A stretch of 64,000 nt of DNA, from assembly GCA_973895155.1 (NCBI GenBank), contig OZ316895.1, positions 19,978,803 to 20,042,802 on the forward strand, in the 5' to 3' direction. Below, piece after piece: positions 1 to 64,000 of this stretch. How positions within the stretch are numbered: the stretch's first letter is position 1; each line of letters starts with the position of its first letter. The stretch comes from Marsupella aquatica. Taxonomy: Eukaryota > Plantae > Marchantiophyta. A program made the position numbers and the translations under genes. The notes under the pieces were generated by a model that ran no database searches, had not been told where the DNA came from, and saw only the letters and a program-made list of their open reading frames with translations.

Positions 1-321
1 TTGGCACGATTAAAAAATTAATTTCCTTGCAACCAAGAGGATCTTGCACTCAGAAACAAAACTTCAAATCCGTTGATTTCCTCCAGAAGTTCGTAATCAG
101 TAACGATGAATATATGGCTCAGTTGAGATTCAGAGCACAATTTATATGACTAACAAGAACAGGAATTAAGTATTCTGTCGTCACTGACGTTAAAACCCAG
201 ACCATTTGGCTTGATATGGCTTTCGAGTCCTTTGATTCATTCGATTGTGGGATTGGAATGCGCCACCCTGGTTTTCATGGTTTTAGTGCTTGAAATTATA
301 GTTAAGCAAGCTTGACTTTAC

Positions 322-3300
322 CTGTCGCTCGGCCATGCACATGGTTCGGTATCCACACCTTGCGAAGTCCTCGAGCTGATTCAAAGAAATATCCACCAAG
401 TCCTCCTGGCCTCTTGCAAGGCGTTTGAATATAACTGAGTCGGCACCTTTGCAATATAATTTTATTCTGTTACAAAGACAGTCGAAGAAAAGAGAATATG
501 GATCCTTCTCTGTGAAGCCGAAATAGCTTTTTGCAGTAAGCCATACAATACCTTCATATTCCCTGGTTAAGTCTCTAGTAATATACTCGAAAGAAGGCGA
601 GAGGAATATCAAATCATTACCTTCCTTTGGAGTCCCTACAGATAATACTCATTCGTTTTCTTTCGCTTGTAAACTCTAGCACCGCCATAATGACAAATTT
701 CTGCACACCTAGTCCCTACAATAACCCTTTCGGCTTATAAGTACGATGGGCACTACAATGTCTCACTTCCTTGGTGCTGATTCGTAATTGCAATTCCCTA
801 CTCCAAAGAACTAGCTGTTTAATTAAATACAGAGACTCCCCAAGATATTTGATCTCTAACTTAAATACCTTCACAGCAACTTGGTCAGTAGCGAGAAACA
901 AGCAACACAGAGTACCACAGCAATATATTCGCGCATCTAATTCATCCCGGATTCTTAAAATGTTCAGGTTTAGTTTGAAGGAAAGATTCTTGTTTTGTTT
1001 CCTGCCGACTGCACATAAATGTTATTCGATCTTCCAAGGCCTGGATGATTTTCTTTCTGACGATCATTTCTTGGGAGTCTTGAAGCATCACTTCGTTGAA
1101 ATTTCAAGGATTCGATCTTTTTTAACCAGTGGAGAAAAAATCTCACCTTACGAACGTTTACTTTACAAGAGGGAAGAATGACAGTTATAGACAAACCTCT
1201 ACCAGCTTCCTAGCTCTAGTTTTCAAATCGTCCACCTGTCCAAGAATCTTGGTTGCTACTTTGGGCAAGAAGGCTGGGAAGAAAGAGCTGGTACCGGAAG
1301 GAGCACCGATAATTCATCATCTGCACGCTTCTTCAGCACATAACCACAATCTGCAGCTCCCTGTAGAGGCAGGAGGAGTTCGAACATTTCAATGTAAATT
1401 CTTTAGTAACTTTGTTTGAGGAAGAGGGTTGGAAACATCTAGATCTATTAATGGCACTTCTCCAATCATATCACCCGATAATGAATTCTTCTTTGAATAT
1501 GCTTCAATCCATTTAGTTTCCTAAACAACCTCACCTAGCCTCTGTCCGGCAATATTACTAGGACATGTAAAGCCATACTCATTGCTTTAGATTCACCTGG
1601 CCGCGTATGGATTATGTAGGAAGGAGTGATCAGTGTTGGCGAGTCAGGTTGCATCAGTACCTGTACAAGAGCTTCCTCATCTGGTGATGCTCCTGTGTAT
1701 TTGAGCACAGCATCTTTTGCAAACCCTTCCTCGCCTGCCTTAGCAAACATTGGATGCACCACATGACAAATGGCAAGATGATTGAAGAACGCTGCTAAGA
1801 AATCGGAGTCAATATCCTGGGAACCAGCTTCCACTTCTTTTAACTTCAGTAGGAGTTTAGGATCATTAGCCAAAGTGTGAATTGTGTCTTTCTGACTACT
1901 AGCTTGGAAACCTCCTTCGTGCTGGATGGCTCCGTAAACCACGCCACCAACGGAGCATTGAACAAAAGCCATAATGTTTTGAGTCAACGTGCCCGTTTTG
2001 TCAGCCATGATATACTGTACCTGCAAAGTACAACTATTTAAGGATAATTAGGAACTCTTTCGTGTCAGATTCTACAGGATGAGTCTAATGTGAGGATGAT
2101 TCCGGACTTCCTTCATTTGATTAGTTGTGAACCGCACAACGGGCAGAGTTGTAAAAGCAATTGAATACAAGGAAACATAAGATATAGGAAAGCTGCGACA
2201 AGTTTGCTAGAAACAATCCTAAATTAGTCATTTTCACAGAAATTCAGATTTGGTTGCTGACGACTCTAATGCTTATTAAGCTTGGAAGAGAAACTGTAAG
2301 AAGTCGTTCCCTGCTCTCGTCCTGCTCCTTACAACAACAACGACATTCACCTGACCGAGTTCTTCGTTTAAATTGGTCGTTCGAGCCTTAGCGAAGGTTT
2401 TGGAACCTCTGTGGTACATATGGATGTCCCAGTCGATGTAGTAGCTTTGCACCACTTTGACAATTTCAAGTGTCACATAAAGTGATATAGGTATGAGTTG
2501 GTTGAGCAATATTAGGAATCTGCGCAGGGCCAGTGTCTTCCTTTAATGGAAAAGCTCAATTCAGAATGGCTCCTCTTTCTAAGCTCATCATGAAATGCTA
2601 CTGTTCCCTTTCCTTTCTTATCCCACTGAGATCCACATAATCAACATTGCTAGCAGCAGTCAAGTAGTGACTTTTGCCCCCAAACGATTTCTATCCCCAT
2701 AAAATTTCCTCGATCCTGGGCCTTTCTTTGTGCAATTCTATTGATTCTTACGGAACACTATACCCATTACTGGACTTTACAGTAATTTGTCAAAACAACT
2801 TTCCCCAAGGCAACATATATACTCGCACCTATCTGCAATTGAACGACCGGGGGCTTCTATCCTTGCACTGTAAGCATAGAAGCAAGGTTGCTATTGGATG
2901 ATGCCTCCCATCAAGAAGGTGTCGGAGAAGAATGTGCCATGTTTCCAAACTAATTACCTTCCAAACTGAGCACCGATTGTGTGAGGTTTGGGTCCAATGT
3001 GATCCTGGGTCTCTAGAAAATCTGGAATATAATATCTGAAATTCTCTTCCTCTCTTGTCCACTGATCATTTGCAGCAGCCAAACCCACACAAAGTGCAAC
3101 TTGGCATATGAATACAATTGCCACAAGTCTGTTCATGTTCCTCTCGAGCTCAGTGACCTGCATGTTGAAACGACATTTAAACGTTATGGGCAAGTTAATG
3201 CGGCAAAAGCTTTGAATATGGTGCTATCGTAGGGAGACTCCTCACCCGTTTCCTCACACTTTGAAATGGAAGGGTGCTGTTGTTGTACCTTGACTTGTCC

Positions 3301-6300
3301 TGGGATCATATTTCGAATAAACTTGGTATCAGCCCCAGTATAAACGACCACTCCAAGAATCCACTCTGTGTTACGCAATGTGGCCCCTCTCAACAAGACC
3401 TGTCGGGTGTCCAACGGTAACTTTCCATAATCCTGCAAGAGATATCATACGAACTGTAAGGACTCTCTAGTAGCGATCTTTCTGACACTATTCCAGTGTG
3501 CTTACTTTGGTTCACTACCTGTAGACAAACTATGATTGTTGTTGTGAAACACAACCCTAATGGACGTTAAAATATATCCATTCATTCTCCTTCTTTGAAA
3601 TGATACCGCTTATCAAATGTTTGCCAATACTAGATCAATTGACAAAGGTCTCCTATCCTGAATCGGACGCTGTCTGGAGCAGTTGTTCTATCATGTCTCG
3701 TCACTATCATATATTTGATTTGCCAAACAGTTGTTTCAGTATTCCTTGTGGATTTCAATTTTCGTTCGTGACTGCGCTGTCTCTTTCAATTGACGACCAA
3801 GCTTATCACTTGTTCTATTTTAGACTGAAGCCGGAGTACATACTGGAGAACACATAAATTTCTGAACTAATTTCTGATGTTCTATATATGCTGTTCATCT
3901 AATAACAGTGCTGCATGTACAAGACAAGAGCGTTCGGTACATTGTTTTTCTTACACAGAGACCACAAATCTTCCTTTAACTTCTCTACTGATATCTAGAA
4001 CAGGCACTGTCCTTTGACAGATCTTGAACCAATCACTAATCTCATTCATCGCCTCTTCATTGAGTCCCTCAGACACAGCGAGCTTCAAATGCCATACTTG
4101 CTCTAGCTGAAAACATACGACATGAAAATCACTTCTACAACTAAATGGCCAATTTAATTGTCCACGATATGTATGCATCATGAATCCGTACATGTGATCC
4201 ACCTGAAGGTTGATAGCGCCTTCAAATTTATACAGTCGATTGTTGGGAAGCTCACACTCGATGGTCAATCCAGACAAATTTTTGTGCGGGGTTGCTTCAT
4301 CTTCGACTGTAGAAGATCCCTTGTAAAATGCATTGCGGATCTTCAGATTTGTCTCGCCATCCAGGTTGGCTGTTTCGACATAAGCTAACCCTGCAATTTG
4401 CCACTCGCTTGATCAATTCAGTTCCATAGGTCTACTCAGAATCTCACCTAAGTAAGCAACTCCAGTAAAATATATGCAGAACACAGTGCTGATCCCTGAA
4501 ATCTTAGCAATAGCTGAAAGAAGACTCCATTGATCAGAGAGGTCCAGCTCAACCCACCTTTAACATCGGCAGAGGATAAAAACACTAAGTCTGCTGGAAA
4601 TTCATGGTCAGATTTCACTCTAACGATGTCGCCAACAATGACAGAGCTCCAGTCCGTTACAACGAAGCTGTTTTCGTTCAGCACCTCAACCTTTTGCTTA
4701 TTTATCTACTGGACATAAATTTACAGATATATTATCAGCAACGGCTCATGAACTGCCAGCTTCGTATCCACAACAGTCTGCTTGTTTTCCCTCCCTTAAA
4801 AGGACAGCTAAGAGCATTCTACTAATTGCAATGAGCTAAGGAGTACACTCATACTCGCTTGCTAAGTCGACCACTCTCGACGTCGGCAGAAAGCTAAAAA
4901 TATATCACTACCATCCTAGCTTGGCTGGCTCGAAGGAGCTCTCATTGGAATGAAAGTTGGATTCTCTTATTCTGTAACACAGGCATGTGAGAACTGAAGT
5001 GGGGAATGGGTTCACACAAGTTGGAGAATCACTACCCACAGTTCTATCTGAAATGCTGCGCTTGATCTCATCGACCAACTCTTTGACAGCATTGAGGAAT
5101 AAGACGAAGCACAACGGTGCCACTGTTGTAGCCCAACTGGTTGGGGAAAACCCTGGAATCAGTTGAAGTGCTGCAATGAGTATGAAGTAAAGGTTCGCAG
5201 CTCGGGAGCATTGAAGGAACAAATTCATTGGAAGAAACGTCATCAAAGTATACTTGGTGGACTTGATTTTATTGGTGCAGAACCTGTAGGGTGAAAGAGC
5301 AATGAAAAAGCATTACACAAACTATCTCTAAGTCAATGTATGTCTAGCAGTTTGTCTGAACTTCGTACTCTATCTTACGAGGCAACAAAGCAATTCACCG
5401 AATTATTCCCACAAAACAACTTCTCGTATCTAATTCTATGCAAGATTGAGGCATTGATTAGACTCACCCTGCCAAACTCTCTCGTCTAGTCCAGAAGTCA
5501 ACACACACGAAGTAAACGGCAAATACTCTGCTGTATAACTTGAAGCAATGGTAAATTGTTGAGATTGTCGAAAGCCTTACTCGAGATTGTCAACTGCTTG
5601 AGTACGTGCATAGTCTGTAGCATGAACTCGAACCGTTCGAAATCGCTTTGACCTCCTTACTGGAGCCTTCAAAATCAGAACCGAGGAAAGGATTTACAAT
5701 AAAGTCATGTCCTGAACTCACTTCAAGAACTATGAAAACTCCTAGAAACCCTTAATTGATATGAATTGGGTGCAGTGGGGAAGGAAGGAGTTTGAGGGGT
5801 AACGTACACAAAGAACAGTATTAGAAAGAGCGATGAATGGAATTTGGCATAGACAAAGGGTCAATCTAGCAACCCGTCTAGCAATGGAGTAAAGCCTCGC
5901 CGTGTAACAGAAAATAACGTTCCGCAAGCAAGGGCTTGCAAAACTGCTCTTGATATAGGAATTATCTTCCTCTCGTTGAAGAGAGAGAGACCTTCGGCTT
6001 GATTGGCTCATCAAAGTCGAAAGATGGCTCAAAAGTAGGGGAGGCCTGGCGCTTTTTGTCGGCCTCCTCCGCTTCTTGGATATCGGCGAGATCCATATCC
6101 CACAACGGCGCTTCTGGCTCAATAATCTTCATGGAGATCGACCTCACCAGCTCCCTGCGTTCCTTCGTCGAAAATGGTGTCAAAGGCTTGTCTTTTGGGA
6201 AACCTGGAATCACGACGGGAGCGTCGTCCGACTCGAACCCCACTTGACGAACTCTCGCATCAGTCCGTGGTCCATCTGTCGAAGTAGAGGAGATAGCTGA

Positions 6301-8383
6301 TGTTTCCCCCATATCTTTGCGTTCCTGGGGAATCGTATCCATGCTTGCATCCTTGGACATCTTCCTCCTATCTCTTGCATTAATTGTATCAATCCTTTCA
6401 TCCGCTGAAACCTCACGTTGGGCCCATTTGTCCACTTTCACTGACGTTACGGGGGCCAAAATCGACTTCTGTGGAACGCTCTCTTCGGATATTTCAGGGA
6501 GAGCGTCTACGTCAGAGGAGGATTTCACTTTTGGCTTCGCAGCTGCAGCATATGCAGCTTTCTCAAAGTCAGACATTTTGTTATCAGTCATTGGATTATT
6601 GTACCAGACCGGAGGGATGTCAACTTGTTGAAATGATGATAGTGCAATGTCAGGTTGGACCACTGTCCTGCGGGTAGCAAGATCTTTCAGCGCTTCTCGC
6701 TCAACTGAAGTGATCGCATCGGCGTCTTTGGAATGATCGGTTATTGTTTTCCGTGCTGCTGTTTCGGACACGTATTTTCGCTCCCCCTCAAAAACTGGCT
6801 GGAATATGGCGTCCTGTGACAGAGTTTTTCGCGCGAGAGCATCAACTATAGCTTTCCGATCATCTCTAGATATTTCACTGCGAACCGCGAGCAATTCCTC
6901 GTGGTCTGCCCCTGGTTCTGATCCTGTTGTACTGGGAGCAGCTGATATCCCTTGTGGAACCTCCTTGGACAATATTGCTAGCAGAGAATTGGCGGTTGGA
7001 AGATCAGCAGGTATTTGTAGTTGAGTGTCGGTTGCAAATTTTGAAGTGGCTGACGGCTCTGCGGCTTGTGGTCGAGTTTTCGGAGATGTCTCCTCCTTTA
7101 GAGAAGTTGATGTAAGCGCAGGCATGGGTTGGGACACTTCTTCTGTAGTGGAAGTCATGTCGTTTTGTCGAAGCTCTACCAGAGGCTCCAGTTGTGACTC
7201 TGGCACTATTTTCGCGTCGGCCACAACTAATGTTTCAGGCGGAACCTGTGCAGATGTGTCTACCAGTTGAGTCGATGTCTCTGATGCTGCCGTGAAATAT
7301 GCAGTTGTTGGTAGAATCTCTTGAGATATCTCTGGGTGTGAAAATGCACCTGGCGCTGATGCCGTTGTATCTGTGGATGGAAGCTCTTGAGATATCTCTG
7401 GATGACGAACTGCACCTGGCGCTGATACCGTATTATCTGTGGATGGAAGCTCTTGAGATATCTCTGGGTGAGAAAATGCACCTGGCGCTGATGCCGTTGT
7501 ATATGTGAATGGAACTTCTTGAGATATCTCTGGGTGAGAAAATGCTGCTGACGTTGGATCGATGGCAATGTGTTCAGGTAGGGCATCTCGAGACATTATA
7601 ATTGGAGACTCTATCGCCGGTAAGGCACCCGCAGATTCTGGCTCTTCTGGTCTAAGCTCTGCAGCTATCTCCGGGTGAGTAAATGTCAATGAAGATGCAT
7701 CATTATTTGCTATCTCAGGTGGAATGCCTGCAGCCGTCTCCGATGGTGATGCTGCAGCACAAGATGACTGGTCTGATGCAATTTCTTTGGATATCTCGGG
7801 GTGAAAAAATGTCATCGGGACCTTCACAAGCCGAGAATTGTTTTGATCAAAATTCTCACTTACAGTAAAGAAGTTTAGATCTCAGTTCAAGTTTAAGAAC
7901 ATCGGGAAGAACGTAGTTAAATCTGTGAATCGAATTTGAAATCTGTTATGTGATCATACATCTGGAAATAATTTGAAACTTTCATTTTGATGCGAAATGA
8001 TTTTCGGGAAATGAATTTTCTTTCATCTTGAGAAATCTCAGATCTAGGTGATTAGTGTTGAAGAAATGTGCCAGCAAGGTAGAGGCAATAGTTGGAAGCA
8101 CCTCAGGGTGAGAAGACGCCGATGCGAGTGAATCAGCTGTTGTTACAATAGGCGGAGATTCCGCAATTGTCTCGACCGCTCGATCAAATGCCTGGGTCTT
8201 CGTAGACATCTCTGTTTGAGAGGACATTGTTGCCAAATGCGTGGCGGCAAATGTTTCTTGCTGTGAAATGCTTACTTCTGTTAACGCGAAAGGCGTGTTT
8301 GAATGTTGAATTTCTAACATTGGATCGGGATAAGCCGTCTTTGGTCGATCCTCCAGCTCCAAAGCTGTCTCTGGTGCAGACAT
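322..8383 (-). CDS. ALA: P4-type phospholipid-transporting ATPase (flippase), 5' part; the gene continues beyond the left window edge. Inferred exons: 8383-8102 (tentative), 7821-5992, 5666-5581, (5527-5468 optional), 5283-5040, 4705-4558, 4390-4203, 3432-3289, 3157-2958, 2519-2351, 2020-1661, 1360-1295, 715-621, 466-322
   Basis: The spliced translation gives P4-ATPase hallmarks: [116 protein letters not shown] (phosphorylated Asp), [28 protein letters not shown]. Exons have phase-compatible GT/AG ends. The core exons are firm; the start codon and 5' exons are less certain. Confidence 0.93.
7318..7545 (-). repeat. In-frame coding tandem repeat, 66 nt unit, about 3.4 copies (22 aa: [22 protein letters not shown])
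   Basis: cttgagatatctctgg recurs at 7320, 7386, 7452 and 7518, inside the large exon of the 621-aa ORF. Confidence 0.95.
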
Positions 8384-10120
8384 TGTAGCAGGCGTCACAA
8401 CTTGCAATTCTGGGCCCCCTCCAGCTCACTAATCGCTTCAGCTGTCTCTGGTTTAGGCGCTGTTGTTGTTGCATGAGGTCACAGTGGCCTCCTTAGATTT
8501 TCCACAAAGCCGCAAATGGTTTCACCTGACCTAGAGTTCCTTTCTCGCTCGTCCGAAACACCTGCAATGACACGCAGAACAAATTTGCTCGATTCAACTA
8601 GAATGGCAAGTGATTTGATATAAATGGTACTCTTGGACAAAAGATGACGAATTTTTCTGATGCGAAGGTGCAGTAAATGGGGAGCACAATCCAGTAAATT
8701 CTACCGGGAAGCACCAACAACCAATCGGCCGCTACAGTCTTCTAGTCGTTGTTCTAAACGTTCTTGTTCTTTGAACACCAAAGTCCACTTTACTCTTAGC
8801 TCCGTGCGTGAATTTAACACGTCGATAACATTGTTCCAAGCTAGGTCGCCGTGCCAGCCGATTTCAACAAACGTCTACCTAAGCCGATCGCACACTTACC
8901 GTTCGCTTGCAATGAATTTATCACCTAAGACAGTCCATGTTATCGTCATGTTCACATTCGTATTCCCTGATATCGGTTGACAGAAGCAAGCACTAGCTCG
9001 AATCAGCCAGACAAACCCACTCCGGTGATATTCAGTAATCATGTGTGGGTCGAGTTAGGGCCCTCAATCTTTTCAGCGAAACTAATCAATCTGCACTCGA
9101 ACTCAAAGCGAAGAGCTGCTCATGGTGGTAGCTTTAGCCAATCTATCTGGAACTCAATTTAGAGAGCTTGATCGATTGCACTCGATTAATGCATATAAGT
9201 ACGTCAAACTAAGACCATTTGTCTTGCAGACATTTCAGGTTATCCGATGAGTAAAGCACACCCGTGAATCGGTCAAGCTGCGTAACCAAATCCCTGGCCA
9301 ATAGAAAAGCTCCATTCCTGAGTAAACGGAGAATCCTGTTCGCTGAAGAATTTGACCTCTGACCCGTGCTTTGGTCCGATGAATCTCGCTTGATGAATCA
9401 GACCAATCAAACATCAGACTACTCAGAATTCTCAAAGAATTTCCAATCTGATGCTTTCGAACAATTCAATTTTTCCGATTTACATACAAATGCCACCATT
9501 AAGTAAACATCTTCAACATCCAGAAGAAAACTATGGAACAAATACAGGAAAACGCTGTCCAACCGAACATCATCTGCTCGTGCTCTTTGTGACACTGAAG
9601 ACTCGCCAGAAAACTTTCACCTCCAATTACCATTACCGTAATGAATTACTCAAGGGATTGGCCGCCGGTTTCAATTTTTGTCTGCAATCATTTACGCAAC
9701 CGACAGGAAATGTCCACCTCCTGGCTAACGACCTGAATTGTTTAAGAGAATCCACCTCCTGTCATCACATTCGCCAAGAATTGGTTGAACTGTCACGAAA
9801 ATTTCCACCCCCTGTCGGAGCATTTTGACTCCGCACAGAAATCTCCACCTCAGACCCTCTAGCGGGATAAGAAATCCCTTCAGCAACGAAGCCACTTCCT
9901 TTGTTTGGGATCGATCAAGAAGGTTTCAAGATTTTGAGGTGCGGCAGGATTTCAAATTCTGTCATTCTTTCTCAGTCTCCAGTTTTGTAACTGTCGATTG
10001 TAACTTCTGCATAGCTCTCAAACAATGACTCTAACTTCTGATAGTACTTGATCGTACGTCAGGATTGCTTCTATAGTATGCTTTATGTTTTCGAGGACCA
10101 CTGAGTGAGACCTAGGAATA

Positions 10121-10305
10121 ACTTCTACATAGCTCTTGAAGTTTGATTGCAACTTTTAATAGCACTCCTTAGCTTGCCTGGTGTGCTTCGGTAGCATGCT
10201 TTCAATCTTGGGTGACTTCTACATAGCTCTTGAACTTTGATTGTGTTGCAATAGCACTCTATAGCTTGCCTGGTGTGCTTTTGTAGCACGCTCTCCATCT
10301 TGGGT
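10121..10305. repeat. Degenerate tandem duplication, about 94 bp x 2
   Basis: acttctacatagctcttgaa...agcttgcctggtgtgctt..gtagca occurs at 10121 and 10215. Confidence 0.85.
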
Positions 10306-10635
10306 AGGAACTGGAAGCTTAGATGGAGAAAAGCATTTGACACTGGTTTTTCATTCACTGAGATCTCACTGAGCTAGAGAACCATGCCGCCGGGTTGAGA
10401 AAAATAAATATAGATTTTTTCTTCGTTCTATAATGCCACCTCGAGCCACCCGCATTGACGCTCCCGTAGACCATGACACTTTTACACCTTCAGTCATTGA
10501 CACTTGTTTCCAACTAGTTTGGAATCTCTAAAGATTACTCCTACTCACTTTGTGCTTCTGAAAGTTTTTGAGAAGCCAACTTTGATAATTAGCCATATTG
10601 CCAATGAGATCATATTCTTGGAAAGATGAGAGTTA

Positions 10636-10720
10636 AGCCCGGATGGACTGAGCGGGGTTTGTTTTGCCCATACCCATGGACTGTGACACACACTACTTCA
10701 CTTTACACCCAAAATCCACA
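10636..10720 (-). mobile_element. Terminus of a non-autonomous TIR element (PIF/Harbinger-Tourist-like family also at 43933 and 48840)
   Basis: TTA|AGCCCGGATGGACTGAGC followed by cccatggactgtgac matches the reverse complement of the right ends of the copies at about 44500-44545 and 49230-49281. Confidence 0.55.
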
Positions 10721-11528
10721 TTGTCGGGGTATCTTTAGAAGGCCACCTTGAGTAGTTTTTCCAGGTTTCTTGACTAAATGAAAAGTTTCCAGCATGTTCT
10801 CTAATATCTAATATATTACCTGACAAAATTTCATTTTTTTCTGAAACCATTTGCTCCGTAGTGGATGAGTGCAAAGATGGTCAAATATCTGATTGAATCA
10901 AATCTATGGTATGGAAACTCCACTCCTTGAGAGTGAGTGTTAAAAAACCAAGAAGGTATAAACTAACTGTCAACAGATGATTCACTTTTTGTGAAGAACG
11001 ACCTAATTACTTGGGCACGAGCAGCAACTCACCACTTTGGGAATGGACGCTTCACTGTTGTGAAGTATGCCTTGAGTAGTTTACAAGCCTCGACTTACCA
11101 CTGTGCAAACAATCAGGAGCCTGTTTACAGCTCATAACTTGGATCTGATGATTCATTTTTGCACTGTCTAACCTTTGCTTGTTATGGTTTGCCTGTAACA
11201 TAGTCTGACTTTTACTTGTGATCCATTCAAGACTCCCCACAATTAGTTATGTGAGGATACAAATGAATCAGCCAAAACATTCATACCAATTAGTGGTGCT
11301 TAATTTGTTTCGTTTTTTCCTCCCCCACTCCCAACCCACTTTTTCCTTTTCTTTTCCCTTCTCTTTCATCTAATTGGTTTGATGAGGGTCACTAGAAAGT
11401 TTTGGGAATCCATTATTCTTCAAATTTGTGTAGTGGGTAGGTACTCAAGCTAGGCAGCACTATACAAAATCTTAGCCAAAACTACTTGAGGTGACAAAGC
11501 TACTGCTACAAATCTCTTTTGACACAAT

Positions 11529-11830
11529 CTCGGGGGCATCACTCCAAGGGAGGTCCCATATCATGCACTAAGTTTTCAGGTAATAAACACCCTAAAACTT
11601 AAGAAAATAAACTAGACTTTTAGTACTTATAACCCCTAAAATTTTGTATGGAATAATATTCCCACATTTGGTATTAAAAAACCCCAATAGTTCTGATAAG
11701 TCTCAAAATTGGATTAAAACACCTCTCTATTTCTTCAACAAAACTTTTAAAGTTTTCCATGCAATTGAATTAAAACCCTTAACTTCTTTGCGCACGATGG
11801 GTCGGAACAAAAGAAGTGAGTACCCCAGGG
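11529..11830. mobile_element. Degenerate MITE related to the element at 25890-26232
   Basis: The left end ctcgggggcatcactcc..gagg.ccca.atca and the right end gaagtgagtacccc resemble the TIRs of 25890-26232; the interior is AT-rich. Confidence 0.35.
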
Positions 11831-11949
11831 ACACAATAGGATGGTGACATATAATTATACCTAGTAGCACAAAAACAGCACCATGAAAACTGAACACCTA
11901 AGTAACCAACTTACAATACCGTCATCTCAATGTGCACACATCTGATCAC

Positions 11950-12272
11950 TGTGGGGAGAAATCAGATCAGGAAATACACTCCAAACATACATGTGCTCAA
12001 TAGTTACGTGGTTCGCCTCAAGGTTGGCTACGTCCACGGGAATACAAAGCTTTATAAATGGTTATGTGTGTACTCAAGCATCACCATAGCTCTCATCTCT
12101 TCAAGCTCTCATCTCTTGCTATATCATTGTGTTCTCTCTTGAGAACTCTCTTGTGTGTTCTCACACCACATAGAAGTTGAAGAGATAAGGACCAACTCTT
12201 CAACTAGGGTTTACTCTAACCCTAGTTAACATACTAACCATAGTTCAACCCAAGACTGAGTTAACCTCTACA
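11950..12272 (-). repeat. 3' LTR of copia element 1
   Basis: Near-identical to 17641-17963. The adjacent PPT (gagtcaagggggagtt on the minus strand) is at about 12273-12288. Confidence 0.97.
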
Positions 12273-12466
12273 AACTCCCCCTTGACTCACGTCTTGGGAG
12301 GGTTCATAACATTGTCTTTTCCTTACAAGTTCCTCCGCGGGAAGTTCAAGACAGTAGGGCCAAAAGACCCTCCCCCTAATGCAAGGGTTAACTAGAACTA
12401 AGCCGTAGCCGATAAGCCATCGGATGGAGTACTCATATAGAGACATTTTCTTGGTTAACTCTATAT

Positions 12467-15400
12467 TTACAATATTTGTAAATAATTACAATGCCTTGAA
12501 AAACTATTGGAGTCTAATACTTTGGTAAAAGCATCCGCTGGATTAAGCTTTCCATCAATCTTGACAAGCTCAAATTCATCATCCAATAATGTCTGTCGGA
12601 TGAAATGATAGCGGACATCAATGTGCTTTACCCTGTCATCCATCACCTGATTCTTGGCAGTGTAAATTGCACTTTGACTGTCACAATGAAGATATACACA
12701 CTCCTGTGATAAACCCATTTCCGTGACAAGCTTTTTCAACCAAATGGTCTCTGATGCTGCTTCTGCTGCTGCTACATACTCGGCATCCATAGTAGACTTT
12801 GCAACACACTTTTGGAGAGTAGACTTCCAACTAATGCATCCACCAGCAAGTGTAAATACATATCCAGTTGTCGATCTCCTCTTATCCAGATCACCTGCGT
12901 AGTCTGCATCCACATAACCTTGAAGCACTTTCATATTGTTTGAATTTGCATCAAACAATAAACCCTTCTTAGTGGAACCTCTGATGTAGCGCAAAATCCA
13001 TTTCACTGCTTCCCAATGAACTTTTCTTGGATTTGCCATGTATCTGCTTACCTTGCTAACGGCATAAGCTATGTCTGGTCGGGTGCATACCATGAGATAC
13101 ATTAAACTACCCACAACACTTTCATAAGGAACTTTGGACATCAAACTTTTTTCTGTCGCATCCGATGGACAAAATGCTGCAGAAATATTGAAATGCCTTG
13201 CCAAAGGAACACTCACAGCCTTAGCATCTGCCATGTTGAATTTTGAGAGTACCTTCTCTGCATATCTTTTCTGCGTCAGCCAAAGTTTGGCTTTGTTAAC
13301 ATCCCTGACAATCTCCATGCCTAGGATCCTCTTGGCTGTGCCCAAATCCTTCATCTTAAACTCAAAACTGAGTTGGGACTTAAGCTTATCAACTTCGCCC
13401 CTATCCTGTGCTGCAATGAACATGTCATCCACATAAAGTACAAGGATGACAAGCTTAAAACTTGTGTTGTTCACACGCCTTATGTAAACACATGGATCGT
13501 ACACGCTTCGCACAAATCCAAGCGATTTCAAAAATTCATCAAAACGCTTGTTCCACTGCCTTGGGCTCTGCTTTAATCCATATAAGGATTTTAGCAACCT
13601 GCATACCAAATTTTCCTTGCCCTTTTGCACAAAACCCTCTGGTTGCCTCATGTAAATCACCTCATCTAAGGATCCATATAAGAATGATGTGACAACATCC
13701 ATTTGATCTAAAACCAGATCAAATAAAACTACAAGAGCACATAGCAAACGTATTGTTGAATACTTTGCTAGAGGTGAAAAAACCTCATTGTAGTCTATAC
13801 CTTTTTGTTGAGTAAAACCCTTGGCTACCAACCGAGCCTTAAATATCTTCTCAGCATCCTCCGTGGGTCCATCTTTCTTCCTATACACCCACTTGCTGTC
13901 AACAGCCTGTTTGTCACTAGGTAGACTTGTGAGTTCCCAAGTCTTGTTATCATGAAGTGATTTCATTTCCATGCGCATCGCCGCCTGCCACTGTTGCTTC
14001 TCCATAGAAGCTAGGACCTCTCGAAATGAGGATGGATCTCCATCTTCTGTCACCAATGCATCAATAGATTCTTCATTCAAATTCACTTGATCAGAAGGAA
14101 GCCAAGTTCCATACCTTTCCCGGGCTTGACATTTTCGAGTTCCTCTTCGCACTGAAGACTCTGGCTGATCTGATTGTAGTGCGCTTTGCTTTACAGTAGT
14201 GTCAACATATTCTTCATTTGACACATCCTCTCCCCTTAAATCCTCTAGAGGAGGAGATTGCTCTTTGTTAGTAGTAGGGAATTGATCTATCTCCCCCTCC
14301 TTCAATGATTTTTTTTCATTGAAGGATACATCCCGACTAACAAGTAACTTGCAATCAACTGGATCCCACAACCGATAACCTTTAACTTCACGCTGATAAC
14401 CAAGAAAAATGCATTTCTGGGCTCTAGGATCTAGCTTAGTCCTATTGTTGCTAGGAACATGTGTATATGCTTCACAACCAAAAACCCTAAGCTTTGAATA
14501 ATCAGCAGGTCGATTGTGCCATAGCTCAAAGGGGGTTTTGTAAGTAATTGCCCGACTAGGAGAGAGATTTACTAGATAAGCAGCTATGTTGACAGCTTCC
14601 GCCCAAAAGATTTGTGGCAATTTAGAGTGGCTCAACATGCTCCTTGCTCGCTCCAACAATGTGCGGTTGAGTTGCTCAGCAACACCATTTTGCTCAGGAG
14701 TGTACACAGTTGTGAGATGGTGAGTAATTCCCTTATTTGCACAATACATGTTGAACTCGCCAGAGGTGTATTCACCACCATTATCTGATCGTAGATATCT
14801 CACATTCATTGCAGTCTGTGTCTCAACTTGAGCTACCCATTGTTTGAAGATGGAAAGCACTTCAAACTTATGGGCAATGAAATAAATCCAAACAAACCTT
14901 GAGTAATCATCAATAAACGATACATAGTATTGTTTGCCTGAATGTGAGGAAACTGGAGCAGGACCCCACACATCGAAATGAATATACTCAAGTACAACTT
15001 TAGAATGATGAATAGCAGTCGAAAATGGAGTTCATGTTTTCTTACCAACAATGCAATGATCACAAAAACTCAACTTGCATGCTTGCAATCCTGGTAGGAG
15101 ATGTCGCTTGTGTAGGATTTCCAAACTTTTTTCACTCATGTGACCAAGCCGAGCATGCCATAAATTGATTTTCTCCTCCTAAGATGTGACCAAATTGACT
15201 TCGGCAAGAAGTGTGGTGCCTTCCAAGACATAGATGTTTCTTTTCCTCTTGCCAATAAGAACTTCAGTTGATCCATGCGTGATTGTTAACACCCCATCAG
15301 TTGCACTCCATTGATAACCCTTCGCATCCAAGTAGCCAAGAGAAATCAAATTCTTACACATTTCTGGAATGTGTCTGACATTTGATAGAGTATAGTATTT

Positions 15401-15547
15401 GCCACCGGGTAGTTGAATCTTTACGGATCCAATCCCTAAAACTTTGCAAGAATGATTATTTCTCATCAAAACAGATCCGTTGATAAGAGTGTAGGATGAG
15501 AAAAGTTCATGCATATAGCACATGTGATACGAGCAAGCGGAATCCAA
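12467..15547 (-). pseudogene. Copia pol (protease, GAG-pre-integrase, integrase, RT, RNase H) with premature stops in the N-terminal part
   Basis: Protease DSACSYHM; LWHARLGH zinc-binding region; integrase FIDDYSR, RSDNGGEY, PEQNGVAE; RT KARLVAKGF, QMDV..SFLYG, LYGLKQSPRQW, LYVDDM; RNase H YVDADYAGD, CDSQSAI, KHIDVRYHFIR. Confidence 0.95.
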
Positions 15548-15659
15548 ATTCTATTGACAATCCTCAACTTAGGAAGTGGTACACAATGCAAATCCTTCAC
15601 TATCCTCTTCTTGAACAACTACTTGGGCTGAAGAACCGGCAACTTCCTTGAATGTGTCT

Positions 15660-16501
15660 TTGACGCGACAATCCTTCTACATGTGGCCCACTTTGTCACA
15701 CTTCCAACACTTTATCTCACGAGTAGACTTGGATGGGGATTTGGATCGAGATCTAGATCTGGATCTAAACCTCCTCCTACCAAAAGATCGGTCGTGGAAC
15801 CTTCCTCGCTCCATGGAAAGTGGGTTAAACCTTTTGTTTTCATGAGATGGCTCCCTTGATTTGCCTCTTTCTACCAACAGTGTTGTTGATGATGAGGTTG
15901 AGGTAGGATGAGCTGAAGAAACCAGCTTAGACTGCATGTCATCGGTCAACAGGGCACTCACCACATCATTGTAGGATATAGTTGTCTTATCACGGAATAG
16001 AAGAACTCGAGACAAAGATTGGTATGAAGGTGGTAGTGAGCTCAAGAGTTGTAAGGCTTTCTTTTCTTCGCTCAAATGCTCCCCCAAATTCTCTAGGTCA
16101 ACCACAAGATCATTGAACTGATCGATATGATCTTGAATCTTGACTCCATCAGCCATTTTGAATTGTATGAGCTTCAGGCTTGCATACATTCGGTTTGACA
16201 TCTCCTTCTTGTAGTACTTGTTGCGCAATGCTTGAAACAAGTCCGTCACCGTTTGTGTTGCTTTTTCCTCGAACTGCTTCTTCACATTGTTTTTCAGGTA
16301 CATGCCAACAATACTTACCGCTTGATCCTGGAGATCATGCCAATCATCATCTTCCATCTCCTTGGGTTGAGATCTTAGTACCTTGCCTAGGCCCATCGCC
16401 CTAAGTGCATCCCTCACGTTACGTTCCCACATTGTATAGTCCATCCGACCATCAAATTTTTCCACCTCAAACCTTTGACCTCCAATCCTAGTAGTCGCCA
16501 T
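15660..16501 (-). pseudogene. Copia Gag with UBN2-like core, RS-rich segment and a CCHC zinc knuckle broken by a stop
   Basis: VEKFDG..DY.MWE start, LLSSLPPSY, CWKCDKVGHM*KDC. Confidence 0.92.
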
Positions 16502-17626
16502 CGCTGGAATGCCAAATGTAGTGTGGAGTCGCCTTCTTACAAGAAATAAACGTCGAATGCTTAGATGTGGGGTGTGAAAATAAGGCCAAAAATGAAAGTT
16601 GGTGAATTTTGAAACTGATCACTCCTATGTGTAGCCCACAAGGTAACGCTCCGAATTCTGAAAACGGTTTGTCAAATGGACTCTCGAGTGCCGAGAATTT
16701 TTACTCCGACCGGAGGGGGGTAAAAGATGAAATAATTACCCCTCGAGGGAATCTCGTATGCCAAAGATTCCACTAGTATACTTTTTCAGAATTGAACGCA
16801 CCAATACTTGCCTAGCTTCCCCAAGTACGCCTCTCCAAAAGTTGAAGTTGACCGATTTTATTTGCCGCTCGGAATCTTTGACCTTCGGTAAAAATTTAAG
16901 CTTCTGGAAAAGAATCTTTTCGGGAAATTCCGTCCGCCCTTGTACAGCCCCTGTGGGGGACTTCACAGGGGGCCGAGCCCTGTCGAGCCCTAGAAAGGCC
17001 TCCTCGCGCGTCCGCGGAAGTCGCGACTACTCGCGGCAGAAAGTACCCCTCGGCGGATTCACTCAAATTCCCGTCTCAGTTTTTGACGAAATCCAATTCT
17101 GATTTCAGATTCAGAAACTAGACTTCGAGGGCATCAAGATTGATATAAAGAACTCGCAAAACGGTGGAATAATGACGGAGAAAAAATTCAGTGAAAGTGA
17201 CTGATATTAAGTTATCCGCCATAGCCAAAATTTTGAGCTCAAAAAATGAGAATTGAAATTAAGATTGCTTCTCAACCGTTTGACAGAATTCAACGATGTT
17301 GTTATCGAAACGTCTAGAAAGACAAGGCGCTCAAGCGTATCTCAGTTTCAAGTCCCGATAGAACAATCAAAAAGACTGATCTGAGAAATTGACCTTATCT
17401 CTTGCCCGATAACGTAAATTGAAAACCGTCACTTACAATTGTTTCCGTTTCTGACCTCAGGCCTTCATTGCTTCACTGAAATGAGCCCCTGGTTGTGTGC
17501 TCCACACTTATGAGAAGATTGAGTCCGATCTTTTTTCAATAGCTCCGCTTCGAAGAGGAAATTATCCGCTGTTCGCTTTGCTTGAAGCAAGTTCTATGGA
17601 GTTCCTAATCGACTGAAAAAACCTGA

Positions 17627-17638
17627 GCTCTGATACCA
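17627..17638 (-). promoter_or_regulatory. Primer-binding site complementary to the tRNA-iMet 3' end
   Basis: The minus strand reads TGGTATCAGAGC, 2 nt inside the 5' LTR. Confidence 0.95.
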
Positions 17639-17640
17639 AT

Positions 17641-17963
17641 TGTGAGGAGAAATCAGATCAGGAAATACACTCCAAACATACACGTGCTCAATAGTTACGT
17701 GGTTCGCCTCAAGGTTGACTACGTCCACGGGAATACAAAGCTTTATTAACGGTTATGTGTGTACTCAAGCATCACCATAGCTCTCATCTCTTCAAGCTCT
17801 CATCTCTTGCTATATCATTGTGTTCTCTCTTGAGAACTCTCTTGTGTGTTCTCACACCACATAGAAGTTGAAGAGATAAGGACCAACTCTTCAACTAGGG
17901 TTTACTCTAACCCTAGTTAACATACTAACCATAGTTCAACCCAAGACTGAGTTAACCTCTACA
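17641..17963 (-). repeat. 5' LTR of copia element 1
   Basis: Near-identical to 11950-12272 and followed by the TSD ATCAC. Confidence 0.97.
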
Positions 17964-18126
17964 ATCACATCAGCATATCAATCTCAGACATTCAACTGCT
18001 TTTTTGTTGTGGGTAAGTGTTTTCCCCCTCTTGTTTGTTAGTTATGGAATTTGGATCACTCCAGACCTTTTTTGGTAGCCTAGAGTCAAACACAAAAGGT
18101 CGTGTTTGTGTATTGCTGTGAACACA

Positions 18127-19695
18127 GGCCCCTGTTTGTAACAAAAATTGCTAATGGGGCCACTCCGTGATTTTGAAGACACTCTCATGGGGAACTATAA
18201 TTATGTGCAAGGGGATTACAAAGGTATATATAAACAAAAGTAATGCTGATCATAAGTTGAAGAGAGTAAACTGTGCATGCAATCTGTTCATGTTCAATAG
18301 AGAATCTCAAAATATACTATTTGTTTGTGAATTGAAACTTGATTGATACTCTTTGGATTTTGCATGCACTGGCATACCCAAATGCACTGCAGCATGCTGA
18401 CCAAAACGTACATATAACAATTCCCATATCCCTGCCTGTATCCATTCCCAAGCATACCCACGCATACCCCGGCGTTACAAATTTGTTGTTAAGGCTATGG
18501 TGTCATTGTGGCCATGTGGTTGTTGCAACAACGTACGTGGATGGCCTGAAAATGTTCAGGTGAAGCAAATTATATGCACTAGTAAGGGTTGTCGTTGTGA
18601 CCACCTGGTTGGTGCATTTATGTTGTCATTGGTGCGACTTTGTTGAGAAAACCTGCACAACACAACCAGCAAGCATGCACACACCGACACAATATATATG
18701 TGATTCACCATACCTTCATATTCAAGGAGACGTCCACAAAATGCTAGAGCTTTACTAAGCTTTGGCCACCATGGTCACATAAGCCTCCTTGTACAATCTC
18801 TCCTCTTAGCACCTAGCTAGCTCCCTCAACAATGAGCATCAGTCTCTAAGAGGAGCTCTCCCTAAACAAATTTTTGTGATAGGCCCTTACTAAACTTTTG
18901 TTACAAACGAGGCCCCCTATGTAAGTTTCTTACACTTGGTTCTTATGTGATACCTAACCGAGTGCCTAAGTGCATGGTTCCGTACATTTCCCACCTCACT
19001 CCATTGCACACCGCACCATAGTCCACTGTGTGTACTTCTATGCTTGAAGACATAATGGATTATGTCATCACATGATTATAGAGTTTTAGCGGATCCACCG
19101 CCTACATGATAGCAGGTTTGTACAACATTTAGTCTAGTTCTTGTGCTAGCAAAATTTTCCAGTTAGGATTAACTCCATGTTGTCTTCGTTTCACACTTAC
19201 TTAGACAATGTTTGAAAGTTGCAACAAGGGCGAACAGCCAAAAGTAAAAGTTCCTTGGTTCCTTCCATACTAAGACAAATGTGGGGTCTACATGTGAGAT
19301 GACAACATCCATGTTCCACACTTGGACAGTTTTTGAATGTTGTTGCATTAGGGGCCAATAGCCAAAAGTAGAGGATTCATTCCACACTTAGACAAAAGAA
19401 CAAAAAGAAACGTCAAAACATCATGCATAAGTTGTCGGAAGCAACTTAACGATGCATTAACCATATTGTCTTCACTTAGGAACTTGCAGTTTGTACAACG
19501 ACTGCCATTACTCCACAGCTCCCACAACGGTGTAGTTGGTCATTCAGCATGGTTGGCTCTAAATTGTATAGTAACTCTTATTAGTGATAATATCAAGCTA
19601 AATCTCTTTACAGGAACTTTACTAGATAATTTGACCACAAAAAGTGTAAGAGGGGCCCTAGTTTGTACCAAAAGTTTCATAAAGGCTATCACATA
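18127..19695. repeat. Three dispersed copies of a ~45-bp motif (ggcc..tttgtaacaaaa..ggc.atcaca), one inverted; probable MITE remnants
   Basis: Forward copies at about 18127 and 19652, and a reverse-complement copy at about 18875-18917. Confidence 0.5.
18641..18870 (-). mobile_element. Possible old solo-LTR fragment of a copia element
   Basis: Starts tgttgag and carries atgtgattcacc...gacgtccac...agcttta, similar to the acgtggttcgcc...tacgtccac...agcttta block of the copia-1 LTR. No TSD found. Confidence 0.3.
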
Positions 19696-21445
19696 AAGTT
19701 GTTTTGATAGAGAACCCACCAACATGTACCTCCAAAACCTGGTTCCGTAAATGTCACCATTTTTGGTATTTTTACTGATTGTGTGGGGCAAAGGTAGAGG
19801 AGAGGATTGTGAAAAAGAGAGAAGTCTTGAACTATTCTCTTTCTATATGGCAGCTGGTGGTTTAAATGATCACCTTCGTTTAACATGATCAGCACGGTCC
19901 GGGCGATGTCTCCCAATTTGACGCTGATGATGTCTCTCGATTGATTACACCGGTTGCATATTGTTTTGTTCAACTACACTCCTTGCTCGGAGTTCCGCTT
20001 CGTTGCGGTGCCTTACCTTGTCAATCTTTCAGTAGTACTCCGGAAGTTCTGCCACGTTATCTCTCTGAAGTCTAAAATTCTCAAGTCTTCCTGATTTTGC
20101 GGTTGGATCTGATTCGCGCACTGGATTATGTACAGCTTTTGGATAAGCTTCACCAACTGGTCAGATTCTACGTCAACTGGTGCTACTACAAGGTGCAGAA
20201 AGAGCTCCCACTGCGAGCAGTTCTCTCACCGCACGGCGCCTAGCCGCCACGGACCTTGGCAGGTACCACCTACTTGCAAACGTGTCAGATCTATGCTCAC
20301 TACTTCAGTTTACTTTGCGGGTGCTCTGTTTCCTTCACTATGACCAGCCCGCAAATGACTGTGGGATAGATGCCGCTTCGTTAGAATCTCGGGGTGACTT
20401 CTGCGGTTCTGCCGGGATTGGGCCGAGTCTGAGAACGGGTTTCGAGTCCACTTCCCTGTATTTGCGCTGCAATTGAAGTTCGCCTTATTGTGCAGTTTGC
20501 AACAGTCATTTTCTCCGCATCTTTCGGCATTCTCCGCATCTGAACAGACAAGGGTTGCGACGAGCGTTGCTATAACTTCGAGGCGCATGCTTGATTTGCT
20601 ACCTTGGCCATATTTGTCAATAATCGATTTTGCATGCAGGCTAGAGTTTTGATCTAGATTTCGCCCACCAGTGTAATTTTTTGCTCGGTATTTATGCCCA
20701 CCAGAAGAAAGTCATCTGAATGATTCATAACTACAGATCTACCTCTAGAATCGAGGTGTTTGGACAGTGCTTGAAGCAATGCATGGAATATAGCTGTCTT
20801 GCTCTACGAAAGTACGATTGGCGACATTATGTGGGACATCGATCGACGTGGACCATTTCAAACGTCAAATAATTGGACTGAATGCTATTTCACTAGTAAA
20901 GAATTTTGTTAATTAAGTTTTGAAATTTAAGGTTACAAATTATTCTATGTTCCAATTTCTTGGTCTTCTTAGAAACTTGATACTGTACTTATCAAGATCA
21001 CGCGCGACAGTTATGAGTTAACGGTATCATATCAATTGTTACCCCAATGTCCGCAGCTTTTACACGTGAAGGTAGTATTATACTGTCTATTGCGAAATAA
21101 TTCGGTGTAAACAATGGAGTCGAACCAATTGTCGTTTCTAATAATTAGAAGAAAAATTCAAATTTACCGTGTTCTCCAAACGTAACCTATCAGATCCACT
21201 TATCCAATCATGTCGTAGGAGTCCTCGAAAGAGTTCTCGCCGACGCTCTGGCACTACCCTGTCCGCACTCCAGCCAAATGATTCTGGGTTGAGCACTTGG
21301 CGATCATGCGTACTCTGTACGATTTTCGAATTGGCATGCATGCAGTAGGTAGTATTAAACCATATATGCTGCAGAGTGCAGACTTTGGGTTTATTTAATT
21401 TAAAGATTGCATGCAGTTTTGTCTATTAAAATGTACAATTAATGG

Positions 21446-21652
21446 ATATCATGGTGCAACACATAGTGTTTTAGATCAAGTAAAATAATGTTAAACATCG
21501 GTCGTTGAACCCAAATCGAGACATGTAATTAAGCAGTACTGTCTTTTGAATGGAAGAATCCATATCATGGTGCAACAAGTAAAAGATTTTGATCAAGTAC
21601 ATACTATGTCAAACATCGATCGCTGCACACAATTCGAGTCATGTAATTTAAC
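21446..21652. repeat. Degenerate tandem duplication with 116-bp period, downstream of the PCC13-62 gene
   Basis: atatcatggtgcaaca...gatcaagta...aaacatcg.tcg...cgag.catgtaatt occurs at 21446 and 21562. Confidence 0.85.
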
Positions 21653-22005
21653 ATCTAACTCTTCACTCGCATGGAATGAAATTGAACCAATGTAATGGAA
21701 GTTTTCCCCCCACTTTATTCTGATTCAACATTGTGAATTCTGTACATATTGTCCAGCTTGGAAAACAATTTTGCCCTAGTCTTGCCAGACTGGAGAATTC
21801 GCAAATCTGGGGCATTTGCATAGGCATTTGTACATAATCAAGAGCTCAAGCTGAAACATATACCTACAGAATTCTTGAATGTCTACTATGTACCCATCTA
21901 TGCAGATTAGAATGACTGTAAACTTTCTGCATTCCCATTCCTTCCTTCTCTCCGGACACTCACTTTCGTATTTCCTTGTGTCTTTTGGAAGGGTTACAAG
22001 AAATT

Positions 22006-23524
22006 TCATGGGTACGATTCACCAAGATACGACTTCGCAATTGAGCCATTTCCTCCGTTTGGGTAGAAACCTCCTGGCTTGGAAGCGTCACCTGTAGAGT
22101 AAACGATTTCGAAGATTTGCTTGGGTGTCCGAGGGTATGCAAGGGAGGTCACATCCGCTGACAAGATATTTCCAGTAGTAAGCCCATCCGAACCCAACTG
22201 CTTTGGCACCGTCAAACCTTCATCATCAATATCACCGTGATCCAATTTATTTCGAAGAAAGGAGATCTTATCAGTGAGCTCAGCTATTGTGAACTCATAC
22301 GGCTCCACTTTCCAATCTTTCCTCTCGTATAGCCATGTTCGGATAACAGCGTCTTGACCTGCCTCAATTCCCAACAATCCAGCAACCAGCTGCAATGGAA
22401 AATGAAAGTTAGCCAGTTTATTACCACACAGTATTTAAGCCAGTATGAGGTCGCATTTTTTAACGCAATGTCGAACCAAAACGTAACTTATAAAAAGAGC
22501 GTGCATTAATCATGATGACACAAGTTTGTCCAGTCGATCGCTCAATTGGTCAAGACGCTGTTAACGTCAAGTCAATTCGCTCAATTGTCCAGTCGATCGC
22601 TATTCACAGACACAATCACGAGTAGATAAGATTCGGATAAAATAGTACCGCCTTGGCTCCAAAACCCTCGAGCATGGGTGACGCCCCGACGTAACCAGTC
22701 AGCCCAACGTAGGGAATGAAGTAAGATGCGAGGTAGAAATTGACACTATTGGCGTAAACGTCGAACGGCGGGTCCAAGGTGTAGTTTACGGCAGCGTCAA
22801 ATTGCTTGGCCCATGTTTTCTTGCTCAGGTCAAGCTGTACGCGAGGGAATGCCTGCACACCAATCTTGGGCTTGATCGCTCTGCACGGCAAACGTTAATT
22901 AATTTCAGAAATCCATATAACAAAATCAATGCATTTTCCCAGCTAATCGTCAAATTCAGATTTTCTTCAGAGTGTCCGACTCAAGTATCACAAAGTAGAC
23001 CACAGTGTATGGAATGGGCAAGTGGCGCTTTTGAATCAATGCTTGGCATGTGGCAAAGCCCGGCAAAACTTTCTAACAAAATGGCGACAAAACGTAACAA
23101 AAACGACGCATTGACAGGTCAATGTAAGCTCGGTGAGGTGTGCTTTATTATCACCCACGAAACAACAACATCCAAGAAAACAACAACATTCATCAGCATA
23201 CAATCAAACAGGCTTCGGGACGTACTCGAGGTGACCAACTTCCTGCAAACCCAGTTGAGCGAAAACATCTGCAGTTTGGGGATCCAACTTCGCCTTTTGA
23301 GCGCCGATGGGAGGAGGACCACCGCCCGTGAGCCACGGAGCGAATTTGTCTAGCCCTGCGCCGAATACTCCGTGTAAGAAGAACTCCGACTCGAGGTACT
23401 CGAGATTGAGAGCCACCCCAATCAACTTGTCGTCCATGGCTGTGAAGTTACTTCCCATAGCCTGTTGCATTGTTGGGCTTGCGAGGACCGCAAGCATGAG
23501 AACCACGAACATTTTGGTCACCAT
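22006..23524 (-). CDS. Desiccation-related protein PCC13-62 family (ferritin-like, signal peptide); exons 23524-23226, 22880-22649, 22389-22006 (304 aa)
   Basis: Hydrophobic N-terminus and the motifs ALNLEYLESEFFL, GGGPPPIGAQKAKLD, QEVGHL, FPR.QLDLS, LDPPFD.YANS.NF.LASY.IPYVGLTGYVG, LVAGLLG.EAGQDAVIR, GN.L.AD..SLAY.RTP, PGGFYPNG.NG. Exon lengths 299+232+384 keep the frame and have GT/AG ends. Confidence 0.95.
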
Positions 23525-23704
23525 GATGGCTCGGTTGTAGCAATGTGCGCTCGCTTATTTTGTTCCACTTATCTCCACAAACTTCTCACCAAGCCCGGCT
23601 CTTACAAACAAATGAAAGACCAAGCAGTCTCATTGACAACACTATCGTACGACTGGATAGAACATCGGGAATATATATATGCAGGGAGGAGTCCCACGAG
23701 CCAG

Positions 23705-23737
23705 CGTACGTGCCGCTGCAGGAAAGAGTTTACGTGG
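23705..23737. promoter_or_regulatory. Pair of ABRE/G-box-like ACGT elements upstream of the desiccation-related gene
   Basis: TACGTGCC (23707) and TACGTGG (23731) lie about 180-210 bp upstream of the ATG, with an AT-rich atatatatat at 23671. Confidence 0.5.
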
Positions 23738-24720
23738 GTAATTAATTACACTTGCAGCTGTAATGCAGCGTGTGATGGATGTTTGGCCGAAAGCGTGGTT
23801 TGGTGAGAAGCAGCAGTGCATGTATCTGCGCAAAATGTTGCAAGCTAAAAACGAGCAAGAAGAGTACGAGTATGACATGTGTTCTTATTACGAGATTCCC
23901 GGTTTCGACCGTATTACTTCCATACAAAGTCAAGTAACTAAGTCCATCTTAAATTCTTGGGTACTAATCGGGCTTGTGGTACTAAGGCTTGCACTAATTG
24001 CTCTACGGATCATGCATGCTGTATCCCATGCAACCGCCAACGTACTTCACTTGCATGCCGCACTCCTTGCAAAATGTGACCCAGTCGAGCTCGCATTTCG
24101 AACTAGAGTTTGCCATGTGTTCTGTCCACTTTTGCCGTAACCATAGTCGAAACTCTCTCACAGCGAGTCCGAAGAAATTGACACTTTGCCAGCGTCTACT
24201 GGCTGCCCTTTCGGCCATACATCTTCTCAACACACAGTGGCTGCAATCCTGACCGCCTGCCTGCCTGCCAAGTTAGAGAAACATTGCTCTGAATCCTGAG
24301 CCATGTCACATTCATCGTCACTAGTGAAACAAGCATGACCCAATGACCCATTCACCATGCTCGTGTTTGTTTGTTGGAGTGTGATCCTGACTCAACGCTG
24401 GGCCACCTAACTTCATGCCTGCAGCATGGCTGGGCGTGGGAAGAAAGAAGATGACGTTGTCACCGACATTCAACGAGGCAAGTTAGTGAAAGTGCACCAC
24501 TGAGCATTATTTTCAAGTCCTACAATGTCAAAAGGCTACTAAATTATGCTTTCGGGAAACTCGGAAAATATAGTTTTGTATGTCCCTTGCAGAGGAAAAA
24601 AAGTATATACATATTAGCCTGACTACTCACCTATATTTAAGTTCAAAAGAACCTTGCAAGACAAGGATTCTTTATTATTCACACTTAGTTTATGATTTGT
24701 CCCGAGTCGTTCCACCCCTA

Positions 24721-25005
24721 AAATTAAGTGCCCCAAGGCAGAGTCATGGCCTAGGGACGTCACTTTACACCTAGGCCATAAAAGTAGGTTTGTCCCCATT
24801 CCCCGCACCATAAAATTAAGTGCCCGAAGGCAGAGTTATGGCAGGCCTAAAGACGTCACTCTGCACCTAGGCCATAAAAGTAGGGTTCTTTTGTAAATTA
24901 CTGCCTAAAGACTTCACTTTAGACCTAGGTCATAAAAGTAGGTTTCTATTGTAAATTAAGGCCTAACGACTTCACTTTAGACCTAGGCCATGAAAGTAAG
25001 TTTCC
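24721..25005. repeat. Minisatellite: 4 copies of a ~42-bp core gcctaaagac(g/t)tcactttagacctaggccataaaagtagg
   Basis: Cores near 24748, 24845, 24903 and 24962; the first two share the upstream block aaattaagtgccc.aaggcagagt. Confidence 0.88.
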
Positions 25006-25752
25006 ATCACAAGTTACTAGTAAGATATTACACCAACAGGCGTCAAAAGGTTGGCGACCCGTTAAAGAGGAGAACCGAAAACAAAAGGCTGGAGATACAA
25101 TAAATTAAGGGGAGAAAACAAGGGAAAATCAGAGACGTGCGGCCCTGGGAAAATCAAAGAGCCCACACAAGTCAAAGAGTCCCACAACAACATACTAAAA
25201 CCATTCTGAGAGGCAGACTTAGTAAAGCTTTGAATAAATTGCATAGGAGGGCCAAACAAAGTACAATGTAAAACCCTACTAAGAAAACACTTGGTAAAGC
25301 TTGGGGTAATTTGTATAGGAGGGTACAATTTTTGAAATCAAAAGCTAATTTCTTTTAGCAAATGAAACAAAGTATAATGAAGGGAAAACAAAAGATTTAC
25401 AAAGAGTGCAAATATCAAACACTAAAAAAGAGGTAAATGCAACCCTAAAATCCCAGGAAATAAAGGCAAAAGAATAAACACCAAACTGAAAATAAATGTA
25501 AAAATACAAATAATAAAAAATAAGAGATTAAATCTAGAAATGTGTGATGAGCTAATAATGGTACACATCTAGTGCCATAACTCAGATCCATATCTAGTGC
25601 ATTAACTAGGTCTAGGGATGAAGTCTTGCTGATATCTGTTATCTAACGTCCTACGTTGAAGATGAAAATTACAACACAGGATTATATATTTAAACGTGTG
25701 ATGTTAATATATTAGTGAAGAGGATTCTAGGCAAAAAATAGTCTAACAGGGT

Positions 25753-25804
25753 CCAACAGGTGTCATGTTCATCATTCTCCAACAGGTGTCATGTTCATCA
25801 TTCT
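25753..25804. repeat. Exact 26-bp tandem duplication
   Basis: ccaacaggtgtcatgttcatcattct x2. Confidence 0.95.
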
Positions 25805-25889
25805 ACGAGGGATGCCACAAAAGACTATCAAGGCAAAAAAAAGTACACCTGGTCCATAGACATGTAATTTAGAGCGATTGGCACTATCG

Positions 25890-26232
25890 ATGCATACTCA
25901 GGGGGTCACTTTCACAGAAGTGGCACATCACGTGCGATGAAGTATAGGCCCATTTAAACAGGTGTGGCGGAAGACTTCCAAAGTTTGGTGGAAGAACACA
26001 TAGGACATGTTTTCTTGACTAATCAACTTTAAAGAACACATAGGCCTATTTAATTGTAAAAACATTTTCCTTAAAGTTTTTAGGGGTTTTTTAGTAAAAA
26101 ATGACAAAATTTAAAGAAAGAAAGGGTTTTGCAAAAAACTATTTTTCACTTATAAGTTAGGGGGGTCAAACCCTAAAACGTTGCACGTGATGTATGGCCC
26201 TCCATGTAGTGACCCCCCCCCCGAGGATGCAT
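25890..26232. mobile_element. MITE of about 340 bp with ~45-bp imperfect terminal inverted repeats
   Basis: Left end atgcatactcagggggtcact...acatcacgtgc; the right end reverse-complements to atgcatcctcggggg..gtcact...acatcacgtgc. The interior is AT-rich and non-coding. Confidence 0.75.
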
Positions 26233-27208
26233 ATTAATGTTGAAATCCGTACAGTTAGAGAGACCACTGCCTGTTGCCTGCAGCATTGCCCGACCATAGT
26301 ATTGAGATAACATGACAAAACAAGACTTCACTTCTGTGCAGCAGATGGTGTCTCAACAGTATATGAGCAGAGTTGGATACCAGCAGGTGCAGGACTTGAA
26401 TCTTGCCAGGCACACCACTCCTCTTTTGTAACAAACCCCACCCAAAAGTGGGGTTCATTCAGTTCCTTTGGCATTTCCAAAAAAAATTGCAATCACACAT
26501 TCTCTCGGGCAGCGGACGGGGATGGCCACGGGCAAGGAGCGTGTAAGGCTCATTAATGAACCTTGATATTGTCATTCGACGTGAATGTGATGTTCACCTG
26601 CTAGTAATGCTGATTAACATAAGACTTTCATGGCAAAAAATGTACAGCAGGTATATAAAGAAATGATTTCATCTTGGAGAATTTTTGAAGGTGCTATATG
26701 GTGAATGCACATTTCAGATTTTGTCTTATTCAAATTTTTGTGTCATGTATTTTCATTTCAATCTGCCTTATCAAGGGACAGCCTTTGTATTCTATACATT
26801 TTTAATTAATTTTTAGACCCCTTTAGTTTTAGCTATTTTAGAGTGTTTTGAACTTATTTTGGCAGCCCCCCTTTCATAATATGTGTTTTCTTAGAGATGA
26901 AACCAAAGGCTCCAACACCACGAGTGAGAGAAATGATGCTAAAGAACATGAGTGCATAGCCTCTTAAGTTCTCCTCATGTTTTTCTTTCCTAGGTTTATG
27001 GTTTTTATTGAAAGGAGTGTCATTCATAAGGCACCCTGAGTTAAGTGCACACATCGTAGCATCGTTTGACTGTACCTTTTCTTGGTCAGTGTGCTTGTCT
27101 TGGTAGACACTTTACTTATATAACAGCACTTCTATGCTCTCATATTTTATTTACTTTCAGATCATTACAAGACCAAAAATAAAGCATGTTCCAGGATGAG
27201 CATGCTAT

Positions 27209-27322
27209 ATAAAGAAATGATTTCATCTTGGAGTAACTACCTTAGTGCTTGGGGACACTGCACCAGGTGTCATAAAGAAACTATTTCATCTAGGAGTGCC
27301 TACTTTAGTGCTTGGGGACACT
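27209..27322. repeat. ~63-bp tandem duplication with a third partial copy near 26652
   Basis: ataaagaaa..atttcatct.ggagt..ctac.ttagtgcttggggacact x2. Confidence 0.8.
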
Positions 27323-27860
27323 CCCCTATGCAATTGCACAGTTCACTATATATTACTCTGCCGAAGGGCAGAAAGGTCCAACCGGGAGACAGGTTCCCAT
27401 GGCAGAGCAACCCAAGAATTGCACACTGTGAGAATGGAATGGAATGAACATGTGTATAGTCGGGAATAGGAGTACATATAGTGGGACCAGGATGACCGGC
27501 TGGTCCGGTCGTCCGGTCAAAGGTAGAGTCTAACACTCCCCTTTGGATATATAGTGACAACTATATAGACAACATAGACTATACCTATTATATCATGTTC
27601 ATATGAAATACATGATATAAGTACAAGCGAGGTAGACTGCCTCGTTAAAAAACCTTTATCAACTCTAGCTTAGTAAAAACTCTACCAGTGTAGCAGAGAA
27701 AAATATGAGTGCTAAAGGAAAAAGAGTGCAGCCTAACAGTCCTCGTCGTAATAAATGTCAATGTTAAGTAAAGTTAGATGTTATAGTAAGTCTAGCTTTA
27801 ACATGTGTCTCATCAGTAAGTCGTCAGCAGCATATCATCAGCATCATGTCGTCAACATCA

Positions 27861-30800
27861 TCAAGTATCATGTGGAGCGGTAGCCTCCATGGTCATCATG
27901 CGTCGCACGCTCTGTAGTCTAATCGCCTGGTAGTGTCGGTGGTGAACTGATGGCGATAGTGATTTGGTGAAGAGATCCGCACAGTTGTCTGCACTTGAAA
28001 TCTGCAAAATGTTGATCTCTTTTCCATGTAACTCGTGGGTGTAGAAAAACTTTGGAGCTATATGCTTCACGCGATCGCTTTTGATGAATCCTTTCATGAT
28101 CTGCTGTATACATGTTGCGTTATCCTCAAAAATGTTAGTAGGTTTCGTTAGTGATGGTAGGCCGCATTTGGTGTTGATGTGGTTTATAAAGGATCGTAAC
28201 CAAACGGCTTCGCGACTAGCCTCATGTAGAGCTAAGATTTTTGAGTGATTCGATGAGGTTGTTGTTAGGGTCTGTTTCACGTTTTTCCAAGAAAAAATGG
28301 TACCCCCAAAAGTAAAAACATATCCGGTTTGGGATTTTGCGGTGTCAGTGTCGGAAAGATATCCGGCATCCGCGTATCCTATGAGTTCGTGGTTTGCACC
28401 GAATGGGTAAAATAACCCTGTATTGGTGGTGCCACGTAGATACCTAAATATGTGCTTAACTCCGTTCCAGTGTCTGGCTGTGGGAGTTGCACTATGTCTG
28501 GCTAGTAAGTTAACTGCAAATGCAATGTCTGGTCGTGTCTGATTTGCTAGATACATTAATGCTCCTATCGCAGAAAGATATGGAGTTTCTGGTCCTAATA
28601 TGGGTTCATGTTCTTCGCGCTTGCGAAAAATATCAGTATTGTTTTCTAATGAACGTACGACAATTGGTGACGTCAATGGGTGTGTTAGGTTCATATTGAA
28701 CTGTTTTAGGATCTTTTCGGTTTGTGTGGTCTGATGGAGCATCATGCCAGTAGGTAAGATCTCCAGTTATAATCTTAAGCAAAAGTTTGTATGTCCAAGG
28801 TCTTTCATCTCAAATGTTGATTTAAGGCAAGTAATAGTATCTTTGGTAATTTGGGGTGTCCCAAATATGTTTAAGTCATCAACATAAATGGAAACGATGA
28901 CATATTCATCATCCACATGTTTAATAAATAAACATGGTGTAATGGCATCATGGGAAAAACCCATGGCAATCATTTCATCAGTAAATCTTTGATACCATAC
29001 TCTGCCACTTTGTTTCAGGCCATATAATGCCTTCAATACACGGATAGCTAGTCCGCGGCGAGTATTTCGTACGATTGACACAGCGGTGACTTAATTATGG
29101 ATTACATGTGTAGATGATACATGAGGTGTAACTTGAGATAATTGTGTTAGAATCTTATGTAGATATGGGATATGCGATTTAGCGCCTTGAGCTAAAGCTC
29201 GGCGACGTTGCTCCAACTCTGGAGGTGATCGCATGTATAGACAAGTGTCTAAAGTGCCATATAGATATGCAGTTGCAACATCCAATTGTCGCATCTGTAG
29301 TTTATGGAAAATGGCAAATCCGATAAGATATCGGAATGTTGTGCTATCCATAACCGGTGAGTAAGTTTCATCGTAATGAATTCCCGGTTGTTGGGTAAAT
29401 CCTTTCCCTACCAGACGTGCTTTGTAGCGTACAATTTGGCCTTTATCATTTCTTTTGCGGATGAATGTCCACTTGTAGCCAATGAGATGTACGTCTTGCG
29501 GTGTTGGCTCAACTGGGCCAAAAGTGTGTCTGCTTAGTAGGGAATCTAATTCTCCGTTTATAGCTTTTTGCCATTCAGGCCAATCTGGTCTATTTTGGCA
29601 TTCTAATATCGATATTGGTTTGGGTGTTTCGTTTGTGATATGTGTTGCCACCATTAATGCAAAAGCATCGTCTATTGAAGTAGTATTTCTATCCCACGTC
29701 GCACCTGTGTGTGCGCAGTGGATAGAGATCTCTTCATGGGATGTAGATTTGGCAGTGGATAGAGATCTCTTCATGGGATGTAGATTTGGTATGATTGACA
29801 TCAGGTGAAGGTGGTATAGATGAACCATGCCTTCTCGGTTGTTTATCTTTTGATCCCAAAGGTCTGCCTCATTTGGCACGAGGTTGGGATGTACTTGCTG
29901 GCTCACTTGATAATTCGATGCGAGCAGATGTTCTCGCAGCTGGAATATGTGAGCGGGTAAGTTGTGATGTATCAACGAAAGTGTCAGGAAGTTCTTCCAC
30001 AATCTTGTGGAGTTGCAAAATTCGTTGAACTTCTTTCTCCCCTTGATTTGTTCTAAGGTCTTGCCAAAATGGCGGATGTCTTTCCCACTCCAAAGGTGGT
30101 TGTGGGTGTTCAGGGGTTATTAATGGTGGATAAATGTGTTCATCAAAATGGCAATCTAGGAATCTGGATTTAAAAACGTCGCCAGTTGTTGGCTCCATAT
30201 ATCGGATTATGGACGGAGAGTCAAATCCGATGTATATCCCCAACTGTCGTTGGGGTCCCATCTTGGTTTGTTTGGGTGGAGTAATGGGGACCATTACTTG
30301 GCATCCAAATGAACGAAGGTGGGATAAGTCTGGTTTTATACCATTAGCAATTTGGTATGGGCTATAGGTGTTAAAAGCCGATGGGCGGTATTGAATTAAT
30401 GCATTAGCTTGTAATATGGCGTGTCCCCATGCTAAGACGGGGAGTTTTGACTGCATTAGTAATGGGCGTGCAATTAACTGAAGGCGTTTAATGATCGCTT
30501 CAGCTAATCCGTTCTGAAAATGCACGTGAGGTACAGGGTATTGTACGTCTATGCCAAGTGATGTGCAAAAGTCATCAAATGTTTCGGATGTGAATTCCCT
30601 TGCATTGTCCACCCTTAGTGTCTTAATGGGGTGATCTAGGAATTGTGCTTTCACGCACAAGATTTGCACCAAAATGCGAGGCATAACCATGTTCCTCGTT
30701 GAAAGCAGTGTCACATTTGACCATTTAGTTGATGCATCGATTAATACCATAAAGTAGCGGAAAGGTCCGCTCGATGGGTTGATTGGCCCGCAAACATCTG

Positions 30801-31420
30801 CATGGATTATTTCCAAGAATTGGGGTATTTTAGTTGGCAATTTTGATGTCGTGGGCCTTGTTATTAATTTTCCGCGTGAGCATGCGGTGCATGGGGTGCT
30901 AGCTGGAATGTGGCGTGTATTGATTGGAATGCCACTTGAATTCTTAATTATTTTGCTTAGCATTAATTGGCCGGGGTGGCCGAGGCGTGCATGCCAAAGC
31001 GCGGGCAATTCACTTGTTTGAACATTGTTGTGCAGGCATTCAATATGAGTTACATAAAACCCGCAGGGGTACAAGAAAAGGGTTTCTTTAATGATATTCC
31101 CCGTAGGAGTATTTTCAACCAAGTGTATCACTTCCTGATCTCTGGTATCACCCGTCTGGACATGTAGTCCGTTCGCTCGTATATCTCTAAAACTGAGGAG
31201 ATTACGGGTTGTGTTCGGGGCGAAAATAGCAGATTCTATGTGGATAGCTGTACCCTGCGGGAGTCTAATGGAAGCTGGGCCAAAGCCCTCTTCTATTTGG
31301 CTAGGGCCATTGATAGTGGTTAGGGATCGACGTGAGGGTGTAATCTTGTGAAAAAGGTGTCAATCCCGGAGGATAGTATGCATAGTTGCGCTGTCTATAA
31401 TACATGTGCTGTGACTATTT
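27861..31420 (-). pseudogene. Bianca-like pol: protease, integrase, RT and RNase H fragments with stops and frameshifts
   Basis: CIIDSATMHTIL; [14 protein letters not shown]; HADVCGPI, LIDASTKWS, RVDNA.EF, QNGLAE; RYKARLVGKGFTQQPG, LYGLKQSGRVWY, IYVDDL; GYADAGYLSD, EDNATCI, KHIAPKFF. Confidence 0.93.
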
Positions 31421-31574
31421 AGATCTGGGGTTGTGGAGCTACTTGCCACTAAGTGTGCCTCGGGTTGGGCAGGTAGATCTGAAAAGTCTTGGAATGGGTC
31501 GCTGGACCCCATAAACGCCCCGTGGGTTTCACGGGGTGGTGGCCTAGAGGTTTGTCCATCTTGGATGGACCGTT

Positions 31575-32574
31575 AGTATAGATCTCTAAGGTGTTGCGGG
31601 ATTCTATAGTTTCTCGCTAGGTGGTTTGTCATGCCACATTCATGGCATTTTGGTCGTTCCCGTTGTTGTCGGGATTGTGACCAATCATTTCTGCGGTTGT
31701 TGTTATATGTTCTTCCATCGTTGCGTCCACCGCGTCCGCCACGTCCTCCTCGTCCTCCGTGTCCTCCACGTCCTTCTCGTCCACCACGTCCTCCACGTCC
31801 TCTAAAGGTCCGTTGGGAGTTATATTGTGGACGTTGGTTATAGAAACGCCCCCTATTGTGGGTGTTTCTTTGGTTGCCATTCTTAGTGCGCTTTATGCCT
31901 TGCCTCGATGTGGAGGGTTCAACATTTTCTATGTTATGGGTTTCATTCTGTTGTCCTGAGGGCAGTGTGCCCGCAGGTCATTTTCTAGAGTTTACTAAAA
32001 GGAGTTCTTGGTTTCTTTCGGTGACTAGGAGGTGGGCTATAAGCTCGGAGTATTGCCCGAACTTCATGTTTCGATACTGTGTTGATAGCCACACATTCGA
32101 TGAATGAAATGTCGACAGGGTCTTCTCTAGCAGATCCTTGTCTGTGACCGGCTCGCCACATAGTGCGAGGGTTGATGTTATTCTAAAGAGTTTGCTATTG
32201 TAGGCTGAAATAGAAGTGAAGTCCTGGACTCGCAGGTTTAGCCAGTCTTGCCTGGCTTTAGGTAGTTCGACCAGTTTTTGGTGGTCGAATCGGGTCTGTA
32301 GGGCTGTCCATAGTTCCCTAGGGGTCGATAGGTGCATGTATTGTCTCTGGATGAATCTATGGATATGGCGTCTCAGGAATACTAGAGCCTTAGATTCGTT
32401 GGCTTTAGTTAATGGGTCTGGTTGTGGTTCGCCGGCAAGGATGGGTTGAGCGAGGCCTATCGCAGGGAGTAGGGTTAGCGAGGTTAGGTTTTCTTTTAGG
32501 TTCATGGACCATTCTAGGTAGTTGTCGCCGTCTATTTCTAGGGCGGGGAAGTTGAGTTTCTCAAGGTTGGTCAT
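31575..32574 (-). pseudogene. Bianca-like Gag with RGG-repeat region and degenerate zinc knuckle
   Basis: The 198-aa ORF continues past a TGA (likely CGA) into RGRGGRGG repeats and CHECGMTNHLARNY. Confidence 0.9.
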
Positions 32575-33251
32575 CTCTAAGGTCCTGGCGTGCAGCGTTG
32601 TTGTGCGTGTTTATATAATATATATATAGTCAAAAGACAATGCACATTTGCCGCATGCAATGGTGGAGAAAGGGTTGATGAGAGCAATCTAGGTCATTGT
32701 CGAGTAAAGCGGGTTTTTGCAGAATTTAGGGTTTGCACTTATTAAGTTGGTTTTCTTTGTGAATGTATAACTGCAAGGTTTCCTTTGTATTATCTTTTTC
32801 CTTTGTTAAGCTGTGCAGTAATGAGGTTTTGCAGTTTATGCAGTTATTGGTGGTAATTTACTCGTGACTTGGTTAAGTGCATTATCTACTTTGTAAATGA
32901 AATCTCTTTGACGAAAGTTGCAATTAAAGAGGGTTTTGCGGTTATGTGCGGTTATGGAGCATGTGCTTAGCGGGTTTTGCTCGGTTCGACTTTCTCTCGA
33001 TGTTTTGAGCCTTCAAGTTGCGTTTTCTTCCTCGTTTGCCGCTTCGCTTGACCTTCTGATCTCGTTTGTTTTTCACTCATGGCCATCCGTCCTCAGGTCT
33101 TCTCCTCTCTACTCGCTTCTTTGTGGCTTATGTCTTCGGCTTATTTCGCTGCTTTCGTGTTCCTGTTGCTTCGCAAGCATGTTGCCTCGATTCTTGATTT
33201 GCGAAAAAGCTTACCTAATAGTCACGTTCCTTCGCAAAATTGTTCTTATTT

Positions 33252-33345
33252 TTGCCTGGTACTCGATCCAGGGTGCTCGATCCTTCTTTTCGCCTGGTAC
33301 TCAATCCAGGGTACTCGATCCTTCTTTTTTGCCTGGCACTCGATT
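33252..33345. repeat. ~39-bp tandem repeat (about 2.5 copies) in the Bianca 5' leader
   Basis: gcctggtactc(g/a)atccagggt(g/a)ctcgatccttctttt is repeated. Confidence 0.85.
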
Positions 33346-34107
33346 CGATCTCCTTTGCGCTTCTTTCCCATTTTCGATCACTTTTCGAGATCTACTCGTG
33401 TCATCTCGCTTCGGCCTGCTTCGGTCCTTATGAAATTCTTGGGTCCTTTCATCTTCTTCTATCTACTTTGCTTTCAACTTATGGCTTCCCTTGCAAGTCA
33501 TCATGTTTTGCCTTTATACGTAGTCTCGGTTTTGGTCCCTTTGCGAATCTCTCCGTCTCTTGCCTTCGGCATCTCCCTGTCATTCGTTTGGCATCATTGA
33601 TCCTTGGTGATTGATGATTGGGGCCATGCTGATCTTCATGAGCTTTTTCTTCTATCCTTCTTTATCCTCTTTGTCTAGACTTAATGTGTGCTCGTCCTTT
33701 CTCTCGGAATTTTCTCTGTGCAGTAATTTCCTGCTCCAACAGTCAAAATCTCTTTCCTTCTCCCTCGCGGCCTTATCTGTGTGTGGCCTGATCTGCTTCA
33801 ATCTTCCTTGTAATCTGTTAATGATTCAATGCTCCTTATCGCCTCCGATCTCCATAAGCCTTCGAAGGTTTCCTTCTCAATCTCTTCGATGCTTCATCGA
33901 GACCTTCTTTCTCTTAATCGTCGGAGGCCAGATCGAAGTTTTTTTTTTCTGTTTTCGAAAAGTTTGTATTCACGCTTCCTTTGGTTCACTTTCCTAAGGA
34001 AAAACGAGACCCATGTGCTCCATCTCTTATCACGCTTTGTTTTCCATTCGGCATAAAAAAAATTCAATTCTCCATGGTCTTCTTTTCGGCTCCGCTGGCT
34101 GAGACCT

Positions 34108-34120
34108 CGTGCTGATAACG
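34108..34120 (-). promoter_or_regulatory. Primer-binding site for a half-molecule tRNA-Ile primer
   Basis: The plus strand reads CGTGCT-GAT-AACG directly next to the LTR, matching the anticodon arm of eukaryotic tRNA-Ile(AAU) (CGTGCT-AAT-AACG). It lacks the TGG of a 3'-CCA-type PBS. Confidence 0.75.
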
Positions 34121-37100
34121 TGTGAGAATGGAATGGAATGAACATGTGTATAGTCGGGAATAGGAGTACATATAGTGGGACCAGGGTGACCGGCTGGTCC
34201 GGTCGTCCGGTCAAAGGTAGAGTCTAACACACACCTCATTTTGTAGAAAAGAAAAATTGCTTAGCGCCAAATTAGCTACACCGCTAAGTAAAACACAGGC
34301 TTTATCAGTTAACAGTAGTAAAATAGATAAGCATCAGCGGATAGATAGTATCTAAATTGCGTAGGCAGAGAAGAGTCTCATTTTCAATAGAAACTTGATT
34401 TTGAGAAACAGAAGTAGAAGGAACCTAGAAGCGCAATGTAAGTCAAAAGCTTTTAGTTTGATAGGACTCACCATTTCAGCAATGTGGGACATGTATGGCA
34501 ACACTATGATTTACGGGAAGGCTGTGACATTCCATTAAATGATGACAATTTTTGTGCTTTAGGGCCCAGTGTCCAAAAAGCTAGGCAAGGTAGAGATGAG
34601 CATAGAGTGTTGGCCTAGAAGCGCAATTGTGTAATCCATCAATGCAGGCATCCATGTCGGCCAGTTGGATTAGGGCGATATATGTTCACTTTCTATGTAC
34701 AAGTTAGCTATGTGGTGTACCAAATATGGGAAGAGGCTGGATCCTAGTTGTTTGGCATCAATGGGCTGGAATTCATGAGCGAGGCAACCAAGAGAGAACT
34801 TGTAACTCTGCCATGAATGAATGTTGGGCAATAAAAGTAACACAAAACAAGGGAAGAGGAACCAGACAGATATTAGGGTTCCATAAAATGATCACCAGTT
34901 CAACATATCGACAGAAGAAAGAGGGGACTAGTAACGCTACTAGTGGAGGAAAGAGAAGAAATGGAGACAGCTATAGAATAACTCAAGCTCAAGACACCAA
35001 AAACGAATGAATCCATTGAGGATGACAACTCAGAAGCAGAACTAGGAGCAGAACCAAATGAATGGAAGGACGACCAGGAAAGTTATGTGTGGTTCTGTAA
35101 CTAATAACAGTTAATAGTCAGAAACAATCAACAAGTAGAAATAATTAACAATCAGCAATTAGTCTTAGTTGAATAAAAGATTTACAAAACTGAATAAAGG
35201 GTTTGGCAGTTGCAACTGTCAACAGTTAAGTCAAAGACAGGTATGTCTGGACCAGAGTAGAAAAGTATAGGTCAGTTTGGAAGAAAGTGATAAAGGTCAT
35301 TTGTTGTGCAAACTTTCCAGGACCAGAGACTAAAGAGGAAGCCTAGGAAGAGGTCATGCCGGATTGCTAGACCTGGAGGTAGAAATGGAAGCCCATGGAA
35401 GAAAAACCATGTAAAAGAAATTGATTCAAACTCTTGAATAGTTGATGTTGTTGAAGCCTATTTGCAAAACTGCAGGGAGCATTTGATTACATAGTTTATG
35501 TTTCTTGAATGCAAGTAGGTATAAAGGAAAGAAATTGATTGTGAAGAAAATATGGCTAGAAATGCTCACATTTGATAATGGGAAACATAATGATGTGGCT
35601 GGAGCGGTTCTTAAGAAGGATTGACATTATATTGCATGTGAAAATTGTAATTGCAACCCATTAAGAAATCTTTTAAGTTGGAAGGATTAGAATTTTGCAA
35701 GTAATGTTTAAGGAAGAAGACCCAAAGGAGTGAGAAATGAAAAAAAAACCCACCTTTGCTTGGTCATTTAAGCCAAGGAACTGAAATTGAAAACTTTATT
35801 GAGTTTCTTATTTTACCCTGATAAATGTTGTAGTAGTTGAAGAGTTTCTCTACTCGTCATTATTTTAAAATGTGTAGATTAAATAGAAAATTCAAATAGA
35901 TACCAGAAGATACTAATGTATCAAGCACAACTCATCCAAATGTTATTTTCTTTCACATCTATTTTACAACTTTATAAATTATTTGTTTATTTGAAATGTT
36001 ACTTTTTAGTTTTCCATTATTTAGTTAGGAGGTTTAATTGTTTTTCTTTGCCTTACATCAAACACAAATAGTCAAATTTGGTTCTTCTTGCATAACCATT
36101 GTTCTTGTTTGTGACCAATATTGCTGATGTGGCTACACAAGCATCCAGGAATTTTGGAATGAGCTTCCCATGGGGTCTGTAAAAAGTGCAACTAGCAATT
36201 GAGTTTTAAAAGTTTAAATTTTAGTTTCTTCCCCATCTAACATTGGACTCTGACTTATGGATGTGCTGCTAGAAGCGGGGAATGCATGAGATTGCCTTGG
36301 GGAGATATTGGAGTGTCAGGCTCATTGTGAACTGCTTGTTTGTGTGACAGACTCATTTGATATATGCTTGCAAAGTTCTGCATTACTTGTTGATATAGGT
36401 CATTGTGTTGATGTAATGGCCTCATTTTCTGCTATACTAACTCCATTTGTTTAGTGTAAGTTGCCTGGCTGCAAAGTTGTGTGTGGTTGAAGGATGGGAG
36501 AGTGCAATGAAGGAGAAGTGATATTTGTTGAGGGAGGGGAGGTTAGCTCGGAGACCTTGACATCCTCTTCCTGGATGAGCTTACCCAACCTTACGGCTTT
36601 AAGTTATGGATCTGAGTTGTCTTTTGTGTTTAATGATACAAATTCCACTGGACAGTCTTCATGTACAATGCAGTTGTGTTCACCTCACAATGAGCCAAAT
36701 TTTGTGCCTCTTAGTGACCCAATTGAGACCCAATGCAGGTTGAAGTCCCTGTTGAAGTAAATGTCCAAGGATTTAGGGTACTTGCTGACCCTTCCTTGTG
36801 GGATGCAGGGAAAGGGAAAGAGAAGCATGAATCTATCTGAGCACAATTATTCATGGGCTACTAATAGTGCTAACTTGCTAAGGAAGGTATGACAAATGGG
36901 CACAAGTAGCCCACTTGGAGATTTGTCTTTCAAGATGCTAGATGAGCTTCTTAGAAATGTTTTATTTCCCTGGTTTTGTAACTAGATGGCCAGCAATGTC
37001 CTTCATCTTTGCTAGTGGGCAAGATGAACATTTACAACTGTGTTATCAAACACTTGATAGAAATTTCAATATCTTCAAGCATGAATGTTTTATGAAAACC

Positions 37101-39459
37101 CTCTTGGTTTTGAAAGCTGATATCCTGAAGACAAAGGAGCATTCTATTGGAATATATTGATAGGTATATATCAAGCCTCACACAGAAGATGGAAAAAACA
37201 ATTTTAATTGAATTGGATCACAAGATGAACTTCTCTCACGGTGGTCCAAAATGCTCAGCATTTTTCTTCCTTATGCGGTTGGGAATTGGTGGAGGACAAG
37301 AGTAGTGGGAGCTCCATCACAATGATGTCAATGTGGTATATATATGGTCACTGCATATAATAAAAGTAAAAACTCAAAATTCGTTCCCCTAAAGAGCAAA
37401 ACAGAATGGGAATGGAGTGTTTTAACACAAATGAGTGGTTTAACGAGGAAACTCAACCTCTTCCACATTTGAAACCAAAATGCACAATTAACAAAAGACA
37501 AGGAAATATAATTCTCTTTCATAGAATATAACTATAGGACCTTTAAAATCAGGCTTTAGCACTGCGCTACCTCCATCACCATAGCTTATGGAAGGATATG
37601 GCCACTTTAAGATGTTAAAAGGTACACAAAACCCCTCTCTGATTGCTTCCCAAATTTATACTCTCATTTCTCCTCCTTCTAGTAGTAGTTCACCAAGCCC
37701 ACAAAGATCTTTCGGGACATTATGCGCAGTCCCAACTAGTAAACTGCCGGCAACAGGATTCAATACTCTGGCGATGCGCAACTTGGTATGAATGCTAGTA
37801 GTCTTTGTTTGCCAATGGCGGTACTAAAACGCATGAGAATGGACTTTTACCCTAGAAAGCTGGAAATGAATTCCCCTCTAGACTTCCACAAATTCTTACC
37901 AATCATACATGGTCAAAGATATTTTGGACAACTCTAGAGTTTCATAAGGAAAGAGTTTCATATATTGGATCTCAAGCCACTGCTATCTATGATCCAAGAT
38001 ACAAATCACATGTATTTATGTAGTTTTACTTCCATATCCAAATTCCTCATTGAATCTAATATAGAAGGAAGTAAGTCTCCTTTTATTCACTTAAGGAGCG
38101 ACATTCAAAATATGTCTTAAATAGTTTCCATAATCAATGTCAAAGGGACAATCTCTTCGGCTAAGATATGCAAGAACTAACTTACCTAACTAGTGTATCA
38201 CCCTTCCTTATATAATGCCTCAAGCAAGGATGGTCAAGAGGAAATGAAAAGGTGTAACTTTTCACTCCTTGAAAATCAAAAACTAACTAAAATAAATATT
38301 AAGGATATCCTTGGAAAGATGGAAAGACATACCTCTTCATCCTCCAAAGAAAACTAATATGTAAAACAAAGTAGAACTAATTAAAACTTGATGTAATTAA
38401 ATGCAAATATAACAATCAACTAACATAGACCTGATCAAAAACCAAGAAATCCAACTCCAAAAAAGTCTTGAACTGTGCCAGCAAGTAGATTATACTCCAA
38501 AGATCATGCTTGCAAATTTCCAGCTGAACTGAGGTTCTGGAAAGTTTTCAAATAAATAGGAGCTTTAGTGATATCCTTTTGTAAGTCACCAAATGACTTA
38601 AATGCAATCAAAAAGCTCCAAAAAGTTTTGAAAGTTCCTCATTTCACCATTTCTTCCTCCTTTTTTAAGGATTCTTAGATATGTGGCATAGGAAGGATAG
38701 GCCACTGTCTGGTAAGGATAAACCTTTGATTCCTAGTGAATTATTTTGTTTGTCTTTGAATTAGATTAACATGATTGAGGTGTCTGTCTTACTCATGCAT
38801 CTGCCCTAGGTGATGTCTTTGTAGTTTTGAGGAGAGGCAGAGCAAGAAAGGCTCATACACTCTCAAAAGATATAACAAGGAGCAGTTCTGGAAAGTCCTG
38901 CCACAACATGATTTTGTGTTCACAGTGAAACAGTACCTGCGCCACATGCCACTACTTGACAAGGGGACAAATTAAACTTGACTTGTTCATGGGCGCAATC
39001 ACTAATCCTATTGCCAATGTCCGGTACAATAAGGTACATTACATTTCAAAGGAGAGAGCCAATGCGTGGCCCGTGAACATGCTCAAGCTAGTTGGCTGCC
39101 TACAGAATGATCTGTCCAGCAGTCAATCTGGACGAGTGACTGCTGAGTCCTTAAGGAACTCAAATGCCTTCACACCTCTAATCAGGACCGAGGGTGCGTG
39201 AAAACAGACGGTTGCAGTTGGCAAGAGCTCCCAGAAGTAGTAAAGGTATGTATTGTTGTGTGTGATTATGATTTTGTTTGATGTGTCAATCCTGTTTTCC
39301 TACCTCAATGCAAAATACATGAAATATAATGAAATCAATTTTGTTTTAAACCAGCCAAGTGCACCCCTTCAATAAACGTGTTCTAACCTGCCACTTGATC
39401 ATGGGTCCAAAATATTTGCAAAACTGTCAACACCTTGCAATGGGGCTTAACTCTCCCTT

Positions 39460-41930
39460 AGAGTCTGTTAAATTCACCACTTATGCCCCTTCTTATCGTT
39501 GTCCGGGTTCTTTGGACGGGCGAATAATAGGACATGAAGTCTCTTCCTCCTTAACTCATTACTTTCTCACTCACACACCCAATTGGGTAGTTTTATTTCC
39601 ACCGCTGGAAAGATAACCTCGAAGGGTGGCTATCGCTCCCACGCTTCCCCACTGGAAAGCACTCGCACAAATCCGCTTCCGATCTCAACACGACAAGCAT
39701 GCACCCACAGTCAAGCAGTCCCTGTAGACTCTTAATAGTGCCGTCACACATGAGGGTCCCCTGCTTCCTTTCCGGAGGAGGTCAGGACTGTCACCTTCTA
39801 TCACAACAAGACAAGTACTAGTCCTATTCTCATCCACACACTTCCAGCTTCCCCTCTCTGGTGTTGCGTCGCTGTCGAGTCTACATACATACTTACTAGA
39901 TTCATATTTCACTAGACAGCAACATCAAGCCTGAGGTTTACACACAAGCCTTTACTATAGGAAATAATACAAGTTCAGATCACAACGTCTCCCTTGATCC
40001 TCTCCTGGCTCCCCATCTAGTGGACTAGCTCTCTGGCCATCCTTCCTAGTGCATCAAGCTCATGTTGTTGCCCTCCAAGGAAGAGCCCCGCCCCCAAGCT
40101 CTCAGCCAAGAAGATGACCCCTTGAACAAGTGAGGAGGCAGCCCCCTAATTCTCCTCTTTATTCAAACACCCCAGGGCTCCAAACCAAACCCACGCCAAA
40201 CCAAACCAAGCCTAAGGTGCTAACTCAGGTTAGTAGTTACCGCGAACTTAACCCAAGTGTAACTACTTTCCCGCTAAAGTTTAACCCGGGTTAAGTTTCT
40301 ATTTTACCACAGGTTAACTTAACTACAAGGTCCAGCACTCTGGTTTCCACAGAAGACCTTAACAGCGGCAACCTCTCGGTGAGACGAGTAACCAGGGTAG
40401 CCCCTTGGTAACTCTTACAACTAACCGAGTCGTAAACAGTGGTGGACCTTCTCAACGCCCTTACCAATCCCAGCACTCACGCCTAAGTGCCCTTGGTGCC
40501 CGAACGCCTCCACGGAATACCTTGAGCAAGTAAACTAGTGCCCCTTGCACCGCCAGCGGCCCCTCCCATACGAAGCCGCACTTGCTCTCTAACATGACCG
40601 CTACTCAACGGTTCTCCCTATCTGCACAAGCAACCAAGCACCTCGGTAAGTAACCCTTCAGGATCTAGAACTCGCCAAGTCTAGCATCCTACTCAAGCTC
40701 AATAGACATTGGTAAATAGGTCAACGATAGGTCCTCCCGATGCCATAAGCCGGAACCAGAACTCACGCCCACTGTTTGTCCAGAACAGCTCCTTCCTTGG
40801 GCGTGGCTTGGGTTCCCCCTCGTACCTATCCATCACCAACTGACCGCCCTGACCCTAGGACATGCTCATGGCCCAAATAGCGTAGCTTGTTCTAAAGCTT
40901 GTCCCAAGCTTGTCCCAACACGTCGGGACCATAATGGCCCCGATCCTAGAATCCACTCCCGGTTCACCTCACTGATGGTCTAGGGGCCAAACACTCTTGG
41001 GACTCAACCTCCACACCTACTTGGCCTTGCCTCCCCAACGCAAGTACCCTTGGGAGACTGAACGCGGCTTGGCTGCTGTTCGACAGGATTTGGCAAGCGG
41101 GCGAGTTAACACCTGCAAACCCTGATACCCCAAGGTACCTCTGGACCTAGTTGAGCTCAAGAGGGCGTAGCCCTCAAGAGCTTTCCAACGCACCCAAGAA
41201 GTACTCCAACGGACTTCCCGTTGGGAAGGTATCGCCATTTCCGTTTGGTGGTTTCCCTTAGTGTCGCGACCGCCGCGACTCACGACTTCGGCTCGCCCTT
41301 AGCCCCTTGGGAGACACCACTCCCCTCGTATATGTTTCTGGAGACCTACCACCCCCGGACCAGTTTTGGTCCCTAAACGTACATTTGACCCCCAACCCGG
41401 AACCTATCTCGCATAATGGGCACGCCACCAACTGGCAACGCCCATAACTTTCTCGTTAGGCATCCGCAAGCGGAGTGCCTTAGCCCGTTGTGATCGGACC
41501 GACCCAGTGCTCATGCCTAGGCCCTCAGGTCTCATCGCCACTCGAGGCCCCCGACCGGCCCAACCCGGATCGGGCCCTAACTTGCGCCCCAAGCGTCCGT
41601 TGCCCATTGCGTCAACTCCATTGGCCTTGGGCCCAAGAGGAGCTCACACTCAAGCCCTCAGAACTCAAAGTCCATCCGGAGGTCCAGACGGCCATCCTTG
41701 AGCCCGGCCCATTTCCCCTTGACCTGACCAGCTATCAGCTAGTCCAAGTCCTTAGTGTGTGTCCCCAGCTTGGCTCCTTGCCTCGCTAGTGCCACGTCTC
41801 ATTGCCCACAAGTCTCCCCATGCTAAGTCCTATCCGGGCCTGGACCATAAGGGAGTTCGGCGTCAGAGTCAGCGACGTCGGAGCTAAGTGTTAAGGTAGT
41901 CGAGTTCCGCGACTTAAACTGACTGGAACA
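39460..41930. mobile_element. GC-rich non-coding block resembling a long LTR fragment of an unidentified retrotransposon
   Basis: Abrupt compositional shift, no credible ORF, and an LTR-like ccccctaattctcctctttat motif at about 40140. Termini and TSD were not identified. Confidence 0.35.
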
Positions 41931-42425
41931 CAATATTTCTCACGGTAACAACTCCAAGCTCAGCCTACAACTGAGGATTAATATGTCACTGAGTTTCGGG
42001 TTATCATTGAGTCTCGGGTTTTGCCGCTGAGACTCGGGTTACCGCAGAAGTACATGTCAGCTTTTACACAATTGTAAACTTACCCGAATAGTACAACTAC
42101 CGCTTGAGTTGGTTCCAACTAGAATGCTGGCATTAGCAGTTATTCTATGGCTACTGTGCAAGTGCAAGGCCAAGCTATCTAGCAACAACTCATCATATAC
42201 CAGCACCCATCAAGTGTTGGGCTTCATAATAGCCCGACAACTTATTACAAATAGTGGTTTTCAAGCCTTCATGAAAACTCCTTAGCACATCCTATTGGGA
42301 TAAAAAAAACAGTCTCCCGGGCCTCCATGAAGTCGAGGCACCCCTGCTGGGCCCTCCCCTGGTCTCCCTGGTCCCCCTGCTGGCCTCGAACCGGCTCCAA
42401 AAGTCCCTCAAACCCGGTTGCAGGA

Positions 42426-43574
42426 TGTTGTTTCAGTTTAGTTAGAGTTGTTGTGAGCTATTCAAATGAAAAGTTCAGATAGCCTTACTAACCACAATAG
42501 TAAAACTCCAAGGTCTCAACTTCGATCAGCCAACTCATAGCAACAAGCTAAGCAGCGAACACCATAGCAACAAGCTCAATTAAACACAAACTCCTTTGGA
42601 GCTTCGAACTTAAATCGAGCCTCTTCAGTAACAACACAGCAGCACTTGACAGCAGCGAGCTCCTAAGTGGCACCAAGCTCTCAGCATCAAGTAGCAAGAT
42701 CAAGCTCTTCTTTCATCAACGCAACACCTAGTTAGCAGCAAGCTCTATTCAATACATGCTCAGTACTACGCTCATCTCCAGCAGCTTGAAGCTGCTCACT
42801 AATCCTAGCAACAAAAGCTCTTTGGTAGAGTAATCAACAATTCAATTCAATTGCAAATGGCAGCACTGCAGCAGCGAGGCTCAATTGAACGGCAGCATTG
42901 AGTCTCCATCCACCCAATCCACACCCAACCATCTCCTTATCTCCCTGTGCCTGAAATCAACCTCCTTGTGTGTGCTCTTCGAGTTTCATGAGTCAACTCA
43001 ATTTGTATTATGGAAGGAGTTGATTCTGCTTAATTGCACCTGGCTGCCATCCTGCTTGAATTTTGTTGTTTCCCCATCACTGCTACGTAGTTTTCTTTTG
43101 AAATCTTGTCCTTATGAAAAGGGCTTAGGTGGTGACACCTGGCCTTTTTCACTAACCCTCATAGCATTATTTCCTTGTATTCCATTACTCCTACGGTATC
43201 CCATTTGAGTATACTTATAAAGGGATCCCGGTTTCGTAAATCTCCAATAGTGTGCTTGGACCTTCGTTTTACTTGAATTGTTGCTAGTGAGTTCCTTGAA
43301 CCTAAAACTAACTACCTACTAAATTTCTAGCTCTAACTCTATTCTGAGACTTTTATCTAATTCTGCTAAGTCGACCATCTTTTTTATTTACGGTCAATTT
43401 TATTTAAACTACTAATGTTAACCTAATAAATTCTAACCTAACTTGTCTTTTCCTAACTCAGTTCGGCAACCCATACTAAATCATCTTGGCCCCCTACCAC
43501 TTACTATTCATCTCTTTGTTCTCCTAACCCTAATTTATTGCTAACCATGGTTATTTCTAACTGCAGTTACATCA
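42426..43574. mobile_element. Possible solo LTR or LTR fragment
   Basis: An agcagc/aagctc-rich segment followed by a ctaa-rich segment that ends ...gcagttacatca. No matching TSD. Confidence 0.3.
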
Positions 43575-43932
43575 TTTTAACTCTAGTTAAACAACTATTA
43601 CTAAATTTGGCATCCGAAAAAAACATCATGCATGCATGTCATCCTCCACATTGTGCATTGGAAATGCGTTTGGGGAGTGGTCTGGTACCTGATCTTTTTA
43701 GGAGCACTCGGTTGAGAGAATTGAACAATTTCCTTTGCAGAGTTTCCAGCTGAGTTTAGTGCACTTAGTTGGCAAACTCTTGGCAAGGGTCAGTCCAGTT
43801 GGCAGTCTTTCATCCATTGCAAGGAGTAACAAATTTCATTTGAAAAGGGATCACAATAGCAAATAGAATGGCATCACCATAGTGATATTGTTTCTAGCAT
43901 TTCAATTTTAATAGATGTTTTTGAGAACTTGA

Positions 43933-44545
43933 AGCCCGGATGGACAGTCTTGTTTGCCAAACTTCTCGTATACCCACTCAAATATACTTTAGCAACCCAA
44001 ATGAACTGCAGCCAAATCCTCTTTTCTGCTCACATAGTACATACTACACCTAGAAGTGAAATGTGACAAGCTAACAAGACAATCATCTTTGGAAATCTGT
44101 AGATCGCTCAAAACTCAATGAAGCTTGGATGATTACATGGGGCTCAATGGAAAGATCTTTCTAAGCAGATTCTAACAAGCCCAAAAAATTAAGCTTCCAC
44201 TGGGTATTGAGAGAGATACTAAACGTCAAAGGTAACTCAAAACTTCCAAAAGGGGTTGGTGTGGACAGTATTCTTAAGAAATTTACATCACTTTCAATTT
44301 TTCATCAAAACTAGATTTCCTTGGAATTCATCAAAACTAGATTTAACAGACTGGTTTGAAAGATATTGTCAAACCTTTCCTAACTAGCCCAAGCCTCTCC
44401 TATTCTGTTGATAGAGGACATTATTGAAGGTCAAACTTTGCTCTTGAAAAAGTTTTCGGGACTGACACACGAAGGGTGTCAAATGAGTGATGTAAAAGAT
44501 GTCACTATCCATGGGGTTTGCAAGGTTCACTGACTCTGTCCATGG
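43933..44545 (+). mobile_element. Non-autonomous TIR element (PIF/Harbinger-Tourist-like)
   Basis: Left end TGA|AGCCCGGATGGACAG, right end ...ctgtccatgg. The interior (agtgaaatgtgac...aacaagacaatca.cttt) is homologous to 48840 onward. Confidence 0.6.
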
Positions 44546-45981
44546 CACCCATCATTCTCCAGTTTGGAACAAAATCATAGAGGCCTGTAAAACTGCCAAA
44601 GTTTAAACCTGCTACAGAAAATAAAACAAGAAGTTCATTCAGGATATTTGACAGATTATACTATAAGTAAACAAGACAGGGGATTAAGGCAACCGACAGA
44701 ACACTATACGAACTTGCAGGACTAAGCATTGCTCTGATACAGAAATGCTTTCCTGGTGAGAGCTATATAAAGTTGTGGACAATTCAACATCAGAAAAGTT
44801 AGAATTGAACTCAATAATTTTCCTAAAGAGGGTGTGGTTGGGAGGAGGATTTGTAGTTTTATTCTGTGCTGGGGTGTTCCACAAACAATTTAGATTTACA
44901 GGGAGAAAGGCGGGGATTTGGCATGTTCTCCCTACCATTTCACTCGACAGCAAGTGTTTCCTGGTTTGCGTTATTTCACGCACAAAGTTGATCAAGAAAG
45001 AGCTTGAAATGGGTGACAGAAGCCTGCGAAAAAGTTCAGTGAGACAATTTCGTGGTGCTATTCAACCGTGCAAACCTTCCTAAGCAAATTTTCTCACTTG
45101 CTTGTAAATAGGATCCACATCGAGATTGAACAATTTTACCGTTTCGACTGTGTGGTCTTTCATTCATTGCTCGAGATGAGTATTTCGTTTTCTTTCATGC
45201 TCAACTGGCAGGACCCTGTTCGCCATTCGACCTTTGAGTAAACAAGTTACAATATGCGAAGATTCAGTCTCTACTTCATGAATAAACCTGTCAAAATCGA
45301 AGCGGTCTCTCCCTATATATAATTGTCTCGAGTCCTTCCACTGCTGCAATGAATCATTTTAATTCTTCCCACATAAATTATTTAGTAGCCAGAGACTACG
45401 TAATATTCGTCTTTCCTCCTCTCCTGTTACAACCCATGCCAATTCATGCTTCCACTCTCACATGATCGTGACTTACCCTTCCACAACCTTCCAATTTATC
45501 CACTCCAGAGACACGGCAATCCCTACATTCTGTGTCCAGCTTGATGAAAAGGTTTGTCAAGCTCTGCCGAATACTTTCGCCCAATGTCACCTGTCTGTGG
45601 ACTCCAACAAATTATCTAACCACCTTGTTTCTCTCCATCATTTTCCAGAAATACTGTTCAACTCTGTAATTAAACAGGGGATAGCTACGGAACTGTTCAA
45701 GCCTTTAAAACCCGTGGAGATTTTTCAGACGGTCAGCGCTTGCTGTTTTATTTTTCTGAATTTCTAATTCAGAGGTTCAATTTTCTTCAGAATACTCTTG
45801 CAGACATGCTTCGTCATAATACACTTGCTCAGCGGAAGAACCCGCATCCATGACTTGGACTCCGATAAGAAAACACAGCAGACAATGCAGGATAATTGAA
45901 AAACGAGCCCCTCTTTAAAGAGTGTGTCCGACACGATGTGTATGTTACAAAGAAAATAGTCGACTAATAGTACAAGAATGA

Positions 45982-48058
45982 TCAAGCTCCGGGAACAAAG
46001 CTGGTGGCATAGGCCCAGGCGTTGTTGCTAACGGGATCGGAGAGGTGATCCAAAAGGTTCTCAACAGGTCCCTTTCCGGTGACAATGGCTTGAACAAAGA
46101 ATCCAAACATAGAGAACATGGCGAGTCTTCCATTCTTGAGCTCCTTCACCTTCAGCTCGGCGAAAGTATCTGGGTCACTAGCCAAACCCAAGGGGTCGAA
46201 GTACTTGCCTCCGGGGTACAATTCTCCTCCCTCTCCCACTCCGGGAAGACCGTTCTGGCGGTATCCCTCAACCAAACCCATGAGCACGACCTGGACGGCC
46301 CAAACTGCGAGGATGCTCTGAGCGTGCACCAGGTTGGGGTTTCCCAAATAATCCAAACCTCCCTCGCTGAAGATCTGGGATCCGGCCTTGAACCACACAG
46401 CCTCCTTGAGCTCCACACGGGAGTATTTCACGAGCAACTCTGGAAGGACACAGCCCAAGGCTCCGAGCATTGCCCATCTGCTGTGGATGAGCTGAAATTG
46501 AACCAAACACACATGGAAAGGCTTAATCGAAGGAACAATCAGACAAAACCTGTACACCCAACTACTATCACCACATGTCTACCGAAGTCTGATCTTTGGC
46601 CTGTGCAATGATTGCATGCAAGAAACAAATAAAGAAACAAAGGTCGACGACAATTCGTGATCTTCACATCACATGCCTCAGGATCTCAAGCTTATTGTGC
46701 ACCTCTCAAGCCATCTTCTGGCCATCTCTGGCTTACAAAAATGGTACATTCACGTGTTTTGGGTGTCAAGAAGTAAATAAACTGAGCGTCTCCGGCTCAA
46801 TCAACAATGACGAACACAATGATTAACTGTAAACCATGGTGAAGTTGGAGACCGAAATATTGACACGCTGACACTCACTCTCTGCCTGTAGAATATGGCA
46901 ATCGGGTGTACAATAAAGCAAAAGACAAATGACTGGCTAAGGACGCCTGGCCAATATGTATGACGGGAGAAGACGAACAAATCCGCTAACAAACAATAAG
47001 GAGGGCTCATATAACCAGGCAGGGAATGAAGTACAAAAGGAGACGGGAACGAGACATTACCTCCAAAGCACGGTTCTTGGCGAAAGACTCGGGATCGGCA
47101 GAGAGCCCAGCAGTGTCCCAGCCGTAGTCACCTGGAAACTCGCCCTTCAAGTAAGAGGGAGTCTGGGCGGAGAAGGGGCCCAAAAATTTGGGTCTGTCTG
47201 GGCCATACCAGAAGTCAGCATCCTGCACACAGAAAGAGCCATAGCTAAGGCATAAGGCAACACGAGCTGCCTAAGTAGAATCCGCACTTTGACTTTTCCT
47301 AACACACACGACAATTTGAGTTCTCTCACTTTAAGGGTATTATCTACCCATTCCTAACTAGCAAATTTTACATGATGTATTGCTTCCCGCGATAACTCTA
47401 CATAATAGTTGCAAGACATCCCGGCTCTAACAATCAATGTCATTTCCACCCTACCGATCCAAGTCCCAAATTACCCTTTCCATGGATCCATTACTGACGA
47501 CCTCCAGCGTATTCAAGTCTGTCAATGGCCACCAAGCCTACTCGCACCGACGACCCGGCCAGAAAATCCTACTCATTCGAGTCCTCTCCGTGGGAAAACA
47601 ACTTCACCCATGTACCAACACTTCTCCATTACTTTGCTTTAGAGTATTTCGCTTCCTGTCATTAATTAACACAAGAACAAGACCTACACCTCTACCAAAT
47701 TCAGAAACTGAGAGCTCAATTTATTGGTCAGCTCCCAGATGCCGGCCAAGGGTCTGCCCTTTAACGTCCCCTCGCAACAGCGAACCCCCACACCCCTGAG
47801 ATATGGACCACAAATGACCCTACACTGAGACAAATGATCCCTTCGAGAAAGGCATTCTGTCGACAAAGAAACAACTCAATGATGTACCACAATCACATTA
47901 CAATTGACGACTCCCCTACGCCAAGAAACACTTACCATGGAGACACGGGCCTTGCAGAGGGTGACGCGATCCCTGAGAGCATTCTGGGGTGCTGGTGCAG
48001 CACCCAAGAAAGCCGATCGGCTCACAACATTGGTGGAGAGTAGTGAAGTGGCCGCCAT
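45982..48058 (-). CDS. LHCB3: Light-harvesting chlorophyll a/b-binding protein Lhcb3 with transit peptide; exons 48058-47936, 47222-47061, 46491-45982 (264 aa)
   Basis: [101 protein letters not shown] and a terminal PGA are Lhcb3-type signatures. Introns are phase 0 with GT/AG ends. Confidence 0.93.
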
Positions 48059-48229
48059 AGCTGAAGCAAGCAAGAAGCTCTAATCAATCAATCACAGGAA
48101 GCACGCGAAACGTGATGGATTCTACGAGAAATTGGAATGAACGTCCAAATTCCTCCTGTACAACACCAGTCTAACCTTGCCCAAGCCTGAGAGCGGGAGG
48201 GGGATTATACTCATGATGAAACGAGTGGA

Positions 48230-48325
48230 CGGATAAAGTGCTCCAAAGCAAAATCTCTGAGAGGCGAACCTATTGGTGGGTGCACCATCCATCCAATCTC
48301 TTGAGCAGGGGTTCTGGCCAATCAG
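48230..48325 (-). promoter_or_regulatory. Putative Lhcb3 proximal promoter with CCAAT and GATA/I-box-like motifs
   Basis: GGATAA at 48231 and CCAAT on both strands (about 48272, 48293, 48318), 170-260 bp upstream of the ATG; typical of cab promoters. Confidence 0.4.
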
Positions 48326-48839
48326 ATGGTCTCTTTGCTCTCCCAGAATCACCACTTGTCCCTGATTTTGGCTGACAAATGGATTTGCAAGCCGGGCCCG
48401 GCACTCTGTACGAGAACATAGAAAACATTTACGCCAAAACGGAGAAGGGAAAAGTCCCTATCCTATGCTAGTTTATAGGATCGTTTCATTGTAAATTGGC
48501 GAATCTGAAGAAATGATGTACCTCCGCCTTCGCCAAACCCTTGTGATTTTAAATGTTCCTTCGAAAAGGGCAAATTTATCTAAATGGGCCGAAAAAGAAT
48601 AAGAAGGAGTAAAAGCAAATGAGATCGAGAGAGGATAAATTACAAAGTCAAAAGAAGAGGATAGATTCAAACCCCCCAAAAACTAGAAAAGTGAAGTATA
48701 TTATCAGATAACGATCTACTGTACCACTTCCAATAGTGTGATGGGCTACCAGAACACATCTAGTGTGGTAACTAAATTTGCAAGTGGAAGGTGGATGACC
48801 TATAGTAGCTCTAATTTTTTCTCAGATGATACTTTATTG

Positions 48840-49281
48840 TGTAGGAGTGAAATGTGACTGAAAACAAGACAATCACCTTTGAAAATTTGTAAATATCTCA
48901 ATTTGTAATGAGAATTGGCCATTCAACTCCTTGAAAAGATAGTTCCACAGGCCAAGACTAGCAGATTCCATTGCAAATCAAGGGAGAAATTGAAGTTCAA
49001 AGTTTGTTGATAAAAACTTTTTGAAACAGAAAAAATGGTCCAGTGAGTGATGGGGTAATCTTTGGAAATCCACAGTTCTCTCATTTCTTATGAAAGTTGA
49101 ATTATTTGTTTTCAAACCTTCCATTTCCAACAAACCCAGGAACAGCAATTCTGCTGCATATCAAGAGAGAAATTGAACATCTAGTTTCTGATCAAAATGG
49201 AAGAGCATGAGCAAGTGATAGTGTGAAGGATGTCACGGCCTGTTGGGATTATATGGTTCACGAGCTCAGTCCTATCGAGCT
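48840..49281 (+). mobile_element. Second copy of the Harbinger-like non-autonomous element, with an internal ~185-bp subrepeat
   Basis: Homologous to the segment from 44050. Right end ggttcacgagctcagtcctatcgagct|TCA; atcaag.gagaaattgaa occurs twice. Confidence 0.6.
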
Positions 49282-49790
49282 TCAGATTCTAAATTGCAAG
49301 AAAAAAAACTATCAATTTTGGGGGCTATTTTTAGTGGAAGCTGAACTTGTATAAACCATCAGCTTTGACAAGATGCTTGAATAAATGATCCGTGACAATG
49401 ATGAAACATTACTTTTCACGCCTGCTTAGCTTTGTATAAAATTCACCTTTCAGTTGATTATCTAAGTAATGTTTGCCATTGTAAACAAAAAATGTTTACC
49501 CTCGATGTCAAAAGTGCTCAGTCTATCGAGTAAACCACAGCGGTCCATCCAAGCATCAATTTTAGTTTAAAAATATTTGGAAAACATGAAAACAGCCCAA
49601 ATAGAGGATGGTTCATCATGATGAAACATGATCTATTTAAATGCAAGCATAAAGGTATCCGAATCTAATACCTCCATGTGGTGTTCTGGGTTAAAAGGTA
49701 ATAGTGCTTCAATCATTCTAGTAATTCACTACTGAAAGCTACTTTGAAAGCCTACTGTCTAGAGTAAAGCCTCTAGACCTGAACTTCTCA

Positions 49791-50001
49791 TGGCATAATT
49801 GAAAGTGAGGGTGAAGATTAAAACAGAGGGGCGAGATGAACTGGAAACAACTCCAACTAGGGCATAACTAAGAGTAAGGGTGCAGACAAAAAATAATAGA
49901 GAAGGGGGAGAGATGAAAAATAAACAGTCAAGGGCATAACTAAAAGTGAGGATGCAGACAAAAATAAGAGAAGGGGCAGAGATGAAAAAGAACCAGTCAA
50001 G
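49791..50001. repeat. Degenerate ~70-bp tandem repeat x3
   Basis: ggcataa.t..aagt.agg.tg.aga...aaa...aga.gggg..gagatgaa occurs three times. Confidence 0.85.
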
Positions 50002-52339
50002 ATTCTTGCAAGGTACTTGTTTGTCCTCACCTCTATTTCCATTTAAGGAACAGGTAATCAGGCTAGTGGTGGGAAAGGAAACAAAGGGGAGAATACTTGG
50101 AAGTTTGTGAGTAATTAACAGCGATAAGCTAACCACTTGGTCAGCTCAGGTGGCTTGGGGTAACTTGTCTCAAGTTCAATTCCTCTTAGTGTGTCTCTTA
50201 CAATCGGTTCTGCTCTGACTGTAAAATAGTAGGTTTACCATCTTAGAAGGGTGTTCAATGTGTATTGTGCCACAGGCACTTGTGGTAGTTATAGGAATTA
50301 CATGAAAAATAAATAAACCAGGGGTTTCACTTGCCTATAAGTGCAGTTCACTTTTAAGAAAACTTAAATAGCAATAAGCTATAGCTAGCATGTGAATTGT
50401 CACACTGAGGTCAAAAACATTGTCAAGTTGCAACCATGATCTCTTTTATTCCTTGGTTTTTTAGATCTTGAAAACCAACCATTCCAAAGCTTATGGCAAT
50501 CTTACTTGGTCTACCTCAAGCGAGAATTGATAATCCTTTCCCTGGTTACCTTTCCAGAATGTCAAACAATCAATTGCACTCCTTCAGGATCTAGAATTAC
50601 AAATGAATGTGAGGGAACACTTTTCATTTCATTAACTTTTTTGTTACATATGAATGTTTTAGAACACGCAGAATCTCGGGTGGGTACTGGATTCCATTTA
50701 GTGTTGCCTGGTGATGCTCGTTCCCTGGCCTTAAGCTGTTTGGAGTTTGGTTGAGGGTCCTTTTCCTGGGCCTCCTTCTGACCTGTTGTGTGGTGGTGGC
50801 CACCATGAGTCAGGTTCTCTTGGACTGGTCTCGTGTATTGCTGTTTACTTATCAATAAAAGTTCTTTCAACACAAAAACAGAACCAAACACTTCTAACCT
50901 TGGATATGGGGGACTGAAAGTTTTCCCTAAGACTGATGACTGAACTCTTTTATTCCTCTGAGAGGATTCAATCGAGACCTTGACATAAATCAGTACAAGA
51001 TCAATATCTCTGCATTGATTGACTTAGTTATACCTCTTACACAGCAAGTGAATTTTTAAGTACTTAAGAATCCTTGAAGGAAAACAAAGTGAGTGCTCAT
51101 CTTCTAAAGGGTACCTACTGTAAGGTTTCCTTTTCATACCGTCTTCCAGTGAGCACAGGGCCTGTGTTCAGAACGAGCTTCAGAAATCGAAATTCTATTC
51201 CGCGCAGAGCCCGGGCATTTCAACAAGAAGTCTCAATTTCAATTCAGAAACAACATTTGAATCGAAGCAGACTTTCAGACGTAGACATTCGTTCTTAGCC
51301 CAACGCTGAAAACAATGTCTCATATGTGTCTGCATTCAGTGTGCCACCTGCTTTGAGGATCACGGTCGTGGTAATATTTTGGGTGTGAAATAAACCAGAG
51401 GGAGACATGTTCGCATACGTTGGGAGTGTCATCTATGATGCTGTCAAATTAAATTTCTTTAACTCAAGAGCGGCAAGAGCAAATTTCCACAAGATTGCCA
51501 AAGAAAACGCACTGTTCCAAGGCAACTAAGGTGCAGCAAATATAAAAATCTGTCAATAAAAACAAAGTATTCACATCGTCACAATGAACTTAGGGCTACC
51601 AACCGCGCCATCAGCAATTCCTCGCCAATTCATTTCCTGCTTACTGCACATCACTACAATCTTTCCGGGACTGTAAATTTCTGCAATTGGGGGTCCGGGT
51701 ACTTAAGCATTTGTGACAACCACAATCAATGACATAGATCTCATTGTTTCCTAGAAGTCGATCCCTTCTTTTACGCAGCAAATCATACATCTTACAAGGC
51801 TTCGTCAGATGCTTCTAATTTCCATTCAGATATTGTGGACTCGTGGAGAACCACCAAGTCCGGATTGCCACTTTTAAGATCATTTTCTCGACTGACTTTG
51901 TGTGCGAGATTGCATTAAACGAGACACAAAATTTTCTTGTGAGAATTTAGACCGACAGCCAATTTCCATTCATCCCCAGGATTTCTTTCCCATTGCACAC
52001 ACCTGTGTGCGAAAATATAACCTCTCCTCGAAGTCTAAGTGAACAAATTAAGTGCAGATATACCCTCACTCTCACGAACAATCTCTCAAATCCTATTACA
52101 AAGTTTGCTACAGCTCTAGGAAGTTTGCTACAATTCAACAAATCCAAGTTGTTAGTCCCACGCCAGAGAAGTTTTGTAAAACGACAATTCACCCACAGCC
52201 TTCTGAGCTCTCAAGTGCTCGCGCTCTGCCCAGTCCTTTCTGCAAACATTTGTTAGATAAGCCTCACATCTTGCTCATTGCCTGCAACTAAAATAAGTCG
52301 TTGGGAACCTCAAAAACTAATTAGAGTGGTGCAGATGAC

Positions 52340-52489
52340 TGCGGCAACCAGCAAATGGATACAAATGCCGATCTGACCACCTTGCCTCCTGCGGCAACCA
52401 GCAAGTGGATAAAAATGCCGATCTGACCACCTTGCCTCCTGCGGCAACCAGCAAGTGGATAAAAATGCCGATCTGACCACCTTGTCTCC
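52340..52489. repeat. 50-bp tandem repeat x3, near-perfect
   Basis: tgcggcaaccagcaa(a/g)tggata(c/a)aaatgccgatctgaccaccttgcctcc at 52340, 52390 and 52440. Confidence 0.95.
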
Positions 52490-53814
52490 TGGTGCCGACA
52501 TGAGAATCAACCTAGAGGTGGGACGGGAGTCATTCCAGCAGCTCAGTGCCTTCCAGGCATCAACATAAGGTTAAAGCTATTTATCGGTCCGGTTGCAATA
52601 TTGATTGAAAAGCCCCGAACACAGCTCAGTTCTCTGGGGAGAAGGAGGGTCTGGTGGTTTTGCATTGCTTTTTGCATTAGCCAGGTTTTGCCGGGGGTTT
52701 TCCTTGCAGAACTAGGAGAAAGCAAGAAGTAGAGAGCCTTGGAATTATTCAAACCTCAAAACTGTTGTCCAGCCTGCAGAGTCCTCGAGTTGGCTTGTTC
52801 GACCCACTAAGATGTCCCCTGCCGTCTCCGATATTGAACAATTGAAAGTACACAGGAGGGCCCTGCCATCTCATTAATAAAAGAAACACAAATGGTTAAG
52901 AAGCTCTTCCCTTTAGCAGCATCCTGCCATGCCATCTCCGAAACCAATGTGACAAGAAACACAAACGATTAAGAAGCTCTCCTCCTAATCGAACGAGCAA
53001 CACGCCCAACTAGTAGCATTCCGAACAAGCAGTCCCCTGAAAGAAAAGCATCTTGAACGAGTAGCATCACGCACATCCACTCAAACTAACAGCCCGATCT
53101 CACCTCCTTCATCGCCTGCCACCTCGCAGGCTCAAATTGAGTTTACTATTCGTACTCAGTATCTACCAGAATATCTCCTCAAACGTTTAATTAATAAATA
53201 CTAGAGGGCTCTGTAAGAAAGACAACGGCTAATCGATCATAGCAGTATATGATTCTCATATAGCACAACTGATCTATTATCAATCCTTCAGGTAGGATAC
53301 GGCACAGCTAATCCACCACCACCACAATTCAGTGACTAGTGACTGCTGAATGCACATATCGTGATATACCTTCATCTGGTGATATCCTGCAGCTCGTTTT
53401 GAACAGTTCCGAGTGCAAGATTCCAGTGGGGCTATTAGGAGGATGCTCTCCCAGCGGAGCTAATAGGACTCTACACATGAGTTTTGATTATATCCCAACT
53501 ACCCTGATAGAGATGACGACCAAAATAGATCTTGCAAAAAAAAGAATTATATGCTATCTCCAGCTTGTATTTGCCTCATCCCCATTTTTTGTTCACCCTC
53601 ACTTTGTCCTTATTTTTGAGTCTAGCTTTGTCTTTATATGGAGTTGCGGTTTAGAGGCTTCACTCTAGACCCTAGCCCTCGAAAGTAGCTTATGTTCGCG
53701 ATCTACTAGTCAGATACTCAATTCCCTTCAACAATGTTAACTAGTTCAGACCATTTGCTCACAAATATTGGACAGGAGGAAATCTACTCTTCCCCAAAAT
53801 CTTTACCCTCGGAA

Positions 53815-53905
53815 TTCTCAAATGACCCCAGTAGAGAACTTCAAAATCTCCCAAAAACAATACCCTCAAGGTCCTCAAATGACCCCAGTAGGCAACTTCA
53901 AAATC
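53815..53905. repeat. Short direct duplication with ~57-bp period
   Basis: ctcaaatgaccccagtag..aacttcaaaatc x2. Confidence 0.8.
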
Positions 53906-55141
53906 AGCAGTGCAATGTCCAGCCCATTAGTGGCAGCTTCAACTTAAACCTAAAATGTAACACTATTGTGCATGTCTGGCACGTCTGTAGCCACTGAGCA
54001 CTCAGCAAGTTCTTCCAACTCTTGCAACACCGCAAAATTGGACGAATAGTTCATCGACCCCCTCTAGTATTATTGGTAACTTCTAGATAAAGTGACTTGC
54101 TAACCCTAGGGTGGCTTAAGATGACAGTCATAGTCTGAGTGTGTGTTCTTTGAACATAAACAGAGGTGACGACATTCAAGCCCGCTACATCATTTCCAGA
54201 GATTCACCTTGCCCCCAATCCCCCAATCCCCATCTTCCAATTGCACCCCTAACTTCAGTTATTTTTTAGCCATGGTCCACATGCTTCACTCTAGACCGTA
54301 TGCAATGAAGATTAGCTTTTGATCGATTGCGACTAAGTCAGATTGATGTGTAAGATATGTATGAGTGCCATCCCTTGAGGGAGGTTTTCAAACATTCCGC
54401 TTGCTGCAGGTTTAGTCCTAGTGCTCACTTTGGATCTGCCCGTCCCCACCCACGCAAGTCTCACGCAAGGTCCGCACTGAGGTCTCATTGAATCAGGCTT
54501 GCTAACACTTAAATAAGGCAGTTCTTAAGTGTGTCAAATTGCCTCACAGTTTAAGTTGGTTCACAAGATTTTTAGGAATACCGGGTAACCTGTTGGTTCC
54601 CTTGCGCTTCATTATTTCACCATTAGTTGCCCCATGTAAGCAACTTGGTGTCACCTGCTCATCAAACTATGTGCATGAAAAATACATCTTTTTCTTCCCT
54701 AAAATTGTTTGTACTATATTATTGGGATGTGGAGGGACGCTATTTGGATTGTTGCTCACACATAGGAATGAGTATGCTTGTTTTTGCTCCCGGAGATGTA
54801 GTTTTTTAATCAATTTAATGACTACTCCACCCCATGGCTTTTAATCAAGTCCTGCGGACCACCCCACACATTCTCTCTTTCTGATCTATGGGTGAATGTT
54901 GTCACCACTTTCCCACTTCTTCTACACAACCCACCATGCCAAAATTATGAAGTTGTAGTGTGTAGTGAAATTTGTTAGCCACAAAGATACACTAGGGGAA
55001 CGGAAGCTCAAAATATTGATCACAAAAGAACCACACGTACAAAGTTTTAACTGTAAAACCGAATCCATATCTCTTGATGCAAAAAGTGTGCACACTACAA
55101 AGACAACCCAACCTCTTGTTGTGCTTCTAACACCTACACCG

Positions 55142-55276
55142 ACACTGAGGACACAACCATGATCCACTAGGAATCACCTGCAATGATGGTGTCAAACATG
55201 ACATGTGCCATCCTCTAGAACATTTATCACAAATCAACATAGTAGTTGTTCCCTAAGCAGATCCACACAACATACA
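55142..55276 (-). pseudogene. PHD finger (C4HC3) at the C-terminus of the gypsy integrase
   Basis: Reading through one TAG gives CMLCGSA*GTTTMLICDKCSRGWHMSCLTPSLQVIPSGSWLCPQC, in the integrase frame, with a terminal stop at 55127-55129. Confidence 0.9.
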
Positions 55277-55279
55277 TTT

Positions 55280-56500
55280 CAAGCCAGCACGAACATGTGC
55301 CAAGCTTGGATCTATTGTACCATCAATGTTGGGAAGGTGACATGGTGCACAGTTGCGCACATGATCCTTCCAAACCATACCATTGCGTCCCTCCAACATC
55401 AGGACACCAGAAGGCAACACTTCACGCACATGTAAGATTGTCCGGCCTGCGGTCACATCAAGTGTCGTGGGTGCTGTCTACTGCAAATAAACATAATCAC
55501 CAGGATGAAATCGTTGAATGCTTGCACGATAACCTCCTCCACAAATAGTGGCATACCTCAAAGTATCACGATGTTGGGCAATGGCAAGGTTGTCAAAATC
55601 CATGGGCATCACTCTCTGAAATACCCGTGCTGTCTCTGAACACACCTTGACCCAAACATCAGGATCATCCAAGTTCACAACTAGTGCAGCATCACGACGA
55701 ATAGCTGCTGGCAAATCTGGCTCTCTACCATAGAGCAAAAAGTAAGGTGAGAAGGATGCAAGTGATGCTTGCCGACTGAAATGGTAGCCCATCGCTAACC
55801 AAGGTAGCTAGAGATCCCAATCTCCCAAATGACCAACCTACAAGCCATACTTACGCAATCATCTCTTCACAGTTTGCACAACTCTCTCAGCTAATCCATC
55901 TGCCTCAGGATGATCACGAGAGGTAGTACGATGATCAATCAGAGCTTGTTCACACAAACTCCTAAACTCTCCACGGAACTCAGTTCCCTGATCAGTCAAC
56001 ACCTCAGCTGGTGCTCCAAAATGACTGAGTACGCGATCCAAAAATGTAGTAGCAACTCCTCCATTGGCTTTATCTGGCAATGCCACTAGCTCAATCCACT
56101 TGGAGAAATGCTCCACCATGACCAAAACATACCGATTATGGCGTTGGGTAAGAGGTAATGGACCAGCAAAATCCAAACTCCAACGATATCCCAAACCCTT
56201 GATCGGTAACGGGTGCAACTGGGGAGTGGGAGCATTAAATGATGCTCTCACTCTATCACATACCACACACTTAGCTATCAACTGTTGGACATGAGTGTGC
56301 ATACCACACCACCAATACTATGTCTGCAGCAAGCTATAAGTGCGCTTCACACCAAAGTGACCCAACTCCTCGTGTGCATGTCGCACCAAATGTACTCGTT
56401 GTGATGGTTTTGGTACCACCAACACACTACCATCATGCAGTACTCTCAAAAGATAGTTTCCCTCCCATCGAAACCTCTTGGCTCTCTATAGAACCCTGTC
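55280..56500 (-). pseudogene. Gypsy integrase (H2C2 zinc finger, DDE core, C-terminal region)
   Basis: HEELGHFG...CVVCDR, WSLDFAGPLP, VMVEHFSKW, VLTDQGTEF, HPEADGLAER, FSPYFLLYGREP, F.PGDYVYL. Confidence 0.93.
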
Positions 56501-56758
56501 ACGTTCTTTGGCATCAACACTGCCAACAATAGAACCACTGCGCAGATATTCCAACACTCTCACATCATTGTGAATATCTTGCTGTCCAGAAGTTACCTCA
56601 CCAACATCCACATTTGAAGACTCATCATCCACTCCATCCAATGAGGTAGAGTCCATAGATCCACTGTATGCTCGCACCCAACAAAGAAAGGTAGATGCAT
56701 GCCATCCTGGCACCATCTCCTTATCTGACTCATCATGCCATCTGGCTCCAGTCTCATC

Positions 56759-58207
56759 CTATTGACTGGTACATGGATTGCGGCTTAATCCATCTGCATC
56801 CAAGTTCACTTTTCCAGGCCTATGCACCACCTGGAAATCATACTCCTGTAACAACAATGCCCATCGTGCAAGCTTCCTTGTAAGCTTGTCAGACTCCATT
56901 AACCACTTAAGAGGCTGATGATCAGTGATCAAGGTGAAGGGATTACCAAACAAGTAGCAATGAAAGTGTGCAACAGCCCACATTGCTGCCAAACACTCTC
57001 CCTCATAAGAGCTATACTTAGCCTCTACTGAATTGTTTGATCTACTGGCATAAGCCACAACAAACTCATTCCCCTCATCATCCTTGTGAGTCAACACTGC
57101 TCCAAGTCCTACTCCACTCCAATCAGTGTGTAGCTAAAATGGTCTGCCTGAAATGGGTCTTCTCAAAATAGGGGATGATGCCAACCTTTGCTTCAACTCT
57201 TGAAAGGCATGCTCCTAGTCATCACCCCAAATCCATTCCTGATCCAACTTAGTGAGTATGGTCAAAGGTTTAGCAAGCTGGCTAAATCCTTTAACATACC
57301 TCTTGTAGTAGCTCGCCAATCCCAAGAATGCACAAACTCTACTCACATTAGTAGGACAAGGAATCTGTGTAATGGCCTCCACTTTAGTCTGTTGTACACC
57401 CAATCCCCCTGGGTATATAGTGTGGCCCAAATACTCAATCTGGTCTTGGAAGAATTTACACTTGCTAAAATGGAGCCCATGTGCTCTCAATCTTTCCACC
57501 ACAATCTGCAAGTGTTGTTGATGTTCTTCCACAGTAGAAGAATAGACCAAAATATCATCAATATAACATCTGACAAAATCCAAACCTGCAAGGATTTGAT
57601 CCATGACTCTCTGGAACTCAGCTGGTGCATTCTTCAACCCAAATGATAAGAATAACCACTGATACAAATGATCTTTGCCATAAGAATCAATCCCCCAAAA
57701 TGTTGTCTTGGACCTGTCAGCATGCCTAATTGGAAGCTAATGGTACCCTACCCTCAGATCCAATGAACTGAAAACCTTTGCATGCCCCACAACATCAAAG
57801 ATCTCCTCAGGTGTGGGCATGTCATATCTATCAGATTTTGTCTGGCGATTAATGGGTCTATAATCACCACACATGCGCCTATCTGTGTAATTGCCATGCA
57901 CATCCTTCCTGGCTGGCAGCACTGTGGCAGATGCATACTCCCCATATGAAATCTCCACCAATCCAGCCTCCAACAAATCTTGAGTTATGCTTTGAATCAG
58001 AGCTCTCTCCATATCACTGTAATGGTATGGCCTATGAAAGATTGGCGCATCACTAGCCAATTCAATCTGAATACCAATACCCTTTAATGTCCCCAAATCC
58101 TTCATGCTAAATGCAAAACAATTCCAGTAACTCTTCAAGAATCGATGCATGCGACGTCTCTCCTCCCTTGTCAACTTAGGGCCAAGCTGTGGTTCCCAAC
58201 TCTCCAC
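56759..58207 (-). pseudogene. Gypsy reverse transcriptase and RNase H
   Basis: YIDDILVYS, KCKFFQDQIEYLGH, FLGLASYY, PF*LHTDWS, VAYASR, EGECLA..WAV, TDHQPLKWL, HRPGK.N.DADGLSR. Confidence 0.95.
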
Positions 58208-58439
58208 TAAATCCCTAATATCTCTTTGTAGGGTAGAAGAGATAGCCGATGATTGCTATTTAGCAGTAGATTGAGCAGTCCCTTCCTACTCAACAATCTG
58301 TCCAGCCTTGACCAATCCTGCCATAGGTCCATGGACCGTCTGCTCACCCCCAACTGTGGTCAGTACTATCTTAGTGGACCGCAAGCTCACCAAGGGACAA
58401 TCAGTAATTCTAGCAGAGCACATCCACAACTGTTTAGCT

Positions 58440-59400
58440 ACTCCCAAGCTGATAATCCAAGTCAAACAATTCAAATCCATTGCTTGACCAAGAACCTGGC
58501 GCCGCAAATCCTATGACACAGAGGCAACTGCAGTGGTGCTAGTCAAAAATCCCATAGCACGCTCCCTCTCATCAGCAATAGGCTCCACTAACTGTCAGAG
58601 AGTTGTGTCCCACACAAGTCCAGGGCCACCTGCTTTGAATGCATATGAAGCAGAGTGGCTTACAAGAGTGGGTAATGCACAACATGGGCGTCCAACTACA
58701 TTGACCACTGCCAATGGAGTCTATCAGGTTGGGTCACACCCTGTGCACGACGCCCTAGATGCAAAATATCATCCACCACTAAAGCTAGTGAGCGTGGAAT
58801 GTTGTCAAATGCACGCTTCAGCACCTCACATGGGATCAAATTAGTCCACCACAAGCCTAGACGATGTGCATGAGAACCCACACGTGCAACATCCAATAAC
58901 ACAACAGGTCCAATCCAAGACCTCACCTGGTGAACACTGGCAACAATCCGACTATGATCATCACCTAACAATGGCACATTCTCCAAAATGTATGTTGGAG
59001 ACTATGTCTGATGTAGCTAGAGATGACGCAGCACCCGGAACATCTCCCAAAATAATACAGAGCGTGGATCATGAAAGCCATTCCCAACGCCAGCTCTAGA
59101 TTGGCCCTGACATGGCCAACCAGCAATCACCAAATCAATGGGGCCAACACAATGCAGATGATCCGCCCCCAGCAATGAAATATCAGCAGGTAGTGCATGC
59201 TGATAACCACGAACAGCATCCACTGGCAGCAACTGTGGATATCTATCCACCAGCATAGCCACATGTTGCAATGAGACCCTCCGTGCTGTCTCATCTGTCA
59301 CCACATACAAATAACGATGCACAGGAATTTTTGCCTGAAGAACAGCAGCCAATCCAGTGTTAATCCCACCAAAAAGATCCAATAAATAAATATCCTCCGG
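58440..59400 (-). pseudogene. C5 cytosine DNA methyltransferase domain (DNMT3-like) inside the gypsy polyprotein
   Basis: Motif I LLDLFGGI (~59370), IV IDLVIAGWPCQGQSRAG (PCQ at 59107-59115), PRSVLFWE, VI ILENV (~58980), VIII SHAHRLGLWWTNL, IX EPIADERERAMGF, X RRQVLGQAMDLNCLTWI. No introns; four stops and one frameshift near 58715. Confidence 0.9.
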
Positions 59401-59759
59401 TGGATACTGCCAAGCAATAGGAGTGGTATCCAATGGTGAAAGAGTCACAGGTCCATCTGCAAGAGACCTCTCTACTCCTGACTGTGGTGTAAAAGCATGA
59501 CGCCATGCATCATGTACCAATTGTGCTACTGCCTGTGGCAAGGCCTATGCAGTGCCCCACACTGGTGGCACAACACTGCCAATAGGTAATCCCCGCATGA
59601 TGTGCTCCTCATGAGACTCCTCCAATGGTGGAACATCTACTGCATGCGCATTACCCTCAATCAAATCATCAGGTCCAGTAATTACACCACTGAATGCTAC
59701 CAAAGACAATGGTGTGGATTTAGGACCTCCCATAGGTCCACTAAATCTCACTGGCAATT

Positions 59760-60180
59760 TGCTCAATCGAGCATCTCCTGACTGCCAATCAGGTCTATAT
59801 GACACTGATTCCTCCCAAAAATCAAGAATAAATCCCATGGGGTAGAGCACTGTACATCCCACCAACACATCATATGACTTTGCCTTAGTCATAATAACTT
59901 GCGCCTATATTTGTGAGCTATCTATGGTATGACCTTCCCGAATCCTCAAATCAAAAGGTCTCCTAGTAATGTGTTGTGTAGGTGTAGGTCCCCCCAATGA
60001 AGTCTGAATGGGAAAGGGACAATCCTCCAAATCCTCTGGACGCAATCCCAATCCACGTATGGCAGACTTACCCAACATCAAGGGCTGAGCACCAGTATCC
60101 AGTAACACTCTCTCTGGCTGGTATACTGCCCCAGAAGGCCCAACTAATCGGAAGATACCACTCCGATTATCCAATGACAC
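59760..60180 (-). pseudogene. Retropepsin-type aspartic protease of the gypsy element
   Basis: Catalytic motif RVLLDTGAQPLMLG and downstream YDVLVG..L in the same frame. Confidence 0.85.
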
Positions 60181-60881
60181 AACACTAGGTTTAAACCTAG
60201 TCCTCTCAAATGCAGGGCGTGCTGGTAAATCCACCAACCTCGCTGCTGCATCCCATGTCTCACTAGTAGCAGTAGGCGGCATGGTCTTCACTGCTTCAAC
60301 ACTGCAAGCTGCTTTTGCATGGGAAGCAACCACTGAAGGTGCCCTCAAAGAGTGTAGCTGCCAATCTGAACACTTCTGCAGGACCAACTCCCAAGTTCAA
60401 CATGTCTGTCGCTGAAAATAATGGGGTGCGTACCATGGCAGTAGCCGCCCCCAGCAAGGTACCTGTCATCCTTGCTGCATCACTACCTGATTCTGCCAAC
60501 TTACCCACGCCAGGGTTTGTCCGAACCGGGTTCATAGAGGCAGTCTGAACTGTCTCTGACAATGTAAAAGATTGAGGAAGCTTTGTTTGCCGACGTGCAT
60601 CCCCCTCTGTGGATCTAACTCCACTAGTGCTCCTCGGGGCTCAAGAGCTTTGGCTGCCCCACATGTCAAACCTGCTAATGCATCAATATGTGTAGTGCCA
60701 CACATGAATCCCATGGTGGCAAGGTCTCCATCAGCTCCATAAGATGTGGAAGGACCATGGGATGTAGAAGGTCCATAGGATGTAGATGCCCCATCACCAG
60801 AAGTAGGTCTCACCTGGGAACTAGCCATGGCAGCTAGTTGTTGCTCCAATTGAGCAATCTTAGCATCCTTTGGATCTATGG

Positions 60882-62198
60882 TTATAGCAGGGGCAGCATC
60901 ACCTCCCTATCTCCCTGCATGTGGCATGCCACGACCACGTCCACCACCCTACCCCCTCCTCTTCCTCTTCTCTGATCATGTGTACGGCATCCTCCTCTCC
61001 GTAACTCAGGATGGAGTAAGAAACACCTATCCTTGGTGTGTCCAGGAGCTCCACAATGATCACACTGTCGTTGATCAAGCGCTGATGCTCCTCTTGATCC
61101 TCTATGATCTAGGCAATATCTTTGTGCATGATCCCCACCACAGGTCCAACATCCTGACTGTTGTCTAGCATAAGAGGGCATAGGTCTCTGGTTGGTAGAC
61201 TCTCGTGCAGTAGGCTTCTTCCTCTAGCTCTTTCGTGTAGTAGGCTATGGTGTGGATGTAGATGCAGCCTTTGGTGCTTCCTTGCCAAATTCGGAAGTCA
61301 CCACCTTCTCATTCACCATATTGAGCTCAATGCGCTTAGAAAGGGTAAAAACAACTGCTAATGTGGGATCTGCATCCCTAAGTAGAGTGACATCTCTCAC
61401 TCTGCGTCGCAATTCTTTGTCCAAAATTGCATACCAAAACTGGACTGCTTGAGCCTCTGTCACTCACTTGGTGACAGTGATCAATCTGCGCATATGAGTG
61501 TATGCCTCACGTAGACTCTCTCCAGTCTTGCGCTGGAACTCCTAGAGACCCTTCAACTGATCAGTTCTCACACCCTGATAGTTCTGCTTTAGTACCTCAA
61601 AGAATTCCACCATAGGGTTAAATGCTGGTGCAACTCCTGTTCCTGTCACAATCACACCGGTAGGAGTAGCGGTGGATGCTGCTGGAGTGCTGCTGGTGGA
61701 TGGTGTGCCACTCTGGCTAGTGCTGCTAGAAGAAGCAGCAGCTGTGGCAATGGGTTGGGAAGCCGCACTAGTGCCATAGGTGATGGACACGTAATTAGGC
61801 GACCAATGATGCCTCCATGCCTCAATCTCAGCCAAATGAGCCTTCCGAAACTCATGGTAGTCATCCATGGGTGTCCCCTCCAAATGCTGAAATAATCCCT
61901 TCTATGCCATGAAAGGGGTAAACAACATGGCGTTACGCAATGTCTGCATATTGCACCACGTATCAAACTCCTGGATGAAGTCATCTAGATCAATTGTGCC
62001 AACTGCACCAGAGTATCGTCGTGGGCCCTTCGTAGCCTCGTACATCTCGTCCATATCCCACAACAAAGGTGCAACCACCTGATGACGAGGAGAACTGGTC
62101 ACTAAGTTCTCGTCGAAATCACTGTCTGAAGCTGCACTGCTGACTGCTACCAATGCCGTTGGACGAAAATGCGCCCCATTTCGAGTGAACCAGTTCAT
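60882..62198 (-). pseudogene. Gypsy Gag with two zinc knuckles
   Basis: Four ORF pieces in one frame: RYSG..LDDFIQEFD, F.RKTGESLREAY.HM, CWTCGGDHAQRYC and CDHCGAPGHTKDRC followed by RG-rich sequence. Confidence 0.8.
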
Positions 62199-64000
62199 CG
62201 TCCATCGGGTAACCCAGCAACACCAGAAGAATCCGTGGTGACCAACCTAACCTAATCTATATGCTAACCCTAAGGGCAATCTATCTCTGTCAGCAACACA
62301 AGCACTCAGCATGGTGTGTTGGGCATCACTCCAACATCACCAGGAGAGAAATACGTAGCACAACTAGAATGTCTGGTTGCAAACCATCACTCCTATAGAA
62401 TCAAGCGCCCACGCCAAACTAACATGGCGCATAAACAGGAAGCACATGTGGAGAGGATCCAATCAACAAGAAGATCAATAGTGATCATACATCAATCAAA
62501 CAATGTTCATAATGTTTAATGTGGGGCCTTCATAATAGGCCTCTCAATGTTCAATGTCGTAGCTAAGGATCCATGCACAATTGGTTCAATCCATGCATCT
62601 AGATGGATTCAGAAGCATCAAAAACCTTTAGGAGCTTATGATTTGGCCCAAAATGGCAATCTAAACAAACTAGAATGTGTATAAAATGCCTAAATGCTCA
62701 TTCTATTAACATCAAAGTGGAAATGAGTGTGTGTACACAAGAGCACTTAAGAACCACATAGTTGAGCGCATGGGGAAGGAATAGCTTTGGGATGGGTGAC
62801 CTCTCACTTGTAGTTCTGCACCAAAATGGCCGCTTCAAAATCAGCAGCTTGCAACTACTCCTCACGTACCAGCGGCTTACTGGCCCGCCCGCTCCTACTC
62901 CGCCCTCACGCCCCTCGTCCCGAGTTGCCTCGAAGCCTCGAAACATCGAGATGAGCCAAAGAGTGAGCCCGCAACGCTTCGATTTCACAACATTCAGAGT
63001 TTCCCCGAGAGTTCCGCCCCCTGTTTCCCTTCACAAAAGTTCGCGGCGGAGCAAAGTACAGTCCGTCTCCCGCATCGACGTACTGTCTTCGCAGATCTGC
63101 AACGAGCGTCGGTTTGGCAACATTCAAACTTTGCCTTCACAAAACGCATCAACATTCCTGGCGGGTGGATCCTTCCAGATCGGCGCACGACGGTCGCTTC
63201 GGATCAGTGCCAACAACGTACAGTCCGCACCGCCAAATCAGCAACATGTGACAGTCATTTCCTTCACAAAAATGTGGATGTCGCTTCTACTTGACAGCCG
63301 TCTCGATTACACTTAGCGCCGCGTCCCTTCGCGAAACCATTGGAGCCCGATTTGGCAACATGCAATAGTCGTTTCCTTCCAAGAAATGCAGGTTCAGTGT
63401 GCGGAGTGCATCGGTCTTCGGCAAGACTACAGATCCAGCAACATTTGCCGGATCGATCCCTTCACACATATGCGGGCGACAGCAGCACATTGTCCAATCG
63501 CAAATCAGCAGATCAAACATTCACCCCCCACAGAGCACCGCACTCAATCTAGTTGCAGCCAATTGGTACACAAACGATTAGAGCCACAGACAAGCTACAG
63601 ATCTGGCAAACCTCCAACTCCAGATCCGCTCAAGAATGAAACTCACACGATCTCAACTTGGATCCACATACCGGCGATCCAATCAAGCAATACAATGCAC
63701 GATCCGAGATACCACGAACCATCGTCGAACACAATCAAACTGAAAATCAAAGCTCTGTCCAACAACAACAGAGTCCGATGCCTGATCTTTCAATGTAATC
63801 TCAATACAATCGGCACAATGATCCCGGTCCACAATACCCCATCAATCCCGCACCGATCCGATCACACATGTATGTCAAGCCAACGCACCTTGCACTACTC
63901 AAGGAATCCACGTTACACAAGCGGAGCTCACAGCCACCATAGCCACACTCAAGCTTCACTCTCTCCAAGGCTCAACATTGAAAGATGACCTTTCAATGCC

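Follow-up and report, generated by a model that had tools for sequence, protein, structure and literature searches.

A decayed Ty3/Gypsy retrotransposon in Marsupella aquatica represents a green-lineage group with a DNMT3-type methyltransferase, an integrase-linked PHD finger and split repeats

A 64,000-nucleotide stretch of contig OZ316895.1 from Marsupella aquatica, hereafter the window, raises the question of whether a retrotransposon that encodes both a cytosine methyltransferase and a PHD finger acts as one coupled epigenetic system. The initial annotation had placed both domains in a single polyprotein, had likened them to animal DNMT3 with its ADD domain, and had ranked the system as the best candidate for an undescribed one in the window. 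The window copy is a dead Ty3/Gypsy retrotransposon, and its minus strand bears the domain order that had been proposed, Gag-PR-DNMT-RT-RH-INT-PHD (Table 1). Domains were called with Pfam on the minus-strand translation with stops read as X, except for Gag, which has no Pfam match in the window copy and is recognised by homology alone (56% to Marchantia P0006). A nested insertion as the source of this domain order is ruled out because metagenome relatives share the same order.

Table 1. Features of the retrotransposon copy in the window
Feature	Positions	Strand	Basis or remark
Decayed Ty3/Gypsy element, Gypsy-DNMT3 (split-repeat) lineage	54900..64000	-	5' end outside window
Terminal repeat A1, 3' part (R/U5-like), cut by window edge	63794..64000	-	alignment to repeat A of L071
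Predicted self-primer, likely RNA 5' end	63975..63986	-	complementary to 63785-63796
PBS-like site at end of repeat A1, not tRNA-like	63785..63796	-	
Gag, two CCHC knuckles (61113-61151, 61023-61064)	60990..62198	-	homology from 62054; 5 stops
Aspartic protease, DTG motif 60088-60105	59782..60186	-	weak Pfam match, E 0.007
DNMT3-type C5 cytosine methyltransferase domain	58448..59397	-	PF00145, E 3.2e-10
DNMT motifs, canonical order	I 59365-59394, PC 59107-59124, ENV 58975-58986, VIII 58846-58872, X 58463-58492	-	
Conserved in-frame stop UAG-CAA-UCA, TMV-type readthrough context, end of ORF1 (Gag-PR-DNMT)	58250..58258	-	
Reverse transcriptase, YIDD 57554-57565	57137..58120	-	E 8.8e-28
RNase H	56762..57133	-	E 1.8e-34
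Integrase: H2C2, DDE core, C-terminal module	55283..56380	-	H2C2 E 1.8e-14, core E 9.5e-14
C4HC3 PHD finger at integrase C-terminus, one internal stop, then ORF stop	55127..55276	-	PF00628, E 6.7e-10, 55142-55276
3' non-coding stretch ending GTGACA; likely repeat B and right end of element	54900..55126	-	predicted

The element exceeds the 55127..62198 first assigned to it, and extends from about 54900 to past 64000. Contig depth changes from unique flank to repeat level near 54900, and high depth recurs at 63679-64000; the same measure indicates a high repeat number for the family in this host. No second A-B lies beyond the 54900..55126 stretch, and the window edge cuts the copy off before its 5' end. 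A repeat search and self-BLAST found no LTR pair around the element in the window.

The claim of one polyprotein in one ORF fails for this copy. There are 24 stops in the three frames read (21 TAG, 3 TGA and 0 TAA), of which one (58256-58258) is a conserved family feature located between DNMT and RT, leaving 23 nonsense codons attributable to decay, and there are at least four frameshifts (near 58720, 60338, 60600 and 60900-60990). This choice of stops together with a CpG o/e of 0.32 is the decay pattern of host silencing.

The PR-RT-RH-INT set, with an RVT_1-type RT and an H2C2/DDE integrase, is that of a Ty3/Gypsy element, but its termini are not a pair of complete direct LTRs and follow an A1..B1-A2-B2 or A..B layout. 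A chromovirus would have a chromodomain at the integrase C-terminus; the window element has no chromodomain match and carries a PHD there. One of the 76 relatives (P0225) has PF00385 besides its PHD. The DDE integrase and 4-bp duplications separate the group from DIRS-type elements, which have a tyrosine recombinase and no target duplication. None of nine target duplications has the NCGN preferred by Phygy, and the window element has a single RNase H, lacking the additional one of Tat. The REXdb text makes no mention of Marchantia, Klebsormidium, methyltransferase or PHD.

The window element is a land-plant relative of KnitGypsy-Dnmt3, and the view that the system is undescribed is not supported, since that element and the idea of cDNA camouflage are already in PMC5890265 and EpiLTRs are also published. 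As presented in the main text and three supplements of PMC5890265 (de Mendoza 2018), a Gypsy element with a DNMT3 was reported from one charophyte alga, Klebsormidium nitens, as a local event. According to the same portions of that source, it shares with the window lineage its Gypsy domains, a non-rearranged DNMT3 domain, DIRS-like split repeats and purifying selection on the DNMT (Ka/Ks < 0.2). Its DNMT shares an ORF with RT and RNase H. In the window element a conserved stop separates DNMT from RT, and only other branches (P0042, P0057 and P0176) have the two within one ORF. The term 'PHD' does not occur in the wording of that text and those three supplements. EpiLTRs are likewise LTR retrotransposons that unite a DNA methylase with a chromatin-reader domain, but they combine DAM, a DNMT4-like domain and a chromodomain, occur in Cymbomonas and Euglena, and are separated by their authors from 'streptophytes (Gypsy-DNMT3)' (bioRxiv 10.64898/2026.05.21.726589). 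PHD fingers in retrotransposons have been termed widespread (PMC6673714). There, the reader domains of Chlamydomonas REM1, chromoviruses and CopiaMBD are thought to steer integration; the window lineage differs in having a PHD fused to the integrase C-terminus and paired with a DNMT3, with REM1 compared by citation only.

The lineage ranges from prasinophytes and chlorophytes to the liverworts Marchantia and Calypogeia and the moss Sphagnum. In a search with the DNMT only, a PHD is present in 46 of the 48 proteins with a full integrase by motif, or 47 of 48 with Pfam, and the two domains occur together in 17/18 loci, as the initial annotation had anticipated. Another search, in which 37/38 matches have PF00628, is biased because its query contained the PHD, and was left out of the count. 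With E up to 1e-30, the DNMT profile finds 526 clusters (50% identity), part of which were inspected. Copies are not all independent, with L069/L071 representing one insertion and L029/L075/L076 another. A scan of IMG/VR with P0004 gave two pattern matches and no confirmed one. In the RT tree, made by a quick method with a long-branch outgroup and carrying no claim to a root, a Coleochaete RT falls inside the window's wider clade (SH-aLRT 99); P0001 and P0012 appear 'fused' there solely via X read-through and a spliced gene model. We found no earlier report in the literature of this chlorophyte-to-bryophyte span with a near-constant PHD.

The methyltransferase is a non-rearranged DNMT3-type domain with catalytic motifs, and is broken in the window copy itself by stops, the frameshift near 58720 and an altered motif VIII residue. 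Its best solved sequence matches (locus L034) are DNMT3A/B (E 1.4e-11), and a predicted model of P0176 matches the DNMT3A/B fold with TM 0.70-0.75. The catalytic Cys is found in 64/65 copies, and a set of 10 diverse domains shows no variation at this Cys, the ENV Glu, both motif VIII Arg or the motif I Gly. The dN/dS comparison that the initial annotation had proposed gives an omega between subfamilies of 0.17-0.18 for DNMT, 0.10 for RT, 0.15 for Gag and 0.29 for PHD, where dS is near saturation and the PHD value comes from 37 codons. Inside the main family the values are 0.59 for DNMT and 0.67 for PHD, which include post-insertion decay. These codon comparisons indicate that DNMT and PHD are both under purifying selection between subfamilies. 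Because no host DNMT3 is among its rows, the DNMT tree does not distinguish a single capture with relocation from two captures.

It is quite doubtful that the domain is retained for binding cDNA or RNA, perhaps shielding or holding an internal att site, or for another substrate, rather than for 5mC camouflage. The Klebsormidium enzyme gave no methylation in yeast, a result its authors call inconclusive, motif IV reads EC and not PC in several algal members, and motifs VIII and IX are separated by a large lineage-specific insert. However, the invariant catalytic residues and the CG methylation by related SymbioDIRS-Dnmt3 enzymes argue against this reading.

Of the 39 main-family copies whose junction is homologous, 38 have the stop between DNMT and RT (25 TAG, 13 TAA), or 38/40 once L023 is counted, which has Tyr there and was excluded from the former count by an identity filter. 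None of the other codon columns (n=1540) has more than 0.40 stops. All four subfamilies have this stop (main family, window, L034 and L065), and the reading frame is held across it despite spacings of 327, 384, 426 and 504 nt. The exact TMV readthrough context UAG-CAR-YYA, defined in PMC2754532, is shared by the window and L034 (UAG-CAA-CCA) and thus by 2/4 subfamilies. The main family has five of the six letters (CAA-CCC in 37/39, with ATG next), whereas L065 has two consecutive stops and no TMV-type context; CAA directly follows the stop in three of the four. Over 58250-58258, no alternative letter reaches 8% in contigs from four runs, in a listing without a clean positive control. The listing failed to show a private stop close by, at 12 bases from the stretch end. 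An origin by ordinary C-to-T decay is rejected by the conservation across copies and subfamilies and the absence of a common variant. The RNA 3' of the stop shows no clear stimulatory fold (z -0.5, -0.9 and -1.9 against mononucleotide shuffles). Open Gag-PR-DNMT proteins from Marchantia, Calypogeia and metagenomes terminate 63-99 residues past the DNMT. The called RT-RH-INT-PHD proteins begin about 20-50 residues upstream of RT.

The conserved stop places the DNMT in the Gag ORF. The stop is probably read through occasionally, which would make the methylase about as plentiful as the coat protein. An in-frame stop between structural and enzymatic ORFs is also known from SIRE1, MuLV, Tca2 and Tj1, but here, in contrast to those elements and TMV, it is located after the protease and methylase, such that an enzyme would reach the level of Gag. 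We are not aware from the literature of an earlier report of this arrangement. The main-family CAA-CCC-ATG and the double stop of L065 leave some probability to re-initiation or splicing at the junction. That the stop is a true end, with Pol made by re-initiation, internal initiation or from spliced RNA and the DNMT still linked to Gag, seems unlikely to us. The main-family ATG is six bases past the stop, several ORF2 proteins start with a Met 35-47 residues before RT, Marchantia gene models P0012, P0013 and P0020 (predicted models only) splice over the junction, and a comparable stop in Tca2 was not read through when assayed in yeast (PMC2194720). However, the window subfamily has no in-frame ATG between stop and RT and no common variant, and the preserved frame and recurrent CAA described above favour readthrough.

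Fingers that read H3K4me3 have a cage Trp two residues ahead of the zinc-binding His. In this lineage the position is Gly in 91/101 PHDs and Trp in 1/101. The nearest PHD structures are those of CHD4, DPF2/3, ATXR5, KDM5 PHD1, BAZ2 and UHRF1, which we take to prefer the unmodified H3 tail, and this type of binding, not of H3K4me3, would be predicted for the element. The acidic residues common in algal PHDs are missing from land-plant PHDs, and histone binding by the latter may be weak.

The proposed analogy to ADD is unsupported. The PHD is the C-terminal module of the integrase throughout the lineage, whereas the DNMT occupies two different places; in 36/76 matches, from algal members, the order is RT-RH-DNMT-INT, with the DNMT directly before INT-PHD in one ORF. 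We regard it as quite unlikely that the PHD guides the DNMT or intasome to one chromatin state within a single protein, as in DNMT3-ADD, and that the family thereby adds to host de novo methylation. This algal order, the nearly complete co-occurrence, a readthrough product that would contain both domains and the abundance of the family in the host are in its favour. However, a conserved stop separates the two domains in the land-plant form, only the DNMT shifts position in the lineage and the PHD is always on the integrase, the element has a protease, and the window copy itself bears the decay of host silencing. Ty3/Gypsy proteases cut Pol into parts, and the DNMT and integrase-PHD would be separate products of this cleavage.

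Relatives have the repeat layout A1-ORFs-B1-A2-B2, with a full B1-A2-B2 in six loci, and DIRS-like split repeats surround the Gypsy domains. This layout is that of split-direct-repeat DIRS-type elements, but in place of a tyrosine recombinase it goes with a DDE integrase, TG..CA ends and a 4-bp target duplication; the duplication matches 4/4 in six and 3/4 in three of the nine loci with both ends. Copy ends are halves of one internal palindrome, GACA-GC-TGTC, with a 2-nt spacer. A2|B2 is an exact junction of LTR end to LTR start, with extra PBS-like bases in L049/L053, and a polypurine run precedes B1. The window's A1 aligns with repeat A of L071 at a local score of 71 (200 shuffles gave at most 58). 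Its self-primer complement is 12 nt long, where 11 nt was reached by 1/1000 shuffles. The homologous pairing has different letters in the main family, which represents covariation, while an exact match of at least 9 is found at the homologous place in only 10/24 main-family loci. A PBS complementary to the element's own LTR is shared with the self-priming Tf1/Sushi/Tcn1 group, which has a chromodomain in place of the PHD.

From the palindromic ends, 4-bp duplications, end-to-start junction and Tf1-like covarying self-primer we read the split repeats as a permuted LTR that suggests integration from a circle, and our literature search found no previous report of such anatomy. The 3' B-A-B asymmetry counts against a plain circle: 0/22 distinct 5' flanks show A-B-A-ORFs-B, although a plain 2-LTR circle should give that form too. 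Unusual strand transfer of an A1-to-B2 RNA, with no DNA circle, would account for the one-sided form, but we hold this to be an unlikely origin of the repeats. The exact A2|B2 join, once with left-over PBS-like bases, and the location of the ends of all copies on halves of one palindrome instead favour the circle. The flanks of L029, which has B only, match those of L076, which has B-A-B, at 94-98%, which indicates loss after insertion at least once. A direct origin of A-ORFs-B copies from 1-LTR circles is weakened by these shared flanks.

We consider it reasonably probable that the dead copy in the window derives from a Gypsy element whose life cycle joined these features. In such an element, ORF1 would encode Gag-PR-DNMT3 and occasional readthrough would yield RT-RH-INT-PHD, while the methylase, packed in bulk in the particle, would methylate the element's own cDNA before insertion. 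The RNA would prime itself from its own 5' end in the manner of Tf1, giving a linear cDNA with two B-gc-A LTRs whose ends are joined into a circle. The integrase, likely tethered to nucleosomes by its PHD, would cut the palindrome inside the PBS-side LTR and insert the element as A-ORFs-B-A-B, and copies such as that of the window would owe their form, at least in part, to later loss between B repeats. A more speculative possibility, which we think improbable, is a circle-integrating Ty3/Gypsy group throughout the green lineage in which the integrase cuts the palindromic att site in one LTR, in the way that bacterial IS3-type elements cut their circle junctions, and the Gag-level DNMT3 methylates the cDNA in the particle and thereby keeps the other site spared, much like restriction-modification. 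Only the PBS-side att site is used in the copies seen.

The Gypsy-DNMT3 kind is now traced beyond one charophyte, with members in prasinophytes, chlorophytes, liverworts and mosses. Its Marchantia members sit unannotated as 'hypothetical proteins', and some entries in bryophyte DNMT3 inventories may be such elements and not host genes. The repeat anatomy points to a DDE integrase that acts on an internal att site in a circle, which for an LTR element would be an unusual route and a reason that finders of LTR pairs miss many copies. The predicted capsid-level methylase and the intact Marchantia copies of ORF1 make cDNA methylation testable in a model plant.

The identity of the element, a decayed Ty3/Gypsy retrotransposon copy, is secure. 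All domains named in the initial annotation are found on the minus strand and in the order proposed (Gag-PR-DNMT-RT-RH-INT-PHD), using Pfam with X at stops and homology for Gag. Pfam recognises RT, RNase H, integrase H2C2 and core, the C5 DNA methylase (E = 3.2e-10) and a C-terminal PHD finger (E = 6.7e-10), whereas the aspartic protease gives a weak match and Gag gives no Pfam match, the latter being 56% identical to one Marchantia protein. The copy is dead: across the three frames read it carries 21 TAG, 3 TGA and 0 TAA (24 stops in all), and it also has at least four frameshifts and one changed residue in methylase motif VIII. This stop spectrum, together with the 35 CAA codons that survive in 55127-62198, suggests strong CHG and weak CHH methylation in the host. 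Compared with other copies in contigs of related runs, the window copy more often has A/T where the others carry G/C. The spectrum differs from that of the main metagenome family (the main family below), whose stops comprise 326 TAG, 198 TGA and 103 TAA.

Both sequence (locus L034, best E 1.4e-11) and fold (a model of the related protein P0176, pLDDT 87, TM 0.70-0.75 against DNMT3A/B) show that the methylase resembles DNMT3. Its motifs follow the usual order, and the catalytic Cys is present in 64 of 65 copies. The domains had been taken to form a single polyprotein, which is not borne out: a conserved in-frame stop separates DNMT from RT. In the window this stop reads UAG-CAA-UCA and fits CAR-YYA, the context that drives TMV readthrough according to the available portions of PMC2754532 and PMC2194720. 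Main-family copies have a stop at the homologous codon in 38/39 cases, or 38/40 when L023 is counted, a locus with Tyr at this codon that a filter had removed. This count skips three loci whose junction is deleted or shifted; L055/L056 have an insertion at the junction. None of 1540 other codon columns has a stop fraction above 0.40, and the reading frame is retained across the stop despite unequal spacing. The two remaining subfamilies read UAG-CAA-CCA (L034) and two consecutive stops (L065). In Marchantia, Calypogeia and metagenomes, open Gag-PR-DNMT proteins terminate 63-99 residues past DNMT. Since one family supplies many of the loci, and some loci represent the same insertion, independent support comes from the four subfamilies and these protein ends. 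In contigs of four runs every alternative letter stays below 8% across the stop and its context, although this control is imperfect because the variant list lacks a private stop close to the end of the same stretch, one that differs in 89-100% of depth in a separate contig comparison.

Perhaps Pol is made by re-initiation after the stop instead of readthrough, a possible route since the main-family junction reads CAA-CCC-AUG, but this AUG is absent from the subfamily to which the window copy belongs. Whether by readthrough or by re-initiation, DNMT is part of the Gag ORF.

Neither neutral evolution of DNMT and PHD nor rare pairing of the two was found, judging from omega and from co-occurrence counts. 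Between subfamilies, where dS is near saturation, omega rises from 0.10 (RT) and 0.15 (Gag) to 0.17-0.18 (DNMT) and 0.29 (PHD, 37 codons); the main-family values of 0.59 (DNMT) and 0.67 (PHD) include post-insertion decay. Among 76 proteins matching a DNMT-only profile, Haematococcus and Cymbomonas included, 48 have a full integrase, and the PHD is detected in 46 of these by motif and in 47 when Pfam is added. It is also found in 17 of the 18 metagenome stretches that extend far enough. A Trp two positions before the zinc-binding His marks H3K4me3 readers, and 91 of 101 PHD sequences have Gly instead. The closest fingers are those of CHD4, DPF, ATXR5, KDM5 PHD1, BAZ2 and UHRF1, types that are mostly readers of unmodified H3 tails. 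The proposed likeness to DNMT3-ADD coupling is disfavoured, because the PHD stays on the integrase across the lineage while the DNMT relocates.

Relatives are arranged as A1-ORFs-B1-A2-B2, with repeat parts A of ~340 bp and B of ~115 bp, a layout termed DIRS-like in the KnitGypsy-Dnmt3 legend of PMC5890265. Elements end in TGTC..GACA with a 4-bp duplication that matches at 4/4 bases in six loci and 3/4 in three (n = 9). Because a polypurine run lies before B1 and a PBS-like site lies after A1, the true LTR is B-gc-A. The B1/A2 junction is the palindrome GACA-GC-TGTC, perfect in 3/7 cases and altered only by transitions in the others. At the A2/B2 junction an LTR end is joined to an LTR start, with residual PBS-like bases once (L049/L053). 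On the simplest reading, a 2-LTR circle would have been opened at the PBS-side palindrome; such opening does not explain why none of 22 distinct 5' flanks shows the mirror form. The PBS-like site is complementary to a stretch within A (exact over at least 9 letters in 10/24 main-family loci), and the window has homologous pairing in other letters (12 nt; 1/1000 shuffles). This pairing with the element's own repeat resembles the Tf1-type self-priming described in the accessible text of PMC4600332. Copies of the shorter form, A-ORFs-B, derive at least partly from later loss, as a comparison of L029 with L076 indicates, and the window copy seems to be one of them.

The family is highly repeated in contigs of related runs (20,867 matched in run X1), with summed depth of ~2e5 over the element body versus 60-80 for unique flank contigs, although depth does not equal copy number. 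Some 700 bp of 5' non-coding sequence is rare or divergent among copies, since its depth is some 200-fold lower than that of the body. Other features are listed below.

Features of the window
Feature	Position	Strand	Remarks
Gypsy element	~54900 to past 64000	minus
Conserved stop between DNMT and RT	58256-58258	minus
5' non-coding stretch	62977-63678
Ty1/Copia element	11950-17940	minus	young; 300-bp LTRs 98% alike; Gag, integrase, RVT_2 ORFs
Second Ty1/Copia element	27427-34236	minus	very short terminal repeats (116 bp matched, 97%), several stops
Host gene piece, phospholipid-translocating ATPase N-terminus	4911-5312	minus
Host gene piece, ferritin-like domain (PF13668)	23207-23554	minus
Host gene piece, chlorophyll a/b-binding protein	45985-46578	minus
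Open frame, 639 codons, no Pfam match	5965-7881	minus	overlaps 66-bp tandem repeat at 7306-7556
Short tandem arrays, 50-69 bp units	24749-25018, 49792-50001, 52339-52491, 53793-53905

The nearest named relatives are from liverworts and mosses. A search with the DNMT piece yields 28 longer proteins (35-78% identity), named matches being Marchantia polymorpha, Calypogeia fissa and Sphagnum, and the integrase end yields 38, with Tetrabaena and a Coleochaete transcript among the matches. At E up to 1e-30, 526 clusters match the DNMT profile (150 listed, uninspected). The metagenome set comprises 80 of the 123 confirmed stretches, and these share the window's domain order. Five open Gag-PR-DNMT ORFs of Marchantia polymorpha (P0006, P0137, P0138, P0144, P0145; 1278-1281 aa) are annotated as hypothetical, and two of them bear Mp_Vg locus tags; Mp_4g09160 is an example of a naturally open Gag-PR-DNMT copy in Marchantia. 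P0100, an RT-RH-INT-PHD protein that belongs to this plant lineage, is filed as uncultured cyanobacterium, probably a binning error.

There are three layouts in the lineage: Gag-PR-DNMT ending before RT, a DNMT-RT fusion, and RT-RH-DNMT-INT-PHD, which includes the named chlorophyte rows. Rows with RH-DNMT-INT form a separate group in quick, unrooted trees (SH-aLRT 99 for RT, 98 for DNMT). A second, more distant branch (L017 1-2034; L067 478-5485, reverse) adjoins main-family copies, and thus both branches occur in one host. The RT of L017 clusters with fused DNMT-RT rows, and in L067 DNMT precedes RT.

The system had been proposed as undescribed, which earlier work does not support. PMC5890265 already presents KnitGypsy-Dnmt3, reports that its DNMT is under purifying selection and showed no activity in yeast, and puts forward the camouflage idea. 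EpiLTRs, with 'streptophytes (Gypsy-DNMT3)' named, appear in the available text of bioRxiv 2026.05.21.726589, the phrase recurs in that of PMC12344493, and PMC6673714, as far as its available text goes, reports PHD-bearing retrotransposons as widespread. The accessible text of PMC6317226, PMC6453930 and bioRxiv 363937 does not describe these elements. The PHD-DNMT pairing, bryophyte/chlorophyte range, stop and att palindrome were not found in the literature within reach (subscription journals and Repbase lay outside its scope, and Fig. 4c of PMC5890265 may show the PHD). On balance we somewhat favour, as a joint proposal, that these elements would use stop codon readthrough, integrate via a circle, methylate their cDNA and be targeted by the PHD.

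Follow-up and report, generated by a model that had tools for sequence, protein, structure and literature searches.

It is established that chromodomains target integration. PHD fingers are carried by many retroelements, and for them the literature consulted here goes no further than to propose such a role. In Gypsy-7a_cRei, a 15.4 kb element of Chlamydomonas, a PHD finger in the Gag-Pol was proposed to limit harmful insertions (Craig 2023, PMC9940879); PHD fingers also occur in the REM1, CR1 and Chlamys elements, and have been called widespread or common in retrotransposons (PMC6673714, PMC8557442). A different group of gypsy elements encodes a DNA methyltransferase. KnitGypsy-Dnmt3, from Klebsormidium nitens, has a DNMT3-like domain in its Pol and DIRS-like split repeats (de Mendoza 2018, PMC5890265), and the name Gypsy-DNMT3 has been used recently (bioRxiv 10.64898/2026.05.21.726589). 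With Fig. 4c set aside, the text and readable supplements of PMC5890265 make no mention of a PHD finger. Among the chromoviruses, REXdb includes Tcn1, which is self-priming, as well as Chlamyvir and Tekay (PMC6317226).

PHD fingers on gypsy Gag-Pols, reader-plus-writer retrotransposons, and each of the single ingredients discussed below are already in print. A literature search, with subscription papers, Repbase and theses outside its scope, yielded no paper with a PHD finger on Gypsy-DNMT3, with self-priming of this family or with its CA-NN-TG junction, and none on the Gypsy-DNMT3 family in bryophytes; the accessible parts of PMC12344493 and PMC9033089 contain nothing on PHD fingers. The pairing of PHD finger and DNMT3, the range from chlorophytes to mosses and the details of the end structure appear to be new.

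Here we analyse a copy of such an element in the window, by which we mean the whole 64,000-nucleotide stretch of DNA under study. The findings add liverworts, mosses and chlorophytes to the range of Gypsy-DNMT3, which had been described from one alga. The family occurs in high copy number, Marchantia and the volvocine algae supply named members, and the PHD finger sits at the tip of the integrase, so that a direct test of targeting is within reach.

Organization of the element

The features of the window copy, in the direction of its coding strand, are as follows.

63797..64000, minus strand: 5' terminal repeat, probably its 3' part, cut off by the window edge (contig depth and a weak match)
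63785..63796, minus strand: predicted self-priming primer-binding site of 12 nt, complementary to 63975-63986 (12/12)
60882..62246, minus strand: gag-like region with two CCHC knuckles (seen by eye in the translation)
59971..60117, minus strand: aspartic protease, LDTGA at 60102-60088 (motif; PF13650 19.8 bits, under the cut-off of 24.3)
58436..59400, minus strand: DNMT3-like C5 cytosine methyltransferase, between protease and reverse transcriptase (PF00145 41.1 bits, cut-off 22)
57230..58120, minus strand: reverse transcriptase (RT), YIDD at 57565-57554 (PF00078 99.4 bits)
56840..57229, minus strand: RNase H (RH; PF17917 119 bits, PF17919 108 bits)
55541..56407, minus strand: integrase (INT), made up of an H2C2 zinc finger plus a DDE core and interrupted by several in-frame stops (PF17921 55.3 bits, PF00665 53 bits)
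55313..55540, minus strand: SH3-like small beta-barrel with one internal stop, taken as the integrase C-terminal domain (model pLDDT 71)
55142..55276, minus strand: PHD finger (C4HC3) at the integrase C-terminal end, the last Pol domain (PF00628, PDB match, model)
55253..55255, minus strand: premature TAG within the PHD finger, peculiar to the window copy (translation and contig depth)
55127..55137, minus strand: 3' break point, where the copy leaves family sequence just past the PHD finger

The order gag-PR-RT-RH-INT is that of Ty3/gypsy elements, and the top PDB match of the family profile was Ty3 Gag-Pol (E 1.7e-47). One minus-strand frame holds the end of the methyltransferase, RT, RNase H, integrase and PHD finger; the three plus-strand frames at the locus hold nothing. 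The gag-like region, which gave no Pfam match, is common to full-length related loci, and the protease region is likewise found in related loci. In the methyltransferase the motifs DLFGG, GWPCQ and LENV are retained, and the reading frame is disrupted by stops and by a frame change between 58759 and 58717. An open homologue, P0097, 81% identical, had human DNMT3A as its best PDB match (E 3.6e-11), with DRM2 (4e-3) and HaeIII (4.5e-5) among its other matches. Judged by sequence, the enzyme can be described as a DNMT3-related, unrearranged methyltransferase inside Pol. This domain, which defines the family, was unmentioned in the initial annotation of the DNA.

That annotation had instead singled out the PHD finger, as a complete C4HC3 domain at 55142-55276, fused to the integrase C-terminus and missed by the ORF track. 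Its coordinates proved exact, and the strand, which it had not named, is minus. The codons of the first and last Cys are 55276-55274 and 55144-55142, respectively, with the His at 55207-55205, the Gly two residues before it at 55213-55211 and the TAG at 55255-55253; all eight of the eight zinc ligands are present. When the peptide was repaired with X for the stop and submitted to the Pfam search that the annotation had suggested, PF00628 matched over its full profile (positions 1-47 of 47) at 42.5 bits (E 6.7e-11), far beyond chance and above the Pfam cut-off of 24 bits. The listing of ORFs of at least 100 aa indeed contains no PHD finger. Besides sharing a frame with RT, RNase H and integrase, the domain sits behind the SH3-like barrel, in the place where chromoviruses have a chromodomain; Pfam detected no chromodomain in the RH-INT-PHD frame at E ≤ 0.1.

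The AlphaFold model of the PHD finger (pLDDT 82.6) is matched by PHD structures at 1.0-1.6 Å, and the best single-domain PDB match by sequence is ATXR5 (5VAB; E 2.6e-13). The PHD clusters that matched in the ESM Atlas came from Chlorophyta and Streptophyta and were all unnamed (score 0.96). As for the small barrel between the integrase core and the PHD finger, its model matched generic Tudor, KOW and SH3 structures at Z 6-8 and the foamy virus integrase (4BAC 307-375) at Z 6.4, with an rmsd of 4.3 over 68 aligned residues, which fits an integrase C-terminal domain. The idea that the barrel is a second reader of the Tudor type was rejected, a Z of 6-8 being generic for the fold.

The window copy is dead, with 10 internal stops in the RH-INT-PHD frame in addition to the frame change in the methyltransferase. 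Nine of the 10 stops in this frame (55127-57298, minus strand) are TAG, and the CG observed/expected ratio is 0.33, both as expected from methylated-cytosine decay. At position 55255, a letter other than that of the stop makes up 79416 of 81389 (98%), 19298 of 19496 (99%) and 16904 of 17683 (96%) of the summed contig depth in the runs X1, X2 and X3, respectively, and is also found in the sole X11 contig; the TAG inside the PHD finger belongs to the window copy, not to the family. Summed contig depth, which is a sign of a high-copy repeat and not a copy number, is 2-3 x 10^5 in the element versus about 10^2 in the flank. At the 3' break point it drops, in X1, from about 88,000 at 55135-55149 to about 350 at 55120-55134, and a low-depth contig spans 54321-55164 with zero differences. 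The copy has lost its 3' end, and with it the polypurine tract (PPT) and the B-A-B repeats described below. This truncation explains why no long terminal repeat pair turned up, whether 48000-64000 was searched or the window was compared with itself by BLAST. At the other end, repeat-level depth extends over 63629-64000, and 63797..64000 has a weak match to the A repeat of a complete relative, L069 (45 nt at 76%, E 7e-4).

The PHD finger is a trait of the family

Searching with the integrase tail returned 79 long proteins and another 116 of near length; in this set, which was seeded with the PHD finger and is biased for that reason, a complete C4HC3 motif is present in 177 of the 195 homologues. 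For a less biased set we used 80 metagenome loci caught by two patterns upstream of the PHD finger, 65 of which were long enough and 15 were not. In 64 of the 65 loci the PHD finger lies right behind the SH3-like domain (63 by script, and L021 on inspection), and the only exception, L060, lost it through deletion. Intact relatives keep the domain; the initial annotation had named a stop before it in intact copies as fatal to its claim, and this is not what they show. The fusion is in frame in open proteins from algae to liverworts. The PHD finger is a trait of the family and not of the window copy alone.

The nearest named proteins are from Marchantia (74-78% identity), followed by Calypogeia and Klebsormidium, and named homologues of the methyltransferase come from Marchantia, Calypogeia and Sphagnum. 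An integrase tree was built with FastTree from 102 of 186 sequences, comprising all named, all short-tailed and 30 random others; its outgroup consisted of three unlabelled gypsy integrases. The tree places the chlorophyte relatives (Tetrabaena, Volvox, Pleodorina, Monoraphidium and others) in a clade of their own, and the partial INT-PHD protein KFL_015960010 of K. nitens falls into the window's clade with a support of 0.965. In that clade Pol stops 1-13 residues past the PHD finger. Pooled dN/dS over 26 distinct, partly decayed related copies, a crude measure, was 0.48 for the PHD finger (bootstrap 0.31-0.71), compared with 0.45 in the SH3-like domain and 0.28 in the integrase core; so measured, the PHD finger is under purifying selection.

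DNMT-like sequence was found in 66 of the 79 long homologues, with none detectable in the other 13; among 29 testable loci, 25 have it upstream of RT. Its position varies: among the 79 long homologues, it precedes RT in 3 and stands between RNase H and integrase in 61, and the two orders largely track the integrase tree. In chlorophyte-type proteins (P0214, P0215, P0189 and 73 tails of 290-400 aa), a Tudor-like stretch can be seen by eye behind the PHD finger. A further stretch resembles an amino-methyltransferase and has an SPWF/SPPF motif in 25 of the 73 tails, and 3 of 12 proteins matched phage DNA methyltransferase families (best E 3e-7). Counting their DNMT3, such elements would have two methyltransferases alongside the PHD finger.

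In Marchantia, about 16 gene models that carry the label hypothetical or DNA methyltransferase (e.g. Mp_4g09160 and Mp_8g17980) correspond to protease-DNMT pieces of the element. More generally, many Marchantia gene models labelled DNMT or PHD are pieces of it.

Terminal repeats and priming

Two relatives, L069 (1679-10805) and L037 (1637-9335), were found with both ends, the former giving an element length of about 9 kb. Both have the form A-coding-PPT-B-A-B, start with TGTCA, end with ACA, and are flanked by 4-bp target duplications, AAGG and ACCT. At their inner B|A joint, the right end is followed by two bases and then by the left end (CA-NN-TG). This joint motif occurs within 900 nt after the PHD finger in 20 of 49 loci versus 38 of 1124 control windows, a count in which the motif derives from the same loci and some loci are one insertion repeated. 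Integration possibly proceeds from a circle cut at the B|A joint, which would explain the A-coding-B-A-B form with its 4-bp duplications.

The bases that follow the A repeat are complementary to bases inside the repeat, over 17 nt in L069 (2017-2033) and 11 nt in L037 (after 1926), and in both the complementary partner lies about 28 nt behind a TATA box. The 12-nt pair 63785-63796/63975-63986 of the window copy is placed in the same way. We infer from this arrangement, which resembles the self-priming signature of Tf1 and Tcn1, that the family probably primes itself in place of using a tRNA site.

Relation to described elements

The window element is best filed under Gypsy-DNMT3 (the KnitGypsy-Dnmt3 type), because it has a DNMT3-like domain and its complete relatives have split direct repeats. 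The likeness to KnitGypsy-Dnmt3 lies in this DNMT3-like domain within a gypsy Pol and in the split A-coding-B-A-B repeats of L069 and L037. Whereas KnitGypsy-Dnmt3 is known from K. nitens, the relatives described here come from Marchantia, Calypogeia and Sphagnum, and the family includes a chlorophyte sister type with the DNMT between RNase H and integrase. Like the family, EpiLTRs are LTR elements that combine a histone reader with DNA methyltransferases, but theirs are a chromodomain and a DNMT4-sister enzyme, and the available text states that they are distinct from Gypsy-DNMT3 (bioRxiv 10.64898/2026.05.21.726589). With the chromoviruses the family shares a chromatin reader at the integrase C-terminus and, with Tcn1 in particular, the predicted self-priming; it differs in having a PHD finger and not a chromodomain, a DNMT domain, split repeats, and target duplications of 4 bp where those of chromoviruses are mostly 5 bp (PMC6317226). 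By position the PHD finger resembles a chromovirus targeting module; by domain the element is not a chromovirus.

One claim of the initial annotation found no support. It had cited the Selgy clade of Selaginella as a precedent for PHD-bearing gypsy elements. REXdb, whose table may not have screened for PHD fingers, gives Selgy a tRNA-Ala primer-binding site, a length of about 5 kb and no extra domain (PMC6317226), as against the self-priming signature and roughly 9 kb of the family here; only the 4-bp target duplication is common to both, and our literature search turned up no paper joining Selgy with a PHD finger. The precedent in print is Gypsy-7a_cRei, which has a PHD finger in a gypsy Gag-Pol as here and for which the legend in PMC9940879 names no DNMT. 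Phygy was considered as an alternative placement. It is similar in size and has no extra domain in REXdb, and was rejected on its NCGN target duplication and tRNA-Trp primer-binding site (PMC6317226), the duplications being AAGG and ACCT in the two complete copies (2/2).

Predicted histone-contact residues of the PHD finger

PHD fingers of the ING and BPTF type, which read H3K4me3, have a cage Trp two residues before the zinc-binding His. The initial annotation had noted Gly at this position of the window PHD finger, and the family agrees: among the 177 PHD fingers the residue is Gly in 155, Ala in 15 and Trp in one. A Gly here argues against a me3 cage and does not by itself establish me0 binding.

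For ATXR5, the residues that contact H3 have been described: D41 and D44 for Arg2, V59, P60 and G62 for the Ala1 pocket, and L39 (PMC5499861). That numbering agrees with the letters of the 5VAB sequence, so the contacts could be mapped by alignment, and they correspond to L66, I82, D84, I102, P103 and G105 in the window PHD finger. The Ala1 pocket is kept (I102, P103, G105), with I82 in place of the small residue L39, and in the Ala1 loop of the 177 PHD fingers Pro is found in 152 and Gly in 140. Of the two acids for Arg2, D41 is kept as D84, the Asp after the third Cys (165/177), and D44 is lost (S87; Asp in only 16/177). ATXR5 is the best single-domain match of the PHD finger in both sequence and structure, with the Ala1 pocket and the Asp41 equivalent in common; the family differs from it in the Ser for Asp44, in having fewer acids, and in its fusion to an integrase where ATXR5 has a SET domain.

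In the structure search, ATXR5 ranked first (Z 9.4, rmsd 1.4, 51 aligned), followed by DPF2 (8.9) and ORC1b with unmodified H3 (8.8), and ARID5 (5.8), TAF3 (5.5), plant ING2 (5.1) and BPTF (5.0) ranked lower; this order goes with sequence similarity, from which it is not independent. Neither ING nor BPTF was among the 60 best PDB sequence matches. The nearest solved structures are mostly of unmodified-H3 readers, and near matches such as KMT2D PHD2/3 were solved with non-histone partners (9ATN). Since the cage Trp is absent and readers of unmodified H3 rank above ING and BPTF, a canonical me3 cage, and with it H3K4me3 reading by the family, is unlikely. From residues and models, H3K4me0 binding is predicted.

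The charge of the domain varies within the family. The window PHD finger has one acidic and three basic residues, and the median net charge is +2 for the 13 proteins of the window's clade versus -4 for the 136 of the long-tailed chlorophyte type. A basic PHD finger with few acids would be a poor surface for the basic H3 tail, which counts against a tethering role. Even in ATXR5, the PHD finger contributed only minimally when nucleosome binding was assayed in vitro (PMC5499861).

What the PHD finger may do

The explanation we favor, with a probability of about 0.55, is that the PHD finger at the integrase end binds the unmodified H3 N-terminus and holds the integration complex on chromatin that lacks H3K4me3. 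The protease would free INT-SH3-PHD as a single protein; the P-x-G-x-W loop would grip H3 Ala1 and the Asp after the third Cys would grip Arg2, with Lys4 fitting a narrow, ATXR5-like backbone pocket. In working copies, the PHD finger would fill the slot of the chromodomain in chromoviruses. Insertion would be directed away from active promoters, and the methyltransferase of the element may afterwards mark the new copy. In Chlamydomonas, intergenic insertion of Gypsy-7a_cRei is 2.6 times over expectation (Craig 2023, PMC9940879), a bias that may come from selection.

In the manner of the ADD domain of DNMT3A, the PHD finger could instead read H3 on behalf of the methyltransferase, which would then be licensed to methylate the new copy, or its flanks, where nucleosomes lack H3K4 methylation; we hold this to be distinctly less probable than tethering. 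The co-occurrence of DNMT and PHD finger, counted above for the long homologues (66 of 79) and for the testable loci (25 of 29), would fit such a partnership, as would the placement of the DNMT directly before the integrase in 61 of the 79 and the description of algal and protist DNMT3s as being without companion reader domains (PMC12344493). In the window's clade, however, RT and RNase H stand between the DNMT and INT-PHD, and in 13 of the 79 homologues a DNMT could not be detected. No methylation was seen with KnitGypsy-Dnmt3 in yeast, a result its authors call inconclusive (PMC5890265), and the CG ratio of 0.33 in the element cannot tell self from host methylation.

It is also rather doubtful that the PHD finger of the bryophyte clade is mainly a non-histone module, binding nucleic acid or another protein or stabilizing the integrase. 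Such a role would suit its net basic character and few acids, the loss of the D44 equivalent, and a constraint no stronger than that on the SH3-like domain (0.48 versus 0.45). Against it, the best-kept residues besides the zinc ligands are those that contact H3 Ala1 and Arg2: the Asp is present in 30 of 31 short-tailed proteins, and of 26 close copies, 25 keep the Asp, 25 the Gly and 22 the Pro.

In ING-type readers, the residue three before the third Cys forms one cage wall. A Met at this position in 134 of the 177 PHD fingers would be compatible with reading of H3K4me2/3 and insertion into active chromatin, as would the 25 of 86 Gypsy-7a_cRei insertions that lie in UTRs (PMC9940879). We regard this as very improbable, given a cage Trp in only 1 of 177, the lack of an aromatic among the eight commonest residues just before the first Cys, and the low structural ranking of me3 readers. 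Finally, although unique DNA begins right past the PHD finger in the window copy, the idea that the domain is a host exon or chance neighbour of one decayed copy is refuted by repeat-level depth over the entire PHD finger, by the loci, and by homologues with an in-frame fusion in open proteins from algae to liverworts.

A wider scenario is put forward as speculative and probably too far-reaching. An old green-lineage gypsy clade would have rebuilt the logic of DNMT3A from parts: an H3K4me0-reading PHD finger on the integrase picks promoter-free chromatin, and a co-packaged DNMT3 methylates the new copy. The element would be self-primed and would integrate from a circle that its DDE integrase cuts at the internal CA-NN-TG junction, and chlorophyte members would add the Tudor-like and amino-methyltransferase stretches.

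Other features of the window

An Lhcb3-like chlorophyll a/b-binding gene lies at 45982-47100 (minus strand), about 8 kb from the element, its best plant PDB matches being Lhcb3-type chains. Together with the nearest homologues of the element, this gene indicates that the host is a land plant of an early-branching lineage. No tRNA gene was found in the window. Remnants of other, distantly related retroelements were seen at 30325-30993 and at about 13300-14970 (both minus strand), with an integrase of 23% identity and RT fragments. The window also contains a direct repeat of 324 nt at 98% (11950-12273 and 17641-17964), a repeat of 116 nt at 97% (27427-27542 and 34121-34236), and three tandem 50-nt units at 52339-52491.

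Follow-up and report, generated by a model that had tools for sequence, protein, structure and literature searches.

A DNMT3-type methyltransferase domain carried by a gypsy-type retrotransposon family of bryophytes, with a conserved stop codon behind the enzyme

The window, by which is meant the whole stretch of 64,000 nucleotides of Marsupella aquatica DNA analysed here, contains a dead copy of a gypsy-type retrotransposon in which a DNMT3-type cytosine methyltransferase lies between the protease and the reverse transcriptase (RT). It is as good as certain that the methyltransferase is a stable domain of a retrotransposon family. Notable are the presence of such elements in land plants, the intact reading frames of Marchantia and a conserved stop behind the methyltransferase; according to the accessible part of a 2019 review, DNMT-carrying elements of this kind are absent from land plants (PMC6338049). 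We give a probability of about 0.55 to the full chain, in which the dead copy would derive from an element with Gag, protease and DNMT3 in its first open reading frame (ORF1), a leaky stop leading to Pol, methylation of the cDNA and targeting by a PHD finger.

Anatomy of the window element and identity of its methyltransferase

The order protease-RT-RNase H-DDE integrase is that of Ty3/Gypsy elements, as judged from Pfam matches in the window and its relatives. The features, in the direction of reading, are as follows.

63636..64000, minus strand: high-copy stretch, approximately where the 5' A repeat of relatives lies; depth is again at element level
60990..62054, minus strand: Gag, a capsid-like region and two zinc knuckles; decayed, with 4 stops in the stretch
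61151-61113 and 61064-61023, minus strand: the Gag zinc knuckles, from motif mapping
60340..60989, minus strand: Gag-protease linker, with three frame changes relative to the uninterrupted relatives P0007 and P0009
59764..60174, minus strand: aspartic protease, active site LLDTGAQP at 60105-60082
58430..59391, minus strand: DNMT3-type C5 methyltransferase with motifs I-X in their canonical order, interrupted by 4 stops and one frameshift
58719..58721, minus strand: frameshift within the methyltransferase, a lesion of the window copy
58259..58429, minus strand: C-terminal tail of ORF1, after the methyltransferase
58250..58258, minus strand: conserved ORF1 stop, TAG followed by CAATCA, a CAR-YYA context; predicted read-through site
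57401..58120, minus strand: RT, RVT_1 8.8e-28, YIDD at 57565-57554
56831..57226, minus strand: RNase H, RT_RNaseH 1.8e-34
55691..56410, minus strand: DDE integrase with HHCC zinc finger, Integrase_H2C2 1.8e-14, rve 9.5e-14
55130..55285, minus strand: PHD finger at the integrase C terminus, PHD 6.7e-10, one internal stop

The window Gag shares 56% identity with residues 1-358 of Marchantia Mp4g09160, and the Retrotrans_gag profile gives weak matches in 7 of 14 relatives (best 3.5e-4). One frame is common to Gag and protease in the related loci L003, L004, L028 and L056. On the frame running from the protease to motif VIII, with X at stops, Asp_protease_2 is below its cut-off (0.0066); in the second frame RVT_1, RT_RNaseH, Integrase_H2C2, rve and PHD each exceed theirs. 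The window copy is dead, with 19 stops in its two main frames (4 + 15), the frameshift at 58720 and the three frame changes between Gag and protease. A preliminary description of this DNA had placed one frameshift near 58715, which agrees with the frame change now located at 58720, and no intron is needed to read the methyltransferase; its list of stops was incomplete, lacking those at 59002, 58595, 58511, 58256, 57134, 56486, 56318, 55838 and 55808. The copy is truncated just past the PHD finger, at about 55137, where depth drops and 7 contigs of run X4 continue with different sequence. The high-copy stretch at its other end matches the A repeat of L056 weakly, at 69% identity over 71 nt (E 0.16). 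The 64-kb window gave no LTR pair for the DNMT3 element and no tRNA or Rfam match.

The host is a land plant, as had been deduced from the Lhcb3 gene: an Lhcb3 exon shares 92% identity with Calypogeia fissa and 89% with Marchantia, against 82-84% with ferns, a lycophyte and angiosperms. This gene, which has introns, lies at 45982-47200 on the minus strand, and the exon groups with Calypogeia at 98/97; on this one gene the host is likely to be a leafy liverwort. Two copia elements are also present. One, at 11950-17940, is young, its 300-bp LTRs being 98% identical and its pol having an open stretch of 854 codons; the other, at 27427-34236, has a 116-bp direct repeat (97%) and several long ORFs. 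The exons at 22009-23554 (minus strand), one of which has no Pfam match, resemble by eye those of a ferritin-like desiccation-related protein. Those at 286-8425 (minus strand), again with one exon lacking a Pfam match, resemble a P4-type ATPase; they are preceded by a 639-codon low-complexity ORF, which contains a 66-bp tandem repeat (7306-7556) and may be an unusually long N-terminal extension of this gene. Downstream of the truncated element, 53268-54035 is a medium-copy repeat with 57-bp units.

The methyltransferase was initially described as a complete, non-permuted, DNMT3-like C5 enzyme between protease and RT, and each part of this holds. All motifs occur in canonical order on the minus strand: I (DLFGGI, 59379-59362), IV (GWPCQG, 59121-59104), VI (LENV, 58986-58975), VIII (AHRLGLWWTNL, 58869-58837), IX (ERERAMGF, 58570-58547) and X (RRQVLGQAM, 58504-58478). 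Once stops are read as X, the protease-to-motif-VIII frame matches Pfam DNA_methylase at 2.9e-10 (40.5 bits, cut-off 22). The best solved structure for the window domain is DNMT3A (1.2e-6), and a profile of 57 relatives searched against the PDB finds DNMT3A at 4.3e-21, DRM at 4.5e-10 to 1.9e-8, HaeIII/HhaI at about 2e-6 and DNMT2 at about 6e-5. An alignment-based model of the stop-free relative L032 (pLDDT 91.5) superposes on DNMT3A, DNMT3B and DNMT3C with a TM score of about 0.71, and the top Foldseek ranks are all DNMT3. The window domain is thus of DNMT3 type; DRM, DNMT2 and bacterial enzymes are more distant from it.

The methyltransferase of the family is probably an active enzyme. A different role, in which the domain would serve for DNA binding or as a structural module, or act on RNA, with little DNA methylation, seems improbable. 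In its favour, identity of the L032 model to DNMT3A is only about 22%, and an algal relative, KnitGypsy-Dnmt3, gave no methylation in yeast, a result that its authors called inconclusive (PMC5890265) and that is the chief reason for caution about the full chain; however, the modelled fold is complete, and families that are less than 50% identical all retain PCQ, ENV and motifs I, VIII, IX and X.

Distribution of the family and selection on the enzyme

The 20 matches of a search among long proteins include 16 Marchantia polymorpha models and 1 from Sphagnum fallax. Among the best 120 of 636 matches to short proteins, the named eukaryotes include Marchantia polymorpha, M. paleacea, Riccia sorocarpa, Calypogeia fissa, Sphagnum troendelagicum and S. 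tenellum; ferns, lycophytes, hornworts and seed plants do not figure among these best 120 of 636, which leaves absence from those groups unproven. M. polymorpha has at least five full-length Gag-protease-DNMT reading frames (Mp4g09160, MpVg00370, MpVg00540, Mp5g06330 and Mp5g06860), annotated as hypothetical, of 1278-1281 residues and 95-99% alike by domain. The literature covered, outside which lay most subscription papers and Repbase, held no description of these elements in bryophytes or of their stop; for the five Marchantia gene identifiers it gave nothing, a match to MpDNMT3 concerning the host gene only.

A metagenome scan, in which 211 of 242 stretches were confirmed, yielded 80 loci (L001-L080) with Gag, protease, DNMT, RT, RNase H, integrase and PHD at fixed spacing, and in the tree their methyltransferases group with Sphagnum proteins. 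Contig depth is equal over the window methyltransferase and RT in all four runs; over the element it is some three orders of magnitude above the flank, a depth that is not a copy number. Related copies in the 80 loci and in bryophytes thus hold the domain in the same position, as the preliminary description supposed. The possibility that a host DNMT3 retrocopy inserted once into a dead element has next to no probability, being ruled out by the shared position in dozens of copies from several genera, the even depth and an intact element, L081.

L081 is a 9285-bp contig, 49% identical to P0007 at the methyltransferase, that was assembled as a circle (127-bp terminal overlap) in a cyanobacterial genome assembly; related proteins carry the labels Obscuribacterales and Leptolyngbya. 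It is probably foreign eukaryotic DNA contaminating bacterial bins. Viral contigs held no relative, the one match there, L082, being weak (31%). Older and more decayed related elements adjoin the younger family in L066 (916-6135, reverse, and 18836-20386), in L056 and L078 (about 5600-7730) and in L050 (1-2034), which suggests clustering or nested insertion.

The methyltransferase is under purifying selection. Between the window and the loci, dN is 0.30 and dS 1.56 for the methyltransferase, and 0.19 and 1.54 for RT; among the decayed loci, pN/pS is 0.67 for the methyltransferase versus 0.44 for RT. Of 77 copies, 75 retain the catalytic Cys and 74 the motif VI Glu.

A wider group emerged from a search of 50%-identity representatives, which returned 2427 proteins. 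Domain placements, taken from the best 150 of these 2427, show many proteins with DNMT between RNase H and integrase and a few open protease-DNMT-RT frames. Polyproteins of the form RT-RH-DNMT-INT-PHD provide 30 complete rows among those scanned (for example P0024, P0025, P0362, P0383, P0409, P0432, P0435 and P0439); the C-terminal region of P0024 and P0025 resembles an adenine methyltransferase by eye and has no Pfam match. A FastTree methyltransferase tree of element-borne domains only (136 of 195 rows, near-duplicates removed) splits the two domain placements at 99 and unites, also at 99, the window domain and those of Marchantia, Calypogeia and Sphagnum, within a 19-row group (98) in which DNMT is joined to RT in only one annotated gene model. 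Open DNMT-RT frames occur in P0085, which falls outside the 19-row clade and was removed from the close proteins by a motif filter, and in P0364, of a related lineage. The RT trees, in agreement, join the window, Marchantia, the loci and L081 (99/98) and keep the RNase H-DNMT-integrase type as a second group.

The conserved stop and the route to Pol

In the family, the methyltransferase is followed by a stop that is almost certainly conserved and not a product of decay. DNMT and RT share a frame in 39 of the 50 copies with both ends, and in 33 of 36 copies with standard spacing the stop falls in one column; most related loci also keep the methyltransferase itself in one frame, unlike the window copy. 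In the junction alignment the stop is TAG (36 rows) or TAA (18) in 54 of 58 rows; the remaining four comprise two secondary alignments of copies with an insertion, a sense codon, and the row of the window, where the shorter linker was misaligned. The matching stop of the window, at 58258-58256, precedes the conserved Trp in front of RT by 19 codons (16 in the loci), while the stop at 58288-58286 in the ORF1 tail is decay and is absent from most other copies. For Marchantia the junction is known here from proteins, and for the window's own family from 40 of 492 variant rows listed.

The intact element is especially informative. Its whole Gag-to-PHD frame has exactly one stop, TAG CAATCA at the conserved place. 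The same TAG CAATCA stands at the matching place in a decayed third family (L066, reverse strand), and is therefore common to the window, L081 and L066, three of four families, although the flanks cannot be aligned. In the family of L001-L080 the stop is followed by CAACCC (5 of 6 letters), strict CAR-YYA occurring in 1 of 54 junctions. Among 869 decay stops, CAR-YYA follows 1 and CAA 17; the window decay stop at 58597 also has the nine-letter read-through motif, and by shuffling this motif alone is only modestly improbable, with a P of 0.025 for the window and 0.054 for L066. CAR-YYA is the read-through signal of the TMV type (PMC2194720, PMC2754532), for which read-through of 6-32% is reported in plants (PMC2754532).

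Protein records agree with a boundary at this stop. Nine Marchantia proteins end 98 residues past motif X and one Calypogeia protein at 100. Of 107 close proteins, 102 end before RT, 64 of them with tails of at least 88 residues, and the rest of these, with shorter tails, may be fragments; the five that run on into RT are annotated gene models with a shortened linker. With a conserved in-frame stop between methyltransferase and RT, Gag, protease and the enzyme all belong to ORF1, of which the enzyme forms the last part. The initial view of the domain as an integral part of Pol thus stands in that it is a fixed part of the element in 80 loci, and falls in that the stop separates it from RT and assigns it to ORF1. 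ORF1 is accordingly Gag-protease-DNMT3, and RT-RNase H-integrase-PHD is likely made by read-through, which there is good reason to favour as the route to Pol.

Pol might instead have a start of its own, by re-initiation at an ATG, from a sub-genomic RNA or by splicing, with the methyltransferase still in ORF1. In the L001-L080 family, 51 of 54 junctions have CAACCC followed by an in-frame ATG at +7, with which re-initiation fits as well, yet the window has no ATG after its stop and the first Met after the stop of L081 is residue 117, 67 residues into an RT that starts at about residue 50. Splicing might be read from the five annotated gene models that skip the stop, but these cut differing lengths, leaving 38-106 of 143 residues, as ab initio models do. 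In Candida Tca2, which has an in-frame stop, a promoter at the junction was tested (PMC2194720); against a separate start in the present elements stands CAATCA, kept in three families despite unalignable flanks. We regard a separate Pol start as unlikely and read-through as the better account.

The leaky stops of TMV, SIRE1 (pol-env), MuLV (gag-pol) and Tca2 are likewise in-frame (PMC2194720), and the CAR-YYA context of TMV is strict in the window, L081 and L066 and matched at 5 of 6 letters in the L001-L080 family. The window family differs from all of these in that its stop comes after the protease and an accessory enzyme and before RT. A protease on the Gag side recalls avian retroviruses.

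Element ends, known relatives and a proposed mechanism

Related copies have split direct repeats of the form A1..B1-A2-B2: their 5' end carries A, of about 310 bp, and their 3' end B-A-B, in which B measures about 115 bp. Neither these repeats nor the element ends were found in the window copy, whose 3' end is missing. Both B copies were seen in 7 loci, two of which represent one insertion, and some 12 others end after the first B (A1..B), so that there is no single identical LTR pair. These shorter copies (L011, L014, L017, L020, L023, L024, L030, L052, L057, L059, L077 and L080) arose either by recombination between B repeats or as a second product of integration; where both ends were checked, 3 of 4 have an exact 4-bp duplication. 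The ends of the relatives are TGTCA..YGACA (TG..CA) with a 4-bp target duplication, which is exact in 5 of 8 cases (two being one insertion), has one mismatch in 2 and is unscorable in 1. B1 is preceded by a G-rich tract. In the locus family and in L081 alike, the B-A junction has the sequence ACA-NN-TGTCA, which looks like two integrase ends joined together. A second ACA-NN-TGTCA junction, with a short tandem of end-like sequence, lies outside the main element at about 160-215 of L009. Assignment to DIRS/Ngaro was rejected because rve and Integrase_H2C2 stand in place of a tyrosine recombinase, and so was assignment to Troyka, described with CG..CG ends and a 3-bp duplication and in animals only (PMC12440569), since the relatives have TG..CA ends and 4-bp duplications.

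The closest published counterpart is KnitGypsy-Dnmt3 of Klebsormidium nitens (de Mendoza et al. 2018, PMC5890265), which bears out the algal precedent for a retrotransposon-borne Dnmt3 cited in the preliminary description. As far as its accessible text goes, it likewise has an intronless, non-permuted Dnmt3-type domain in a gypsy-type element, under purifying selection, with DIRS-like repeats in the order A1..B-A2-B, whereas its DNMT is in one ORF with RT and RNase H (PMC5890265) and the window family has a conserved stop between them. The host is an alga and not a land plant, and the comparison is by published description alone; no K. nitens record is among the named matches of the protein searches. 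SymbioDIRS-Dnmt3 of Symbiodinium, for which de novo CG methylation was shown in yeast, is also a retrotransposon-borne Dnmt3 with split direct repeats (PMC5890265), in a tyrosine-recombinase DIRS element where the window family has a DDE integrase. The EpiLTRs/DAM-LTRs (bioRxiv 10.64898/2026.05.21.726589) are LTR elements with methyltransferases and a chromatin reader too, but differ in having a DNMT that is sister to DNMT4, an adenine methyltransferase and a chromodomain, and in their hosts, Euglena and Cymbomonas; the accessible text of that preprint mentions 'streptophytes (Gypsy-DNMT3)' without naming land plants. The DNMT3 enzymes of bryophyte hosts (PpDNMT3b, MpDNMT3b) share the non-permuted catalytic domain (PMC6453930; 10.1101/2021.02.12.428880) and are separate cellular genes, whereas the window domain is embedded in a polyprotein.

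In the mechanism that we propose, most ribosomes would stop after the methyltransferase, and occasional read-through of the TAG, at a few percent, would yield RT-RNase H-integrase-PHD. Termination at this point would give a methyltransferase-to-Gag ratio of roughly 1:1, and a particle would hold about one methyltransferase per Gag and far fewer copies of RT and integrase. As the preliminary description also suggested, the protease would free the domains of the polyprotein, and the methyltransferase copies would methylate the new cDNA within the particle or the pre-integration complex, so that the copy would land already methylated. The PHD finger on the integrase might steer it to chromatin with unmodified H3 tails. 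Its best matches include CHD4, UHRF1, KDM5A/B, PHF21A and AIRE, proteins whose PHD fingers read unmodified H3 tails. Enzyme amounts at the level of Gag are not required across the wider group, given the open DNMT-RT frames and the placement between RNase H and integrase in related lineages.

Methylation of the element's own cDNA was proposed in the discussion of PMC5890265, and we rate it at even odds that this cDNA would be the main substrate in the present family. Alternatively, an abundant methyltransferase may act in trans on resident copies or host DNA, damping bursts of transposition or reshaping the methylome. Gag-level enzyme would far exceed the need of one 9-kb cDNA, and a gain through slowed transposition has been raised (PMC5890265). 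The window copy is also depleted in CpG, at a ratio of 0.32 as against 0.82 in L081, and in run X1, 248 of its 414 majority differences are A or T in the window and G or C in other copies. This is the pattern expected of methylation and deamination, in which host and self methylation are indistinguishable, and host MET1, CMT and DNMT3 can explain the methylation (PMC6453930, PMC10952607); moreover, the methylome of K. nitens is described as ordinary and plant-like (PMC5890265). Action in trans therefore seems rather unlikely, a little more so than a separate start for Pol, and methylation of the element's own cDNA is the reading that we carry forward.

A more far-reaching version, in which an ancient bryophyte lineage would keep DNMT and Gag at about 1:1, set the dose of RT and integrase by a leaky stop, combine a DIRS-like B-A end with a DDE integrase and insert fully pre-methylated copies that the PHD finger aims at silent chromatin, is offered only tentatively and is doubtful as a whole. 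The split direct repeats together with the DDE integrase point to a replication route outside the standard LTR model, and the conserved stop predicts enzyme amounts at the level of a coat protein and a few percent for RT. Since 2018 it has been an open question how a methyltransferase of its own benefits a retrotransposon, because the known carriers are in algae with few genetic tools; the full-length frames of Marchantia polymorpha make it testable in a model plant with methylation mutants. If the far-reaching version is true, this would be a transposon that silences itself before the host detects it, and a model plant, Marchantia, has intact copies.
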